Below, piece after piece: positions 1 to 63,442 of a stretch of 63,442 nucleotides of DNA. Source of the stretch: a virus (taxonomy: Duplodnaviria > Caudoviricetes); IMG/VR virus record IMGVR_UViG_3300032241_001905, positions 1 to 63,442 of that record. The stretch is one strand, 5' to 3'. A program made the translations under genes and the position numbers. The notes beneath the pieces were generated by a model. That model was not told where the DNA came from. It saw only the letters and a program-made list of their open reading frames with translations, and made no database searches. Each line of letters starts with the position of its first letter. Within the stretch, counting starts at the first letter, position 1.

Positions 1-1
1 A

Positions 2-586
2 CCTAAACCAATTGATCCATATGGTGTAGCTAAGTATGCTTGTGAAATGGATATTCAAATAGCTAATGAACAACATGGTTTAGATTATTGTATTATTCGT
101 CCTCATAATGTTTATGGTGCTAAACAAAATATTTGGGACAAATATAGAAATGTACTTGGTATTTGGATGTATCAATATATGAATGATGAACCAATGACTA
201 TATTTGGTGATGGTTTTCAAACAAGAGCATTTAGCTACATAGATGATATTATTAAACCACTATGGAACTCAGCTGTATTACCTGAAGCATCTAAAGAAAT
301 TATTAATTTAGGAGGAATCCAATCATATAACATTAGAGAGGCAAATGCTATTTTAAGAAATGTTATAGGCGGTGGTGAAGTAGTGGCTAAAGAAGCAAGA
401 CATGAAGTTAAACATTCTATCCCAACTTATCAAAAATCAGTTGATATTTTAGGATTTGAACATACTACTAATCTACATGATGGTTTAGTTGAAATGTGGG
501 AATGGGCTCAAAAACAACCTAAACGAGACCGTTTTAAATGGCCTAGTTATGAATTAGATAATGGTATTTATAAATTTTGGAAATAA
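2..586 (+). CDS. NAD-dependent epimerase/dehydratase (extended SDR), 5'-truncated by window edge
   Basis: Frame open from nt 2: PIDPYGVAKYACE (YxxxK), RPHNVYG, IFGDGFQTRAFSYIDD. Confidence 0.9.
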   Translation, partial: PKPIDPYGVAKYACEMDIQIANEQHGLDYCIIRPHNVYGAKQNIWDKYRNVLGIWMYQYMNDEPMTIFGDGFQTRAFSYIDDIIKPLWNSAVLPEASKEIINLGGIQSYNIREANAILRNVIGGGEVVAKEARHEVKHSIPTYQKSVDILGFEHTTNLHDGLVEMWEWAQKQPKRDRFKWPSYELDNGIYKFWK

Positions 587-1917
587 TGAATTTAGCATTT
601 GAAACTGAAGGCGGTAAATTAAATTTTATAGGATGTGATGATATTAATCAATCTAATATAAAAAGATTTGGTGTACCTCCATTACTTGGAAGTATGCTTA
701 GTACTTTAACTTATGTAAAAGGAGAAGAATTACATGCTGGGTATTATGGATTTAAAATATTTTTTCCTAAAGATACACCAAATCACTATATAATATCTAC
801 TGGAGTAAATCACCATCCTGCTGAATGGGCTGGTGGAGAATTTTCTGATAATCCATTTAATAGAAAAAGTTTATTTGAATTATTAAATGACAAATATTTA
901 AAAGATTTACAAGAAGGTAGAGCGATATTATTATTAGATTCGAGCTTTGAAGGATATCATGAACATTGGTTATGGGATTTCTTTCATAAAGAGTGTAAAA
1001 AACATAATATCCCGCCTCCCGCTGTTGTTTTTATAAGCGGAAATATGATTGTTGAAAGTGAATATAACAAATATGTTCATCAAAATAATATTACTGTTGA
1101 AAATAGAATAAAAACTATAGGATATCCTCATTTTCAAATAGATGTTTTATTAAACGCTGTTAATAGAGTTAATTTATATGAACAACCAAGATTACCTAAT
1201 TTTAATGATCATATAGAATACAAAACAACTAATCCAAACAAAATTAAAACATATGCCTGTTTAAATAAACGCACAAGACCTCACAGAATATGGTTCCATT
1301 CATATTTGTATCATGCTAATTTACTAGATAAAGGATTGGTAAGTATGAATGATTATAATTATTTTGATCAAAATGAATGGGAAGGAAAATTAATACAATC
1401 TGGAGAATGGTTTGATCCTCCTAAAAAATTATTACCTACTTTAGTATATGATACGCCTAATAACACATTAGGAGATCCTTACTATATTACTCGTTACAAT
1501 GATCAGGTATGTTTAGATACTTGGGTTAGCGTTATTCCTGAGGCGGCATATGGTGATAGTGAAGGTACTTTATTTTTAAGTGAAAAAATATTTAAACCTA
1601 TTGTTTGTCATCATCCTTTTATAGTTATGGGGAACAAGGGCAGCTTAGCAAAACTAAGAGAATTAGGTTATAAAACATTTGATGGTTTTATTGATGAATC
1701 TTACGATAACTTATCTACATGGGAACGCTTTGAGGCTATTATAGAAACTATTAAAAAAGTAGATGCTATAAAAGATAAAATAGAATGGTATAAATCAATA
1801 CAAGACATAATTGAACATAATTATGAAGTTATAAGAAAAAATGTATTGACTAATAGACCTCTAGCTTTTACTGAACTACAAAAATACTACTCTAGATACT
1901 TTAAAATATTAATATAA
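586..1917 (+). CDS. Putative glycosyltransferase-like protein (GT10-like C-terminal domain)
   Basis: C-terminal FLSEKIFKPI..HPFIVMG..L..LGYKTF..IDESYD; TAATG overlap puts the start at 586; paralog of 3612-4898. Confidence 0.55.
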   Translation: MNLAFETEGGKLNFIGCDDINQSNIKRFGVPPLLGSMLSTLTYVKGEELHAGYYGFKIFFPKDTPNHYIISTGVNHHPAEWAGGEFSDNPFNRKSLFELLNDKYLKDLQEGRAILLLDSSFEGYHEHWLWDFFHKECKKHNIPPPAVVFISGNMIVESEYNKYVHQNNITVENRIKTIGYPHFQIDVLLNAVNRVNLYEQPRLPNFNDHIEYKTTNPNKIKTYACLNKRTRPHRIWFHSYLYHANLLDKGLVSMNDYNYFDQNEWEGKLIQSGEWFDPPKKLLPTLVYDTPNNTLGDPYYITRYNDQVCLDTWVSVIPEAAYGDSEGTLFLSEKIFKPIVCHHPFIVMGNKGSLAKLRELGYKTFDGFIDESYDNLSTWERFEAIIETIKKVDAIKDKIEWYKSIQDIIEHNYEVIRKNVLTNRPLAFTELQKYYSRYFKILI

Positions 1918-2810
1918 TGTATAAGTGGCAATATGAAAAAGCTAATATTACAGAGGATTCAAAAATAATTATAGCTTTAGGAGATAGCTTCACTCAAGGA
2001 CAAGGAGCTTGTAAAACAACTATTTGGGATAGATACAATTGGGATTTAAAAGTAATGCAAACCCAAGTTGATAGTAAAATTTTACATCATGAATATGAAG
2101 GAGCATGGGTTAATCAATTATGTAAAAACCATATGCCTGATTGGACTCCTATTAATTTAGGACTCAGAGGTTGTGGTAATAGAGCAACTGTTAAAGAATT
2201 ATATCTTCATCCTAATTTAGGAATAGAAAAAGCTAAAGAAAAAATTGTTATATTTTTAGCAACCGGATTAGAACGATTTGATTTTATAAACAATAGTTTT
2301 GGTGATCATCATCATTTTTTTGCAATGTGGCCTAATCCATGGGATCCAACAGCAACTGATAGAAAATTATGGGAAGCATATGCTGAAAATGTATATAGTA
2401 ATAAATTTGCTTGTATAGAATTCTTATTAAATGTGGCTGAAGTTAAAACATGGTGCAAAGCAAATAATGCTAAATTTATGCTATGTAGTGCCTTTGATAA
2501 TAGAATAAATAAAAAATTCTTTGAAGAACACGTTCCTCCTTATAATAGAGATTTTGCTGGATTATCTGATATTATAGATTGGGATGCTTTAGTTAAATTT
2601 GATGAGCAAAGTATAGCAACTGATATGCTTATGAATTTAGAAGGTAAATTAGATATGGGACAAGGCGCTTTTTATAGTTGGGCTAGAGAATATGAAAGAG
2701 GAACACCTAAAGGATATTTTACGCCTTGTTCTCATCCTTCATATAAAGGACATGGTGAAATAGCAAGATGTTTTTATGAATATATTAATAATAGTTTTAA
2801 AAATAAATAA
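1917..2810 (+). CDS. SGNH/GDSL-hydrolase-like protein (possible sugar O-acyl esterase/transferase)
   Basis: IALGDSFTQG block I, NLGLRGCGN block II, SHPSYKGH block V. Confidence 0.65.
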   Translation: MYKWQYEKANITEDSKIIIALGDSFTQGQGACKTTIWDRYNWDLKVMQTQVDSKILHHEYEGAWVNQLCKNHMPDWTPINLGLRGCGNRATVKELYLHPNLGIEKAKEKIVIFLATGLERFDFINNSFGDHHHFFAMWPNPWDPTATDRKLWEAYAENVYSNKFACIEFLLNVAEVKTWCKANNAKFMLCSAFDNRINKKFFEEHVPPYNRDFAGLSDIIDWDALVKFDEQSIATDMLMNLEGKLDMGQGAFYSWAREYERGTPKGYFTPCSHPSYKGHGEIARCFYEYINNSFKNK

Positions 2811-3631
2811 TGGTAGATTATAGTAAATTAGTTTATTTTCCTTGGTACTTTGATAAAAAGAATCTATTGCCTTTAAATACAACAGGAGTAAAAGAAACTG
2901 ATTTCTACCCAGCTGACAATGAATATACTTTTAAAAATTCATTAGCAAAAATGCCTGATGATTGGCATTATAAAACAAAAAAAGTTAGATATAAATTAAA
3001 TTCTTTAGGATATAGAGCACCTGAATTTAATACTATAGATTGGAAAAATGCTATAGTTTTATTTGGTTGTTCTTGTACATTTGGAATTGGAGTAGATGAA
3101 AGTGAAACTGTATCTCATTATTTAAGTAATATAACAGGTCGCCCAGTAGTTAATTTAGGATGGCCTGGAGGATCAAATGAAATGATGATGTATAATTCAT
3201 TATTATTAAAACAAAACTACGAAACACCATATGCTGTAGTTTGCTTATGGTCAACCACAGATAGATTTATTATGTTTTCTGATTTCCAACCATATAATGT
3301 TGGTCCATGGAATGAAGTTGAAAATCAATCTAAAGTAAAATATAAAGATTATCGTACTGACGTTTATACAAAAGCTTTTGAAAGTATAAATTTCTTTTCT
3401 GAAAATGAAGGTATACGTAATTATATGACAGCAGAATTAACTAAAGAAATTTGGAAAAATAGTACAATATACGTAAGTAGTTCATTTTTTAGTTATAAAG
3501 ATATATTAAATCTTGATTTAACATTTAGTATAGATAATGAAGCAAGAGACTTAGTACACCCGGGTAGAAAATCTAATCAAGAAGCAGCAGAAAAAATAGC
3601 CAACTTTATCAATGAAAAAAGTAATATGTAG
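2810..3631 (+). CDS. SGNH-like protein
   Basis: LFGCSCTFG, VNLGWPGGSN, RDLVHPG (DxxH). Confidence 0.6.
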   Translation: MVDYSKLVYFPWYFDKKNLLPLNTTGVKETDFYPADNEYTFKNSLAKMPDDWHYKTKKVRYKLNSLGYRAPEFNTIDWKNAIVLFGCSCTFGIGVDESETVSHYLSNITGRPVVNLGWPGGSNEMMMYNSLLLKQNYETPYAVVCLWSTTDRFIMFSDFQPYNVGPWNEVENQSKVKYKDYRTDVYTKAFESINFFSENEGIRNYMTAELTKEIWKNSTIYVSSSFFSYKDILNLDLTFSIDNEARDLVHPGRKSNQEAAEKIANFINEKSNM

Positions 3632-4898
3632 TTTAGAAGAACACGACAGTATTCTTAACTTTAATAGACCTAATGGGTCATCCAAAACATGGTACCTTAA
3701 AGAAAAAGGTGCTATTGAATATCCTATGATGTGGGGTGATTGGAATATATTTAATGATCCTGAAAAGAAAACAAATTTAATTCAAGGTGAACAAGTAAAA
3801 AATGTAGTATGTCCCCTTTATACTAATCCAATAATGGAATATAGAGATGTAACAAAATTAGGTGAATCACCTCATCTTTATATTATAAATGCATTTCGTC
3901 CTTCATTTTTTGAAGACAATAAAGATATTGGGTTTGATTGTGTACACCCACAATATATACTTGATATTAAAAATGGCAAATGCAAAATAATAATTTGTTG
4001 CTACAACGAAGGATACTCAGGAATGCCTGGCAATTTTGATTTTGAAATAATAGAAAGTTGGAGAATAAAAGCAGGATTACCTCCATATTCAGTATGTTAT
4101 GTAACAGCTAATTTATTAGGTAAGCAAATTGTTCAAGATAGAGGATTATTATTAGAAGTAGAGACTATAGGTACGTTTGAACCGTGTGTATTTTTCAATT
4201 ATATGGATGAAAAAATAATTGATTTTAAACCAATAGATGATAAATATCTTTATTTATCTTACAATAGACAACCACGTTTTCAACGTCAACGTTTTATTCA
4301 AGAATTGTTAAAATCAAATTTAATATATAAAGGTTTAATAAGTATTGGACAAGTTAAAATTGGTAATGTGTGTCCTGAATTAGAAGAAGAAACTAAAGAT
4401 TTTTTATTAAATAAAACTCCACTTTCATTAGGGTATAATTTAATACCCAACTTAGCATGTAATATTCACGCTTCTGATTTTGAACAAACGTTTATTTCTG
4501 TAGTTACTGAAACATTGACGTGTTCTGGTACATTATTTTTATCTGAAAAAACATGGAAACCTTTGTTAGTTGGTCATCCTTTTCTTACCTTTGGCAATAA
4601 AGGTACATTAAATTATTTAAGAAATATAGGATTTATAACATTTGATAAGTGGATAGATGAAAGTTATGATGAATTAGATAATGAAGATGATCGATATAAA
4701 GCTGTAGTTGCTGAGTTAAATAAATTTAGCTCTAAATCTATAGATGAATTAACACAAATTAGAAAAGAAATGGAACCCATATTAAATCATAACCAAGTTC
4801 TATTTAGAACAATGTTTAGAGAAAGATATGATTGGAGTAATAACAGTTTATTATTATTAAATTTCTTTCAAAAAATATGGAATAGCATAAATCAATAA
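3612..4898 (+). CDS. Putative glycosyltransferase-like protein (GT10-like C-terminal domain)
   Basis: SVVTET..FLSEKTWKP..HPFL..G..GFITF..IDESYD; paralog of 586-1917. Confidence 0.55.
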   Translation: MKKVICSLEEHDSILNFNRPNGSSKTWYLKEKGAIEYPMMWGDWNIFNDPEKKTNLIQGEQVKNVVCPLYTNPIMEYRDVTKLGESPHLYIINAFRPSFFEDNKDIGFDCVHPQYILDIKNGKCKIIICCYNEGYSGMPGNFDFEIIESWRIKAGLPPYSVCYVTANLLGKQIVQDRGLLLEVETIGTFEPCVFFNYMDEKIIDFKPIDDKYLYLSYNRQPRFQRQRFIQELLKSNLIYKGLISIGQVKIGNVCPELEEETKDFLLNKTPLSLGYNLIPNLACNIHASDFEQTFISVVTETLTCSGTLFLSEKTWKPLLVGHPFLTFGNKGTLNYLRNIGFITFDKWIDESYDELDNEDDRYKAVVAELNKFSSKSIDELTQIRKEMEPILNHNQVLFRTMFRERYDWSNNSLLLLNFFQKIWNSINQ

Positions 4899-4899
4899 T

Positions 4900-5697
4900 A
4901 TGAAAAGAAGAATATTTACATTTGGATGTAGCTTTACAGAGTATACATGGCCAACATGGGCTGACCAAATATTGTATAAAAATGAAGGTGTTAACTACGG
5001 GATATGTGGCGGTGGATATGAAAATATAATGAACTGCCTAGTTCAATGTGATTTTGATTACAAATTAACCCCAGACGATGTTGTTGTTGTAGTTTACCCT
5101 AATTTATTAAGATGGGATTGTGCTATATATCCTAAAACAAAGGGTTTTGGTAATGCTATTACTTCGCCTTGGATTGATCATAAAGATGATTTATGGAATA
5201 TAGAGGGTATGGTATATAAAAATTTAAATATCATGGTTATGGTAGATACATTTTTAAAATCTAAAGGCGTTATTTACAGATACAGCAGTATTACCAAAAT
5301 ATTTACCTACTTAGAAAACTACTTTAACGATGATTATCAGGTAAATGGTGATGTTTTAGAACATTTAAATACAGTTAAAAATAGTTTACCATTCTTACAA
5401 GATTTTTATACATATCTTTATGATGATCATGATACTGATAATAGATGGGATTGTACTAAAAACTGGAGCAACGGTAGAGGAGAATATCACCCAAGACCAG
5501 AAGGTCATTATAGATGGTTAATGAATGTATTGATGCCTACCTTAGATGCAAGTATTAATATTAATGAATACGATATAAAAGAAATAGAAGATTATTTAGA
5601 TGATAATGATGATTTCAATGCTGTTGAGGATTATTTTTCTAAATCTGAATACGAACAAAATAGAAAAGACTGGTATAAACTGCATAAAAAGAATTAA
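4900..5697 (+). CDS. SGNH-like protein
   Basis: FTFGCSFT, NYGICGGG, YHPRPEGH. Confidence 0.55.
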   Translation: MKRRIFTFGCSFTEYTWPTWADQILYKNEGVNYGICGGGYENIMNCLVQCDFDYKLTPDDVVVVVYPNLLRWDCAIYPKTKGFGNAITSPWIDHKDDLWNIEGMVYKNLNIMVMVDTFLKSKGVIYRYSSITKIFTYLENYFNDDYQVNGDVLEHLNTVKNSLPFLQDFYTYLYDDHDTDNRWDCTKNWSNGRGEYHPRPEGHYRWLMNVLMPTLDASININEYDIKEIEDYLDDNDDFNAVEDYFSKSEYEQNRKDWYKLHKKN

Positions 5698-6644
5698 TGA
5701 AAATAGTACATACTTTTGTAAGGCAAGGAATGGGGTATTATCCTGAATATAGAGAATTAATGGATACTTGGAGGTTAAAAGGGATGATATTAAGTTGCAT
5801 TTTAGCTAGAAAACATTATGATGAAGTAGAGCTATGGACTAGTAAAGAAATAGCAGAATTAATTCAAAAATTAGGATTACCTTATACTAAAATTAATGTA
5901 CATGGAAAAGAAGCAATAAGTAATGCTGTATTATTTGGTTTACCTAAATTATATACTTTTTTAGAACAAACTGAACCTTTTGTTCATATTGATGTAGATA
6001 CATTTTTATTTGATAGACTAAATGAATCTAGATTAACTGATATTACTTTCTGCCATCAGGATGTAGTAATAAATAAATTAAGTTCTATTAAAACATACTA
6101 TGAAATTTATGTTGAATCTCTTTTAGAAAACCAAGATAAATTACCAGAGTGGTATGGATCAAATATTGATATTAATGAAATACCAAATATGAATCTTGTA
6201 GCTATAAAAAGCATAAATGAATTTAAAGAAGCAGTACAATTAATTTTAAGTATATATCTTCAAAATAAAGAACATTGGGATAAATTAACATATAATGGTT
6301 CTATGATTATGGAACAATTAGGAACAGGAACCTGTCTTAAACATTTAAATCATAGATTTGATTATTATTTTGATAATCACATACCTAATATGTCTATTAA
6401 AAATAATTTTATGGCTTTTTTTAATCCTTATACTAAAAAGCAACAATTATTCAATACTGATACTCAAATGAATGAAATTGATAATTTTAATTATGACGGG
6501 TATCTACATACTAGCGGATATTGGCTAAGTAATCCCCTTACTCAAAAGATAATAGAGAGTAGGATAGTCAAAGAAGGATACGGAGATTTATTGTCATTAG
6601 TAGATTCGGCAAACGTATACAAAAATTATTTAAAATATATATAA
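5697..6644 (+). CDS. DUF6734-like / GT-A-fold-like protein
   Basis: PKL..EPFVHIDVDTFLF (DxD), EQ motif, YLH near C-terminus. Confidence 0.5.
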   Translation: MKIVHTFVRQGMGYYPEYRELMDTWRLKGMILSCILARKHYDEVELWTSKEIAELIQKLGLPYTKINVHGKEAISNAVLFGLPKLYTFLEQTEPFVHIDVDTFLFDRLNESRLTDITFCHQDVVINKLSSIKTYYEIYVESLLENQDKLPEWYGSNIDINEIPNMNLVAIKSINEFKEAVQLILSIYLQNKEHWDKLTYNGSMIMEQLGTGTCLKHLNHRFDYYFDNHIPNMSIKNNFMAFFNPYTKKQQLFNTDTQMNEIDNFNYDGYLHTSGYWLSNPLTQKIIESRIVKEGYGDLLSLVDSANVYKNYLKYI

Positions 6645-6645
6645 A

Positions 6646-7806
6646 ATGAAAGTAGGTTTCATTGGAATTGGTAAATTAGGTAAAGATGCTGCGGAAGTTA
6701 TGCATGACGCAGGACATGATGTTTTGGGATATGATATTAAACCAATACTTGATTGTAGAATTTATCAAACAACATCATTAAAAGATGTTTGTAAAGATAG
6801 AGAGATAATATTCATAGCTGTACCAACTCCACATCACCCTGATTATGATGGAAGTCAACCAACTTCACATTTGGAACCAAAAGATTTTGATTATTCAATT
6901 GTTAAGAGTGTATTAAAGGAAATAAATCAATATACCACTAAAGAACAACTAGTTGTTTTAATATCGACTGTTTTACCAGGTACAACAAGACGTGAATTTA
7001 TTCCATTAGTTGAAAATTATCGTTTTATTTATAATCCATATCTTATTGCTATGGGTACTGTTAAAAGTGATATGGTTAATCCCGAAATGTTAATTATTGG
7101 TACGGAAGATGGTACTGAAACAGGGGACGCTAAATTATTAACTGATTTTTATCAAACATTTATAAAACCAAATACAAGGTGTGAAATAGGAACTTGGGAT
7201 GATGCTGAAGCGATTAAAATATTTTATAATACTTTTATATCTGCTAAAATATCATTAGTTAATATGATTATGGATGTTGCAGAAAGAAATGGTAATATGA
7301 ATACCGATGTTGTTACGGGTGCTTTAGAAAGGAGTACATATAGAATCATGGGGCCAGCATATATGAAAGCAGGTATGGGTGATGGAGGAGCTTGTCATCC
7401 GAGAGATAATATTGCATTAAGATATATGTCAAAAGAATATGGTCTAACATATGATTTATTTGATTCTATAATGAAATCAAGAGAAGAACAAGCTAAAAAT
7501 ATTGCTACAAAATTATTGGAATTATACGATGAAAATGATTTACCTATTGTAATTTTAGGTGAGAGTTATAAACCAGGTGTTCCATATGTAGATGGTTCAT
7601 ATACTAAATTAATTGCTCATTACTTAGATTATCCATGGTTATACTATGACCAAATTATTGAACCAGCGATTTATTTATTAGGACATAGAGGTGTTTACAA
7701 TGAAACTGTTTTTCCTGAAGGAAGTATTGTGTTAGACCCTTGGAGAGAAAGATTTAAAAAAGATACAATTTATTACGGAAACAATAACCCACAATGCATA
7801 TACTAG
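6646..7806 (+). CDS. ugd: UDP-glucose/GDP-mannose 6-dehydrogenase
   Basis: GFIGIGKLG Rossmann motif, FIAVPTP, STVLPGT, GGACHPRD catalytic Cys. Confidence 0.92.
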   Translation: MKVGFIGIGKLGKDAAEVMHDAGHDVLGYDIKPILDCRIYQTTSLKDVCKDREIIFIAVPTPHHPDYDGSQPTSHLEPKDFDYSIVKSVLKEINQYTTKEQLVVLISTVLPGTTRREFIPLVENYRFIYNPYLIAMGTVKSDMVNPEMLIIGTEDGTETGDAKLLTDFYQTFIKPNTRCEIGTWDDAEAIKIFYNTFISAKISLVNMIMDVAERNGNMNTDVVTGALERSTYRIMGPAYMKAGMGDGGACHPRDNIALRYMSKEYGLTYDLFDSIMKSREEQAKNIATKLLELYDENDLPIVILGESYKPGVPYVDGSYTKLIAHYLDYPWLYYDQIIEPAIYLLGHRGVYNETVFPEGSIVLDPWRERFKKDTIYYGNNNPQCIY

Positions 7807-9365
7807 GAATATCAGCATATTATCATGATTCAGCTGCTTGCTTATTTAAAGATGGCAAGTTGGTGTATGCATGTGAAGAAGAAAAATTTACAGGAATTAA
7901 ACACGATTCATCGTTTCCTGTTAACGCAATAAAGTATATTTTTGATCATCTTGTAGATAAAGTAGATATTGTATGTTATTATGAAAAACCTTCTTTAAAA
8001 TTAAAACGAGCATTTAAACATAACATTAAATCAGTACCTCGCATATTGTGGACTAATATTAAATTATGGTTTCAATTAAGGAAGTTAGGCGCTGAAATAC
8101 GTTATTCAAATCACCATAACTCTCATTTAGCATATGCCTATTATACTTCACCATTTGATGAAGCTACTGTAATCAGTATAGATGGTGTTGGTGAAGAAGA
8201 AACAATATGTATTGCTAAAGCCGATTATGGTCGTATAAAAAAAATTAAAACAACAAAATATCCTCATTCATTAGGATTATTTTATTCTGCTATAACAGCA
8301 TATTTAGGATTTAAACCAAATGAAGGTGAATACAAAGTAATGGGTTTAGCATCATATGGAGATCCTTCAGTGTATGCTGGTGCTTTTCATAAATTAATTA
8401 ATCATAGAGATGGTATTAAAATAAACATGAAATATTTTACTTGGAATAAAAGTAACAAAACCATGTTTAATCATCATCTACTAGAAGTACTAGGTGATAA
8501 TAGGCTACCAGATGAACCAATAACTCAACGCCATAAAGACATTGCTGCTGCTTTACAACAAACATATGAGCGATTATTTTTCTATTTATTAAACCAACAT
8601 CCGGGTGAAAATTTATGTTTAGGTGGGGGCTGTGCTTATAATGGAACAGCAAATGGAAAAATTAAAGATAATACCTCATACAAAAATATTTACATACCAC
8701 AAGCCCCCTCTGATGCAGGATCAGCAATTGGTGCTTGTTTAGATTATATAAGATATCATCGTGAAATAGATTTATTTGTAGGTCCTGAATATACCATAGA
8801 TATACCTAATTCTCAACCATTAAATTTAGAAATAATTGCTAAAGAGTTAAATAATGGAAAGGTAGTAGGTTGGTATGAAGGTAAAATTGAATTTGGCGCT
8901 CGCGCGTTAGGGCATAGAAGTATATTAGCTAACCCTACATTACCTGGTATGCAAGACCGCATCAATAAACTCATTAAAAAACGCGAAATGTTCAGGCCTT
9001 TTGCTCCAATGGTAATTTATAATGAACAAAATAAGTATTTTGATTCCGTTGATTATGTGCCTTATATGAATCAAGTAGTTAAAGTTAGAGAGGAATATAG
9101 AGATAAACTAACTGCTGTAACGCACATTGATGGGACAGCCCGTATTCAATCTATAAAATATGAAGACAATAATAAAATGTATATATTGTTAAATATTTTT
9201 AGAATGCATAGTGGATTTCCTATCTTACTTAACACATCGTTTAATATTAAAGATAAAACAATGGTGTTAACTCCTGAAGATGCATTACTAACATTTTACG
9301 AAACTGATATAGATATACTAGTTATTAACAATCAAATGATATTTAAAAATGATAAAACTAATTAA
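7794..9365 (+). CDS. Carbamoyltransferase, NodU/CmcH family
   Basis: ILGISAYYHDSAA, HHNSH, DGVGE, GEYKVMGLA, EFGARALGHRS, KKREMFRPFAP, HIDGTAR, LNTSFN. Confidence 0.95.
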   Translation: MHILGISAYYHDSAACLFKDGKLVYACEEEKFTGIKHDSSFPVNAIKYIFDHLVDKVDIVCYYEKPSLKLKRAFKHNIKSVPRILWTNIKLWFQLRKLGAEIRYSNHHNSHLAYAYYTSPFDEATVISIDGVGEEETICIAKADYGRIKKIKTTKYPHSLGLFYSAITAYLGFKPNEGEYKVMGLASYGDPSVYAGAFHKLINHRDGIKINMKYFTWNKSNKTMFNHHLLEVLGDNRLPDEPITQRHKDIAAALQQTYERLFFYLLNQHPGENLCLGGGCAYNGTANGKIKDNTSYKNIYIPQAPSDAGSAIGACLDYIRYHREIDLFVGPEYTIDIPNSQPLNLEIIAKELNNGKVVGWYEGKIEFGARALGHRSILANPTLPGMQDRINKLIKKREMFRPFAPMVIYNEQNKYFDSVDYVPYMNQVVKVREEYRDKLTAVTHIDGTARIQSIKYEDNNKMYILLNIFRMHSGFPILLNTSFNIKDKTMVLTPEDALLTFYETDIDILVINNQMIFKNDKTN

Positions 9366-9456
9366 GCGTTTAATTGACAAATGGACATATAAACGCAAAT
9401 TGAAAAAACGTATGGAGGAATTAAAGAAACACGACCCATTCACTTACAGACATTAA
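9349..9456 (+). CDS. Small basic protein (35 aa, ends LKKHDPFTYRH), not in ORF track
   Basis: ATG 9349 to TAA 9456 fills the gap between the carbamoyltransferase and the radical SAM gene. Confidence 0.6.
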   Translation: MIKLIKRLIDKWTYKRKLKKRMEELKKHDPFTYRH

Positions 9457-9457
9457 A

Positions 9458-10525
9458 ATGGTTGATTTAAAAAAATATGTTTGTACTGTTCCTTTCATTT
9501 CATTACAACTTCACCAACAAGGACCTTTTTTGTGTTGTGAAGGTTGGTTAAAAAATCACATTCCTAAAGAAACTCCATTAGAAGAAATTTGGAATAGTAA
9601 AGAAGCCATTGAAGTTAGAAAATCAATGATGGATGGCTCATACCGTTACTGTGACAAGAACGGCTGCCCCTATCTTTCTCAACTAATAAATGTTGGTGAA
9701 AGTGGAAATATTGGATATTTTACTAAAGTAGAAAATCTTCCATCTAAAATTAAAAAATTATATGATAACAATTCGGGATACATGGAGGAATTTCCTGAAA
9801 TATTCCAATACTCATATGATAAAACCTGCAACTATAAATGCCCAACTTGCAGAACTGATTTTATAATAGAAAATTCAGACAAAATAAAGGAAATTCAAAA
9901 ATTAACAGAAGATATTGAAATATTATTCGCAAATGAATTAAGAATGCTTTATCTATCTGGCTCAGCAGATCCATTTGCTTCAGTAACATATAGAAATTTT
10001 TTAAGAAACTTTGATGCTAAAAAATATCCTAAATTAGAATCCATACATTTACATACTAATGCAGGGTTATGGAATAAAAAAATGTGGGATAGTATGAAAA
10101 ATATTCACAAATATGTTACTACTTGTGAAATTAGTATAGACGCTGCTACGAAATACACATATGAAAATATTACAAGATTAGGGGGTAATTGGGATACTTT
10201 TATTGATAATTTGAAATTTATTAATTCAATAAAAAAAATAAAATATGTAAAAACATCATTTGTTGTTCAATCTGAAAATTATACTGAAATGAAACCATTT
10301 GTTGATTTAATGAAATCTATATTTGGAAAAAAAGTTGAAATATTTTTTGGTAGATTAGATAACTGGGGAACGTTTGATGAATCAATGTATAAACTTAAAA
10401 ATGTATGTGATGTTAATCATCCGGAGCATGGTTTATTTAAAAAAGAATTAGATAAAGTATGGAAAGATCCACAGGTATTTAGTAATATACATGAATATAT
10501 AGACATTAAAAAGACAATATTCTAA
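9458..10525 (+). CDS. Radical SAM protein with N-terminal SPASM/twitch-like Cys cluster
   Basis: CNYKCPTC (CxxxCxxC); N-terminal C..CC..C..C; ISIDA. Confidence 0.85.
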   Translation: MVDLKKYVCTVPFISLQLHQQGPFLCCEGWLKNHIPKETPLEEIWNSKEAIEVRKSMMDGSYRYCDKNGCPYLSQLINVGESGNIGYFTKVENLPSKIKKLYDNNSGYMEEFPEIFQYSYDKTCNYKCPTCRTDFIIENSDKIKEIQKLTEDIEILFANELRMLYLSGSADPFASVTYRNFLRNFDAKKYPKLESIHLHTNAGLWNKKMWDSMKNIHKYVTTCEISIDAATKYTYENITRLGGNWDTFIDNLKFINSIKKIKYVKTSFVVQSENYTEMKPFVDLMKSIFGKKVEIFFGRLDNWGTFDESMYKLKNVCDVNHPEHGLFKKELDKVWKDPQVFSNIHEYIDIKKTIF

Positions 10526-10638
10526 TGGTTGGAATAAGTTTACTAGCATATGGTGATGAACACATTAGTGAAGCAATTTATTTAATTGATAAACTAGAAA
10601 AATACAAATTATTAAATAAAGAAAAAACAATATTTTAA
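10525..10638 (+). CDS. 37-aa mini-ORF MVGISLLAYGDEH...NKEKTIF, possibly an internally deleted gene
   Basis: TAATG coupling with the upstream gene; same KTIF C-terminus as the radical SAM protein. Confidence 0.5.
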   Translation: MVGISLLAYGDEHISEAIYLIDKLEKYKLLNKEKTIF

Positions 10639-10647
10639 ATAAAGCAT

Positions 10648-11379
10648 ATGTACTTTAAAGAACCACTTTTACCTACTGATAAAGATAATTTATTTTATCT
10701 AGCACCTATTCCTGTTTATATGAAAATGTTTGATGATGATATTTCTGATCAAGCATTTGATCTAGGATTAGAAGTATTAAGTGAAAAACAAAAATTAATG
10801 GGTCAAGAATTACCTGATCAATATGATGAGGAAAGACAATCTACTTATAATGTAAATTATAATAAAAGAAATATGTGGGTTGAAAAAACGGAATATAATC
10901 CAATAGGAAGTAGATTTTTTACTCCTCCAAATCGATTTATAGAAAGAACAGAGGATTGTGTTAAGGTAATTAAACAAAGATGTATAAATGGCTTTAATGA
11001 ATTACTAGATGGAATAGGACTAGAACATAACTACAAACCAAATATTTCAGAAAGCTGGATCCAATATTACAATGCAACTTCAGGTAGAGGTCATAACCAA
11101 CATAATCATTGTGATTGGAATGCAATAGGAGCAGAACCACTGTCGTTTGTTGGTGGATACTATTTGAATGATGGCGAACCAATAAATGATCACCCTTATA
11201 GTGGAGCGTTATGTTTTCATATAAGAGGAATGTCTTATTTTATTAAGCCTAAAAAAGGAATGTTATTAATTTGGCCTTATGATATTATCCACTCAGTAAA
11301 ACCTTTTTATGGTAAGAGTGATAGATGTGTTATTAATTTTAATATTAGTGGTTTTCCAAAAGCTACAAAGTTAGTATAA
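10648..11379 (+). CDS. Putative 2OG-Fe(II) oxygenase
   Basis: HNQHNH..GGYYL..GMLLIWP..IHSVKP..DRCVINFN (HxH..H..R). Confidence 0.8.
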   Translation: MYFKEPLLPTDKDNLFYLAPIPVYMKMFDDDISDQAFDLGLEVLSEKQKLMGQELPDQYDEERQSTYNVNYNKRNMWVEKTEYNPIGSRFFTPPNRFIERTEDCVKVIKQRCINGFNELLDGIGLEHNYKPNISESWIQYYNATSGRGHNQHNHCDWNAIGAEPLSFVGGYYLNDGEPINDHPYSGALCFHIRGMSYFIKPKKGMLLIWPYDIIHSVKPFYGKSDRCVINFNISGFPKATKLV

Positions 11380-12125
11380 TGAAATTAATATGGACATACA
11401 ATGATTCTCCTGTTAGTTTAGAAAACGATGATTATAGAAAAATAATTAGAATTAATTTAGCTATTCAATCAATTAAAGCAGCAAAGGGATTAGGTTATTT
11501 TACTTCAATGTACTGTAATAAAGAATCTGCAAATTATTTTATAAAATTTGTAGATGAAATAAACATATTAGAACAATATGATACTCCTTTTTGGGATTGT
11601 TTTAAAATTGATGTATTAGAAAAAGAAACTGGGGAATTTTGCTTAATAGATGGTGACATTATTCTACACAACAGATTACCTGAGTTTACAGAAGATTTAG
11701 TAATTGATTCTTTTGAAAGAAGAACTTGTAAACGATATTACGACTTATTTGATATCATAGATACACTGAATATAAAAAAATATGTTAAAGATTGGGTAAA
11801 CGATAAAAAACTTTTAATTATAAATCATGGAATCATGTATTTTAAAAATGAAAGTTTTAAACAAATATATTTGGAAAATTGGAAAAATTATGGTATCTTT
11901 GTAACTAATAATAAAGACAATATTGATGACATGGTTTACGCAAGTTTAACAAGTCAATATATATTAAGTATTTTAGTAAAAAAATATAGTATAAATGTTA
12001 AAGCATTATCACATTCAATACTAGAAAAAAATGATTACTATATACATTATGCGGGTGACAATAAATTTACAAATCCAATAGTACCAACTAACTACATAAT
12101 TTCAGATAGTAAAGTATTAATATGA
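11379..12125 (+). CDS. DUF6734-like / GT-A-fold-like protein
   Basis: WDCFK..CLIDGDIIL (DxD), YIHYAG; tandem paralog of the next gene. Confidence 0.5.
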   Translation: MKLIWTYNDSPVSLENDDYRKIIRINLAIQSIKAAKGLGYFTSMYCNKESANYFIKFVDEINILEQYDTPFWDCFKIDVLEKETGEFCLIDGDIILHNRLPEFTEDLVIDSFERRTCKRYYDLFDIIDTLNIKKYVKDWVNDKKLLIINHGIMYFKNESFKQIYLENWKNYGIFVTNNKDNIDDMVYASLTSQYILSILVKKYSINVKALSHSILEKNDYYIHYAGDNKFTNPIVPTNYIISDSKVLI

Positions 12126-12880
12126 GGTTAATTTGGACATATGATAGTAAAGGATTTTTACATGATTCTCATAAAGATAGAAGAACTATTTTATTGAATT
12201 ATTACATGCATTCTATAGAAACTGCAAAAAAATTTGGTTACTATACTATAATGTATTGCGACTTAGTTCATATGGATTTATTTAAAAACTTAGTTGATGA
12301 AATACACATATTGGAAAATTATGAAAATTCACCACTATGGGACAGTTTTAAGTTTAAAGCATTAGAAGATCAAGAAGATGATAATTATTGCTTAATTGAT
12401 GGTGATGTTATTCTACATGCCAAACTACCTGAATTGGATACTGATGTTATTTTTGATTCATGGGAAGTATTAAATTGGAAAAGAGAATATAAAAACACAA
12501 TAGATAAATTAACAAAATTAAACATAGCGGATCATATAAAAGAATGGAATTATAAACAAATACCCATAATGTGTTGTGGTATTTTAAATATAAAAACAAA
12601 AATAAATAGGTTAATTTATATCAATAATTGGAAAGTATTTAACAATTTTGTAAAAGAAAATATTGAACAAATAGACACAGACTATGCAACCGCAGTGGGA
12701 GCACAATATTTACTAACTTTAATAACTAAATACAATAATTTTACTTATAAAAACTTATGTGAGCAATTTGGTGAGAATGGTAATTACTACAAACACCACG
12801 CAGGTATCATAAAATACAAAGCACCCATTGTTCCTACTGATCGTTTAATAGGTAAAATGCAAAAAAAAGATATATTTTAA
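12122..12880 (+). CDS. DUF6734-like / GT-A-fold-like protein
   Basis: WDSFK..CLIDGDVIL, YKHHAG; paralog of the previous gene. Confidence 0.5.
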   Translation: MRLIWTYDSKGFLHDSHKDRRTILLNYYMHSIETAKKFGYYTIMYCDLVHMDLFKNLVDEIHILENYENSPLWDSFKFKALEDQEDDNYCLIDGDVILHAKLPELDTDVIFDSWEVLNWKREYKNTIDKLTKLNIADHIKEWNYKQIPIMCCGILNIKTKINRLIYINNWKVFNNFVKENIEQIDTDYATAVGAQYLLTLITKYNNFTYKNLCEQFGENGNYYKHHAGIIKYKAPIVPTDRLIGKMQKKDIF

Positions 12881-12901
12881 ATATTTATAAAAAATAAACT
12901 C

Positions 12902-14758
12902 ATGAAAGGAACATTTTTCTCGGCGGACTTTGCAACGGATAAAGACGAAAACTTAAGACTAATAGAAATAAATACAGATACGGGCATGGTTGCTTCTCAA
13001 ACAACATCGTTTGACTGGAGTGATTTTATTAATGTATTAAGTGGCTCAAATTTAACACAAGTAGATGTAGTTTATAAAACAGAATTACAACAAGTTATAA
13101 TAGACAATTTATCTCAATCGTTAGCACTAGATGCCCCTTTTGTTACAACATTTAATCCGGTTGTTGTTCCTGGAGATTCAATATTCCCTACAGCACCTGC
13201 TGAAAATGGCTCTAATTTTGTATTAAGAATGGCATATGATGAAACATCCATATTAGATTCTGAATATGCTGCTGGCACATTAAATTTATTAACATTATTT
13301 GCTGATAACAGTGATACAGGATCAATTGTTAATTTCTACCATTCTTCTTCTGTTCATGGGTATTATAACACATTAAATACATCAATCATAAATGGAGATG
13401 CGTTACCTGATATTGTTACTAAAACAATAGTAGAAAACCATTTACCACATAGTTTCTATAAAATAGGTAACTCAACATCTGCTTCAGTTGATAGATACAA
13501 TAATTTTATTTCAACAGTTGCAACACAAGATTTAATTTTAGAACAATACCATTTAAATCAATCACAGATGGATGTGAATCAGATTAATAGTATTCGTTCG
13601 TTTCAAATTGTATATGGTGATAATTTAGATTTATGTTATGTTGCACAATATGAAATTCCATCTGTATTCACTTTACCTACCTCTATAAATTATGATGATA
13701 CACAGATTAGTAATTTAATAGATAGTAAACATTATTATGAATACGCAAGCAATACTATTAAAAACCAAAATCACGGAGTATTAGGAGATGAATTAGTAGT
13801 AGATGTAACAGGCAGTGCAGTAGAAATACAAAATTTATCTATTGGAGATACTTATCAAAGTTGGTATATAAATGGCTTACCTGAAACTGATGATTATAAT
13901 GTTTTAGATGAATATTACATTACAGGATCTTCTTTACCATCCGGATCATATTTAACAGCATCTGTTTGTGATTACTTATATAATTCACCTACTTATGCAA
14001 ATGATATGACACGTATTACATTTGTAAATGGTAATGAAATTTTTATTGGTGGTGAAACTAGAATGCTAGTTTATTCAAACTCAAACAATGAAATGCACTA
14101 TGTAAGAGTTGTTGATTTAGATACAACATATTCCGTATTAGGTGAAAATGGTAGTTTAAACCAAATAAGTGCAATTGATGTTGTAATATTTAATGAACCA
14201 CAAAATGTGTGGGTACCAAGTATGGATCCATATGATAACTTTGTTTTAGAAAGTGGTAATTTTTTAACTTTTTATATTACACACAATTCTGGTATATCGG
14301 GTTCATGTTTTCCAAAAGGAACAAAAATATTAATGGCTGATGGTAGTTTAAAAAATATAGAAGATATTGAAATTGGTGATGAAGTTCTTTCCTTTAATGA
14401 ACAAACATTAAAAATTGAAGCTAAAAAAGTAATTGGGTTAAAAGCTCCAATACATGACGATTTAGTTAAATACCATTTCTCAAATGATACAGATTTAATT
14501 TGTACTTTTGATCATCCTATTTACACAAATGGCTTAGCATTATCATCATTTATCCCAGAGTGGACAAATAATAGATATGATATTAATAAAACCGTTGTAA
14601 AAATAAAAACAGGAGATATGGTTAGATTATCAACAGGTAGCATGACTGCAATTAAAGAAATAGAAATATTAAAACCTGAAGATACTCAAACACATATTAT
14701 TACAGTAGAAGATAATCATAATTTCTTTGCAAACAATATTTTAGTACACAACAAATAA
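12902..14758 (+). CDS. Circularly permuted ATP-grasp-like domain fused to two tandem Hint (intein-like) domains
   Basis: N-terminal SADF..LIEINTD; Hint-1 GVLGDELV..EIQNLSIGD...DNF..ITHN; linker SGISGS; Hint-2 CFPKGTKI..IEDIEIGD..TFDHP..HNFFANNILVHNK. Confidence 0.75.
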   Translation: MKGTFFSADFATDKDENLRLIEINTDTGMVASQTTSFDWSDFINVLSGSNLTQVDVVYKTELQQVIIDNLSQSLALDAPFVTTFNPVVVPGDSIFPTAPAENGSNFVLRMAYDETSILDSEYAAGTLNLLTLFADNSDTGSIVNFYHSSSVHGYYNTLNTSIINGDALPDIVTKTIVENHLPHSFYKIGNSTSASVDRYNNFISTVATQDLILEQYHLNQSQMDVNQINSIRSFQIVYGDNLDLCYVAQYEIPSVFTLPTSINYDDTQISNLIDSKHYYEYASNTIKNQNHGVLGDELVVDVTGSAVEIQNLSIGDTYQSWYINGLPETDDYNVLDEYYITGSSLPSGSYLTASVCDYLYNSPTYANDMTRITFVNGNEIFIGGETRMLVYSNSNNEMHYVRVVDLDTTYSVLGENGSLNQISAIDVVIFNEPQNVWVPSMDPYDNFVLESGNFLTFYITHNSGISGSCFPKGTKILMADGSLKNIEDIEIGDEVLSFNEQTLKIEAKKVIGLKAPIHDDLVKYHFSNDTDLICTFDHPIYTNGLALSSFIPEWTNNRYDINKTVVKIKTGDMVRLSTGSMTAIKEIEILKPEDTQTHIITVEDNHNFFANNILVHNK

Positions 14759-14763
14759 TTTTT

Positions 14764-14913
14764 ATGGCAACAATAGATAAAACAATATACAAAGCAATTT
14801 CACTACAGGATTCTAAAAATAGACCTCTTACTCCATTAACGGATACACAAAAAACTAAAGTGCATCAAGTAATTACTAACTTTATAATTTATATGAAAAA
14901 TAAACATTCATAA
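14764..14913 (+). CDS. 49-aa hypothetical protein (MATIDKTIYK...), not in ORF track
   Basis: Open frame filling the gap between the Hint gene and the oxygenase. Confidence 0.6.
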   Translation: MATIDKTIYKAISLQDSKNRPLTPLTDTQKTKVHQVITNFIIYMKNKHS

Positions 14914-14916
14914 ATT

Positions 14917-15462
14917 ATGCTTTTATATAATGGAGTTATATTGACAAAAGACGACTGTGATTATCTTTTAAGTATTGATAATAATTTTAGAAAATCTTCA
15001 TTAAGAGATAACTTACACGGAGTTATTAGAGATGATGTTTATAATGATAATAAAAGAAAATCAACACAATTATCTGGTCAGATATTAAAAGGGGATAGAA
15101 TATATAAAAAAATAGAAGAAATAGTTAATAATACTGATTTTAAATTAACAGGTGATTATTTGTGGTATGATGTTATTAAATACAAAAAAGATGATTTTAT
15201 ATTTAAACATCAAGATAGAGATGAAAATAGATTTATGATCTGTGCTGTACAATTAAGTGACACGGATGACTATAGTGGTGGTGATTTCAAATATTGGATT
15301 GGTGATACTGAAAATGTTCTGAATAGAAATAAAGGTTATGGTATTTTATTTAAACCCGATATGTACCATGAAGTTACAAAAATAGAAGATGGTGAAAGAC
15401 ATTCTTTTATTATATTCATTCCTTTAGAGTCGTTAACTAAGAAAAAACCTTCATTATTTTAA
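14917..15462 (+). CDS. 2OG-Fe(II) oxygenase, prolyl-4-hydroxylase-like
   Basis: HQD, QLS..DYSGGDF, YHEVTKI..GERHS. Confidence 0.88.
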   Translation: MLLYNGVILTKDDCDYLLSIDNNFRKSSLRDNLHGVIRDDVYNDNKRKSTQLSGQILKGDRIYKKIEEIVNNTDFKLTGDYLWYDVIKYKKDDFIFKHQDRDENRFMICAVQLSDTDDYSGGDFKYWIGDTENVLNRNKGYGILFKPDMYHEVTKIEDGERHSFIIFIPLESLTKKKPSLF

Positions 15463-15537
15463 ACAAAATATGATATAAAATTTGGTTGTTTCTATTTTCT
15501 TGTATATATTTATATCAAACAACAAAAAATCAAAATC

Positions 15538-15765
15538 ATGGGATTATTTACATTTATTAAGAATCTTTTCGCAAAAGCAGAAAACATTGAAAAGCAATTT
15601 GAATCACAAGTTGATACATTTGTGGCTGACGTTAAAAAAATAGACGCTGAAGTAAGCGCTGAAATTTCAACTGGTATTGCTAAAGTAAAAAAAGTTGAAG
15701 CTGATGCTAAAGCAACAGTAGAAAACGTTGAAGCTAAAGTTAAAAAAGCAATTAAAAAGAAGTAA
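15538..15765 (+). CDS. Hypothetical Ala/Lys-rich helical protein
   Basis: ORF with highly-expressed-type codons, downstream of an ATATTTAT motif. Confidence 0.6.
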   Translation: MGLFTFIKNLFAKAENIEKQFESQVDTFVADVKKIDAEVSAEISTGIAKVKKVEADAKATVENVEAKVKKAIKKK

Positions 15766-15996
15766 TTGAACAAGTTAGTAGAGATAGCTAAAGCTTGGAT
15801 CATCGCGGCTAACCCCGATCCAAAACAAAAAGCATTGGCTGAAAGCCGAGCAAGCATTTGTGAGGAATGTCCTTACAATGCTTATGTTAAGCATTTAAAT
15901 CTACACTACTGTGACAAATGTGGATGTCCTTTAGATAAAAAAATATTTTCACCCGCAGGCCCAAATGCATGTCCAGATGGACGTTGGGAAAACTAA
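15766..15996 (+). CDS. Small Cys-rich (zinc-binding) protein
   Basis: RASICEECP..CDKCGCPL..K..CPDGRW; TTG start. Confidence 0.65.
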   Translation: MNKLVEIAKAWIIAANPDPKQKALAESRASICEECPYNAYVKHLNLHYCDKCGCPLDKKIFSPAGPNACPDGRWEN

Positions 15997-16006
15997 AATA
16001 AAGACT

Positions 16007-16279
16007 ATGGCAGAAAATCAAGTATTAACAGCAGAAGAATTACAGTCAATTAAAGACTTACAACAACAGTACAACAAACTTGTGTTTGATTTAGGTAGTG
16101 TTGAAGCACAACTTCAAAACAACTTATTAAACCAAAAGTTAATTGAAACTGAAAAAGCTAACACCTTATCTGATATTCAGAAATTAGGTGAAAAAGAAAA
16201 AGAATTAGTTACTACGTTACAGGAAAAATATGGTGCTGGAAACATCAACATAGAGACCGGTGAGATAACTCCTAATTAA
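16007..16279 (+). CDS. Hypothetical coiled-coil protein
   Basis: Heptad pattern; ends YGAGNINIETGEI; ATG at 16007. Confidence 0.65.
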   Translation: MAENQVLTAEELQSIKDLQQQYNKLVFDLGSVEAQLQNNLLNQKLIETEKANTLSDIQKLGEKEKELVTTLQEKYGAGNINIETGEITPN

Positions 16280-16362
16280 TTATAGGCTTCTGCGTTTTAT
16301 ATGTATCTGTAGATATTTATTGCTAGGTAATCCAAACAACAAAATAAAACAATACATATAAA

Positions 16363-18075
16363 ATGGCAGAAGTAATTCTTTCTCCTGGTGTATTCCAGAT
16401 TGAATCTGATCAAAGTATATACACAACAGCTCCTGCAGCTTTAGGCGCGGCAATTGTAGGTCCTACAGTAAAGGGCCGTCCTTTCGTACCAACGTACGTT
16501 ACAACACTTAACCAATATTTATCGATTTTTGGCGATATATTTAATAGTGGTAGTTACTACTATGAATATTTAACGTCTCAAGCAGCGAAAGAATATTTTA
16601 GCAATGGTGGTCAATCATTGTTAGTTACTAGAATCATTAGTGGTTCAAGTAATGTTAGTACTTATGCTACTTCTAACATCCCTGCATTTATATCTGCATC
16701 AACATCATTTCAATTAGAAACATTGTCATGGGGTGATCAAATGAATAACAGTGGTAGTGAAGTTAGTGGTGCTTTAGCTAGCGGTTCTTCAATGAACGTA
16801 CGCTGGGAAGTAACTAACGTAAATACAGGTAGCGGTACATTTGCTATTACAATACGTCGTGGTGATGATAGTAACTCTCAAAAGAACATTTTAGAAACAT
16901 GGTCTAACTTAAGTTTAGATCCATTATTACCTAACTATGTTTCTCGTGTAATTGGTGATTTAAAACCAGTATATACTGCAGCAACTGCAACAAGTAATGC
17001 TTACATTACTTATGTAGGTACTTATCCAAACGCATCACAATATGTTCGCGTTTCTTCAGTTCCAACTCCAAACGTTAATTCATTAGATAACAACGGATAC
17101 TTTAAAGCAAGTTTATATAGTGGTAGCTTACCAGTAATTGGTAGCGGTTCATTCTTTGGTGGTGTAGCTGATACAACTAACCAAAAATTAATGAATGAAA
17201 ATATCACTTCAACTAATATTCAAGGGTTTGCACCTTCAGATTATCAAACAGCATTAGCTTTATTAACAAACAGAGACGAATATCGTTACAACGTATTATT
17301 AGCTCCAGGTGTTGGTTTAGATAACGCAGCTGCTTCAACATTAGTATCAACAGTAGAAGGTAGAGGTGATGCAATCTCAATTACAGATGCTGGTGTATTT
17401 GGTACAGCTCCAGTTACAGCAACTACAAACGCTGCTGGTTTCTCAAGTAACTACACAGCTACTTATTATCCTTGGGTTCAATTATACTCAAGTGGTTTAG
17501 GTAAAGCAGTATGGTGTCCTCCATCTACAGTAATTGGTGGTGTATTAGCATTCAACGACCAAGTAGGTGCTGAATGGTTTGCTCCAGCTGGTTTAAACAG
17601 AGGTGGTTTACCAAGTGTAGTACGTGCAGAACGTAGATTACAACAAACAGATAGAGATACATTATATAGCGCTAACGTTAACCCATTAGCTACATTCCCT
17701 GGAACAGGTGTTGTAGTTTGGGGTCAAAAGACATTACAACGTAAAGCTACAGCATTAGATAGAGTAAACGTTCGTCGTTTATTAATCGCTTTAAAATACT
17801 ATATTGGAAATGTTTCTCGTACATTAGTATTCGAACAAAACACTACAGTAACTAGAAATAGCTTTTTATCTAAAGTTAATCCATACTTAGAATCAGTAGT
17901 ATCTAAACAAGGTTTATATGCTTACAAAGTAGTAATGGATGATTCAAACAATACAGCTGATGTAGTAGATAGAAACCAATTAGTAGGTCAAATTTACATT
18001 CAACCAACTAAGACAGCTGAATACATAATCTTAAACTACAACATTCTTCCAACTGGTGCTACATTCCCTGCATAA
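16363..18075 (+). CDS. Contractile tail sheath protein (gp18-like)
   Basis: SPGV N-terminus, WFAPAGLNRG, VWGQKTL, DRVNVRRL, P..TAEYI. Confidence 0.95.
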   Translation: MAEVILSPGVFQIESDQSIYTTAPAALGAAIVGPTVKGRPFVPTYVTTLNQYLSIFGDIFNSGSYYYEYLTSQAAKEYFSNGGQSLLVTRIISGSSNVSTYATSNIPAFISASTSFQLETLSWGDQMNNSGSEVSGALASGSSMNVRWEVTNVNTGSGTFAITIRRGDDSNSQKNILETWSNLSLDPLLPNYVSRVIGDLKPVYTAATATSNAYITYVGTYPNASQYVRVSSVPTPNVNSLDNNGYFKASLYSGSLPVIGSGSFFGGVADTTNQKLMNENITSTNIQGFAPSDYQTALALLTNRDEYRYNVLLAPGVGLDNAAASTLVSTVEGRGDAISITDAGVFGTAPVTATTNAAGFSSNYTATYYPWVQLYSSGLGKAVWCPPSTVIGGVLAFNDQVGAEWFAPAGLNRGGLPSVVRAERRLQQTDRDTLYSANVNPLATFPGTGVVVWGQKTLQRKATALDRVNVRRLLIALKYYIGNVSRTLVFEQNTTVTRNSFLSKVNPYLESVVSKQGLYAYKVVMDDSNNTADVVDRNQLVGQIYIQPTKTAEYIILNYNILPTGATFPA

Positions 18076-18124
18076 GGGATTGTAGTTCCTAATATTTATT
18101 AATAGATAAAAACACACATATAAA

Positions 18125-18610
18125 ATGCCAGTATTAAGCCCTAACGAAATCATGTTTACCGCGTTTGAACCAAAGGTTCAGAACCGTTTCATGATGTATA
18201 TCGATGGTATTCCAGCATACTTAATTAAAAAGGCTAGCGCTCCTGGATTTGACGCTGGCGAAGTAGTATTAGATCATATTAACGTTTACCGTAAAATTAA
18301 AGGTAAAGTTAAGTGGAATGATATGACATTAGAATTATACGATCCAATCACTCCAAGTGGTGCTCAATCAGTAATGGAATGGGCTCGTTTGGCTCACGAA
18401 TCAGTAACAGGCCGTGATGGTTATTCTGATTTTTACAAGAAAGATTTAACATTAGATATTTTAGGTCCAGTAGGTGATGTAGTAGGTGAGTGGATAGTTA
18501 AAGGTGCCTATGTTAAAACAGCTACTTTCGGTGATTACGATTGGGCTAGTGAATCATATATCGCATTAGCAGTTACAATCGCTATGGATTATTGCGTCCT
18601 CAATTTTTAG
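18125..18610 (+). CDS. Tail tube protein (gp19-like)
   Basis: Follows the sheath; NRF..GK..W.DMT..YD..YKKD..LGP.G..W...GAY. Confidence 0.88.
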   Translation: MPVLSPNEIMFTAFEPKVQNRFMMYIDGIPAYLIKKASAPGFDAGEVVLDHINVYRKIKGKVKWNDMTLELYDPITPSGAQSVMEWARLAHESVTGRDGYSDFYKKDLTLDILGPVGDVVGEWIVKGAYVKTATFGDYDWASESYIALAVTIAMDYCVLNF

Positions 18611-18648
18611 ACTTAATTAAAAAAATAGCGATCCAAGTCGCATCTTTT

Positions 18649-18684
18649 AACCCTCTCGTATATTTATTAGTATACAAGAGGGTT
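18649..18684 (+). promoter_or_regulatory. Translation-blocking hairpin with embedded putative late promoter, upstream of endonuclease
   Basis: aaccctct-c-gtata / tatac-a-agagggtt stem; ATATTTAT at 18660-18667. Confidence 0.65.
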
Positions 18685-18689
18685 TCTTT

Positions 18690-19439
18690 ATGCTTAAAAA
18701 AGACAAAATAATACAAGACAAATATAATGGTATTCACCCAACATGCCAATGTGGGTGTGGTCAACAAACACGCTATGAACCTAATAAAAAGGATTATTGC
18801 AAGTGGATAAGTGGACACCAATCACGTGTAGCTAGTCATTTTGGTGACCCCAAATCTGAAAAACGTGTAAATGCTATTATAAGTACCCGTAAAGCTAAAT
18901 TCGCCTCAGGTGAATACAACCACATATTAGATAAAGTATCACAGAACCGATCTGAAGAAACCAAACAAAAAATTAGTGAAGGAGGTACAGGCGTGTCTCG
19001 CCCTAAAGCTGATGGGTTTGGAATTGGTAGAGTACATAGCCAGGCTACTAAAGATAAAATGAGTAAAACCGCTATCAAAAATATATTAAAAGATGGTAAA
19101 AATAGACGTTCTAAATTAGAATATTTTTTTGAAGGAATATTAGTGTCTTTAAATATAGATTATACTCATTCGTATTATGTAGAAAGTATAAATAAAATAT
19201 ATGATTTTTACCTTCCTAAATATAATATACTGATTGAGGTAGACGGAGATTTCTGGCATTGTAATCCTCAAGAATATGATGTACCTTTATGTAAAACTCA
19301 ACATATTAATATAGAAAATGATAAATTTAAGTCACAATGGGCATTAGATAACGGCTATACATTGTTGCGCTTTTGGGAAAATGATATCAACAATAATATT
19401 AAACAAGTTAAGCAAACATTACTAGAACATTGCAATTAA
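18690..19439 (+). CDS. Free-standing homing endonuclease, Vsr/DUF559 (EDxHD-like) with NUMOD3-like repeats
   Basis: CQCGCG, SEETKQKIS, HSQATKDKMS, YDFY..IEVDGDFWH..LRFWE. Confidence 0.82.
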   Translation: MLKKDKIIQDKYNGIHPTCQCGCGQQTRYEPNKKDYCKWISGHQSRVASHFGDPKSEKRVNAIISTRKAKFASGEYNHILDKVSQNRSEETKQKISEGGTGVSRPKADGFGIGRVHSQATKDKMSKTAIKNILKDGKNRRSKLEYFFEGILVSLNIDYTHSYYVESINKIYDFYLPKYNILIEVDGDFWHCNPQEYDVPLCKTQHINIENDKFKSQWALDNGYTLLRFWENDINNNIKQVKQTLLEHCN

Positions 19440-19451
19440 ATATTTATAGCT

Positions 19452-20156
19452 ATGATTAAATTATTAGATTTACTAAAAGAAGCATATATTAATAAACAAG
19501 GAAGTCTTATAAGTAATGCTGAATTTGTGGTTAAACAAACTGATTTTTTTGATTTAATGTTAATAGATTCAGAAAACATAAATATTAATGATTATGTTAA
19601 TTTTCAATCAAATCAAATTAAGTGGAGTAATCAAAAAGTAGCTAATTCTATTTTTAATCAAATAATGGAATTATATAAGGGAACAGCACTTGAAAAATAT
19701 AACAATACCGTTGGGTTTACCCCTTCAAAGAAAATAAATAGTGGTAATAATGTCTTTGATGCTCCAACATTAGATTTATACTTTATGAAAGGGATTGATA
19801 GAGTTGAAAATGATGTATGGAAAGAATGGTTATTATCTCCACTATATATTGAAACTCCTATTAATAAAGAAGAATATTCTTTAGAAGGCAGAACATTTCC
19901 TAGTATTCCTGGTTTTATAGATAAACCTACCACAATAGGTCCTGGTGAGAAAGCAAAAATGACCACTAACCAGAACAGTGAAGAAGGAGATATTGAAAAT
20001 AAATTGATGTATCTAAACGTAACTTATATACCTTTTATTCATGTTCCAAAATATAAAAAATCTTCACCTTCATATGATATCGAAACAAAATCTAATATTG
20101 TTGATATGTTTAATGAAGTAGGATTAGACGCAATTTCCTATACAAAAAATAAATAA
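19452..20156 (+). CDS. Hypothetical protein with MIKLLDLLKE N-terminus (possible internal head protein)
   Basis: ORF with own ATATTTAT motif; L-x-E leader. Confidence 0.55.
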   Translation: MIKLLDLLKEAYINKQGSLISNAEFVVKQTDFFDLMLIDSENININDYVNFQSNQIKWSNQKVANSIFNQIMELYKGTALEKYNNTVGFTPSKKINSGNNVFDAPTLDLYFMKGIDRVENDVWKEWLLSPLYIETPINKEEYSLEGRTFPSIPGFIDKPTTIGPGEKAKMTTNQNSEEGDIENKLMYLNVTYIPFIHVPKYKKSSPSYDIETKSNIVDMFNEVGLDAISYTKNK

Positions 20157-20221
20157 TCCCATCAGCTTGGTTAAAAAATAATCCTTTCGTATATTTATAA
20201 ATACAAACATTATAAAGTTAT

Positions 20222-20965
20222 ATGGCAGAATTAAAGTTACCAACAGAGGTTATATCGTTACCGTCAAAAGGTTTATTGTATCCTAAAGAAAGTCCATTAT
20301 CATCAGGACAAGTTGAGATGAAGTATATGACAGCTAAAGAAGAAGATATTCTTACTAATGCTAACTTCATTAGAAATCAAACAGTAATAGATAAGTTATT
20401 ACAATCTATGGTTATTACTAAAGTAAATTTTGATGATATTTTGGTAGGTGATAAAGATGCTATTTTAGTAGCAGCTCGTATTTTAGGTTATGGTAAAGAT
20501 TACGTTGTTGAATACGGTGGTAAAGAACATACTATCGACTTAACTACATTAGCTGATAAAGAATTAGATGCATCTTTAGTAAAAGATGGTACAAATGATT
20601 TTTTATTTACTTTACCTAGAACAAATAATACAGTCACATTTAAGTTATTGACACACGGTGATGAGAAAAAAATTGAAGCTGAAATTAAAGGTTTACAAAA
20701 AGTAAATCCAAATGGTTCATATGATGTTACAACACGTTTAAAATACATTATTACTTCAATAAATGGAGATCGCGAACCAAAATCAGTACGTGAGTTTGTA
20801 GACACATTATTGTTAGCATCGGACGCTAGAGCGTTACGTGAATATTATTCTAAAATACAACCAGGTATTGATATGAAGTTTATTCCAAACGACGAAAATT
20901 ATACAGGGGAGGGTATAGCGTTCACCCCAGGTATTAACTTTTTTTGGCCTGACGCTGGAGTATAG
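20222..20965 (+). CDS. Baseplate hub assembly / tail assembly chaperone (T4 gp26-like)
   Basis: LPSKG..Y, MTAKEEDIL, D..AIL..AR..YG, ends NFFWP; lies between tube and tape measure. Confidence 0.75.
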   Translation: MAELKLPTEVISLPSKGLLYPKESPLSSGQVEMKYMTAKEEDILTNANFIRNQTVIDKLLQSMVITKVNFDDILVGDKDAILVAARILGYGKDYVVEYGGKEHTIDLTTLADKELDASLVKDGTNDFLFTLPRTNNTVTFKLLTHGDEKKIEAEIKGLQKVNPNGSYDVTTRLKYIITSINGDREPKSVREFVDTLLLASDARALREYYSKIQPGIDMKFIPNDENYTGEGIAFTPGINFFWPDAGV

Positions 20966-21215
20966 ACCCCATCTATTTAAACAAATACATGAAATCGTAT
21001 TTCACGGAAATGGTGGATACGATTGGGATACTGTTTATCATATGCCTTTATGGTTACGTCGAACTACATGGAATTTAATGCAAGAATATTATAAAAAACA
21101 AGAAGAAGAACGTGAAAACCAACAAAATGCATTAAAAAACAATAAGGGTAAAAAAATAGATAAACCAAATATAAACACAACACCAGATTATACAACAAAG
21201 GCACCTAGAAAATAG
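20940..21215 (+). CDS. Frameshift extension of the tail chaperone (second-frame ORF without its own early ATG)
   Basis: +1 frame open 20919-21215 (FFGLTLEYRPHLFKQIHEIVFHGNGGYDWDTVYHMPLWLR...); overlaps the T7 run at 20939-20945; first ATG only at 21042. Confidence 0.65.
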   Translation, partial: FFGLTLEYRPHLFKQIHEIVFHGNGGYDWDTVYHMPLWLRRTTWNLMQEYYKKQEEERENQQNALKNNKGKKIDKPNINTTPDYTTKAPRK

Positions 21216-21223
21216 GTGCTTTT
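21198..21223 (+). terminator. Intrinsic terminator-like hairpin
   Basis: gcaccta-gaaaa-taggtgc followed by tttt. Confidence 0.55.
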
Positions 21224-21235
21224 ATATTTATATCT

Positions 21236-23311
21236 ATGAGATTAGACTTTACTCCACGATTACAATACGACCCAACACCGGGAGTACCGACTGCGGATGA
21301 CCTTAAAAACATGGAGACTTTAGCTGAAGAGCAAATTAAATTTAATGATGAATTAAATGCTACTAAAGATATCTATGATAAGATTACAGGAGCTGATAAA
21401 ACCATATTAGATAATTTAGGTAAAAAAATTATAAATGTTGAGAAATTAAACATTAGATATGGTTTAGGTCAAAAAATTCTTGCTGAGGTTAATAAAAAAC
21501 AAATAGATTCTGAGGTAGAGTTAAATTTATTACAAACTCAGAGAGAAAGAATATTAAAAAGAATATCAACCGCTAAAAAGGATGATGTTGTAAAGGATCT
21601 TAAAGCACAGTTAGCAAATAATTCCGCTCAACTTCAAGTTCAAAGAGCATTAGATAGCAACTTAAGATTAATTCAAGAGGCAGCTGAAGCAGAACAGAAA
21701 AAAGCAGATGAATTAAAGAGCCAAAACAGTTTAATTGATATAGCAGCTAAAAAGAGAAAAGATATTGAAGATTCAATAAGTAAATATTTTTCTTTAGCAA
21801 GTATATTTAAAATTATTATTGATGGAGCACTTAACTTTAATAAAGTATCTGTAGATATTGGTAAAAATCTAGGATATAGTGCTAGCCAAGCAGATAGAGT
21901 AGCTTCTGATTTTAAAAATTTAGCAGAAACATCAGGTGATGTATATCTTACCTTAGCTAATATAGCTGAAGCAGCTAATCAAATTAGTGAAGCAACAGGA
22001 TTTGTATCTGAATACTCAGCAGATACACTGAAAACTCAAATAATGTTAACCAAACAATTTGGATTAACAGGAGATGAGGCAGCAGGTATCTACCAATATT
22101 CAGTATTAACAGGTAAAGCTGCATCTGAGGTTAACGAAGCTATGGTTAGAGCATATGTTGCTACTAGGAACCAACTTGGTGTTGGTGTTCCATTTAAAGC
22201 AACAATAGCAGCCGCAGCTAAAGTATCAGGTGAATTAGCAGCTAACTTACAAAATAATCCTGAGGCAATAGTAAGAGCAGTAACGCAAGCTAAAGCATTA
22301 GGTACATCATTAGAACAAGTAAAAGGACAAGGTGATAAATTATTAGATTTTGAATCATCAATTGAAAGTCAACTTAAAGCTCAATTGTTAACAGGTGAAT
22401 CTCTTAATTTAGAAAGAGCAAGAGCAGCTGCATTAGCAGGTGATCAAATTACATTAGCAAAAGAACTTAGCAATCAAGGTATGACTCTTAGTAAGTTTGA
22501 ACATATGAATGTTCTAGCTAAACGAGCATACGCTGAAGCAGTAGGATTAACATCTGATCAATTATCAGATCAACTTAAAAAACAACAATTAGCTATTCAA
22601 AGCGGTAAGTCATTAGCTCAAATTACTGAAGAAGATGCATTACAAGCAGAAAAAAGAGTAGCTGTACAAGATAAATTCAATCAAGCTGTATTAAAACTAC
22701 AAGATTTCTTTGGAAATTTATTAGCAGGTCCTGTAGGAGGTTTACTAGAAGCATTAACTAATATGCTACCTATTATAGAAGATATAGGTGTAGCTTATGG
22801 TGTGTGGTGGACTATTTCTAAAGGTATTGCAATATCTCAAGCACTTTCATCTGGTAGTTTATTAGCTCAAATAAGCGGATTACCAGCATTAATAGGATTA
22901 AAAAGTACAGAAGCCGCTATTGCTACTGAAACAGCAGCCGCTACAACAGTTACTGCAGAAGCAGCAACATTTGGCGCCGCTACATTATGGATTGTAGGCG
23001 GTTTATCAGCAGTATTAGGAGCATTAGCTGGATATGGTGTTTCAAAAGCCGGTGACATGGTTAGTCCGGCAGATGGTAAAACAATGGTTTCAACTAAAGA
23101 AGGCGGATTATTTGAATTAAGTAAAAACGATGATTTGCTAGCAGGCCCTGGATTAGCCAAAGGTGGGGGTGGTGATTTATCACCGTTAGTTAGCGCTATT
23201 AACGCGGTTAAAGCGTCAGTTGATAGATTATATGCTAAAGAAGGTGTAGTTAACCTAGATGGTAAGAGGGTTGGTACATTATTAACACAAGGCTCATATA
23301 AGACAGCCTAA
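21236..23311 (+). CDS. Tape measure protein
   Basis: Long Ala/Leu-rich helical protein after the chaperone; LDFESSIE..L.TG..LNLERAR segment. Confidence 0.8.
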   Translation: MRLDFTPRLQYDPTPGVPTADDLKNMETLAEEQIKFNDELNATKDIYDKITGADKTILDNLGKKIINVEKLNIRYGLGQKILAEVNKKQIDSEVELNLLQTQRERILKRISTAKKDDVVKDLKAQLANNSAQLQVQRALDSNLRLIQEAAEAEQKKADELKSQNSLIDIAAKKRKDIEDSISKYFSLASIFKIIIDGALNFNKVSVDIGKNLGYSASQADRVASDFKNLAETSGDVYLTLANIAEAANQISEATGFVSEYSADTLKTQIMLTKQFGLTGDEAAGIYQYSVLTGKAASEVNEAMVRAYVATRNQLGVGVPFKATIAAAAKVSGELAANLQNNPEAIVRAVTQAKALGTSLEQVKGQGDKLLDFESSIESQLKAQLLTGESLNLERARAAALAGDQITLAKELSNQGMTLSKFEHMNVLAKRAYAEAVGLTSDQLSDQLKKQQLAIQSGKSLAQITEEDALQAEKRVAVQDKFNQAVLKLQDFFGNLLAGPVGGLLEALTNMLPIIEDIGVAYGVWWTISKGIAISQALSSGSLLAQISGLPALIGLKSTEAAIATETAAATTVTAEAATFGAATLWIVGGLSAVLGALAGYGVSKAGDMVSPADGKTMVSTKEGGLFELSKNDDLLAGPGLAKGGGGDLSPLVSAINAVKASVDRLYAKEGVVNLDGKRVGTLLTQGSYKTA

Positions 23312-23346
23312 TTCAATATTTATACAAGACAATAAAATTAACAAAT

Positions 23347-23697
23347 ATGCCAATACTTGATCAATTAACAACCAGTACTTTAAGTTTGAATGGTAATGGA
23401 TTTAACCCACAACGCAACAGCGCTGCTTGGGGTTATATTGATTCTACTAAAAACCTAGACCCAGCACAAAGTAAATTACAAAATACTTACGATGTTAACA
23501 GCATGCCTAATGTAAATCTTAAAGATTTTAACAAAAATGGTAAAACTGTTGTTCCTGCTGAATCTATATTAGATGAATTAGATCCTAGAGGCCCTAAAAA
23601 TTTAAGAGTAGGTGGTGGTTCAGTAGTGTCTCAGATTTACAAATCAGCACCTGGACAAAAATATAAGGACAAAGGACCTAAAGACGGACGTTACTAA
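23347..23697 (+). CDS. Hypothetical tail-module protein
   Basis: ORF in the structural operon after an ATATTTAT motif. Confidence 0.55.
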   Translation: MPILDQLTTSTLSLNGNGFNPQRNSAAWGYIDSTKNLDPAQSKLQNTYDVNSMPNVNLKDFNKNGKTVVPAESILDELDPRGPKNLRVGGGSVVSQIYKSAPGQKYKDKGPKDGRY

Positions 23698-23707
23698 AAT
23701 ATAATAA

Positions 23708-25708
23708 ATGCCTTTAGTAAATTTACAAACAAACTTAAAATCACTTAAGTACGGCACTGATATACCTGGTGGAGGAAGCAGTGGCGAACCTTATGTTCAA
23801 AACGATATAAATAATCCTACTAATTTAGTAGGACTTTATAATGATCAGTTTATTAGAGGTGGAGGAATAGGTGCAATTGAACATTCTTTGTTAGATACTA
23901 AACGTATTGGAAAGTTTTTTTTGGATTCTCCTAAAGGTCCATTATTCATAGCTAAACAAGTAGGTTTACAATTATCTAATCCTAAATTAGAAGTTAAAAC
24001 AGGTAATAATGTAAATGGATTATTAAATAATCTCCTAACAGGAGATTTAGGTAGTCTTACAAATGGTTTATTAGAACCAACTCGCCTATATAATTTAGGA
24101 ATTAACACAATAGCACAAGTACCAGTTGAGGCTTTTGGAGAACATTTTGTTAGACATGGTTTATTACCTGTACAAAATGATAGTACAAAATATGAAGCTG
24201 TTGTAACATATAACAATAATAATGACGCTAATAGATTATTACAATACACTAATAACTTTAGCTTAGGAAATCAACCAGTATCTAGAAATCCTACTCTTAG
24301 TTCATTAAGTAATTTTATTGATTCAATAAATACTTTTACTGGCCTTAATATACCTAATTTTAAAGCAACTGACACTATAATAGACAACTATGTTAGTGGT
24401 CCTAATTCAACTTATGGTATAGGAAATACACTAATTAGTAGAACTACATTTACTGCTGATGCTGATGCTATAAATAAAGCATTTAATACATCAAATCAAG
24501 TTGCCGGTTTAGCATTTAGTCCAGATGGAGATAGAAGAGGTCTTAATTATACTCGTGGATTAGGTATTAATAACCAAATTCAAGATGATGCAAATGCTAT
24601 AAGCAGTTATAGTACAGATATTCCTAATAACAATGCTGTTATTAGTAGCCAATTAAATGCTTTTACTTACAGTAATGTAAATGGAGAATACGTTCCTTTA
24701 TCTAAGACTGGCTTAGCAAATACATTAGTAAAAACTACAAGTCATAATCCATCATATGCTGCTTATCAAAAATTAATTTCAAGTAAAATTCTTACTGATA
24801 ACAGCTATAAAGATACAGATGGTACTATATTAAATCAATTTGATATTTTTAATCGTGATAGCAACGATGTAATACAACGCCCTGCAGTAAATTATCGCAG
24901 TACAAACTCAGCTATAGGATATAGAAATGAATATGGTGAAGTATTTAAAGTACCAGGATCATGGAATAAATTAGCTCGTGAAAATAGAGTAGGTAGTGGA
25001 AGACAAGATTCAATAAATTTAACTCCAATATTTACTACGGGTGCTGGTTCTTTTAAAGACAGAACAGTAACTATTAATGGAAACAAAACTACAGTAAATG
25101 ACTTAGTTAAATTCCAAATTCAAGCATTGCATACTGATTCTCCTAACAATGCTGATTGGATGGTATTTAGAGCATATCTTACTGATTTAAATGATGGAGT
25201 TAATGCATCTTGGACAGATATAAAATATGCTGGTAGAGGTGATAAGTTTTATATATATGAGGGCTTTAGTAGAAAAATGAGCGTTAGTTTTAAAGTAGCA
25301 GCCTTATCACATGATGAAATGAAACCAATGTATCAAAAATTAAATTTCTTAATGAGCAATTTAATGCCTGATTACAGCAGTGATAATTTAATGAGAGGTC
25401 CTCTTGTTAGAATGACAATTGGTAATTATATTGATGGTCAATTAGCTAAATTAGATGATGTATCATATAGAATACCTCAAGATTCACCTTGGGAAATAGC
25501 AATAAATGATACTGAATTAATATTACCTCATATTATTGAAGTAACATTATCATTCACTCCTATTGGTTCACAAACAAGAGATCAAAACTTAATAGCTAGT
25601 AAAACACCGGGTAATACAACTTCTCACATTGCTCAAAACTGGAATGGAGCAAGCGATAAAGCAGGTGAATATATAAACCCAGATAAATCAAGTGTATATT
25701 CATTATAA
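23708..25708 (+). CDS. Baseplate / tail-tube initiator-like protein (gp48/gp54-like C-terminal domain)
   Basis: C-terminal FRAYL..W....YAGR....Y.Y.GFSR..S.SF...P...MTIGN..PWE. Confidence 0.6.
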   Translation: MPLVNLQTNLKSLKYGTDIPGGGSSGEPYVQNDINNPTNLVGLYNDQFIRGGGIGAIEHSLLDTKRIGKFFLDSPKGPLFIAKQVGLQLSNPKLEVKTGNNVNGLLNNLLTGDLGSLTNGLLEPTRLYNLGINTIAQVPVEAFGEHFVRHGLLPVQNDSTKYEAVVTYNNNNDANRLLQYTNNFSLGNQPVSRNPTLSSLSNFIDSINTFTGLNIPNFKATDTIIDNYVSGPNSTYGIGNTLISRTTFTADADAINKAFNTSNQVAGLAFSPDGDRRGLNYTRGLGINNQIQDDANAISSYSTDIPNNNAVISSQLNAFTYSNVNGEYVPLSKTGLANTLVKTTSHNPSYAAYQKLISSKILTDNSYKDTDGTILNQFDIFNRDSNDVIQRPAVNYRSTNSAIGYRNEYGEVFKVPGSWNKLARENRVGSGRQDSINLTPIFTTGAGSFKDRTVTINGNKTTVNDLVKFQIQALHTDSPNNADWMVFRAYLTDLNDGVNASWTDIKYAGRGDKFYIYEGFSRKMSVSFKVAALSHDEMKPMYQKLNFLMSNLMPDYSSDNLMRGPLVRMTIGNYIDGQLAKLDDVSYRIPQDSPWEIAINDTELILPHIIEVTLSFTPIGSQTRDQNLIASKTPGNTTSHIAQNWNGASDKAGEYINPDKSSVYSL

Positions 25709-25718
25709 AATAAAATAA

Positions 25719-26024
25719 ATGAGTCGCTACAGTAATACAAACATATTAAAAACACAAAATAATACACCTTATTATCAAAGTGTAATTTATCCAAACATAC
25801 CTTTGGATATTAGTGATATCTATGTTATTACAACTGTAGGAGATAGATTAGACTACTTAGCATATCAATATTATAGAGATTCGGAATTATATTGGATAAT
25901 TTCAACAGCAAATAATAATGTAACTAAAGGTTCATTATTTCCTGCACCTGGTACTCAATTAAGAATACCAACTAATATTAGTGATATATTAAATCAATAC
26001 AATCAACTAAACAATTCTAGATAA
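25719..26024 (+). CDS. Baseplate wedge LysM/gpX/gp53-like protein
   Basis: GDRLDYLAYQYY.D..LYWII..AN..G.QLRIP. Confidence 0.82.
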   Translation: MSRYSNTNILKTQNNTPYYQSVIYPNIPLDISDIYVITTVGDRLDYLAYQYYRDSELYWIISTANNNVTKGSLFPAPGTQLRIPTNISDILNQYNQLNNSR

Positions 26025-26028
26025 TGTT

Positions 26029-28875
26029 ATGTCAATATTCAAAGATACATTTAAACAAGGCGTTCAAGACCAAATAACAGCACGTCAAAATGCTATAGTA
26101 GGTAGGAGTGTAGATTCCATGCAATATTTTAATTCACGCAATGCTTGGATTAAAATGACTTCTGCTGTAAATGTAGGAGGATCTGCTGACTTAGCAGCTA
26201 AATATATTTTACAAGGTGGTATTTTAAATTCAAAATCCAAATTAAGATCAGGACTAGGACAAGATGGTGCTTACAGCAATGTTTCACCTACAGGAAAACC
26301 TTATAGATTAGGTATTAGACCAATGCCTGGTATTAACCATATAGAAGTTAAATCAAAATCAGCATATGGTTCTTTAAGAGAAATTACAGTACATTTTCAG
26401 GCTTGGGATATTAGACAATTAGAAGATTTAGAATTATTATATATGAGACCTGGTTATTCTGTATTAGTAGAATGGGGTTGGTCTCCTTATTTAGATAATA
26501 AAGGTGCTTTACAAACAACTGTAAATTATAATGAAGTTAATATATTAGGTAATAGTGCTCCTAAAACTTCAAAAGAAGATATTTGGAAAGCTATATATAC
26601 TAAAGCCGCTAGAGACGGAAATTATGATGCTGTATATGGCTTTATTAAAAATTATAGCTGGTCAGCTCGCACAGATGGAGGATATGATTGTACTACAACC
26701 ATAATAACAATGGGTGAAATATTAGAATCATTAAAAATAAACTATGGCTCATTTGATACAAATGTAGGACAAATAGGAGCATTTAAAGTATTACCTGTTT
26801 CTTCATTTCAAACTAGTCCAAATAACGCACTTTTACTTAGTGCAGGAGTAGCAGGAGCTGGTTTAAATGGAAGTACAGGTGCTGCCTCTGCTATAGTTAG
26901 TGTTATTAATGAATCTAATTTATCCAAATCATACGCTCAAAACTTATTAGCAGGTATACTTAATGAATTATATTTAATAATGAAAGATAGTAGTCTTTCC
27001 AAGTATGCTATTGCAAATAACTTTAATGAAGGTACATTTACTGATACTACTTCGGGATATAGTTATACTTTCTTTAGATATGATTTAGATATATCTGGAA
27101 ATAATAAATTAGATAAAACTGACTTTCACAATAACACTCAAATTTTTATTAAATTAAAAGATTTTATTAATTTATTAAATACAAAAATATTACTACACGA
27201 CTCAGATCATACAAACCCTAAAGCATTAGTAGAAGTTTCAGTTACAGAAGGAACTATACACCAAACAGGAGCAGATTTATTATGTTTAAGTCACCCATTC
27301 CAATTATCAACTGACCCTTCAGTATGTTTAATAAAAAATAATAAATGGATAGATCCACAAAATAATTTCAACATAACAGTAGATAATGTTAACTTATCTC
27401 AAGTGATGAATGGATTAAAAAGTGATTTTTATAAAGATACAGCTAACGGTAGTGCACAATTAGGTGTTATAGGAAATATTTACGTTAATTTAGGTTATTT
27501 ATATTCTTTAGTTACAAATGAAGATTTAGCATCTAGAGATAAAAAGGAAAAAAATGATATTTCGGTATTTGATTTTCTAAAAAATATGCTAAACGGTATT
27601 AATACCGCTATTGGTAATGTAGCTAACCTTGATATATTTGTAGATCCTGTAGATTCTGTAGCTAGAATAATAGATGTAAACTATGTTGATTCTGCTAAAA
27701 GACAGAAAGCATATGATGATGCCTTTATTATTCAAATGCAAAATATCAAATCAGTAGTAAGATCTTATAAATTAGAATCACAAATATTTCCTGAGCAATC
27801 AACTATAGTTGCTATTGGAGCTCAAGTAAAAGGAGGAGCATTAGGTACTGATGTAAACACATTAATTGATTTTAATCAAAATTTAGAAGACAGAATCATA
27901 CCTAAAAGAGATGCTCCGCTTACTACTATTAAATCTAATCCTTTAGAAGAAGCAGAAACTAAAGTTAAAAATTTAAAAACTAATTTAAATTCTATAACAA
28001 AGTATATAAGCAAACTAGAACCAGGATTTTGGAGTAATACAGGTGACTTTAGTGTTTTAGAAGCATCTAAATATGCTAACTCTTTAAAGGACATTATTTC
28101 ATTCTATAAAGATTTAACACCAGACGACAATAAAAATAGAGCAATTATTCCTACAAAATTATCTATTGATATGGATGGTGTAGGAGGAATTATTATAGGA
28201 AATTTATTTAGAATACCAGATGATATATTACCAAGAGGATATAAAGGTGATGGTGCTGGTCCTAAAAAAATATCTTATGTTGTTACTGGTATAGGTCATT
28301 CAATTCAAAATAATGATTGGACAACTCATTTAGATGCTCAATTTATCATATTAGATGAACCTACAGGAAGCATATCAATAGCAGATGCTAATAAATTAGC
28401 AGCCTCAATAATTGGTTCTGTTAGTAATGGTAATACAATTCAAGCAGCAGCTACGTTAGCTGGTTTAACTTCTACTCCTAATGGATTAGTATATCCTGTT
28501 AAAGGTTTATTTACTATATCTTCTAAATTTGGAACTGTTAGAGCAGATGAAATACATCCTGGAACTGATATATCTGTTGGTTTAGGTACACCTGTAATAG
28601 CAGTTGAAGATGGAACAGTAATAGCATCTACTTTTAATACCCTTAATGGAAACTATATTAGAATTCAACATACAGGACAATTAGCAGGATATGATACTAT
28701 TTATCTTCACATGTCTCAACTTAATGTAAATAAAGGGGATAAAATAACTAAAGGCCAAATAATTGGACTTTCAGGAAATACTGGTAAATTAAGAGGTCCT
28801 CACTTACATTTCCAAATAGACCAAACAGGAGGAACAACAGGAATAAATCCATCTCAATTTTTCCCTGGATTTTAA
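26029..28875 (+). CDS. Baseplate hub-like protein with C-terminal M23 peptidase
   Basis: C-terminal HPGTD (HxxxD), YLHM, G.SGNTG..GPHLHF; position in the baseplate cluster. Confidence 0.75.
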   Translation: MSIFKDTFKQGVQDQITARQNAIVGRSVDSMQYFNSRNAWIKMTSAVNVGGSADLAAKYILQGGILNSKSKLRSGLGQDGAYSNVSPTGKPYRLGIRPMPGINHIEVKSKSAYGSLREITVHFQAWDIRQLEDLELLYMRPGYSVLVEWGWSPYLDNKGALQTTVNYNEVNILGNSAPKTSKEDIWKAIYTKAARDGNYDAVYGFIKNYSWSARTDGGYDCTTTIITMGEILESLKINYGSFDTNVGQIGAFKVLPVSSFQTSPNNALLLSAGVAGAGLNGSTGAASAIVSVINESNLSKSYAQNLLAGILNELYLIMKDSSLSKYAIANNFNEGTFTDTTSGYSYTFFRYDLDISGNNKLDKTDFHNNTQIFIKLKDFINLLNTKILLHDSDHTNPKALVEVSVTEGTIHQTGADLLCLSHPFQLSTDPSVCLIKNNKWIDPQNNFNITVDNVNLSQVMNGLKSDFYKDTANGSAQLGVIGNIYVNLGYLYSLVTNEDLASRDKKEKNDISVFDFLKNMLNGINTAIGNVANLDIFVDPVDSVARIIDVNYVDSAKRQKAYDDAFIIQMQNIKSVVRSYKLESQIFPEQSTIVAIGAQVKGGALGTDVNTLIDFNQNLEDRIIPKRDAPLTTIKSNPLEEAETKVKNLKTNLNSITKYISKLEPGFWSNTGDFSVLEASKYANSLKDIISFYKDLTPDDNKNRAIIPTKLSIDMDGVGGIIIGNLFRIPDDILPRGYKGDGAGPKKISYVVTGIGHSIQNNDWTTHLDAQFIILDEPTGSISIADANKLAASIIGSVSNGNTIQAAATLAGLTSTPNGLVYPVKGLFTISSKFGTVRADEIHPGTDISVGLGTPVIAVEDGTVIASTFNTLNGNYIRIQHTGQLAGYDTIYLHMSQLNVNKGDKITKGQIIGLSGNTGKLRGPHLHFQIDQTGGTTGINPSQFFPGF

Positions 28876-28885
28876 AATATAAATT

Positions 28886-29380
28886 ATGGCAGTAAGAGTA
28901 CCTTCAAATTTAATAATAACAAGTAAATATACCATTGGTAATGAATTTCTATTAGAAAGTGATCATACTAACTATCAAGGGTATTACTATGAATTAAATG
29001 GTGGCACATTTGCAGGTAAAGTATTTGATACAAATGCTCCAACTCTTATATCAGTAACCTCTAGTGCGGTAAATGATTTACTAATTAATCCACAAACATC
29101 AACTTACGGCTCCGTATCAGGGGCTAATGTTAATGTAACTAATTTTAATTCAACAGTTTATATAGGTACAGGTTTAAGATATTTTGCTAAAAGAATAGAT
29201 TCATCTCCTATACTAATAAAAGAAGTAAATGTAGATACTTATACTAAGTTACAATCTGATCCTTTCTATCAAACAATAGCTGTAAACATTCCCTCTACAG
29301 ACTCGGGAGCTGATTCTCCTGCTTTAGATCAAGCGGATCAACAAATGCCTGGATTAAAAGCTTTTGTAAATTTCAGTTAA
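28886..29380 (+). CDS. Hypothetical baseplate-cluster protein
   Basis: ORF at the end of the tail operon. Confidence 0.55.
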   Translation: MAVRVPSNLIITSKYTIGNEFLLESDHTNYQGYYYELNGGTFAGKVFDTNAPTLISVTSSAVNDLLINPQTSTYGSVSGANVNVTNFNSTVYIGTGLRYFAKRIDSSPILIKEVNVDTYTKLQSDPFYQTIAVNIPSTDSGADSPALDQADQQMPGLKAFVNFS

Positions 29381-29381
29381 G

Positions 29382-29412
29382 GTTGAAGGTCCAGATTTTA
29401 GTCTTACATTTA
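29382..29412 (+). promoter_or_regulatory. Bacteroidota-type promoter (GTTG-N19-TACATTTA)
   Basis: Resembles -33 TTTG / -7 TAnnTTTG; at the start of the replication block. Confidence 0.5.
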
Positions 29413-29432
29413 TAAGATAAAGGTTATAATAT

Positions 29433-30728
29433 ATGTTTTACATAATAGAGAAAAAAGAACAACTAGATCAATTAAGTGACTTTGGAGATTGTTTTATTGA
29501 ATTTATTCAATATAATGATAATTTTCACCCTACGTTAAACCCAACTAGTTTAATTTACATTCGACAACTTACTGATAAAAAAGGATATATATTGTGTATT
29601 GAACACAATGAATCATTTTCATTAAATAGAAAAGACGTTGCTCAGTGGTTATTAAATAATACAAAAAACTTATTTGTACTTAATAAAAAAACATCGCTAT
29701 ATCACTTCCCACATGAACAGAAGTTATTTGATATAAATTTTATTGAACAACCAGATTTAAGTGAAGCCACGAATATCCCCGCTATAACATATTTCTATAA
29801 AAGATTTGTTGATAATCCGGTTACTAATCAAATGATTCCTATTAGTAAACATTACGAAAAAATGGAGCGAATATTTGATGTCATACTGCCAATAATTCGC
29901 AAATACCGAGCAGATAACGCTGTTTATGCGTTTAATAATGGGCCTTTAACGCGTGTATTTCATAAAATAGAATCACAAGGTATTACGGTGGACAAGCAAT
30001 GTTTCATAGATTGCTATGGTGATGATTTACAATACCCTAAATTTAATTTATTTCAAGGTAAAATATACAGCCAATATAATTTGTATACTGTTACTGGAAG
30101 ACCGTCAAACACATACAATAGTATTAATTTTGCTGCATTAAATAAAACAAACGGCGAAAGAACATGTTATAGACCTGAAAATACTAAATTTATTGAATTT
30201 GATATACAGGGTTATCACCCACGTTTAATTGGTGAAATGATTAAATTTGATTTTGGTAATGAAAACACGTATGAATTATTAGGTAAATTATTAAATGTTA
30301 CTACTCAAGAAGCTAAAGAATTAACATTCAAACAATTGTATGGAGGTGTATGGGCTGAATATAGAAACAAACCATTTTTTAAAGATATAGTATCCTTAAC
30401 AGATAATATATGGGATACTTACCAATATGGCAAGTCATATTCAACAGAAAATAAAATATTTAGAACCGATGAAGAAATAACTCAATCTAAATTATTAAAC
30501 TATATTACTCAGAGTAAAGAAACATCAACTAATGTTAAAATATTAGAAAAAATATTAGATTATCTTAAAGATAAAAAAACAAAATTAGTATTGTATACCT
30601 ACGATGCGTTTTTATTTGATTACGCTGAGGAAGACGGTAAAGAAGTATTAGTGAAAATTAAAGAATTAATTGTATACCCGGTTAATATCAAACAAGGTAA
30701 TACATATCATGGTTTGGAGAAAATATAA
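29433..30728 (+). CDS. Family A DNA polymerase-like protein (short, divergent)
   Basis: TGRPS, motif A FDIQGYHPR, motif B AKELTFKQLYG, motif C YTYDAF. Confidence 0.8.
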   Translation: MFYIIEKKEQLDQLSDFGDCFIEFIQYNDNFHPTLNPTSLIYIRQLTDKKGYILCIEHNESFSLNRKDVAQWLLNNTKNLFVLNKKTSLYHFPHEQKLFDINFIEQPDLSEATNIPAITYFYKRFVDNPVTNQMIPISKHYEKMERIFDVILPIIRKYRADNAVYAFNNGPLTRVFHKIESQGITVDKQCFIDCYGDDLQYPKFNLFQGKIYSQYNLYTVTGRPSNTYNSINFAALNKTNGERTCYRPENTKFIEFDIQGYHPRLIGEMIKFDFGNENTYELLGKLLNVTTQEAKELTFKQLYGGVWAEYRNKPFFKDIVSLTDNIWDTYQYGKSYSTENKIFRTDEEITQSKLLNYITQSKETSTNVKILEKILDYLKDKKTKLVLYTYDAFLFDYAEEDGKEVLVKIKELIVYPVNIKQGNTYHGLEKI

Positions 30729-30734
30729 ATATTT

Positions 30735-31157
30735 ATGATGGAACAATTAAATGAATTTTTCGACTTGAACAAGCTTTTCTGTACGTTTACCACTCCCGAT
30801 AAAATAGAAGAAACGGTAACAACAATTAATCGTAAATATTCAATATTATTTAACAAAATTTTCATATTAGAGTCGCCTCAAAGTGACGAATTAATATGCA
30901 CTTATAATATTGATACAGGTAACATGGGTATATCACCTATGGCTAATACCATCTTGCTTCATCGTAAAAAGGAATCCAATACATTATATACTATTAACGC
31001 TTTAAATACATTAATCAAATCATTGAATGGTGGATTTTTAGATAAAAATTATATGGTAAATTGGCAAGAATATAAAAACAGCATACTATTAACTGATGGA
31101 CCTAATCTACGTAAATTAGATACAGCAATCTATAAAATAATAGACTTTAATAAGTAA
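30735..31157 (+). CDS. Hypothetical protein
   Basis: ORF (LFCTF, HRKKESNTLYTINALN) between polA-like and ssb. Confidence 0.65.
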   Translation: MMEQLNEFFDLNKLFCTFTTPDKIEETVTTINRKYSILFNKIFILESPQSDELICTYNIDTGNMGISPMANTILLHRKKESNTLYTINALNTLIKSLNGGFLDKNYMVNWQEYKNSILLTDGPNLRKLDTAIYKIIDFNK

Positions 31158-31168
31158 TTTAGTGAGCT

Positions 31169-31199
31169 TTTGTCTCCCGAAATAAAGATCGTATCTTCA
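31169..31199 (+). promoter_or_regulatory. Bacteroidota-type promoter (TTTG-N19-TATCTTCA)
   Basis: Same elements and spacing as 49650-49680. Confidence 0.55.
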
Positions 31200-31238
31200 T
31201 TGTGTTCATAGAACACCTAACAATTAAAACGATAAAAA

Positions 31239-32078
31239 ATGGACTTAAGTCTAATCAAACAGAAGTTGGCCGCTTCTCAAAACAAAGGTCAAAAGAAAAC
31301 TTACGAAAAGATTGATTACTCAACAATCTTCTGGAAACCAAAACCAGGTAAGCATCAAGTTAGAATTTTACCTTCAAAATTCGACAAATCAAATCCGTTC
31401 CGTGAAGTTTATTTCCACTACGGTTTCTCTAAAGGACCTATCTTAGCATTAAACAACTGGCAAGAAAAAGATCCAATTGTAGAATTTGCAAAAAGCCTTC
31501 GTAAATCATCTGACAAAGAAGATTGGCAATTAGCTAAAAAAATCGAACCGAAATTACGCTACTTCGTTCCTGTACTTGTACGTGGTGAAGAAGAAAAAGG
31601 CGCTCGTTTATGGGAATTTGGTAAGTTAATTTATGATCAACTTTTAGGTATTGCTACTGACGAAGATTACGGTGACTACACAGACATTACTGATGGACGT
31701 GACTTTACTATTGAGGCTACAGAAGACATAGTAGCAAATAGAAAAGGTATTAAATGCGTTATTCGCGTTAAGCCAAAAACATCAGCTATCTCTGATAATG
31801 CTGATTTAGTAACTAAAGTTTTAAAAGACCAACCCGACATTTTTTCTATCAACAAGCATTTTACTTTTGATGAATTAAAGGATCTTTTAGACAAATGGTT
31901 GAATCCAACAACAGAAGAAGATACTGAAACTCCAATTGCATCTAAAACAGAAGATGAAGAGGAAGAAGATGATTTCTTAACTGAAATTAACAAACCAGTT
32001 GAACAACACTACCAAGTAGATGTTAAGGCAGCTAAAACGTCTAACACAGACAAATTCAACGATTTATTTAACGATTAA
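31239..32078 (+). CDS. Single-stranded DNA-binding protein (gp32-like)
   Basis: FWKP..G...VRILP, D.TD...GRDF, acidic tail ending FNDLFND. Confidence 0.85.
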   Translation: MDLSLIKQKLAASQNKGQKKTYEKIDYSTIFWKPKPGKHQVRILPSKFDKSNPFREVYFHYGFSKGPILALNNWQEKDPIVEFAKSLRKSSDKEDWQLAKKIEPKLRYFVPVLVRGEEEKGARLWEFGKLIYDQLLGIATDEDYGDYTDITDGRDFTIEATEDIVANRKGIKCVIRVKPKTSAISDNADLVTKVLKDQPDIFSINKHFTFDELKDLLDKWLNPTTEEDTETPIASKTEDEEEEDDFLTEINKPVEQHYQVDVKAAKTSNTDKFNDLFND

Positions 32079-32087
32079 AACTAAGTT

Positions 32088-33197
32088 ATGTCCAAAGCAA
32101 AAATAGATAAGACATTAACGTCTGTGGTGTCTGCATCTTTGAAACAAGGATTTGATTTAGATAACTTTAAAAAAAGTAAATTTTTAGATCAAGCCTCTAA
32201 GTTCAAAACACAGAGATGGATTCCATTTTCAAATGCTGTTTTAGATGCATTATCTATCCCTGGGGTACCTATGGGACACGTTACTATTGCTAGAGGTGGT
32301 TCTGATACTGGTAAAACTACTCTTATGATTGAAGCAGCAGTTGCTGCTCAAAAGATGGGAGTAATGCCTGTATTTATCATTACGGAAATGAAATGGGATT
32401 TCGCTCATGCTCAAAAAATGGGTTTAGAAATTACTGCTATTCCTGATGAAGAAACAGGTGAAGTAATGGACTATAAAGGATTCTTCCTATATGTAGATAG
32501 ATCATCTTTAAACTCAATTGAGGATGTATCGGGATTCATAGCAGATCTTTTAAATGATCAAGCCAAAGGTAAATTACCATTTGACTTATTATTCCTTTGG
32601 GACTCAGTAGGTTCAATACCATGTCAAATGAGTATTGATCAAGGAAAAAATAACCCAATGTGGAATGCAGGAGCAATGGCTACTCAGTTTGGTAATTTTA
32701 TTAACCAACAGTTTCCATTATCTCGTAAAGAGAAATACCCGTACACAAATACTCTATTTGTAATTAACAAAACAGGAGTACAACCCGCTTTAACACCAAT
32801 GTCTCAACCTAAAATGACAAATAAAGGTGGTAATGCAATGTATTGGGATGCTTCAATTGTAATTACATTTGGTAATGTTACTAACAGTGGTACATCTAAA
32901 ATCAAAGCAGTTAAAAACGGTAGAAACGTTGAGTTTGCTAAACGTACTAAAGTAGCGATAGATAAAATTCACGCTGACTGTGGTATTGCAACTTCATCTA
33001 CTGTAATTGTAACTCCTCATGGATTCATCCCTGATGATGATAAAGCAATCAAAGAGTATAAAAAACAATATGCTAAAGATTGGTTTGAGGGTGTAACTAA
33101 TGCTGATGATCTACAAATTATTGAAGATAATAGCGAATGGGAAGAAAGTAGTAAAATATCTCCAATGATAGAAATAGATAATGATAATGCAGAATAA
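32088..33197 (+). CDS. uvsX: RecA/UvsX-like recombinase
   Basis: Walker A GGSDTGKT, Walker B LFLWDSVG, KGGNA. Confidence 0.82.
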   Translation: MSKAKIDKTLTSVVSASLKQGFDLDNFKKSKFLDQASKFKTQRWIPFSNAVLDALSIPGVPMGHVTIARGGSDTGKTTLMIEAAVAAQKMGVMPVFIITEMKWDFAHAQKMGLEITAIPDEETGEVMDYKGFFLYVDRSSLNSIEDVSGFIADLLNDQAKGKLPFDLLFLWDSVGSIPCQMSIDQGKNNPMWNAGAMATQFGNFINQQFPLSRKEKYPYTNTLFVINKTGVQPALTPMSQPKMTNKGGNAMYWDASIVITFGNVTNSGTSKIKAVKNGRNVEFAKRTKVAIDKIHADCGIATSSTVIVTPHGFIPDDDKAIKEYKKQYAKDWFEGVTNADDLQIIEDNSEWEESSKISPMIEIDNDNAE

Positions 33198-34212
33198 GTA
33201 TGCTGATATTCTCTCTAACATAAACAATGATCAACGTGGAGTCCAAGACTCCATTTTGATTGTTGATGGATTAAATACATTTTTGAGAGCATTTACCATG
33301 ATCAATTATTTAAACTCGGAAGGCCACCACATTGGTGGTCTAACGGGTTTTCTTAAATCATTAGGTTATGCTATTAAATTAATAGACCCAACTAAGGTAA
33401 TCGTTGTATTTGATGGTGTTGGCGGATCAAATAACAAACGTAATTTGTATCCTGAATATAAGGCAAATAGAAATACTAGCCGTATGACTAATTATGCTAT
33501 ATTCACATCTAAAGAAGATGAAAGAGAATCTATTAACAATCAAATGGCAAGATTAATACATTATCTTCAATGCCTTCCCATATCAATGGTTTGTATTGAC
33601 GGGATTGAAGCCGATGATGCAATTGGCTATTTAGCAGGAAAATTAGATAAATTTGAGGCTACTAGAGAAATAACTATAATGTCTGCTGACCAGGATTTCC
33701 TTCAGTTAGTAACAGATAAAACGCAAGTATATTCTCCTACTAAAAAGAAAATATACAAACCGGATAATGTACTAGAAGAATATAAAGTTACTGCTAGTAA
33801 TTTTGTTAATTACAAAATATTAATGGGCGATTCTTCAGATAATTTACCAGGTGTATTAGGGCTAGGACCTAAAAAACTACTAAAATTATTTCCAGATTTA
33901 GCTACAAGTAAACAAGTAACACTAGAGGATATACTGTTAGAATCAGCAGCTAAAGTTAATGAGCATATTTTGTATGCTCGTATAATTGAGCGAACAAATC
34001 AATTAGATATTAATAGACAGTTGATAGATTTAAGAACAATACCTCTATCAACAGAAAATATAGAACAAATACAAGCAGGATTTAAAATGCCGTATGAATT
34101 AAATTCACACGCTTTTATGCAAATGTATATTTCAGATAAATTAGGTGAATCCATACCTAATACACCAAGTTGGATAAATCAAGTATTTGGTCCTCTAAGT
34201 GCTTTTAAGTAA
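33181..34212 (+). CDS. 5'-3' exonuclease / flap endonuclease (T4 RNase H-like)
   Basis: IVDGLN, VFDG, YKANR, EADD, SADQDFLQL, GDSSDNLPGV.GLGPK. Confidence 0.92.
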   Translation: MIMQNKYADILSNINNDQRGVQDSILIVDGLNTFLRAFTMINYLNSEGHHIGGLTGFLKSLGYAIKLIDPTKVIVVFDGVGGSNNKRNLYPEYKANRNTSRMTNYAIFTSKEDERESINNQMARLIHYLQCLPISMVCIDGIEADDAIGYLAGKLDKFEATREITIMSADQDFLQLVTDKTQVYSPTKKKIYKPDNVLEEYKVTASNFVNYKILMGDSSDNLPGVLGLGPKKLLKLFPDLATSKQVTLEDILLESAAKVNEHILYARIIERTNQLDINRQLIDLRTIPLSTENIEQIQAGFKMPYELNSHAFMQMYISDKLGESIPNTPSWINQVFGPLSAFK

Positions 34213-34231
34213 ATTTAAAAAAATAGGTTAT

Positions 34232-35614
34232 ATGACAACATTAAGTAAGCTTAATCAGTACGGAAATGCATTTCAGACAAAGGTATTAGGCGCTTTATTA
34301 ACACAACGTGACTTTTTATTAAATATTTCAGATTCACTTGACAGTGAATATTTTGAATCACAATCTCATAAATGGATTATTGATTATATTATTAAATATT
34401 TTACTCAATACCATACATTTCCAACAATAGAAACATTAGCAATTGAAATTAAAAAGATTGATAATGAGGTATTACGAATTTCGCTAACAGATTCTATAAG
34501 AGAAGCCTATAAAATGTCAGATATATCTGATTTAGAATGGGTTGAAAAAGAATTTAGTGATTTCTGTAAGAATCAACAGATGAAAAAAGCAATTATGACA
34601 TCTGTTGATTTGTTAAATATGGGTGATTATGATGGTATTAGATCTTTAATCAATACGGCTATGAAAGCAGGTGAAGATAGAAATATCGGTCACGTTTATG
34701 GTTTAGATATTGAAGCAAGATATCGAGATGATAATAGAAATGTTATTCCATTCCCTTGGCCTGTATTTAATGATTTAACTCAAGGTGGATATGGTAAAGG
34801 AGATTTAGTATTAATATTTGGTAATCCTGGTGGTGGTAAATCTTGGGCTGTAATGGCTATGGGTGCTTATGCTGCTACATTAGGTTTTAATGTAGTCCAC
34901 TATACACTAGAATTATCTGAAGGTTATGTAGGTAAACGTTATGATTCTATATTTACTGGAATTGAAGTTGACAAATTACATTTACATAGAGACCAAGTAA
35001 ATGAAACTGTAGCTAAAGTAAAAGGTAAAGTTATTATTAAGGAATATGCTCCTAAAAGAGCATCTTTAGATACAATTGAAGCTCATTTACAACAACTAGA
35101 ACATCAGGAAGAATTTAAACCAGATTTAGTTATTATTGACTACCTAGATCTATTAAAAACAAAAGGTAGATCAGAACGTAAAGATGAAATTGATGATGTT
35201 TATACTGATGCTAAAGGATTAGCTAAAGAACGTAGTATTCCTATTATATCACCATCTCAAGCTAATAGAACAGGAGCTGATGAAGGTATTTTACAAGGTA
35301 AGAATGCAGCTGGTTCTTATGATAAAATTATGATTGGAGATATAATTATATCCTTGGCTAGAGGTCGTTTAGCCAAAGTAAACGGAACAGGTAACTGGCA
35401 TTGGATTAAAAATAGATATGGACCTGATGGATTAACATTTGGTTCACAAATTAATACAGCAAATGGGTATATAAACATATACAATCAACCACTAGATGAT
35501 GAGGAATTTGAAACAAATAAAACAAATAAGCCAACAAATAACTTTTCAGAAGTGGGAATAGAAGATCGTCAGGTTCTTAAAAGTAAGTTTATGAAACTTG
35601 AAGGGGCTCAATAG
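34232..35614 (+). CDS. Replicative DNA helicase (DnaB/gp41-like)
   Basis: GNPGGGKS, TLELS, IIDYLDL, SQANR, KNRYG; ATG at 34232. Confidence 0.92.
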   Translation: MTTLSKLNQYGNAFQTKVLGALLTQRDFLLNISDSLDSEYFESQSHKWIIDYIIKYFTQYHTFPTIETLAIEIKKIDNEVLRISLTDSIREAYKMSDISDLEWVEKEFSDFCKNQQMKKAIMTSVDLLNMGDYDGIRSLINTAMKAGEDRNIGHVYGLDIEARYRDDNRNVIPFPWPVFNDLTQGGYGKGDLVLIFGNPGGGKSWAVMAMGAYAATLGFNVVHYTLELSEGYVGKRYDSIFTGIEVDKLHLHRDQVNETVAKVKGKVIIKEYAPKRASLDTIEAHLQQLEHQEEFKPDLVIIDYLDLLKTKGRSERKDEIDDVYTDAKGLAKERSIPIISPSQANRTGADEGILQGKNAAGSYDKIMIGDIIISLARGRLAKVNGTGNWHWIKNRYGPDGLTFGSQINTANGYINIYNQPLDDEEFETNKTNKPTNNFSEVGIEDRQVLKSKFMKLEGAQ

Positions 35615-35649
35615 TATATACTATATTTATAAATACAACTACAAAGATT

Positions 35650-35910
35650 ATGATAAAGGTTAAAAGATTCACTGCTACATGGTGCGGTCCGTGTAAGCAA
35701 TTAGCTCCTGCATTTATACAACTACAATCTGAATTTCCAGGTGTTTCATTTGAAACAATAGATGTAGATCAGGACAAACAAACAACCGCAAATTACGCAG
35801 TAACAAGCGTACCAACAGTTATTATTGAGAAAAATGGACAATTTATCCAACGTTATTCAGGAGTACAACCTAAAACAACGTACGCAGGTATTATTAAATC
35901 ACTTATTTAA
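35650..35910 (+). CDS. trxA: Thioredoxin
   Basis: WCGPC, SVPT. Confidence 0.95.
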   Translation: MIKVKRFTATWCGPCKQLAPAFIQLQSEFPGVSFETIDVDQDKQTTANYAVTSVPTVIIEKNGQFIQRYSGVQPKTTYAGIIKSLI

Positions 35911-35920
35911 AAATTAAAAA

Positions 35921-37771
35921 ATGGATGTAACGCAAGAGATCCTTAGCGAGATTACTACGTACATGAAGTACGCTAAGTTTGTTCCCGCTTTAAACAGAAG
36001 AGAAACATGGCAAGAGTTAGTTACGAGAAATAAAGAAATGCATCAAGCAAAATTCCCGCAATTACAAAATGAAATTGAAGAAGCCTACAAATTGGTATAC
36101 GCTAAAAAAGTATTACCGTCGATGCGTTCATTACAGTTCGCAGGTAAGCCCATCGAGCTTAATAATTCTCGTATATTTAATTGTTCTTTTCTTCCTATTA
36201 ATGATTGGAGAGCATTCAGTGAAATAATGTTCCTATTATTATCAGGATGTGGAGTAGGATATAGTGTTCAAACACACCATGTAGAACAACTACATGAAAT
36301 AACAGTACCAACTAAACACAAACGTTATTTAGTAGGTGATAGTATTGAAGGATGGGCTGATGCCGTTAGAATGCTATGTAAAGCATATTTTACAGGTGGA
36401 GCATTACCAATATTCGATTTTAGAGACATTAGAGCTAAAGGCGCTCAGTTGATTACTGTAGGTGGTAAAGCACCTGGTCCTGAACCACTAAAAGAATGTT
36501 TATTTAATCTACAAAAGATATTTGAACGTAAACAAAACGGCGAGAAACTTACATCAGTAGAAGTACATGATATGGCTTGTCATATTGCAGATGCAGTATT
36601 ATCAGGTGGTATTAGAAGAGCAGCATTGATTTCCTTATTCGATTTAGATGATGAAGATATGTTGACTTGTAAATTCGGTAACTGGTGGGAAGAAAATCCA
36701 CAACGCGGCCGTGCAAATAACTCAGCAGTAGTATTACGCCATAAGATTGATGAAGAAGAATTCCTTAAACTATGGAAGAAAATTGAATTAAGTGGATCTG
36801 GAGAACCAGGCATCTACTTCAGCAACGATAAAGATTGGGGAACTAACCCATGTTGTGAAATCGCTTTGAAACCATTCCAATTCTGTAACTTATGTGAGGT
36901 GAATGTATCAAACATTGAATCGCAAGAAGATTTGAATGAACGCGTGCGTGTAGGAGCGTTTATAGGCACTTTACAGGCCGCATACACTGACTTCCATTAC
37001 CTAAGGGACATATGGCAGAAAACAACAGAGAAAGAAGCATTATTAGGTGTTGGTATGACAGGTATTGGATCTGGAGCTATTTTAGCTTATGATTTAAAGA
37101 AAGCAGCTGATTTAGCTAAAACAGAAAATGCTCGTGTTGCAGATATTATTGGTATTAACAAAGCAGCTCGTGTAACTACAGTTAAACCATCAGGTACTAG
37201 TTCATTAGTATTAGGAACATCAAGTGGTATTCACGCTTGGCATAATGACTTCTATATTAGAAGAATTAGAGTAGGTAAAAATGAAGCTATTTACAATTAC
37301 TTAGCTATCAATCATCCTGAATTAGTTGAAGATGATTTCTTCAAACCAACAATTCAAGCTGTAATTTCAGTACCACAAAAAGCTCCAGCTGGATCTATTT
37401 TAAGAAACGAAAACGTAATTGATATGTTAGAACGTGTTAAACGTTTCAACGTACAATGGGTTAAAAAAGGTCATAGAAAAGGTGCTAATACAAACAACGT
37501 ATCTGCTACAGTATCAATCAACGAAAACGAATGGGAACAAGTAGGTAATTGGATGTGGGAAAATAGAGATACATTCAACGGATTATCAGTATTACCTTAC
37601 TTTGGAGGTAGTTATACACAAGCTCCATTTGAAGATATTACTGAAGAACAATTCAATGAAATGGCTACTCATTTACATGGTATCGATCTATCACAAATTG
37701 TTGAATTTAGTGACGATACAGCATTGATGGATCAAGCAGCTTGTAGTGGAAATGCCTGCGAAATAGTGTAA
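35921..37771 (+). CDS. nrdJ: Class II (B12-dependent) ribonucleotide reductase
   Basis: PSMR, FNC, GGIRRAA, TNPCCEI, CNL, VKPSGT, C-terminal ACSGNACE; no beta subunit nearby. Confidence 0.92.
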   Translation: MDVTQEILSEITTYMKYAKFVPALNRRETWQELVTRNKEMHQAKFPQLQNEIEEAYKLVYAKKVLPSMRSLQFAGKPIELNNSRIFNCSFLPINDWRAFSEIMFLLLSGCGVGYSVQTHHVEQLHEITVPTKHKRYLVGDSIEGWADAVRMLCKAYFTGGALPIFDFRDIRAKGAQLITVGGKAPGPEPLKECLFNLQKIFERKQNGEKLTSVEVHDMACHIADAVLSGGIRRAALISLFDLDDEDMLTCKFGNWWEENPQRGRANNSAVVLRHKIDEEEFLKLWKKIELSGSGEPGIYFSNDKDWGTNPCCEIALKPFQFCNLCEVNVSNIESQEDLNERVRVGAFIGTLQAAYTDFHYLRDIWQKTTEKEALLGVGMTGIGSGAILAYDLKKAADLAKTENARVADIIGINKAARVTTVKPSGTSSLVLGTSSGIHAWHNDFYIRRIRVGKNEAIYNYLAINHPELVEDDFFKPTIQAVISVPQKAPAGSILRNENVIDMLERVKRFNVQWVKKGHRKGANTNNVSATVSINENEWEQVGNWMWENRDTFNGLSVLPYFGGSYTQAPFEDITEEQFNEMATHLHGIDLSQIVEFSDDTALMDQAACSGNACEIV

Positions 37772-37792
37772 CGGAGGAGCATGTGAAATTAT

Positions 37793-37833
37793 ACTCCTGC
37801 TATATTTATTGTAAACGATATTATGGCAGGAGT
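37793..37833 (+). promoter_or_regulatory. Hairpin sequestering the endonuclease AUG, with putative late promoter
   Basis: actcctgctata / tatggcaggagt 12-bp stem (one G-U); ATATTTAT at 37802-37809. Confidence 0.7.
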
Positions 37834-38410
37834 TATTTATAAAATTACCAATCCTAAAGATAAAATCTATATAGGATGTACTATTGATTTCAAACGAAGA
37901 CTATCAGAATATAGACGATTAAGTATGGCTGGACAGGTTAAATTGTATAACAGCTTAATTAAATATGGGTATGATAATCATAAGTTTGAAATTATAGAGG
38001 AATGTAGTGATGAAATATTACATGAACGTGAAATATACTTTATAAAACACTACAACTGTATAGAAGAAGGATTAAATATTAGATTAGGGAACAGAACAGG
38101 AGCATTAACTGAAGATACAAAACAAAAAATATCTGCAGCTTTAACAGGAAGAAAAGTAACATGGCATTCTAAAGGACCTAAAGGTTATAAGTATACTGAG
38201 GAACAAAAACAAAAATTGAGTAATGGTTTAAAAGAATATTATCAACATAATTCTGCTAAACCAAAACCTAAATTAGTACCACCACACATAGTAGAAGAAA
38301 TTAGATTAAAGTATAAAAATGGACATAAACGTTCATCTTTAAGTAGAGAATATAATGTAAGTTGGGGTACTATCAAAAATATAACAGACCATATAAATTC
38401 ATATGAGTAA
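37823..38410 (+). CDS. GIY-YIG homing endonuclease with NUMOD3-like repeats
   Basis: GVIYKITN..IYIG..R..Y, E..FI...N, TEDTKQKIS, TEEQKQKLS. Confidence 0.88.
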   Translation: MAGVIYKITNPKDKIYIGCTIDFKRRLSEYRRLSMAGQVKLYNSLIKYGYDNHKFEIIEECSDEILHEREIYFIKHYNCIEEGLNIRLGNRTGALTEDTKQKISAALTGRKVTWHSKGPKGYKYTEEQKQKLSNGLKEYYQHNSAKPKPKLVPPHIVEEIRLKYKNGHKRSSLSREYNVSWGTIKNITDHINSYE

Positions 38411-38621
38411 AGACTTAAAAAATAATGTTGATTATTATACAGAGGGAGAGCGCGTGATTTTCACTGCGCTCTTCCATATCAAGAGAGGCCATTGTTGTGG
38501 CAATGGATGCAGACACTGTCCTTATGAGCCAAAAAGTACCAAAGGAAGAGTGGTTTTATCAGAGAAAATACTTAAATTTACAAATAATGAATCTAGAACA
38601 ATTAGTAGAAGAAACGAATAA
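38403..38621 (+). CDS. DUF5522-like Cys-rich protein
   Basis: RGHCCGNGCRHCPY. Confidence 0.75.
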   Translation: MSKDLKNNVDYYTEGERVIFTALFHIKRGHCCGNGCRHCPYEPKSTKGRVVLSEKILKFTNNESRTISRRNE

Positions 38622-38748
38622 TCTACAACAACTAAACATTGCTAGTTTAACTCCAGAACAACTAGAACAATTATTAACTAAAATAAGTTCTATTATTGAG
38701 ACAGGCGAAAAACAATTATCAGAAATAAAAATAGAGACAAATGAGTAA
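38587..38748 (+). CDS. Small hypothetical protein
   Basis: ATG at 38587 (MNLEQLVEE), overlapping the queD start. Confidence 0.5.
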   Translation: MNLEQLVEETNNLQQLNIASLTPEQLEQLLTKISSIIETGEKQLSEIKIETNE

Positions 38749-39205
38749 GTTTCAATCAACTAAACTATTTGACGGTTATAGCTGTGTGTTCCGTCAATGG
38801 AAAGCAGAAGGCACACACTGCAGATTTCTTCATGGATATGGAATATCATTTAGAGTATGGTTTGAAGGCGAATTAGACGAACGCAATTGGGTTTGGGATT
38901 TTGGAGGTATGAAGCGTGCTAAAGGCAATATTGATGGTATGAATCCTAAAGAATGGATGGATTATATGTTTGATCATACATTATTAGTAGCAGAGGATGA
39001 TCCATATCTAACTGGTTTTAAAGCAATGGGGGATCATGGGTTATGTCAAACTAGAGTATTACCTGCTGTAGGTGCTGAACAATTTGCTAAGTATGTTTTT
39101 GAAAAAATAAATACATTTGTTCAAGAAGAAACTAATGGTAGAGTTAATGTTGTAAGAGTAGAATTTATGGAAAATAGTAAAAATACAGCTATATATGAAG
39201 GTTAG
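38741..39205 (+). CDS. queD: 6-carboxytetrahydropterin synthase
   Basis: HCRFLHGY, WVWDFG, FDH, AE.FA, EN; in the que cluster. Confidence 0.88.
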   Translation: MSKFQSTKLFDGYSCVFRQWKAEGTHCRFLHGYGISFRVWFEGELDERNWVWDFGGMKRAKGNIDGMNPKEWMDYMFDHTLLVAEDDPYLTGFKAMGDHGLCQTRVLPAVGAEQFAKYVFEKINTFVQEETNGRVNVVRVEFMENSKNTAIYEG

Positions 39206-39563
39206 TCATGAGTTCATTCCATATGAACAAGCATTAAAACTTAAGGAGTTAGGATTTGATGAACCATGCATTGCTATTGCTTTATGGGAAAATGATTTTT
39301 GCCTAGTTGGTGATGGTAAGGTTTGGAACAATTCAGATATAGACATCATCTATTTGCCACTCTATGAACAATCATTCAGATGGTTTAGAGAGAAACATGG
39401 TTTAGCTTGCTGGATTTACCCATCTCCACAAATAGGCGAAACTATTAAATGGTGTTATGATACAACAGACTTTAAAAAAATGAGTTTTACCCCACCTATT
39501 TTTGATACATACGAAGATGCCCAATTAGCTTGTCTTAAAAAATTAATTGAATGTTATATATAA
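39195..39563 (+). CDS. Hypothetical phage protein
   Basis: PYEQALKLKELGFDEPC..FRWFREKH..TYEDA. Confidence 0.65.
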   Translation: MKVSHEFIPYEQALKLKELGFDEPCIAIALWENDFCLVGDGKVWNNSDIDIIYLPLYEQSFRWFREKHGLACWIYPSPQIGETIKWCYDTTDFKKMSFTPPIFDTYEDAQLACLKKLIECYI

Positions 39564-39640
39564 ATCATAAAAGTATAAACAACTGTGTTGTTGGTTTAGC
39601 TAAAACAGCAGGTGGGTTTATTTGGAAGTATAAAAATTAA
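39551..39640 (+). pseudogene. Remnant NUMOD1 DNA-binding tail of a lost homing endonuclease
   Basis: SINNCVVGLAKTAGGFIWKY matches the C-terminus of 41536-42240 (AISECCSGKRQSAYGYIWKF). Confidence 0.7.
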
Positions 39641-39656
39641 ATATTAACTTAATAGA

Positions 39657-40454
39657 ATGAAAATTTCACATGAAGTGCCTTTATGTTTTTTAAAGGAAAG
39701 TTTAAAATGGAATGACTACCAATATGTTCTTCCACATTTAATAGACCAATACCCTCAGTACAAAACCCATATGTTAGAGTACAGAGAAAAACCAGGTTCA
39801 TTTATAATATGTGATAATGGTCTTTTTGAGGGAGTAACTCATACTACTGAAGATCTAATTAGCAAAATTGAATTAATACAACCAGATGTGTTTATAGTTC
39901 CTGATGCTTGGAATGATTCAACTACAACACTTAGAAGTGCTAAGCATTGGATGATAAATTATAAGAAAAATTTACCTGAAGGAGTTGAGTTAATGGCTGT
40001 ATGTCAAGGTGAAGATATACTTGAATTAATAACTACATACCAAAATTTAGTAGATTTAGGATACACACACATTGCTTTTAACCATTCCAGCTGTGCTTAT
40101 TTAGAAATGAATCCTACATTTGCAGGAAGTAATCAGTTAAAAGCACAAATGTATGGTAGAATGGAGTTTATTAGAAAATTAGTTGAAAGAGATATAATTA
40201 GACCTACATTTTATCATCATTTACTAGGATGCTCTTTACCACAAGAGTTTATGTCTTACAAAGATTGGGACTTTATTAAATCAGTAGATACATCTAACCC
40301 AATTTTAGTTGGAGCAGAAGGAAAAAGATACACTAATGAAGGTATTGATTGGAAACCTAAAGAAAAATTAGAGCATTATTTTGAAAAAGATTTGAGTGGT
40401 CAAGTAGAAGATATTATATTTAATGTAAATAAATTTAAAAGTTATGTTCAATAA
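39657..40454 (+). CDS. Divergent TGT-fold protein, candidate DpdA-like 7-deazaguanine DNA transglycosylase
   Basis: CDNGLFE, VPD, AVCQG, HHLLG, SVDTS resemble the TGT DSG / D / vQG / HxLG / D motifs; between queD and queC. Confidence 0.6.
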   Translation: MKISHEVPLCFLKESLKWNDYQYVLPHLIDQYPQYKTHMLEYREKPGSFIICDNGLFEGVTHTTEDLISKIELIQPDVFIVPDAWNDSTTTLRSAKHWMINYKKNLPEGVELMAVCQGEDILELITTYQNLVDLGYTHIAFNHSSCAYLEMNPTFAGSNQLKAQMYGRMEFIRKLVERDIIRPTFYHHLLGCSLPQEFMSYKDWDFIKSVDTSNPILVGAEGKRYTNEGIDWKPKEKLEHYFEKDLSGQVEDIIFNVNKFKSYVQ

Positions 40455-40620
40455 TTATGAAGAATTTAAACAGCATGTTAATGATGAATGGGAAAGTGGT
40501 GCTATTAATGAATTAGAACAAGATGGTTTCCTAGTAATTGATACTGTAAATGAAGAAACAGGAGATATATTATATAGAATATTAACTGAAGAAGAATTTC
40601 AACGCTTGAATGAGAAGTAA
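40444..40620 (+). CDS. 58-aa acidic hypothetical protein, not in ORF track
   Basis: MFNNYEEFKQ...RLNEK open frame. Confidence 0.55.
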   Translation: MFNNYEEFKQHVNDEWESGAINELEQDGFLVIDTVNEETGDILYRILTEEEFQRLNEK

Positions 40621-40662
40621 GCGTTTAATAAATAAATACTTTCTCAAAAAAATAAAAAACAA

Positions 40663-41493
40663 ATGTCAAAGAAAGCAGTTTTAAGTTTATCTGGTGGAAT
40701 GGACTCAAGTACATTATTACTCCACTTATTAGCAAATGGTTACGAAGTTACAGCTCTAGGCTTCGATTATGGTCAAAAACACAAAGTAGAATTAGAAAGA
40801 GCTAAATCGTTAGTTGAATACATCAACAGTCAGTTTGATAAAACAGACGGAACAGCCCCTTTAACTTACTCTAAAGTAAAGCATCAAATTATTAAATTAG
40901 ATGGTTTATCTCAGCTATTAAACTCAGCATTAGTAGAGGGTGGTAATGAACTTCCAGAGGGTCACTATGAACAATCTAATATGTCTTTATCGGTTGTTCA
41001 AAATCGTAACAAAATATTTAGTTCTATTATTCAAGCAGTAGCATTGTCTGTTGCTGAAAAAGAAAATACTGAAACTATTATTGCTATGGGGATTCATGCT
41101 GGCGATCACTTAATTTACAAAGATTGTAGACAAGAATTTCGTGATGCTGATTATCAAGCTTTTTTAGAAGGTAATGAGAATGGGTATTTAGTTACTTATT
41201 ATACACCCTATCTTAAAGTTAATAAGTTTGAAATTTTAGAAGATGGATTGAAATCATGTGAGAAACTGAGTTTAGATTTTGACGAAGTATATAAACGCAC
41301 AAGCACTTCCTACAAACCTTACCCATCAGGAAACAGTGATTACAAATCAGCTTCATCGGTTGAACGTGTAGAAGCATTCATAAAATTAGGTCGCCCAGAC
41401 CCAGTAATTTATGAAGATGAAAATGGTATAGCTTCTTGGGATACTGTAGTAACTCATGTTAAGCAAGTATTAGAAGATTTTCAATCATCTTAA
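40663..41493 (+). CDS. queC: 7-cyano-7-deazaguanine synthase
   Basis: SGGMDS, FDYGQKH..E, NRN.IF, HAGD..Y.DCR. Confidence 0.92.
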   Translation: MSKKAVLSLSGGMDSSTLLLHLLANGYEVTALGFDYGQKHKVELERAKSLVEYINSQFDKTDGTAPLTYSKVKHQIIKLDGLSQLLNSALVEGGNELPEGHYEQSNMSLSVVQNRNKIFSSIIQAVALSVAEKENTETIIAMGIHAGDHLIYKDCRQEFRDADYQAFLEGNENGYLVTYYTPYLKVNKFEILEDGLKSCEKLSLDFDEVYKRTSTSYKPYPSGNSDYKSASSVERVEAFIKLGRPDPVIYEDENGIASWDTVVTHVKQVLEDFQSS

Positions 41494-41546
41494 ACTTTAT
41501 GATATTTATAGTAGTACCACATAATACTCTATAATATGAAAGTTTA
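41491..41546 (+). promoter_or_regulatory. Imperfect hairpin over the endonuclease AUG, with putative late promoter
   Basis: taaacttt / aaagttta and tatag / ctata stems; ATATTTAT at 41502-41509. Confidence 0.55.
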
Positions 41547-42240
41547 TATATATTGCCTATTTGATGAAAATGATATTCCATTATATGTAGGTAAAACTAA
41601 AAATAATCTTACATTAAGAGAATATCAACATCAAAGAAGATTAAATAGATTAGTAAAGATATTTGAATTAGATTATGTAGAATCAAATAATTGGAAATTT
41701 TGGGAATCATATTGGATTGAACAATTTAAAACATGGGGATTTAATTTATTAAATCAAAATAAAGGTGGTGGTGGAGTTTCAAACCATACTAAAGAATCAT
41801 GTTTAAAAATGAAATCAACTATTAGACCTAACACTTCAATTAAATTAAAAGGGATTAAACGTCCTGATGTAAGTAAAAGATTTAGTGGGGTCAAATTATC
41901 AAAAGAAACTTGTGATAAAATTAGCAAAAGTAAAATAAATCATATTTGTTATAAAGACTCAAAAAGAACAGAAAAAATATTAGAATCTAATAAACATAAT
42001 TATGAATTAGGTTCTAATAGAAATAAAAAAATATCTTCTAAACTTTTAGGAAGAGAAGCAGAATGGATGAAACAGAGAAGTAAAAATATAATACAATACA
42101 CTAAACAAATGATTCTTATCAAAGAATGGACAAGTGCATCCGAGGCAGCATTATCTTTTAATAAACAACCATCAGCAATTTCAGAATGCTGTAGTGGTAA
42201 AAGACAATCAGCTTATGGTTATATTTGGAAATTCAAATAG
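41536..42240 (+). CDS. GIY-YIG homing endonuclease with NUMOD3/NUMOD1 domains
   Basis: VYIY..YVGKT..R..H, E..WI..LLN...GG, C-terminal ISECCSGK..SAYGYIW. Confidence 0.88.
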   Translation: MKVYIYCLFDENDIPLYVGKTKNNLTLREYQHQRRLNRLVKIFELDYVESNNWKFWESYWIEQFKTWGFNLLNQNKGGGGVSNHTKESCLKMKSTIRPNTSIKLKGIKRPDVSKRFSGVKLSKETCDKISKSKINHICYKDSKRTEKILESNKHNYELGSNRNKKISSKLLGREAEWMKQRSKNIIQYTKQMILIKEWTSASEAALSFNKQPSAISECCSGKRQSAYGYIWKFK

Positions 42241-42303
42241 AAGTTTATTTGGCAAAATAAAGATAGTATATTAAATCATTGTAATCAAAAACCAAATATA
42301 GTC

Positions 42304-42540
42304 ATGAGTTATCAAACTAAAGTTCGTGCAAACAACTTAAACAAAACAGCAAAATTAGCATTTTACAAAGCTCGCAATCGTCAAGGCGATACAGCTCGTT
42401 TAGCTGAGGCTACAGGATTTACAACTCGTTTTGTAAATTATGTATTAGCTGATGAAAGAAATGTTAATGATGTATTAGCAAACGCGATGTACAATATTGC
42501 TCGTCGTAGAACTAAAAACAGTGAATTAGCAAAAGCCTAA
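42304..42540 (+). CDS. Small basic HTH-like DNA-binding protein
   Basis: ARLAEATGFTTRFVNYVLADER resembles an HTH; own terminator. Confidence 0.6.
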   Translation: MSYQTKVRANNLNKTAKLAFYKARNRQGDTARLAEATGFTTRFVNYVLADERNVNDVLANAMYNIARRRTKNSELAKA

Positions 42541-42557
42541 TTCTATACCCCAACCCT

Positions 42558-42586
42558 AAGATCCTGTCGAAAGGCAGGATCTTTTT
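42558..42586 (+). terminator. Rho-independent terminator
   Basis: aagatcctgtc-GAAA-ggcaggatctt plus T run. Confidence 0.85.
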
Positions 42587-42624
42587 CTTATCTTTAACAA
42601 AATAAAAAACATGGAGGAAAAACT

Positions 42625-42873
42625 ATGAAGTGTTTAAAAAGTTCAAAAACAGGAGAAATTATCAGAGTATCTGATGAACAAGCTAACAAAGCTACAAGTG
42701 AATGGAAATTTGTACCTAAATCAGAATGGAAAGCTTTACGTGCACCAGTCTCAGAAAAGCAATTAGTAGAAACAGAAGCTAAAGCTGAAACAATTAGCAA
42801 GAAAGCTCTACGTCGTTCTAAGTTAAAAGAAAAACAGCGTCCTGCTGAATCAACTGATAAAATTTTAAAGTAA
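42625..42873 (+). CDS. Hypothetical protein
   Basis: MKC.K...G.I.RV.D..A...W.F.PKSEWK. Confidence 0.65.
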   Translation: MKCLKSSKTGEIIRVSDEQANKATSEWKFVPKSEWKALRAPVSEKQLVETEAKAETISKKALRRSKLKEKQRPAESTDKILK

Positions 42874-43067
42874 TGACTCAAGAAAAAATTAACACAATCT
42901 TTCAGAGTTCTTTAGGACAGCAATTAACTGAAATATTTGTAACTCCTGATGATGGGTGTTTTATAAGACTGAGGGAAGCTCAGAACCACTGTCGTGATGT
43001 TTTAAAACAAGGTGATGATGCTAGTAAGTATGAGATTACAATATGGTATAACGAAAATGAATTTTAA
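42873..43067 (+). CDS. Hypothetical protein
   Basis: TAATG-coupled ORF. Confidence 0.55.
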   Translation: MTQEKINTIFQSSLGQQLTEIFVTPDDGCFIRLREAQNHCRDVLKQGDDASKYEITIWYNENEF

Positions 43068-43069
43068 TT

Positions 43070-43924
43070 ATGAGTAAAATAGATCCAAATAAATTACTTA
43101 TCTCATCTGACTTTTATACAGTACAGGGAGAAGGTATAAGTAGCGGTATTCCCGCTTACTTCGTTCGTTTAGGTATTTGTAACCTAACCTGCGGAATGTC
43201 TCGTGCATTTACTAACCAATTAGCTAAAGAGCAAAAATTAGAAGACGGAGAAATTTTCGTTGGTGATTTACATGCTGAAGGTAAGGCTACTTGGACTTGT
43301 GATTCTACAAGTCAATGGTTATGGAGAGGCGAAGATAAAGAATTTCAATATTTAATCAATCGTTGGAAAGAAGAAGGTGTATATGAAGATATCAAGAGTG
43401 GTTTAGTTCATATTATTTGGACTGGTGGTGAACCAACAATTAAAGGTCATCAAGAAGCAATTGTTAATTTCTGGAAATATTTTGAAAATAAAGTTAGTTG
43501 GTTAGACCATTATGATGATGAGTTTCTGGAGGCATTCAATGAAATAGAAACTAACGGTACTAACTATATTGAAGATGATTTATTTCATATGTTAGATCAA
43601 ATCAACTGCTCACCTAAATTAACTAATTCAGGTATGACAGAAAAACAACGTATTGTTCCTAAAGCAATTGAGCGTATTATGGAACATTCAAACTATCAAT
43701 TTAAGTTCGTTATCAGCACAGAAGATGATGTTAAGGAAATATTCCGCGACTTTGTTGAACCATTTAATATACCGCTTAAAAACGTTGTTTGTATGCCTGG
43801 TTTAGATGATGCTGCTAATTTTGAAGAACGTACTCGATTTGTAATGGAGATGGCTAAAAAATATAGATTTAGAGGATTAACGCGTTTGCACATTGCAGCG
43901 TGGAATAAAACATTAAACGTATAA
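43070..43924 (+). CDS. queE: 7-carboxy-7-deazaguanine synthase (radical SAM)
   Basis: FYTVQGEG..G.P..FVRL..CNLTC...CDS, TGGEP, IETNGT, SPKL, FKFV, RLH. Confidence 0.92.
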   Translation: MSKIDPNKLLISSDFYTVQGEGISSGIPAYFVRLGICNLTCGMSRAFTNQLAKEQKLEDGEIFVGDLHAEGKATWTCDSTSQWLWRGEDKEFQYLINRWKEEGVYEDIKSGLVHIIWTGGEPTIKGHQEAIVNFWKYFENKVSWLDHYDDEFLEAFNEIETNGTNYIEDDLFHMLDQINCSPKLTNSGMTEKQRIVPKAIERIMEHSNYQFKFVISTEDDVKEIFRDFVEPFNIPLKNVVCMPGLDDAANFEERTRFVMEMAKKYRFRGLTRLHIAAWNKTLNV

Positions 43925-43927
43925 TAT

Positions 43928-44050
43928 ATGTTAGAAAATACACTTTTAGTACTTATAGTGGTTATAATGCCATTATGCTTAATATTTGCAATTAGATATT
44001 TTAAAAAATGGGATAAAGAAACATTTATAGAAGATGAAAGTGAAAAATAA
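43928..44050 (+). CDS. Small single-pass membrane protein (40 aa)
   Basis: MLENTLLVLIVVIMPLCLIFAIRYFKK hydrophobic stretch. Confidence 0.45.
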   Translation: MLENTLLVLIVVIMPLCLIFAIRYFKKWDKETFIEDESEK

Positions 44051-44126
44051 AGATATAATATTGGTAATAATATCTACTATTTTAGGATTCTTCTTAGCAT
44101 CTTTAATGGTAAGATTTGGACTTTAA
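44034..44126 (+). CDS. Small single-pass membrane protein (30 aa)
   Basis: MKVKNKDIILVIISTILGFFLASLMVRFGL. Confidence 0.4.
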   Translation: MKVKNKDIILVIISTILGFFLASLMVRFGL

Positions 44127-44172
44127 TTGAAATTTTATTAAATTTAACAATAAAATAGAAATAAACTAATAA

Positions 44173-44901
44173 ATGGAAAACAAACGCAGACAAACAACAA
44201 ATCTTGAGACACTAGAATTAGCAAAAGCAGGTTTTGCAAATGGTATATCCCAACAACTAAAATCACTAATTGAAGATGGTTATCATCGTTCATTAACTGA
44301 TGATGAAAAATGGGGTATAGTAAAAAATGCAGAAGAAGCATATGGTAAATTTCTAGATGCTTTAGGTGTAGATTGGAGAAATGACCCAAACAGTATGGAA
44401 ACACCTCGTCGTGTAGCTAAAAAACTAGTATTCGATATGTGGGCTGGTAGATATAATTTACCTACTGATATTACTTCATTCCCTAGTGATGGATATAATG
44501 GTATAATTTTAGAAAAAGATATACCTGTGGTGAGTATGTGCTCACATCATCATGAAACTATACTAGGTAAAGTACATATTGCATACGTGCCTAGCAAAGA
44601 TGGAAAAGTTATTGGCTTGAGTAAACTAAATAGAATAGTTGAACACTTTGCTAGACGAGGAGCAATCCAAGAACAGCTTACGATGGCCATTCATAATGCT
44701 TTGGATAAAATAATAGAAGGCAACGAAGGTATCATGGTAATGATGCAAGCTACTCATAACTGTGTATCATGCAGAGGTATTAAACACATGGGAGCCAGTA
44801 TGATTACTAGTGAAGTATCTGGTGTATTTGCTGATCATACCAAAACTGCTAAACAAGAGGTAATGAGCATGATAGGGTATAAAATGGATGCTTATAGATA
44901 A
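44173..44901 (+). CDS. folE: GTP cyclohydrolase I
   Basis: ETPRRVAK, SMCSHH, GLSKLNR, QEQLT, HNCVSCRG. Confidence 0.95.
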   Translation: MENKRRQTTNLETLELAKAGFANGISQQLKSLIEDGYHRSLTDDEKWGIVKNAEEAYGKFLDALGVDWRNDPNSMETPRRVAKKLVFDMWAGRYNLPTDITSFPSDGYNGIILEKDIPVVSMCSHHHETILGKVHIAYVPSKDGKVIGLSKLNRIVEHFARRGAIQEQLTMAIHNALDKIIEGNEGIMVMMQATHNCVSCRGIKHMGASMITSEVSGVFADHTKTAKQEVMSMIGYKMDAYR

Positions 44902-45009
44902 GAAACACTAAGAAGTGGTAATAAGGTCGATTAAAATAAGTAAACGAAAGATGTTTGAATTTTTAAAACAAGAACAAGAATATAAATACATTAATAAAAA
45001 CTATTGGAA

Positions 45010-45537
45010 ATGTTAAACGCAAAACAAATTGTAGATGAAGATCTACTGTTATTAGAAAATACACAAGGAAAACCAGCTCAAGTTGGTTACGACTTATCAC
45101 TTAAAGCAATAAGTAAAATAGGTACTAGAATAGGATATAATATGTTTAACGAAGGTGCTATAGGTAAAGTACTAAAAGATAAAACAATATTAACTAAATA
45201 TACTCCTAAAGATACTGTAATGTTAGATGGTGTTGAAGGTTGGATGTTACCTGAAGGTGTTTATGATATTACATTTAATGAAGGTTGTAAAATACCTAGC
45301 AATCGTGTAGCATTTATTAAACAACGCTCATCTTTATACCGCAATGGAGCTATTATTAATAGCCCAGTATTTGATCCAGGATTTGAAACAGAAAATATGG
45401 GTACATTACTATATGTACACGAACCAATATTCATTGAAATTAATGCTCGTGTAGCACAAATTTACTTCCATGAATGTAATGGCGCCGATCTCTATAATGG
45501 GCAATGGCAAAATGATAAGCAAAGAGCTTCACTTTAA
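45010..45537 (+). CDS. Trimeric dUTPase / dCTP deaminase family protein
   Basis: GYDL, RSSLYRNG, FDPGF, RVAQI, YNGQWQ. Confidence 0.85.
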   Translation: MLNAKQIVDEDLLLLENTQGKPAQVGYDLSLKAISKIGTRIGYNMFNEGAIGKVLKDKTILTKYTPKDTVMLDGVEGWMLPEGVYDITFNEGCKIPSNRVAFIKQRSSLYRNGAIINSPVFDPGFETENMGTLLYVHEPIFIEINARVAQIYFHECNGADLYNGQWQNDKQRASL

Positions 45538-45541
45538 AAAT

Positions 45542-45563
45542 GTGGGAACTGCAAAGTTCCCAC
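45542..45563 (+). promoter_or_regulatory. Perfect 9-bp GNRA-loop hairpin just upstream of the DNA polymerase gene
   Basis: gtgggaact-GCAA-agttcccac, ending 13 nt before ATG 45577. Confidence 0.6.
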
Positions 45564-45576
45564 CTTATATTTAAGC

Positions 45577-48156
45577 ATGTATCAATCAATTTATTACGAT
45601 CGACCTACTTACACTTATTACTTACGTGATGATGAAAAAGGATGGTTAGATTTCAAATATACTCCTGAGTTATATAAAATAACACCTGATGGACCTTTAG
45701 AAACATTAGATGGTAAACGTGCTGCTCCTACAAGTAAGTACGAATGGAGAGATATTTCATTATATGAACAAGATGTTGATAAATGTACTCGTGTATTAAT
45801 TGATTTATTTAAGGATAGTGATGATGCTCCTATATACCACAATGTAGTTTATTTTGACATTGAGTGTGAAATTGGAGGAACATTAACATCTGAATATATT
45901 AAAACAGCACCTATGAAGATTACTTCAATTGCTGTTTATGATCAAACACTACAACAACACTATTGTTTAATTTTGGATGAAAAACAAGAATTAAAAAACA
46001 TAAGTGAAAATAATAGAAAGATTGTCCCATTTACTAATGAACGAAGTTTATTAGAAGGATTTTTAATATTATGGGAACGTATTGACCCAACTATTATTAC
46101 AGGATGGAATAGTGGATTCTTCGATGTACCTTACTTATATTATAGATTATGTAATGTATTAGGTAAAGAGGAAGCATCTAGATTATCTCCAATACGTAAA
46201 TTGAATTTTACTGAATGGGATACTTCTCAACCAATTGAGTTGGGAGGTATTAACCATTTGGATTATATGTTGTTATTTAAGAAGTTTATTGTAAAACAAG
46301 AACCATCTTATAAATTAAACGATATAGGAGAGAAATACGTTAAATTAGGTAAAGTAGAATATGAAGGATCATTAGATAAATTATTTAAGGAAGATGTAAA
46401 TAAGTTTATTGATTATAATATTCGTGACGTTGAAATTATTATTGCACTAGAAAAGAAACTTAAATTTATAGAATTAACAGTTGCAATTTGTCATTTATGT
46501 CATGTGCCTTATGAACAAATTTATTTATCAACTGTATTAAATGATGGAGCTATATTAACATACCTAAAACGTCAAGGTATAGTTTCACCAAACAAACCAA
46601 CTACAATTAACCCTTCACTTAAAGAAAGTAATAATGATGAATACGCAGGTGGGTATTTAAAAGATCCAACACCTGGTCTTTATGAATGGGTTATTGACTT
46701 GGACTTTACATCGCTTTATCCGTCCATTATTCGTTCTTTAAATATTGGAATTGAAACGCTTATAGGTAGAATAGTTAATAGTGGTAAGTACGATAACCAA
46801 TGGACTTATGCTGAGTTAAAAGAAATGAATCCTGATGATTTAGTAGTAATTGAGCGTTTAAAACCTGATTTTACAACAGTTAGAACACAAGTTGCTGTAA
46901 GCAAAATAATTCAAATGATTGAATCAAATCAATGGATTACTGCTGCTTCTGGAGCTATATTTCAAACAGATAGATCATCAGTAGTTTGTGATGTATTAAC
47001 TGACTGGTTTAATAAACGTGTTGAATATAAAAATTTAATGAAAACAGCTAAAAAAGCTGGTGATCATGTTAAAACTGAATTTTACGATAGACGACAACAC
47101 GCTTATAAAATTAAATTGAATGATGTTTATGGCTGTTATGCAATTAATGGATGGCGCTATACTGATGGACATAAAATTATTTCATCTGCTATTACATTAA
47201 CAGGTCAACGTGTAACACAAGAATCAATTAAGTTTGTAAATAAATGGATGAATAAAAAGTTAAATACAATAGATAAAGACTATGTTGTAACTTCAGATAC
47301 TGACTCATTATTTATTCAAGTTAAAGATTTATTATTAGCTAAAGGCGTTGATATTAATAATAAGGAAGAATGCGTTAAAGCTATATTAGAAACTGCTACT
47401 GAGGTACAAAAAGCAGCGAATGAAAATATATCTCAATTTGCTAAAACTGCTTTTAATTTAAATGATAGACAACATTATTTTGAATTAAAGCAAGAGGTAG
47501 TTATTGAGAGAGGATATTTTGCTGGTAAGAGACGTTATGCAATGTTAATTGTAAATAAGGAAGGTGTACCTGTAGAAGAAATGATAATGATGGGACTTGA
47601 TTTGATGAAATCAAATATGCCTCCATTGTATAAGAAATTTGGACAAGGTTTATTAACAGAAATTATGTCTGGTAAACCTAAACCAGAAATAGACAAACGC
47701 ATAGTAGATTTTAAGAAATCATTAGATCAATTACCTTGGATAGATTTAGCCAAACCAACAGGAGTAAAACAAATTAACTCATATATTGCTAAACGTCCAT
47801 CGCCTGGTGAAATATTTAGTGAATTTAAATTAAAAGCACCTATTAATACTAAAGCCGCTGTTTACTATAATGACTTACTTAAGTTTAAAAGAGCAGGTAA
47901 ACAGTATTCTCAATTTACAGAAGGTGATAAAATAAAGTACGTATCTTTAAAACCAAATCCATTTAATATTGATGTAATAGGTTTCAATGGTTTTAACGAT
48001 CCTGATTTTATTATTGAATTTATAGATAAATACGTTGATAGAGAAGATGCATTTAACTCTGTATTACTAAATAAATTAACAGGTGTATATGAAGATTTAG
48101 GCTGGGACTTTCCAGTATTAAATGAAAAAATAAATAGATTCTTTAAGTTTGGGTAA
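45577..48156 (+). CDS. Family B DNA polymerase (gp43-like)
   Basis: FDIE, GWNS.FFD, YNIRD, DFTSLYPS, K..LN..YG, SDTDS, KRRY. Confidence 0.96.
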   Translation: MYQSIYYDRPTYTYYLRDDEKGWLDFKYTPELYKITPDGPLETLDGKRAAPTSKYEWRDISLYEQDVDKCTRVLIDLFKDSDDAPIYHNVVYFDIECEIGGTLTSEYIKTAPMKITSIAVYDQTLQQHYCLILDEKQELKNISENNRKIVPFTNERSLLEGFLILWERIDPTIITGWNSGFFDVPYLYYRLCNVLGKEEASRLSPIRKLNFTEWDTSQPIELGGINHLDYMLLFKKFIVKQEPSYKLNDIGEKYVKLGKVEYEGSLDKLFKEDVNKFIDYNIRDVEIIIALEKKLKFIELTVAICHLCHVPYEQIYLSTVLNDGAILTYLKRQGIVSPNKPTTINPSLKESNNDEYAGGYLKDPTPGLYEWVIDLDFTSLYPSIIRSLNIGIETLIGRIVNSGKYDNQWTYAELKEMNPDDLVVIERLKPDFTTVRTQVAVSKIIQMIESNQWITAASGAIFQTDRSSVVCDVLTDWFNKRVEYKNLMKTAKKAGDHVKTEFYDRRQHAYKIKLNDVYGCYAINGWRYTDGHKIISSAITLTGQRVTQESIKFVNKWMNKKLNTIDKDYVVTSDTDSLFIQVKDLLLAKGVDINNKEECVKAILETATEVQKAANENISQFAKTAFNLNDRQHYFELKQEVVIERGYFAGKRRYAMLIVNKEGVPVEEMIMMGLDLMKSNMPPLYKKFGQGLLTEIMSGKPKPEIDKRIVDFKKSLDQLPWIDLAKPTGVKQINSYIAKRPSPGEIFSEFKLKAPINTKAAVYYNDLLKFKRAGKQYSQFTEGDKIKYVSLKPNPFNIDVIGFNGFNDPDFIIEFIDKYVDREDAFNSVLLNKLTGVYEDLGWDFPVLNEKINRFFKFG

Positions 48157-48183
48157 TCATAATAAAAAATATATATTTACAAT

Positions 48184-48909
48184 ATGAAAAAGTTATACGT
48201 AGAAGACGTCATTGAAAAATATCACTTAGGTGGTTTAGTTGAACGTGTTAAAATAACAGTTAGTGATAAAGTATTAACTACTAAGTTCTTAGCTAATAAG
48301 AAAAATCTAGTAGGTACTATTACTGCTCCTAACATAGAATTAGAAGATTGCGAATTTGGTGTATATGACACTACTCAACTACTTAAATTAATTGGTATTA
48401 CAGATCACTTTATTATATTAGGAGTTGACAAGAGAGGTAAAGTAGCCAACAAGTTACTAATTTCAGATAACGAATTTAATTTAGAATATATTTTAGCAGA
48501 TGTAATGTTAACACCATCAGTACCTAGTATTGATGAACCAGAATATGACATGGTAGCTGATGTAGATGATGATTTTGTATCACGTTTTCTAAAAGCATCA
48601 AAAGCATTAAGCACAGACGTGTTTATTGTTGAACAATCAAAAGATGTTGAAGATGAACAAGCAATTAAATTTACATTAGGTGGTACCGAAAATTACACTA
48701 ATAAAATTAACTTCACATTAAAAACACTAATACACGGCAAACCAGGTAAAATTACTAAGTTCCCATTAGAAGAATTTAACGAAATATTAGCAGCAAATAA
48801 AGAATTCAAAGCAGGTAAATTAAGCATTAGTGTAGATGGATTATTAAAGATTGAATTTGCTAATGAAGAAGGCGTTATAGTTAGCTATATATTAGTTGGA
48901 AAAGAATAA
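48184..48909 (+). CDS. Sliding clamp (gp45-like)
   Basis: Follows PolB; 241 aa; FGVYD..LL and GLLKIEF..Y.LV pattern; clamp loader nearby. Confidence 0.7.
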   Translation: MKKLYVEDVIEKYHLGGLVERVKITVSDKVLTTKFLANKKNLVGTITAPNIELEDCEFGVYDTTQLLKLIGITDHFIILGVDKRGKVANKLLISDNEFNLEYILADVMLTPSVPSIDEPEYDMVADVDDDFVSRFLKASKALSTDVFIVEQSKDVEDEQAIKFTLGGTENYTNKINFTLKTLIHGKPGKITKFPLEEFNEILAANKEFKAGKLSISVDGLLKIEFANEEGVIVSYILVGKE

Positions 48910-48973
48910 ACCTCCCGAAGGAGGCTTCGTGTGGAGATATAAATAACCATATATGTATATACGACATAACAAC

Positions 48974-49677
48974 AGATACATGACAGGTCTCACGTTATGA
49001 CATTAATAAACCGCTTACCTTAGGGGAGCACAAAAACATAAAAACATGAACAACAGCAACAGCGTGTTCGTAGTTACCGAAGGCTTATCGCTTACAAGTG
49101 GTACTACAGGAACAGCAACATTCACAACAGGTATTTCAACACCCACTATATACAATGGTGGATTTGTAGCAAGTAATATAGGCACAACAACCCTAGCTAC
49201 ATTAGAGTACAGACAACCAACTTACAACGACTTTTGGAAATTTGATGAAGAATTTGATCTTCTTTGGAAATCATTCTTCGATCCAAATGCACTTTACAGA
49301 CCAATCAAAGAAAAAGCAGTATCTCACCCTTGCGATATCCAAGAAACGGATAACGGCCTACGCATTGAAATTGCAGCAGTAGGATTAGATAAGGAAGATC
49401 TTGACATTATTACCGATTCAGAAACACTTCGTGTTGCATATCGCAAACCAACGAGTGAAGAGGAAGAGGAAAAAAATGAATACAGATATTTCCAACGCTC
49501 AATTAAGAAAGCAAGTTTTGATATCGCTTGGAAAATTTCAAGCAAATTCGATTTAGCTAAATTAGAGGCTAAATTAGATAAAGGATTATTAACTTTAGAC
49601 GTACCATTTGCTAAAGAAAATAAACCTAAGAAAGTTACAATTAAATAGTTTTGAAATTAAGAGACCTGTCCGTATCT
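48974..49677. repeat. Inverted repeat flanking hsp20 (agatac-at-gacaggtctc ... gagacctgtc-c-gtatct)
   Basis: Perfect 10-bp IR at 48982-48991 / 49661-49670, with a 6-bp extension. Confidence 0.7.
49046..49648 (+). CDS. Small heat-shock protein (Hsp20 / alpha-crystallin)
   Basis: PCDI.E....IEIA..G..KEDL.I, A.LDKGLL.L.VP, PKKVTIK. Confidence 0.9.
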   Translation: MNNSNSVFVVTEGLSLTSGTTGTATFTTGISTPTIYNGGFVASNIGTTTLATLEYRQPTYNDFWKFDEEFDLLWKSFFDPNALYRPIKEKAVSHPCDIQETDNGLRIEIAAVGLDKEDLDIITDSETLRVAYRKPTSEEEEEKNEYRYFQRSIKKASFDIAWKISSKFDLAKLEAKLDKGLLTLDVPFAKENKPKKVTIK

Positions 49678-49680
49678 TCA
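49650..49680 (+). promoter_or_regulatory. Bacteroidota-type promoter (TTTG-N19-TATCTTCA) for groES-groEL
   Basis: Identical elements and spacing to 31169-31199. Confidence 0.55.
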
Positions 49681-49696
49681 CTAAATAAACTTTAAT

Positions 49697-49987
49697 ATGA
49701 ATATAAAACCGTTACACAACCACGTTGTTATTAAACAACAAGATGAAACAGAAACGATGTATGGAAACATCATTGTACCCGATGCTGGTAAAGAAAAACC
49801 ACTAATGGGTGAAATTATTGCTACCGGACCTGGTATCATAAACATGAATGGAATTTTAATTCCAAACAATTTAGAAGTAGGACAAACAGTAGTATTCCCG
49901 GCCTTTGGAGGACAACGTATAACCGTTGAGGGAGAAGAGTATTTAATTTATAAAGAGCAAGACATATTTGCAATACTAGAAAAATAA
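49697..49987 (+). CDS. groES: Co-chaperonin GroES
   Basis: IKPLHNHV, G.IIVPD.GKEKP..G.IIA.GPG, EQDIFA. Confidence 0.95.
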   Translation: MNIKPLHNHVVIKQQDETETMYGNIIVPDAGKEKPLMGEIIATGPGIINMNGILIPNNLEVGQTVVFPAFGGQRITVEGEEYLIYKEQDIFAILEK

Positions 49988-49991
49988 AATT

Positions 49992-51611
49992 ATGAGTAAA
50001 ATAATCAGTTTCGACCGCGAAGCAAAAGAAAAGCTAAAAGCCGGTATCGATAAAGTAAATAAAGCAGTATCAGTAACAATGGGTCCATTTGGACGTAATG
50101 TATTGATTGAAAAAGACCATGGACAAGTAGCATCAACAAAAGATGGTGTAACTGTTTCAAGAACAATTACATTGGAAGATCCAATTGAAAACATGGCAGC
50201 AACAGTAATTAAACAAGCAGCTGAAAAAACAGTTAATGCAGCAGGTGATGGCACAACAACATCAACTGTGTTAGCACACAGTATTGCTTCTCAAGCATTA
50301 GAGGCAACAGCGTATGCTTCAACAAATGCAACTCAAGTAAAACGTGGTATTGAAGCTGCTGTTAAAGAGGTAATTGCAGAATTGAAAACTATGTCTCAAC
50401 CAGTTGCTAGTGAAGATCAAATTAAACAAATTGCAACATTATCAGCTAATGGTGATACCGAAATTGGTGAATTAGTAGCTACTGCTTTAGATAAAGTAGG
50501 TAGAGATGGAGTTGTAACAGTTGAAGAATCACGTACTGGGGAAACTAGTTTAGAGGTAGTAGAGGGTATGCAATTTGATAGAGGTTATAAGTCACCTTAT
50601 ATGGTTACAGATAACAATACTATGACTGCAGTATTAAACGATCCTTTATTATTATTAGTAGATGGTAGAATTAGTGCAGTAAAAGATTTATTACCAATCT
50701 TAGAATCAGTTTCAAGTGATAACAAATCGTTATTAATTGTAGCTGAAGATATTGATGGTGAAGCGTTATCTACTCTTATTGTAAATAAGATGAGAGGTAT
50801 TTTAAAAGTAGCTGCTGTTAAGGCACCTGACTTTGGAGAACGTAGAACATTGATTTTAGAAGACATCGCTACATTAACAGGTGGTACTGTAGTATCACAA
50901 CAAAAAGGTATGCGTTTGGATAAATTCAATAAAGCTTGGTTTGGTAATGCTCGTACAATTACTGTAGGTAAAGAAACAACTACAATTGTAGATGGTAAAG
51001 GTGATACTACATTAATTACAGAACGTATTACAGAATTAAAATCTCAAATTGATAAATCTTCATCGCCATATGAAATTGAAAAATTACAAGACCGTTTAGC
51101 TAAGTTAATTGGTGGCGTAGCAATTATCAATGTAGGTGGTGGTACTGAGATTGAAATGAAAGAGAAGAAAGATCGTTTAGATGATGCTTTACAAGCAACA
51201 CAAGCGGCTTTAGATGAAGGTATCTTACCAGGTGCTGGTACAGCATTATTGCGTGCTAGAAATGCAATTAGTCAACGTACTAATATTAATGACTTTGGTA
51301 AAGGTGGTAGTATTATTTTTAAAGCATGTGAAACACCATTTAACCAAATTCTTAAAAATGCAGGTGAAGATGTTAATCAATGGTATAATGCTTTAGCTAA
51401 TACAACTAATAAAGTACCTAATATTGCATCTGATGTAATTGTAGATGCATTTGAAGCAGGTATTATCGATCCAACTAAAGTAGTACGTTCAGCATTAGAA
51501 AATGCAGCTGCAGCAGCGGTTACATTATTAATGACAGAATGTGTAATCCATGATAAGCCTACAGATAAGAAAAAGACAGACGATTTTGATATGTCAGGAT
51601 TAGGGATGTAA
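49992..51611 (+). CDS. groEL: Chaperonin GroEL
   Basis: [39 protein letters not shown]. Confidence 0.97.
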
Positions 51612-51620
51612 TTTTATTCT

Positions 51621-51950
51621 ATGAAAAAATTATACTTAGACGATATTCGCACTCCTCAAACAGAGGGGTGGGATATCGTTCGTAGTTATACTGCATTTGT
51701 AGATTGGATTCGTTTAAAAGGAATCCCTAATGAAGTGTCGTTTGACCACGATTTAGGAGAAGAAACAGATAAAACAGGATATGATGCCGCTAAGTGGTTA
51801 GGAAATTTATGTATTGATACTAATACACCTTTACCTAAATATAATGTTCATTCTGCAAATCCTGTTGGTAAGGCAAATATAGAAGCTTACCTTTCAAATG
51901 TAATTAAACATCAAAATAAGTTATGGAAGAACAAGAACAAACAGCAGTAG
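51621..51950 (+). CDS. Cyclic-phosphate-processing receiver-like domain protein
   Basis: LYLDDIR, SFDHDLG, TGYD, HSANPVG. Confidence 0.75.
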   Translation: MKKLYLDDIRTPQTEGWDIVRSYTAFVDWIRLKGIPNEVSFDHDLGEETDKTGYDAAKWLGNLCIDTNTPLPKYNVHSANPVGKANIEAYLSNVIKHQNKLWKNKNKQQ

Positions 51951-52144
51951 AATGGCTAGTAGAACAACTAACAAATGAAAAACTCGGAAGTGAGCGTCAC
52001 TTTGAAATTATTGAAGAAGCTAAGCAGATGTTCAAATGGCAAATAATCAATGCAGTAAATACAGGCGATAGTACAAACTTTTGGGATGCTTATGATAGTG
52101 CTGAAGATTATTACAATCAAAGTTATAATAAAAGCAACCAATAA
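51923..52144 (+). CDS. Hypothetical phage protein
   Basis: QTAVEWL..AKQM...QI..A...AEDYYN. Confidence 0.65.
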   Translation: MEEQEQTAVEWLVEQLTNEKLGSERHFEIIEEAKQMFKWQIINAVNTGDSTNFWDAYDSAEDYYNQSYNKSNQ

Positions 52145-52151
52145 AGTCGAT

Positions 52152-52208
52152 ATTTTTCTAGCTTTCATATATTTATTGGAAACGATAATAATATGGAAGC
52201 TAAAAAAT
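52152..52208 (+). promoter_or_regulatory. Hairpin sequestering the endonuclease AUG, with putative late promoter
   Basis: tagctttcatat / atatggaagcta 12-bp stem (one G-U) plus attttt / aaaaat; ATATTTAT at 52169-52176. Confidence 0.7.
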
Positions 52209-52756
52209 GTTTTAAATGTAAATCTGAATTGCCTATAGGTAGAACAAGCAATTATTGTACTACTTGTAAAAGTAAAATGGATAAAGATTCATACCATAAA
52301 CATAAAGAAAAACGACTAAAATACTTTAAAGAATATAAAGAACAAAATCCAGAATTCAAACAAAAACAAAACGATCAAATTAAACAATGGTTAAAAGATC
52401 GTCCTGGGTATATGAATGGATGGTATAAAGAAAAATTATCCACTAATATAGAATATAGGATAGCACATAACTTAAGAGAACGTTTAAGAGCTGCTCTTCA
52501 TACCAATTCTAAGGGTGCTAAAACAATGGATATGTTAGGATGCAGTATGGAGGAATTTAAACAACATATTGCTTCTAAATTTACTGAAGGTATGAATTGG
52601 GATAATTATGGCAGAAAAGGGTGGCATATAGATCATATATTACCCTGTGCTTCATTTGACCTATCTGATTATGAACAACAAAAACAATGCTTTCACTATA
52701 CTAACCTTCAGCCATTATGGTGGAAGGATAATTTAGAAAAGTCGGCTAAATGTTAG
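52193..52756 (+). CDS. HNH-type homing endonuclease
   Basis: N-terminal CxxC..CxxC; GMNWDNYG..WHIDHILPC..F..CFHYTNLQPLW..NLEK. Confidence 0.88.
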   Translation: MEAKKCFKCKSELPIGRTSNYCTTCKSKMDKDSYHKHKEKRLKYFKEYKEQNPEFKQKQNDQIKQWLKDRPGYMNGWYKEKLSTNIEYRIAHNLRERLRAALHTNSKGAKTMDMLGCSMEEFKQHIASKFTEGMNWDNYGRKGWHIDHILPCASFDLSDYEQQKQCFHYTNLQPLWWKDNLEKSAKC

Positions 52757-52788
52757 GATGATCAAAATAAAAATTATATATTTAAGTT

Positions 52789-53712
52789 ATGAAAAGAGAA
52801 CATACATTATGGATTGAAAAGTTTCGTAGCCAAACATTAGATCAATATATAGGCAACGATGCGGTTAAAGACCGCATCGCTGACTGTATAGTTAAAAACG
52901 ATATACCGCATTTTATCTTTAGCGGTACAGCTGGTACAGGTAAGACTACACTAGCTAAATTAATTGTAAATAATATCAAATGCGATTACTTGTATTTAAA
53001 TGCAAGTGACGAGAATGGTATTGATATGATTAGAGAAAAAGTAAAGGGTTTTGCATCATCTGCATCTTTTAATCCTATTAAAATAGTAATATTAGATGAG
53101 GCTGATTTCTTAACTCAACCTGCTCAAGCTGCACTTCGTAATATTATTGAAGAATACTCAATGAATACACGTTTTATTTTAACTTGTAATTATATTGAGC
53201 GTTTAATTGAACCTTTACAATCACGTTGTGAGGTTAATATTTTAAAACCACCTACTAAAGGTTCCGTTGCAAAACACATCTGTACTAATATTTTAGATGT
53301 TGAAGAGATTGAATATGATATTAAGGATGTAGCTAAAATTATTAATGAATATTACCCTGATATTCGTTCTGTTATTAAAGTGTTACAACAAAATGTTAAA
53401 GATAACAAATTAACAGTTATTGTTATAAATGATAGTTGGTGCAAACAATTAGTTCAAATACTAAATAAACGCGAAAAAAACGCGTGGTACCAAATACGCC
53501 AATTAGTAGCCGACTCGCAAGTAGACGATTTCCAAATCGCTTATCGCTATATGTTTGATAACTTGACCGAATTTAGTTATGGACATGACGCAGAAATATC
53601 AGTTGTATTAGATGATTTTATTTGGAGAGCAGGGGTTGTGCCTGACAAGGAAATAAATGCAATGGCTTGTATTGCTAAGATACTTGAGACTACTAAGAAA
53701 CAAGTATTATAG
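52789..53712 (+). CDS. Clamp loader AAA+ subunit (RFC / gp44-like)
   Basis: WIEKFR, GTAGTGKTT, NASDE, ILDEAD, LQSRC. Confidence 0.94.
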   Translation: MKREHTLWIEKFRSQTLDQYIGNDAVKDRIADCIVKNDIPHFIFSGTAGTGKTTLAKLIVNNIKCDYLYLNASDENGIDMIREKVKGFASSASFNPIKIVILDEADFLTQPAQAALRNIIEEYSMNTRFILTCNYIERLIEPLQSRCEVNILKPPTKGSVAKHICTNILDVEEIEYDIKDVAKIINEYYPDIRSVIKVLQQNVKDNKLTVIVINDSWCKQLVQILNKREKNAWYQIRQLVADSQVDDFQIAYRYMFDNLTEFSYGHDAEISVVLDDFIWRAGVVPDKEINAMACIAKILETTKKQVL

Positions 53713-54011
53713 TCCCCGACGGGGAATATATTCTTCATTGAAGAGATAATAGAAAACTATAGACAATTACTAAGAAATAAATAAAGATATATGGAAAGTT
53801 ACTACATAGAAGTTAAGTGTGAGGGGTGTGGTACTGTACAAGAAATCTACTACGGACAGTTTAGCGGATTTGATGGTAATTTTGATGCAATGCCTAGAGG
53901 AGAGTGTTTAAAGTGCGGTAACCTAATACAACTAGATTTGAATACTAATCAGTACGATATAATTACGTACGTACATTAAAAAAATATAATAAACAAAAAA
54001 CAAGTATTATA
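53698..54011. repeat. 14-bp direct repeat aaacaagtattata flanking a 300-bp insertion
   Basis: Copies at 53698-53711 and 53998-54011, both encoding KQVL-stop. Confidence 0.75.
53791..53979 (+). CDS. Small Zn-ribbon protein within the insertion
   Basis: CEGC...CLKC. Confidence 0.6.
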   Translation: MESYYIEVKCEGCGTVQEIYYGQFSGFDGNFDAMPRGECLKCGNLIQLDLNTNQYDIITYVH

Positions 54012-54260
54012 ATGCAACAGCAACAACAAGAAATACGATTAGACTTAAATCAAACGTCTAAAACAGTATGCCCTAAATGCGATAATGAAACATTCCAAGA
54101 AATGCTATTATTACGTAAATGGTCTCGTTTAGTATCAGGCTTACCTAATGACCAATATGTTCCAGTATCTGTATTCGTATGTACAGAATGTGGAACTGCA
54201 CATCAAGATTCAATGCCTCCACAATTGAAGGCATTACTAGACAAAGAAAATGAAGAATAA
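54012..54260 (+). CDS. Small Zn-ribbon protein
   Basis: CPKC...F.CTECG. Confidence 0.65.
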   Translation: MQQQQQEIRLDLNQTSKTVCPKCDNETFQEMLLLRKWSRLVSGLPNDQYVPVSVFVCTECGTAHQDSMPPQLKALLDKENEE

Positions 54261-54514
54261 TGTTTAATATATTTAAACAAATAAAACAACTAAAAATGAC
54301 AAAACAAGAATTAGAACAGCAAGTGACTGAAATGCAAGCAGCATTAGTTAGAACAAACACAGCTAATAAAGAATTAGTTGATCAATTAAACAAAATGGAT
54401 GAACAATTGAGCGAAGCTATTGCTCGAGTTAAACATTTAGATGGACAAATCAAAATGATGGATGCTCAAAGAATAGCAGCAACTAAATACAGTGACACTT
54501 CAAAAAATTACTAA
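54260..54514 (+). CDS. Hypothetical coiled-coil protein
   Basis: TAATG-coupled ORF with heptad pattern. Confidence 0.55.
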   Translation: MFNIFKQIKQLKMTKQELEQQVTEMQAALVRTNTANKELVDQLNKMDEQLSEAIARVKHLDGQIKMMDAQRIAATKYSDTSKNY

Positions 54515-54888
54515 TGACTATATTTGATCATTTAAAAAACATTACTACAACTAAAGGAGAATACCTAGGTGATGAAGGGTGGAATAACTGGATGATCAAT
54601 CGTTATCTTAGTATGGATTCTGATTACTGTGAAGTAGTTAATTTAGTACAAAAGAATACTTGGCAAATGAAGGGAGAGTACCTGTACAATTTGTACAGGG
54701 ACCTCATCCCTAAACAATATAAGTATCTTAAGTATGTTAAATCTACTAAAAAGAAGGATTATAAACTTGAAGAAGTAGAAGCTATACAAGCATATTTCGA
54801 AGTTAGTAAGAAAGAGGCTAAGGAATATATTAATATGTTACCTAAAGCAGAATTAGAAAATATAATATCACAAATTAATGGAAAGTAA
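54514..54888 (+). CDS. Clamp loader small subunit (gp62-like)
   Basis: IFD.L..I...K, MINRYLS, Y..S..EA.EY; close to the gp44-like gene. Confidence 0.7.
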   Translation: MTIFDHLKNITTTKGEYLGDEGWNNWMINRYLSMDSDYCEVVNLVQKNTWQMKGEYLYNLYRDLIPKQYKYLKYVKSTKKKDYKLEEVEAIQAYFEVSKKEAKEYINMLPKAELENIISQINGK

Positions 54889-55138
54889 CATCAAAGAATT
54901 TAGCCTAATTGCAGATACAGTAACACCACCTCAACTAGATTCAATAGTAACCTCTGTTATAAACCAATTTACGAGTAGAGCCCAAATGGGTAAAACAAAG
55001 TATGGTGTTGATCTTGATCGTACAGATTTAACATTATTAGAATGGATTGAACATGCTAAACAAGAGCATATGGATGCTATCTTGTATTTAGAAAAAATAA
55101 AACAAACAATAGAAAGTGGCGAGAAAAAAATCTACTGA
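54878..55138 (+). CDS. Hypothetical protein, possible all-alpha NTP pyrophosphatase-like
   Basis: R...G..KYG..L.R.DL...WI.HA..E.MDA.LYLEK. Confidence 0.5.
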   Translation: MESNIKEFSLIADTVTPPQLDSIVTSVINQFTSRAQMGKTKYGVDLDRTDLTLLEWIEHAKQEHMDAILYLEKIKQTIESGEKKIY

Positions 55139-56060
55139 TATTGAACTTAAAATTAAAGGATATAAGCCACCTGAAATTAATCATTCCTATCAACGCAGTG
55201 TATCTTATTCTCAATATTCGATGTGGGCCAAGTGCCCACATCAGTGGTATCTTACTTACATAGAGAATAAGCAACCATACCAAGCCAGTATTCATACTGT
55301 ATTTGGAACTGCATTTCATGAAACATTACAAGACTATATTACAGTAATGTATAATGAAAGTGGAGCTGCAGCTGATAGAATGGATTTAATTGAGCTATTT
55401 CAAGATAAATTTAGAGAAGTATATTCTAAAGAATATAAAGCGGCTGGTGCTCATTTTAGTGATCCTGTTCAAATGGGTGAATTTTTTGAGGATGCTGTTG
55501 CCATATTAGATTTCATCAAGAAAAACCGAAATAAATTATTTACCATACGCAAAATGCGCTTATTAGGTATAGAGATACCTTTATTATTAAATGTAGCTAA
55601 TAATGTATTTTTAAAGGGATTTATTGACTTTGTACTGTATGATGAAGAATTAGATAAAATTTATATATATGATATCAAAACATCAACAAGAGGATGGAAC
55701 GACACTGACAAAAGAGATGATGTTAAAGTCTCTCAAATATTGTTATACAAGCAATTTTTTGCGAAGCAATTTAATGTTGATGTGGAAAAAATTGAAGTTG
55801 AATTCTTTATCGTTAAACGAAAAATCTGGGAACAATCAGAGTATAGTATCCCCAGAACTCAATCCTTCAAACCAGCAAGCGGAAAGAATAAACGTAAACA
55901 AGCCGTAGATAGTTTTAATAGTTTTATTAAAGATTGTTTTGATGAAAGTGGAAAACCACAAGTAAAAGCGTACCTTAAAAATATAGGTGAAAGTAGCTGC
56001 AAATGGTGCCCATATAGAGATAGACCAGATCTTTGTGATAAAGTTGCTGTTTCTGCCTAA
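55116..56060 (+). CDS. PD-(D/E)XK exonuclease, Cas4/RecB-like, with Fe-S cysteines
   Basis: SYSQ..CP, GTAFHE, GFID..DIKTS, Q..LY, CKWCPY...C. Confidence 0.85.
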   Translation: MARKKSTDIELKIKGYKPPEINHSYQRSVSYSQYSMWAKCPHQWYLTYIENKQPYQASIHTVFGTAFHETLQDYITVMYNESGAAADRMDLIELFQDKFREVYSKEYKAAGAHFSDPVQMGEFFEDAVAILDFIKKNRNKLFTIRKMRLLGIEIPLLLNVANNVFLKGFIDFVLYDEELDKIYIYDIKTSTRGWNDTDKRDDVKVSQILLYKQFFAKQFNVDVEKIEVEFFIVKRKIWEQSEYSIPRTQSFKPASGKNKRKQAVDSFNSFIKDCFDESGKPQVKAYLKNIGESSCKWCPYRDRPDLCDKVAVSA

Positions 56061-56090
56061 TTGTATATATTTATATGCAAATATACTATT

Positions 56091-56282
56091 ATGGCAAAAA
56101 TGCAATTAACATCCGTGAAGATTCCTGAGGACTTGTTTGAACAATTCAAAATCGCCTGCGTAAAGTATAAATTCAGCGTTCAAAAATTAACAGAAAGAGG
56201 CATGTTTTTATACCTAACAGATGAAGAATTTAGAAAAAATATCCACAATACACTAGACACACAAATTACAGGAAGTTTTTAA
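56091..56282 (+). CDS. Ribbon-helix-helix-like small protein
   Basis: LTSVKIPEDLFEQFK..C..S.QKL; ATG at 56091 after ATATTTAT. Confidence 0.6.
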   Translation: MAKMQLTSVKIPEDLFEQFKIACVKYKFSVQKLTERGMFLYLTDEEFRKNIHNTLDTQITGSF

Positions 56283-56291
56283 AACAGTTAC

Positions 56292-57782
56292 ATGAAAGAA
56301 GGTTATATTCCGCGTGAAAAACGCAAAAAGATTTTATTATTATGTGATGATATCAGAATGACATCTGGTATATCAACAATGGCTAGAGAAATAGTTATTG
56401 GTACAGCTCACCGATTTAATTGGGTGAATGTTGGTGGTGCTATTAACCATCCTGACCAAGGTAAACGATTTGATATCAATGATGACACTAGCAAGAATGC
56501 AGGTATTCCTGATGCTAGTGTTACATTATATCCTATAAATGGATATGGTGATCCTATGTTTTTAAATCAAATGATTGCACTGGAAAAACCAGATGCATTA
56601 ATGATGTTTACTGATCCAAGATATTGGATTTGGTTATTTCAAATGGAACAAGAAATTAGGAAGAAAATGCCTATTATCTATTTAAACATTTGGGATGATT
56701 TACCTTATCCAATGTATAATAAACCATACTATGAGTCTTGTGACGCATTGTTAGCAATCAGTAAACAAACTGAAAATATTAATAGAGCTGTATTAGGCCC
56801 AGAATTAACAGCTGAAAAAGTAATTAAATACGTACCCCATGGGATTAATGACAAAATTTTCTTCCCAATTACTACAGAACAACCTGAGTATTTGGCTTTA
56901 CAAGAATTTAAAAATAACTTATACAGAGGAAAATCATATGATTTTGCTTTATTATATAATGCGCGTAACATCCGTCGTAAATCTGTTCCTGATTTAATGC
57001 TAGCATGGAAGTTATTTATTGATGAACTTCCAGTAGAAAAAGCAAATAAATGCGTTTTAGTAATGCATACTCAAATGTCAGACGAAAATGGTACTGACTT
57101 AAGAGCAGTAAGTGAAATGTTATTTGGTAATAATCCTCAATACAATGTTGTATTTGATGAAGGAAGGTATCCGGCTAATGTAATGAACTTATTGTACAAT
57201 GCTACAGATGCAACTGCATTAATTAGTAGCAATGAAGGTTGGGGATTATCATTAACAGAAGCAATGATGTGTGGTAAACCAATTATATCTACTGTAACAG
57301 GTGGTATGCAAGATCAAATGCGTTTTGAAGACGAAAATGGTGAATGGATTAAGTTTACGGAAGAATTTGGTTCAAATCATAGAGGTAAATATAAGAAACA
57401 TGGTAAATGGGCTTTCCCAATATTCCCATCTAATTTATCAATTGTAGGATCTATTCCAACACCTTATATATTTGATGATAGAGCTCAACCTGAAGATGTT
57501 GCTGATCAAATTATGGAAATATATTCTTTAAAAACAAATCAAGTTGAAGAATATGGATCTCATACTAGAGGTATTGAAACATATGATGAAATATGTAAAG
57601 CAGCCTATGAATGGGTTACTTCAGAAGAATCAATGATGACAGCAGAAGCAATGTCTAAAAATGTAATTGATGGAATTGAAGCAACATTTGATAAATGGGA
57701 ACCAAGACATAAATTTGAATTAATCCAGGTAACAACACCTGATCAACCAAAACATTACGTAAAACACGTTATCGCAAAATAA
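56292..57782 (+). CDS. Glycosyltransferase (GT-B, GT4-like)
   Basis: VPHGI, RNIRRK, NEGWGLSLTEAMMCGKP. Confidence 0.88.
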   Translation: MKEGYIPREKRKKILLLCDDIRMTSGISTMAREIVIGTAHRFNWVNVGGAINHPDQGKRFDINDDTSKNAGIPDASVTLYPINGYGDPMFLNQMIALEKPDALMMFTDPRYWIWLFQMEQEIRKKMPIIYLNIWDDLPYPMYNKPYYESCDALLAISKQTENINRAVLGPELTAEKVIKYVPHGINDKIFFPITTEQPEYLALQEFKNNLYRGKSYDFALLYNARNIRRKSVPDLMLAWKLFIDELPVEKANKCVLVMHTQMSDENGTDLRAVSEMLFGNNPQYNVVFDEGRYPANVMNLLYNATDATALISSNEGWGLSLTEAMMCGKPIISTVTGGMQDQMRFEDENGEWIKFTEEFGSNHRGKYKKHGKWAFPIFPSNLSIVGSIPTPYIFDDRAQPEDVADQIMEIYSLKTNQVEEYGSHTRGIETYDEICKAAYEWVTSEESMMTAEAMSKNVIDGIEATFDKWEPRHKFELIQVTTPDQPKHYVKHVIAK

Positions 57783-57783
57783 T

Positions 57784-59079
57784 ATGAAACAATTATTAGT
57801 TATAAGTTGCCCCATTGACACCTTTAGTGGATATGGTGCACGCTCAAGAGATATAGTTAAATCTTTATTAACATCAGATAGATTTGATGTAAAAATTGTA
57901 CCTCAAAGATGGGGTTCTACACCATTTGGATTTTTAGATGAAAATAATTCTGATGATAAAAAAATCATAGATTGTTATTTATTAGAACCTCAGTTACCTA
58001 AACAACCAGATATTTGGATTCAAGTAACAGTACCTAATGAGTTCCAACCTGTTGGAAAATATAACATTGGTATTACTGCTGGTATTGAAACTACAGTAGC
58101 AGATGCTACTTGGATAGATGGTATTAATAGGATGAATTTAACATTAGTATCTTCAGAACATGCTAAAAAAGTATTTGAACAATCTACATTCCAAGAAAGA
58201 AATCAACAAGGACAACCTGTAAGAGAAATCAAACTAGAAAAACCAATTGAGGTATTATTTGAAGGAGTAAATACAAATATCTATAAAAAGATAAATACAT
58301 TAACTACTGATGTAAAAGATGTACTAGATAGTATAGATGAAGATTTTAATTTCTTATATGTTGGTCATTGGTTACAAGGTGACTTAGGACAAGATAGAAA
58401 AGATACAGGTATGTTAGTTAAAACATTCCTTGAAACATTTAGAGGTAAAGGAAAGAAACCAGGTTTAATACTTAAAACAACTTGTGGTACTTACTCTATT
58501 ATGGATAGAGAAACAGTATTAGATAAAATTGAAGGTATTAAAAACTTAGTTGGCGGTACAGATTTACCAAACATTTATTTGTTACATGGTGAGTTAAGCG
58601 ATGAAGAAGTAAATGAATTATATAACCACCCTAAAGTAAAAGCACACGTTACATTTACTAAAGGTGAAGGATATGGTCGCCCATTAATTGAAGCATCAGT
58701 AAGCCAAAAACCAGTAATTGCTCCTAATTGGAGTGGCCATACAGATTTCCTTGATGCTAACATGTCAATCTTATTACCAGGTCAAGTAACTCAAATTCAT
58801 CCATCAGCAGTAGTAAAAAATATGTTATTAGCTGAAAGTGGATGGTTTACAGTTGATTATAAAAAAGCATCTGAAACATTAGTAGATGTTTATAAAAATA
58901 ATAAAAAGTATATTGATGGGGCAAAGAAACAATCATACCGTTCACGTACTGAATTTAGTTTAGATAAAATGACTGAAAAGTTATTAGCTATAATAGATGA
59001 GAAAGTACCTAAACAAGTAGCTCTTAAATTACCTACATTAAAGAAAGTTGAATTACCAAAGCTTAAAATAGCAAAATAA
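57784..59079 (+). CDS. Glycosyltransferase (GT-B, GT4-like)
   Basis: SGYG, RK, GEGYGRPLIEA..KPVIA..WSGH.DF. Confidence 0.88.
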   Translation: MKQLLVISCPIDTFSGYGARSRDIVKSLLTSDRFDVKIVPQRWGSTPFGFLDENNSDDKKIIDCYLLEPQLPKQPDIWIQVTVPNEFQPVGKYNIGITAGIETTVADATWIDGINRMNLTLVSSEHAKKVFEQSTFQERNQQGQPVREIKLEKPIEVLFEGVNTNIYKKINTLTTDVKDVLDSIDEDFNFLYVGHWLQGDLGQDRKDTGMLVKTFLETFRGKGKKPGLILKTTCGTYSIMDRETVLDKIEGIKNLVGGTDLPNIYLLHGELSDEEVNELYNHPKVKAHVTFTKGEGYGRPLIEASVSQKPVIAPNWSGHTDFLDANMSILLPGQVTQIHPSAVVKNMLLAESGWFTVDYKKASETLVDVYKNNKKYIDGAKKQSYRSRTEFSLDKMTEKLLAIIDEKVPKQVALKLPTLKKVELPKLKIAK

Positions 59080-59130
59080 TGAATAATACAGGCGCTGTAA
59101 TATTTACATTTCAAAATAATACCGGAAACT

Positions 59131-59523
59131 ATGAAAGAATCACTTATAATATGTCCTAGATGCTCTTCAAATGCATGTAGCGAAGTATCAAATGACAAAT
59201 TAACTGTTTGGAATTGCTTCGGATGTGGATTTACTTCTAATTCTACAATGATAGATGAAAATTCAGCAGCTACTGAGGAAGTATTACCTAATCTGTATGT
59301 CGCTTTAAAGTTTAAAGATGATAAAGGATATAATTGGTACCCAACAGCTGTAACATTAGAAGATAAATCAATGTTGTTTGCTGAAGGTAAATCAACTGAA
59401 GAATGGAACTGGTCAGCAGTACAAGCTAAAGGTGGTAAACCTGATATGACAACTAAAAAAGAATTTGTTGAACGCGACTTTATGGAAGCGTTAGATTATA
59501 TTGGTTATTTTAAACAACAATAA
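59131..59523 (+). CDS. Hypothetical protein with N-terminal Zn ribbon
   Basis: CPRC..C..CFGCGF. Confidence 0.6.
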   Translation: MKESLIICPRCSSNACSEVSNDKLTVWNCFGCGFTSNSTMIDENSAATEEVLPNLYVALKFKDDKGYNWYPTAVTLEDKSMLFAEGKSTEEWNWSAVQAKGGKPDMTTKKEFVERDFMEALDYIGYFKQQ

Positions 59524-59524
59524 C

Positions 59525-60130
59525 ATGCCATCAATTAGTTATGCAATTACAGCTCATAATGAGCACGTTGAATTAGATCGTTTATTAGATCAATTAACTT
59601 CGTGGATTAGTGATGAAGATGAAATAGTAGTACAAATGGATATTACTGCTACTGATGAAGTTAAAGCAGTAGTTTATAAGCATAAATTAATGAGTTACTT
59701 CCATCCGTTAAATAACGATTTTGCTACTTTTAAAAATAATCTTAAAAGTTTATGTACTAAAGATTATATATTTCAAATTGATGCTGATGAATACTTATCA
59801 AACGAATTGCTAACATGGCTTCCAGATATATTATTTGATAATAATACTGTTGAAATGTTTTCATTACCACGTATTAATACAGTTGAAGGACTAACTGAAC
59901 AACACATTAAACAATGGGGTTGGAATGTAAATGAAGACGGCTGGGTTAACTATCCTGATTATCAAAATCGTATATTTAAAAATAAACCTGAAATCCATTG
60001 GGTGAATAAAGTACATGAAAAAATAATTGGTGCTAGAAGCATAGCATCCCTTCCTCCAGGATTTGATTTAGTACATCCTAAAACAATAGAAAGACAAGAA
60101 CGCCAAAATAACTACTATAATACTATATGA
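59525..60130 (+). CDS. Glycosyltransferase family 2
   Basis: ISYAITAHNE, IFQIDADE, PDYQ.R, VHE; ATG at 59525. Confidence 0.85.
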   Translation: MPSISYAITAHNEHVELDRLLDQLTSWISDEDEIVVQMDITATDEVKAVVYKHKLMSYFHPLNNDFATFKNNLKSLCTKDYIFQIDADEYLSNELLTWLPDILFDNNTVEMFSLPRINTVEGLTEQHIKQWGWNVNEDGWVNYPDYQNRIFKNKPEIHWVNKVHEKIIGARSIASLPPGFDLVHPKTIERQERQNNYYNTI

Positions 60131-60849
60131 TATCAGAAATATACAAAAACAACGATGGTACGTTTATAGTATTTCCTAACGATGCTATTGCTAATCATCT
60201 TAAAACAATTGGTACATGGGAACCTCATTTTAAAATAGTTGTAGATAACTTTATTAACGAGGATGATGTAGTAATAGATGCCGGTGCTAATTTCGGATAT
60301 AATTCCGTTATCATGGGTAAAAAAATAGGATCGGATGGTACCTTGATTTCATTTGAACCTCAAAGAATAATTTACCAACAAATGTGCGGTAACTTAATCT
60401 TAAATAACATATATAACGGACATCCTATTAATGCCGCTGTTGGACAAGAAGAATCAACTGCTAATTTAGTTCCAGTTTATTATGAAGCAGGTTGGGTTAA
60501 TATTGGAGATACATCTATTGGTGATGGAGGTGAAGAGATAAGAGTATGTAAAATAGATGATATAATTGATACTAGAGTAAACTTTATTAAAATAGATGTT
60601 CAAGGATTTGAATTAGATGCTTTAAAAGGAGCTAAAAATATTCTTACTAATTATCAACCTGATATCTTCATTGAAGTAGAACCTCATCAATTAGCTAAAT
60701 TTAATACTACAGACGAGGATTTATTTAATTATATAAAATCATTTGGATATGATATATATAAAATTAATAATGATTATCCTTGTGATCACATTTGTACTAC
60801 TAAAGATGTAAGTCATTTAACTGAAATATTAAAATTAGTTAAAATCTAA
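60127..60849 (+). CDS. FkbM-family SAM-dependent methyltransferase
   Basis: IDAGANFG, FEP, IKIDVQGFE..L.GA. Confidence 0.9.
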   Translation: MISEIYKNNDGTFIVFPNDAIANHLKTIGTWEPHFKIVVDNFINEDDVVIDAGANFGYNSVIMGKKIGSDGTLISFEPQRIIYQQMCGNLILNNIYNGHPINAAVGQEESTANLVPVYYEAGWVNIGDTSIGDGGEEIRVCKIDDIIDTRVNFIKIDVQGFELDALKGAKNILTNYQPDIFIEVEPHQLAKFNTTDEDLFNYIKSFGYDIYKINNDYPCDHICTTKDVSHLTEILKLVKI

Positions 60850-61769
60850 TGAAAACTGTTTTGTTTTATGATCCCAATTTAAACGAAAGGGGTACTAGCA
60901 CAGCTGTATATGATTATGCACATTACAATGAAGTTATATTAGGAAATAAATCTATAATTGCTGCTCCTAAAACAGCAGAAATGACTAGCCTAGATAAATT
61001 CTCAGCTCGATTCCCCGTACATATAGTTGATAAATTTACAGATTTATCTAAAATACCAACAGAATACTTACATATATTAAAATATGGATTTAATGATGGA
61101 AATATATTACCAAATGTAAAAAATTTGGTTCATACTGTTTTCCCATCAAATGATCCACATGGTGATGTTTATGCTTATATTTCTAAATGGTTAGCTAATA
61201 GTATTAAAGAAGGAGCATTATATGTTCCTCATATGGTATCATTACCTGATTCCGATTTAGATTATAAAGAAACATTTGACATACAAGACGAAATAGTGAT
61301 TGGGTGGTATGGTGGAAATAATTTTGAACTTTCGTTTGCTAAACAAGCCGTTATAGATATAGCTCAAAAAAGAAAGGATATCAAATTTTTATTTATGAAT
61401 CAAGATCCCTTTTGTAATTTGAAAAATGTATATTTTATAAGTGCTACAACTAACTTAGAAGAAAAAGTAGCATTTATTAATACATGCGATGCTATGATTC
61501 ATGCTCGTGAACGAGGTGAAACATTTGGTTTAGCAATAGCTGAATTTTCATCTAAAAATAAACCAATAATTACCTATCTTAATTCACCAGAAAGAAATCA
61601 TATTGAAACACTAAAAGATAAAGGATTATATTATAATGATTATAATTCTCTTTATTCTTTACTTTTAAATATAAATAAACAAAATATACAAGGTAAAGAA
61701 TGGAATGCATATCAAGATTACACCCCAGAAAAAGTAATGGAACAATTTAATAAAGTATTTTTATCATGA
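60849..61769 (+). CDS. Glycosyltransferase (GT-B)
   Basis: RGT..A.YDYA, HARERGETFGLAIAEF. Confidence 0.8.
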   Translation: MKTVLFYDPNLNERGTSTAVYDYAHYNEVILGNKSIIAAPKTAEMTSLDKFSARFPVHIVDKFTDLSKIPTEYLHILKYGFNDGNILPNVKNLVHTVFPSNDPHGDVYAYISKWLANSIKEGALYVPHMVSLPDSDLDYKETFDIQDEIVIGWYGGNNFELSFAKQAVIDIAQKRKDIKFLFMNQDPFCNLKNVYFISATTNLEEKVAFINTCDAMIHARERGETFGLAIAEFSSKNKPIITYLNSPERNHIETLKDKGLYYNDYNSLYSLLLNINKQNIQGKEWNAYQDYTPEKVMEQFNKVFLS

Positions 61770-62632
61770 AGATATTATATATAACAGATCACATAGATAT
61801 AGGACGTGCTGGTGGTTTTATTAATGACTACCAAAACGATTTATTATTCTATGGATTGAGAGAATTATATGGTGATGATGTAGTAGATAGTACTCAAATA
61901 CTTTCATTGTATAAAGAATATGAAGGTAGAATTAATCCACAAGTTATGTGGGGAAAAATGACTTCATTTTGGTTAATAGGAGAAAATAATATTGATAGAA
62001 CTAATATTGAAGAAAAAATTAGAGATAGATATTATGACTTAATTATATATGGTTCTATTAAACGATGTAAACAATATTATGAGTTGGTATCTAAAATATA
62101 CCCTGATAATAAAGTAATATTGATTGATGGTAATGATGAATCTGAATTAAATCCATTATATTTAAAACATCCATATTTTAAACGTGAATTAGTTGAAAAA
62201 CATCCTAATTTAATTCCTATTACGTTTGCTATTCCTACTTCTAAATTAGCAGAACCAACATTAGATAAAGTACAAGATTTTGCTACTTGCATTCCAGGAC
62301 AACCTGAAACATATATCTTTAAAGAAGAAAAAACATATTATGAAGATTATCAAAAATCATATTATGGGGTTACAATGAAAAAAGCAGGTTGGGATTGTAT
62401 GAGACATTATGAAATATTAGGTAACTATTGCATACCATATTTTATTGGATTAGAAGACTGTCCTAAAGACACATTAGTTAATTTTCCTAAAGAGATGTTA
62501 CTTGAAGCAAGAGAATTAGCGAACGACTTTGATGAGCAAAGATACTTTAGTATCTTAAATGATATATTTGAACACACTAAACAAAACTTAACTACTAAAT
62601 CGTTAGCTAGTTATGTACTATCTAAAATATAA
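61766..62632 (+). CDS. Putative glycosyltransferase
   Basis: IDGND, YFKREL, KKAGWDCMRHYEI..CIP. Confidence 0.6.
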   Translation: MKILYITDHIDIGRAGGFINDYQNDLLFYGLRELYGDDVVDSTQILSLYKEYEGRINPQVMWGKMTSFWLIGENNIDRTNIEEKIRDRYYDLIIYGSIKRCKQYYELVSKIYPDNKVILIDGNDESELNPLYLKHPYFKRELVEKHPNLIPITFAIPTSKLAEPTLDKVQDFATCIPGQPETYIFKEEKTYYEDYQKSYYGVTMKKAGWDCMRHYEILGNYCIPYFIGLEDCPKDTLVNFPKEMLLEARELANDFDEQRYFSILNDIFEHTKQNLTTKSLASYVLSKI

Positions 62633-62635
62633 AAA

Positions 62636-63397
62636 ATGGTTAAATTAGAAAACATCCAGTCCTTAGTTAGCAACCACGTTTCACCTTACATTTATAATGC
62701 TAAGGTATTTGAACCTGGTAAAACACCAATTTATTATTCTGGACCTTATTGGGACAATAAAGAAACAGAGGCAGCTATCGATTCGTTCTTAAATGGTAAA
62801 TGGATTACTGCTGGTGAAAAAGTACATAAGTTTGAAAGTCAATTTGGTAAGAGATTTAATACTAAGCATTCACATATGGTGAACTCTGGTTCATCTGCTA
62901 ATTTAATATTAATTGCTGCTTTAAAGAGAAGATTTAATTGGGCGGATGATGATGAAATTATTGTATCGCCTGTTGGATTTGCAACTACAATTTCAGTATT
63001 ATATCAAAATAGATTAAAACCAATATTTGTAGATATTGAATGGGATACTTTAAATTTTGATGTAGATCAAATTGAAGCTAAAATTACACCTAAAACAAAA
63101 GGAATATTCATATCACCTGTATTAGGTAATCCTCCAGACATGGATAAATTACAAGCAATCGCTGAAAAATACAATATCCATTTAATTGGGGATAATTGTG
63201 ATAGTTTGGGTTCTAAATGGAAAGGTAAATACTTAAACGAATATTATGTAGCATATTCAAACTCATTTTACCCAGCACACCATATTTCAACAGGTGAAGG
63301 TGGAATGGTTTGTACAAACGATGATGAATTAAAGAAATTATTTGTTAGTTTGAGTTGGTGGGGTAGAGATACAAGTATGAATCAATTGGATTCATAG
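62636..63397 (+). CDS. rfbH: DegT/DnrJ-family PLP/PMP enzyme, RfbH/DdhC (E1 3-dehydrase) type, C-terminally truncated
   Basis: NSGSSANL, DNCDSLG, SFYPAHHISTGEGG (His in place of the Schiff-base Lys), WGRD then abrupt stop. Confidence 0.8.
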   Translation: MVKLENIQSLVSNHVSPYIYNAKVFEPGKTPIYYSGPYWDNKETEAAIDSFLNGKWITAGEKVHKFESQFGKRFNTKHSHMVNSGSSANLILIAALKRRFNWADDDEIIVSPVGFATTISVLYQNRLKPIFVDIEWDTLNFDVDQIEAKITPKTKGIFISPVLGNPPDMDKLQAIAEKYNIHLIGDNCDSLGSKWKGKYLNEYYVAYSNSFYPAHHISTGEGGMVCTNDDELKKLFVSLSWWGRDTSMNQLDS

Positions 63398-63442
63398 AAT
63401 TCCAAGCAGATGGTCCGTTTACACTATTATTAATATCCTGTA

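Follow-up and report, generated by a model that had tools for sequence, protein, structure and literature searches.

The window (the whole stretch of DNA that was analysed, 63,442 nucleotides) contains a phage gene whose product carries two consecutive Hint units at its C-terminal end, which raises the question of what such an arrangement releases. Hint domains are known as inteins, as BIL domains and as Hedgehog-type processors. The sequence-only reading of the DNA had proposed that the two units together excise the hexapeptide between them. The reading that we favour, with slightly better than even confidence, is that the protein would be an autoprocessing precursor that frees its N-terminal enzyme module; the self-cleaving appendage at its C-terminus would be exchangeable and the linker a spacer.

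The gene and its relatives

The gene is a single uninterrupted open reading frame encoding 618 amino acids (protein P0001) in a phage of the uncultured marine type. P0001 consists of an ATP-grasp-like domain, a degenerate Hint (hereafter pseudo-Hint) and an intact, BIL-type Hint (Table 1). We also considered, and rejected, a frameshift and an antisense gene overlapping this one; the antisense strand of the gene holds only one short chance reading frame (54 amino acids).

Table 1. Features of the P0001 gene and its downstream neighbour, in positions of the window.
Feature	Residues	Position	Strand	Basis
Whole open reading frame (P0001)	1-618 + stop	12902..14758	+	Reading-frame list and translation
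N-terminal ATP-grasp-like domain	1-283	12902..13750	+	AF2 model, Foldseek PDB
Pseudo-Hint	292-462	13775..14287	+	hhalign, PDB profile search, AF2, Foldseek
Insertion in pseudo-Hint	~323-357	13868..13972	+	Alignment A2, hhalign gaps
His-Asn, block G motif, candidate asparagine-lyase site	461-462	14282..14287	+	Translation, relatives' alignment
Linker SGISGS, variable Gly/Ser spacer	463-468	14288..14305	+	Translation, relatives' linkers
Canonical BIL-type Hint	469-617	14306..14752	+	Pfam, NCBIfam, PDB profile
One-residue tail and stop	618	14753..14758	+	Translation
2OG-Fe(II) oxygenase, downstream		14917..15462	+	PHROG and NCBIfam matches

A search of a 90%-clustered protein database yielded 443 relatives at E<=1e-3, nearly all of 600–640 amino acids, and 72 related loci were found on IMG/VR viral contigs; the layout of enzyme, degenerate Hint and intact Hint is common to hundreds of phage proteins. 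The cluster look-up returned no name other than 'hypothetical protein'. Among 50,697 cultured-phage records, a set that may lack those near the window, tblastn found no match to the N-terminal 468 residues of P0001; the canonical Hint alone matched 38 records, in each case an intein within a gene of a Vibrio or Acinetobacter phage. A pattern-based scan of 185,579 prokaryote species genomes, by which distant cellular homologs could be missed, gave no relative, and the family is apparently restricted to viruses. We found no description of it in the main text of openly accessible articles on tandem Hint/BIL arrays, phage Hint and ATP-grasp proteins or intein-like domains of viral metagenomes.

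The N-terminal module and its neighbourhood

The nature of the N-terminal module was assessed from its AlphaFold2 model (mean pLDDT 89.0). Foldseek searches of the PDB returned YgiC, YjfC, GspS and glutathione synthetases with a probability of 1.0 and E-values of 3e-6 to 1e-4, at TM-scores of only 0.36–0.46. With glutathionylspermidine synthetase, YgiC/YjfC and eukaryotic glutathione synthetase as the best structural matches, the model suggests a fold resembling the permuted ATP-grasp of the glutathionylspermidine synthetase or eukaryotic glutathione synthetase kind, a likeness to be read with these low TM-scores in mind. In this respect, and in having no sequence-family match at threshold, the domain differs from the established ATP-grasp members. 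Pfam, PHROGs and NCBIfam gave nothing at threshold for residues 1–290 (weak ATP-grasp leads appeared only below it), and GSP_synth (PF03738) was undetected in the record to which the window belongs. A profile of the domain gave nothing significant against PDB sequences (best E 0.09), and Foldseek gave 0 matches at E<=0.001 against the BFVD viral models. The ESM Atlas listed only ATP-grasp-type leads (scores 0.88–0.92), which were treated as leads. A Glu-x-Asn motif near the N-terminus presumably fits a permuted ATP-grasp as well. The domain is probably an amide-forming ligase. The most conserved neighbour is the 2OG-Fe(II) oxygenase, which adjoins the gene in 41 of the 72 loci, and the enzyme module sits in a conserved phage biosynthetic gene cluster.

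The degenerate Hint keeps the fold

Two Hint-like units had been proposed after about residue 291, the first with Gly in place of Cys1, no TxxH and a terminal His-Asn followed by Ser. Pfam, NCBIfam and PHROGs gave no match at threshold on residues 291–462; the Hint and intein models of Pfam and NCBIfam were seen only at 466–617. The fold was assessed in three independent ways: (i) hhalign; (ii) a profile search of PDB sequences; and (iii) structure prediction followed by Foldseek. Comparison of 45 pseudo-Hints with 44 canonical Hints by hhalign gave a probability of 97.5% (E 5.7e-12), with columns 12–181 aligned to columns 3–149; His-Asn falls on His-Asn and Gly292 (in HGVLG, 13772–13786) opposite Cys1. 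The pseudo-Hint profile retrieved the BIL domain of C. thermocellum (2lwy, E 2.4e-6) and Tetrahymena BIL2 (about 4e-6). The AlphaFold2 model has a mean pLDDT of 87.1 and a pTM of 0.82, and its Foldseek comparison with the PDB yielded 58 matches at E<=0.001; the matches listed comprise BIL domains, inteins and Hedgehog, with target TM-scores up to 0.87. Residues 292–462 are a true Hint fold, far beyond chance. The sequence-only reading, which had staked itself on such a fold for residues 290–462, was right on this point and in its description of the first unit, as the translation and hhalign agree. In the model of the isolated pseudo-Hint the last five residues (..YITHN), which include the His-Asn, have a pLDDT below 50, and any seat for them in an active-site-like pocket is therefore putative.

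The pseudo-Hint also has a conserved insertion of about 35 residues that is missing from the canonical Hints. It holds two invariant residues, Pro346 and Ser354, and may be a putative binding site.

Half of the active site is retained

Residue conservation was assessed in the 257 relatives that have both the N-terminal domain and the pseudo-Hint; 20 rows in which the alignment ended early were checked by eye. Of the intein active site, the pseudo-Hint has lost the N-terminal half. All 254 relatives aligned at the Cys1 position have Gly there, and no block A nucleophile is present; opposite the TFDH of block B hhalign places GGET, and alignment A2 has no conserved Thr or His there. The C-terminal half (penultimate His, terminal Asn and an acidic block F residue) is kept. 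Asn is terminal in 237/237 and preceded by His in 235/238 aligned relatives; Ala, Tyr, Ser or Arg takes the position of His461 in four relatives. In 19 of the 20 early-ending rows, HN (once RN) stands directly before Cys1 or the tail. P0001 has Asp442 as the acidic residue, where at least 90% of the relatives have Glu. Gly10, Pro64, Ser72 and Asn180 of alignment A2 are invariant, and no Cys is conserved.

Asparagine lyases require an Asn and a nearby Asp or Glu, according to sections of PMC3207474, and the pseudo-Hint, which keeps both residues of this pair in a putative proximity, is a candidate asparagine peptide lyase (MEROPS type N, including the intein families N9–N11). The block F His of canonical Hints is replaced by Asp in the hhalign alignment, and with this exchange cyclisation of the Asn might be impaired; the invariant Asn could have a structural or ligand-binding role instead of a catalytic one.

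The domain is not decaying, given that its mean column identity (42%, 45 rows) compares with 36% for canonical Hints (44 rows) from nearly the same loci. Relatives without a canonical Hint retain the HN followed by a tail of 1–10 residues, and two of them (L073 and L074) were verified on phage contigs, where the stop codon is present and no downstream Hint reading frame follows. Because the terminal Asn never varies, not even in proteins that lack a second Hint, the pseudo-Hint is unlikely to be inert. Overall, the residue patterns indicate that one of the Hints of this large phage family has become a stable form with only the asparagine half of its active site. We did not find such a half-site Hint in print in the literature on Hint/BIL arrays and viral intein-like domains.

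The second Hint is an intact BIL-type domain

The second unit had been described as intact but lacking a +1 nucleophile, and the translation bears this out. The residues of a class 1 intein are present (Cys469, encoded at 14306; Thr535 to His538 as TFDH at 14504–14515; terminal His616-Asn617 in VHNK-stop at 14744–14758), whereas the +1 Cys/Ser/Thr and a C-extein are missing; only Lys618 and the stop codon come after Asn617. The NCBIfam models intein_Nterm and intein_Cterm score 29.0 and 17.0 (cut-offs 24.5 and 15.6). The profile matches Tetrahymena BUBL BIL2 (2.4e-24) and the C. thermocellum BIL (1.2e-21) far better than the best named intein (6.7e-12), and with its profile nearer to BILs than to inteins and no +1 nucleophile the unit classes as a BIL domain. 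It is also like the C. thermocellum domain in standing C-terminal in its host protein. It differs from known BILs in that it occurs in phage proteins behind a degenerate Hint, in apparently old tandem sets of 0–3, and is followed by a single Lys.

The catalytic residues are strictly kept among 322 canonical units of the relatives: Cys1 in 322/322, the block B His in 320/320 aligned, the terminal His in 293/294 and the Asn in 294/294 aligned. A nucleophile follows in just 4 of the 322. The residue after the last Hint of a protein is Lys in 210 of 246 units and the stop codon never comes directly after the Asn; after internal Hints (76 units) Arg was found 38 times and Lys 21 times. BIL domains that lack the +1 nucleophile yield mainly cleaved products, according to part of PMC7664689. 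Of the pairs that the sequence-only reading had named for a check of conservation, Gly and HN in the first Hint and Cys1 and the His of TxxH in the second are conserved in the homologs.

An exchangeable C-terminal appendage

The number of canonical Hints behind the pseudo-Hint is 0, 1, 2 or 3, and a tree of 224 N-terminal modules requires at least 23 changes of this number (mean with shuffled labels, 58). Some relatives carry Vint-type Hints. In one relative (P0238) a Peptidase_S74 domain directly follows the His-Asn in place of the canonical Hint (22.6 bits, cut-off 22). Peptidase_S74 is an intramolecular chaperone of phage tail spikes and fibres with a Ser-Lys dyad, and it is known only to hydrolyse. 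It is a self-cleaving C-terminal module, as the canonical Hint would be; it has another fold and chemistry, and is missing from P0001. The appendage, whether 0–3 BIL Hints, a Vint-type Hint or Peptidase_S74, thus appears to be an exchangeable module.

Tandem Hints within one protein are 22–56% identical, the nearest neighbour of a unit is never in the same protein, and units group by position. This identity and grouping rule out a recent duplication, and the tandem copies appear to be old.

Proposed processing of P0001

P0001 most likely cuts itself after translation; the chemistry proposed here is read from the conserved residues. Cys469 of the BIL Hint would catalyse an N-S acyl shift at the Ser468-Cys469 bond, and the resulting thioester at Ser468 would be resolved, most simply by hydrolysis or thiolysis, which would free the enzyme module (~52 kDa) from the Hint (~17 kDa). 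Cyclisation of Asn617 could shed Lys618. The pseudo-Hint Asn462 would probably act as an asparagine lyase that trims whatever comes after it: the linker in P0001, the short tail in Hint-less relatives, or the thioester bond itself where the linker has zero length. It is possible that the N-terminal part leaves whole as a thioester and is then hydrolysed or transferred. Simple release leaves two observations unexplained, the retention of one to three old and distinct Hints and the strong preference for Lys after the last Asn.

If cleavage is confirmed, the family would be a natural example of dissected intein half-reactions and a new source of small domains for protein engineering, some limited to C-terminal cleavage and others to thioester formation. 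It would also help to explain the control that phages exert over an enzyme of an uncharacterised sugar or metabolite pathway.

Transfer, ligation or inert passengers

In principle, the thioester at Cys469 could be captured by a specific amine or hydroxyl in the manner of Hedgehog or BUBL, so that the C-terminus of the enzyme module becomes conjugated or capped. We regard this as unlikely. The acceptor might be the conserved +1 Lys through its epsilon-amine, a Lys on another protein of phage or host, or a small molecule from the neighbouring pathway. The closest solved relative of the canonical Hint, BUBL BIL2, forms an isopeptide bond to Lys without ATP according to its providers, in a part of PMC8616854. 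The preference for Lys after terminal Hints, where internal units favour Arg, and the absence of stop codons directly after the Asn point the same way. Against transfer, P0001 ends at Lys618, with no acceptor domain and no sterol-recognition-like region behind the Hint, and Hint-less forms exist (L073 and L074). The exchange for Peptidase_S74 in P0238 also argues for release, not ligation, as the shared function. The C-terminal Hint of P0001 is similar to the Hog domain of Hedgehog in that Cys1 would place the thioester on the N-terminal functional part, and Foldseek finds 1at0 and 6tyy; Hedgehog has a sterol-recognition extension, whereas P0001 ends one residue after the Hint and keeps the His-Asn. 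The Hog domain is not known to have a terminal Asn step.

An extension of transfer, which we hold improbable, makes the pseudo-Hint and the BIL Hint two halves of a split-function ligation machine: the thioester would be captured as an isopeptide by the +1 Lys or a Lys of phage or host, and asparagine-lyase steps would clear the Hints. If true, phages would tether or cap a biosynthetic enzyme by a form of protein conjugation that derives from inteins and needs no ATP, and the extra Hints would be reloadable or timed steps.

To a similar degree improbable is that the Hints are processing-inactive passengers, relics or selfish add-ons, of a protein that works as an uncleaved chain. The labile copy number and the apparent viability of Hint-less forms are consistent with passengers, and cleavage is so far a prediction. 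Relics would not, however, hold Cys1, the block B His and the terminal Asn in every unit aligned, nor the Asn of the pseudo-Hint, and even tandem copies as diverged as those described above keep their catalytic residues.

The linker and the question of a peptide product

The sequence-only reading had seen the purpose of the two Hints in the peptide between them: the linker would be excised as an H2N-peptide-thioester and then cyclised, oligomerised or transferred. In TWIN vectors an upstream intein limited to C-terminal cleavage and a downstream intein limited to thioester formation flank a chosen target, and the P0001 Hints are disabled in the same complementary way; this residue pattern is real. 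The linkers themselves speak against a natural cassette of this type, which we regard as highly improbable. Among 231 relatives the linker (in P0001 within HNSGISGSCF, 14282–14311) varies from 0 to 14 residues, being absent in 44 and of 1–3 residues in 113. SGISGS was found once, in P0001 itself, and LGISG(S/G) variants nine times. The pseudo-Hint Asn is most often followed by Leu (73 relatives) or Ala (55), then by Cys (44) and Val (14), and by Ser in only 11. In TWIN the target is the point of the arrangement, whereas here nothing is conserved between the upstream and downstream Hints, so that the family has no common payload of the BUBL or TWIN kind; relatives without a canonical Hint keep the pseudo-Hint and its Asn. 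The Gly/Ser-rich composition (23% Gly, 14% Ser) indicates that the linker is a spacer and not a peptide product; this puts right the more exciting notion of a hexapeptide made by the ribosome.

Two observations fit the cassette better. Among the 231 relatives, a large subgroup has an X-Pro dipeptide as its linker (AP 34, SP 10, and GP, DP or NP in 4 more), from which cyclisation to a diketopiperazine is chemically conceivable. In the relative P0197 the two Hints are separated by a Cys-rich stretch of about 61 residues.

Tetrahymena BUBL (6tmm, 6y75), whose BIL2 is, taken over both P0001 Hints, the best solved match, is a natural case in which Hints on both sides release and activate the part between them. 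According to part of PMC8616854 its payload is a folded ubiquitin-like domain with a Lys acceptor on the next domain, whereas P0001 and its relatives have 0–14 spacer residues and an upstream Hint without Cys1.

Finally, that the pseudo-Hint is a class 2 or 3 intein, splicing out without Cys1 and joining the ATP-grasp domain to the downstream part, is hardly credible and was rejected: inteins without an N-terminal nucleophile do exist (part of PMC7664689) and Cys follows the Asn in the 44 zero-linker relatives, but 142 of the 231 relatives carry Leu, Ala or Val at +1 and only 13 carry Ser or Thr, alignment A2 has no conserved Cys that could serve as the block F nucleophile (WCT), and a conserved 35-residue insertion with conservation above that of the canonical Hint is unexpected for a selfish insert.

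Organization of the ORF and assignment of its two Hint domains

The pair of Hint units in the ORF is real and unusual; the hexapeptide chemistry proposed in the sequence-only reading is unsupported. The window, a linear virus record of 63,442 bases with an estimated completeness of 37% and a GC content of 26–35%, encodes ribonucleotide reductase and, for the tail, sheath, tube and baseplate proteins. Both Hint units lie in a single uninterrupted ORF of 618 aa, which has a three-part architecture (N domain, residues 1–283; pseudo-Hint, 292–462; canonical Hint, 469–617). Active-site residues are lost and kept in a complementary pattern in the two Hint units, and this pattern is conserved in relatives. 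Every peptide string that had been read from the DNA was reproduced at its position by translation.

Coordinates of the ORF, its motifs and other features of the window
Feature	Position	Strand	Remark
Epimerase/dehydratase fragment	47-586		upstream of ORF
Five ORFs	between 577 and 5697		no family match
DUF6734-like gene	5697-6644		upstream of ORF
UDP-glucose dehydrogenase-like gene	6646-7806		upstream of ORF
NodU-type carbamoyltransferase	7794-9365		upstream of ORF
Twitch-type radical SAM enzyme	9458-10525		upstream of ORF
2OG-Fe(II) oxygenase	10648-11379		upstream of ORF
DUF6734-like gene	11379-12125		upstream of ORF
DUF6734-like gene	12122-12880		upstream of ORF; paralog of 11379-12125
ORF	12902..14758	+	618 aa
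HGVLG	13772	+	translation of window
HNSGISGSCF	14282	+	translation of window
Canonical Hint to stop	14306-14758	+	
TFDH	14504	+	translation of window
VHNK-stop	14744	+	translation of window
HNH or homing-endonuclease-like ORF	18690-19439		
948-aa protein	26029-28875		

The canonical Hint has Cys1, Thr535/His538 and a terminal His616-Asn617, after which only Lys precedes the stop codon, and the earlier description of this second unit as complete (Cys1, TFDH, terminal HN-K-stop) and without a +1 nucleophile holds. Its profile (alignment A3 of the first canonical Hint; 44 rows, being 43 of the locus proteins in A2 below plus the window) matched BIL2 of BUBL, a Tetrahymena locus with bacterial intein-like (BIL) domains flanking ubiquitin-like domains, at 2.4e-24 and the C. 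thermocellum BIL at 1.2e-21 among PDB sequences, with named inteins from 6.7e-12. By its sequence the unit is a BIL-type Hint rather than an intein, since a +1 nucleophile and a C-extein are both absent; it has the sequence features of a BIL and not those of an intein or a Hedgehog Hog domain. The catalytic residues are kept across 322 canonical Hint units of relatives: Cys1 in all 322, the block B His in 320/320 aligned, and the terminal His and Asn in 293/294 and 294/294 aligned (another 28 ends, from Vint-type or partial units, did not align). Lys comes next after Asn in 210 of 246 terminal units; in the 76 internal ones this position is most often Arg (38) or Lys (21). Asn directly before the stop was never seen among the 322.

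Relatives comprised 443 proteins at E<=1e-3 (90%-clustered database), 167 representatives at E<=1e-30 (50%-clustered library) and 72 loci on IMG/VR viral contigs. Hint and intein models in Pfam, PHROGs and NCBIfam (intein_Nterm, intein_Cterm) matched at residues 466–617 only, and none matched over the first unit. The proposal that this unit is also a Hint was confirmed by profile comparison and structure prediction. The profile of the middle domain (A2; 45 rows, 44 of 51 distinct locus proteins plus the window) aligned with A3 over its full length (probability 97.5%, E 5.7e-12), with His-Asn on His-Asn, Gly292 opposite Cys1 and GGET opposite TFDH, and matched the C. thermocellum BIL (2lwy, 2.4e-6) and Tetrahymena BIL2 (~4e-6) among PDB sequences. 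The AlphaFold2 model built from A2 (mean pLDDT 87.1, pTM 0.82; last five residues below 50) gave 58 PDB matches at E<=0.001 in Foldseek, headed by BIL2 (6y75, 6tmm), 2lwy, Prp8 and archaeal inteins and Hedgehog 1at0.

The predicted conservation of the terminal His-Asn was borne out. Among the 257 proteins with N domain and pseudo-Hint, the last residue is Asn in 237/237 aligned and the penultimate His in 235/238, and the Cys1 position is Gly in 254/254; in 19 of the 20 rows unaligned at this end HN (once RN) directly precedes Cys1 or the tail, the remaining one being a short protein. Mean column identity is 42% for the pseudo-Hint versus 36% for the canonical Hint (A2 and A3, nearly the same loci), and a conserved insertion of ~35 residues contains invariant Pro346 and Ser354. 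Judged by this conservation, the pseudo-Hint is a maintained domain rather than a decaying copy.

Variation downstream of the pseudo-Hint

HMMs from A2, A3 and A4 were scanned over all 315 collected proteins, a non-independent set that mixes close and distant relatives. N domain and pseudo-Hint are followed by one Hint in 177 proteins, two in 62, three in 7 and none in 11; the remainder are fragments or unrelated multi-Hint proteins. Hint-less relatives (460–490 aa) end 1–10 residues past the pseudo-Hint His-Asn, and two proteins on phage contigs (L073, 490 aa; L074, 570 aa) stop shortly past it with no downstream Hint ORF. Some relatives have a Vint-type Hint (PF14623) instead of the canonical one, and in P0238 (metagenomic, 531 aa) a Peptidase_S74 ('chaperone of endosialidase') module stands in for the Hint immediately past His-Asn, scoring 22.6 bits (cut-off 22, E 1.3e-4). 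Changes in Hint number were counted by unrooted parsimony on a quickly built FastTree tree of 224 N-modules, with 29 rows having partial or Vint-type ends left out: at least 23 were required, versus 58 on average when the labels were shuffled, and at least 6 were between none and some. Hints within one protein are 22–56% identical (median 35%), and their nearest neighbours are same-position Hints of other proteins, never of the same protein, so the arrays are old.

In one subfamily (L020, L022, L023 and P0166) a short tail ..PK(L/I) follows the last His-Asn, that of a canonical Hint in L020-L023 and of the pseudo-Hint in P0166, a pattern suggestive of precise insertion or deletion of an entire Hint unit at this boundary. 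Five unrelated metagenomic proteins (P0147, P0208, P0217, P0221, P0230; 1285–4119 aa) carry 4–7 BIL-type Hints head to tail with HN-K-(G/S)n-CF junctions and nothing between Hints; P0147 has a Pro-rich, collagen-like tail past the array, and residues 1–128 of this protein likewise terminate in ..VHN.

Predicted processing and the linker

We hold it somewhat more probable than its negation that the BIL Hint cleaves and frees the putative enzyme module, while Asn462 trims what follows; within this autoprocessing reading, a catalytic Asn462 has roughly even odds. Going by the known reactions of inteins and BILs, a thioester would form through Cys469 at the Ser468-Cys469 bond. BILs without a +1 nucleophile yield mainly cleavage products (PMC7664689), and the same outcome here would free the enzyme module; Asn617 could shed Lys618. 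Asparagine peptide lyases need Asn and an acidic residue (PMC3207474), and an acidic residue is conserved at pseudo-Hint position 442. Asn462 and this residue form a candidate asparagine lyase, probably trimming whatever comes next, which would explain both the invariance of Asn even in Hint-less forms and the constant tail.

Kinship to BUBL BIL2, which makes Lys isopeptides (PMC8616854), and the marked predominance of Lys behind the last Hint would fit capture of the thioester by transfer rather than its hydrolysis, but the S74 replacement in P0238 and the existence of Hint-less forms speak against transfer, which we consider unlikely. Invariant catalytic residues make it quite improbable that the Hints are inert passengers.

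The linker between the pseudo-Hint Asn and canonical Cys1 was measured in 231 proteins. Its length is 0 residues in 44, 1 in 8, 2 in 51, 3 in 54, 4 in 8, 5 in 32, 6 in 18 and 7–14 in 16, and in a zero-length linker the thioester and Asn reactions would meet at one bond. AP (34), LGS (31) and SP (10) are the most frequent linkers, the composition is 23% Gly and 14% Ser, and the residue after Asn is mostly Leu (73), Ala (55) or Cys (44), followed by Val (14) and Ser (11). SGISGS occurs once. These statistics make its release as a peptide product, as the sequence-only reading had it, very improbable; a subfamily-specific version could draw on the X-Pro subgroup and on P0197 (metagenomic, 659 aa), in which, alone among the relatives seen, a large insert of ~61 Cys-rich residues with repeated C-P-E-C occupies the linker position. 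On paper the Hint pair follows the logic of BUBL and the two-intein TWIN system, yet it lacks their defining feature, a payload. Splicing of the pseudo-Hint as a class 2 or class 3 intein is scarcely credible, no conserved nucleophile being present.

No description was found, in the main text of open-access papers and bioRxiv, of a Hint that stably retains just the asparagine half of its active site, of this ATP-grasp-like/pseudo-Hint/BIL family, or of BIL, Vint-type and S74 exchange at one position.

N-terminal domain and genomic context

No significant match to the N domain was obtained in the sequence-family search or among viral structure models. Its AlphaFold2 model (45 aligned sequences, pLDDT 89.0) best matched YgiC, YjfC, glutathionylspermidine synthetase and eukaryotic glutathione synthetases in the PDB (E 3e-6 to 1e-4, TM only 0.36–0.46), and weak leads from sequence and language-model searches agree with this; we label the predicted fold ATP-grasp-like.

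Relatives were found neither in a pattern-based scan of 185,579 prokaryote species genomes nor in cultured phages. Across the 72 related loci the neighbours are a downstream 2OG oxygenase (41), of which the window has one as its second, a radical SAM enzyme (41), a carbamoyltransferase (23), DUF6734-like genes (18) and tail sheath (2); by this conservation the gene belongs to a biosynthetic cluster and not to the tail module downstream in the window. The same-strand gene run upstream (47-12880) resembles a pathway for nucleotide sugars or metabolites. The HNH or homing-endonuclease-like ORF is flanked by the tail tube gene and one that is baseplate-hub-like. A metallo-endopeptidase domain of the sort known from tape-measure and lysis proteins forms the C-terminal part of the 948-aa protein.
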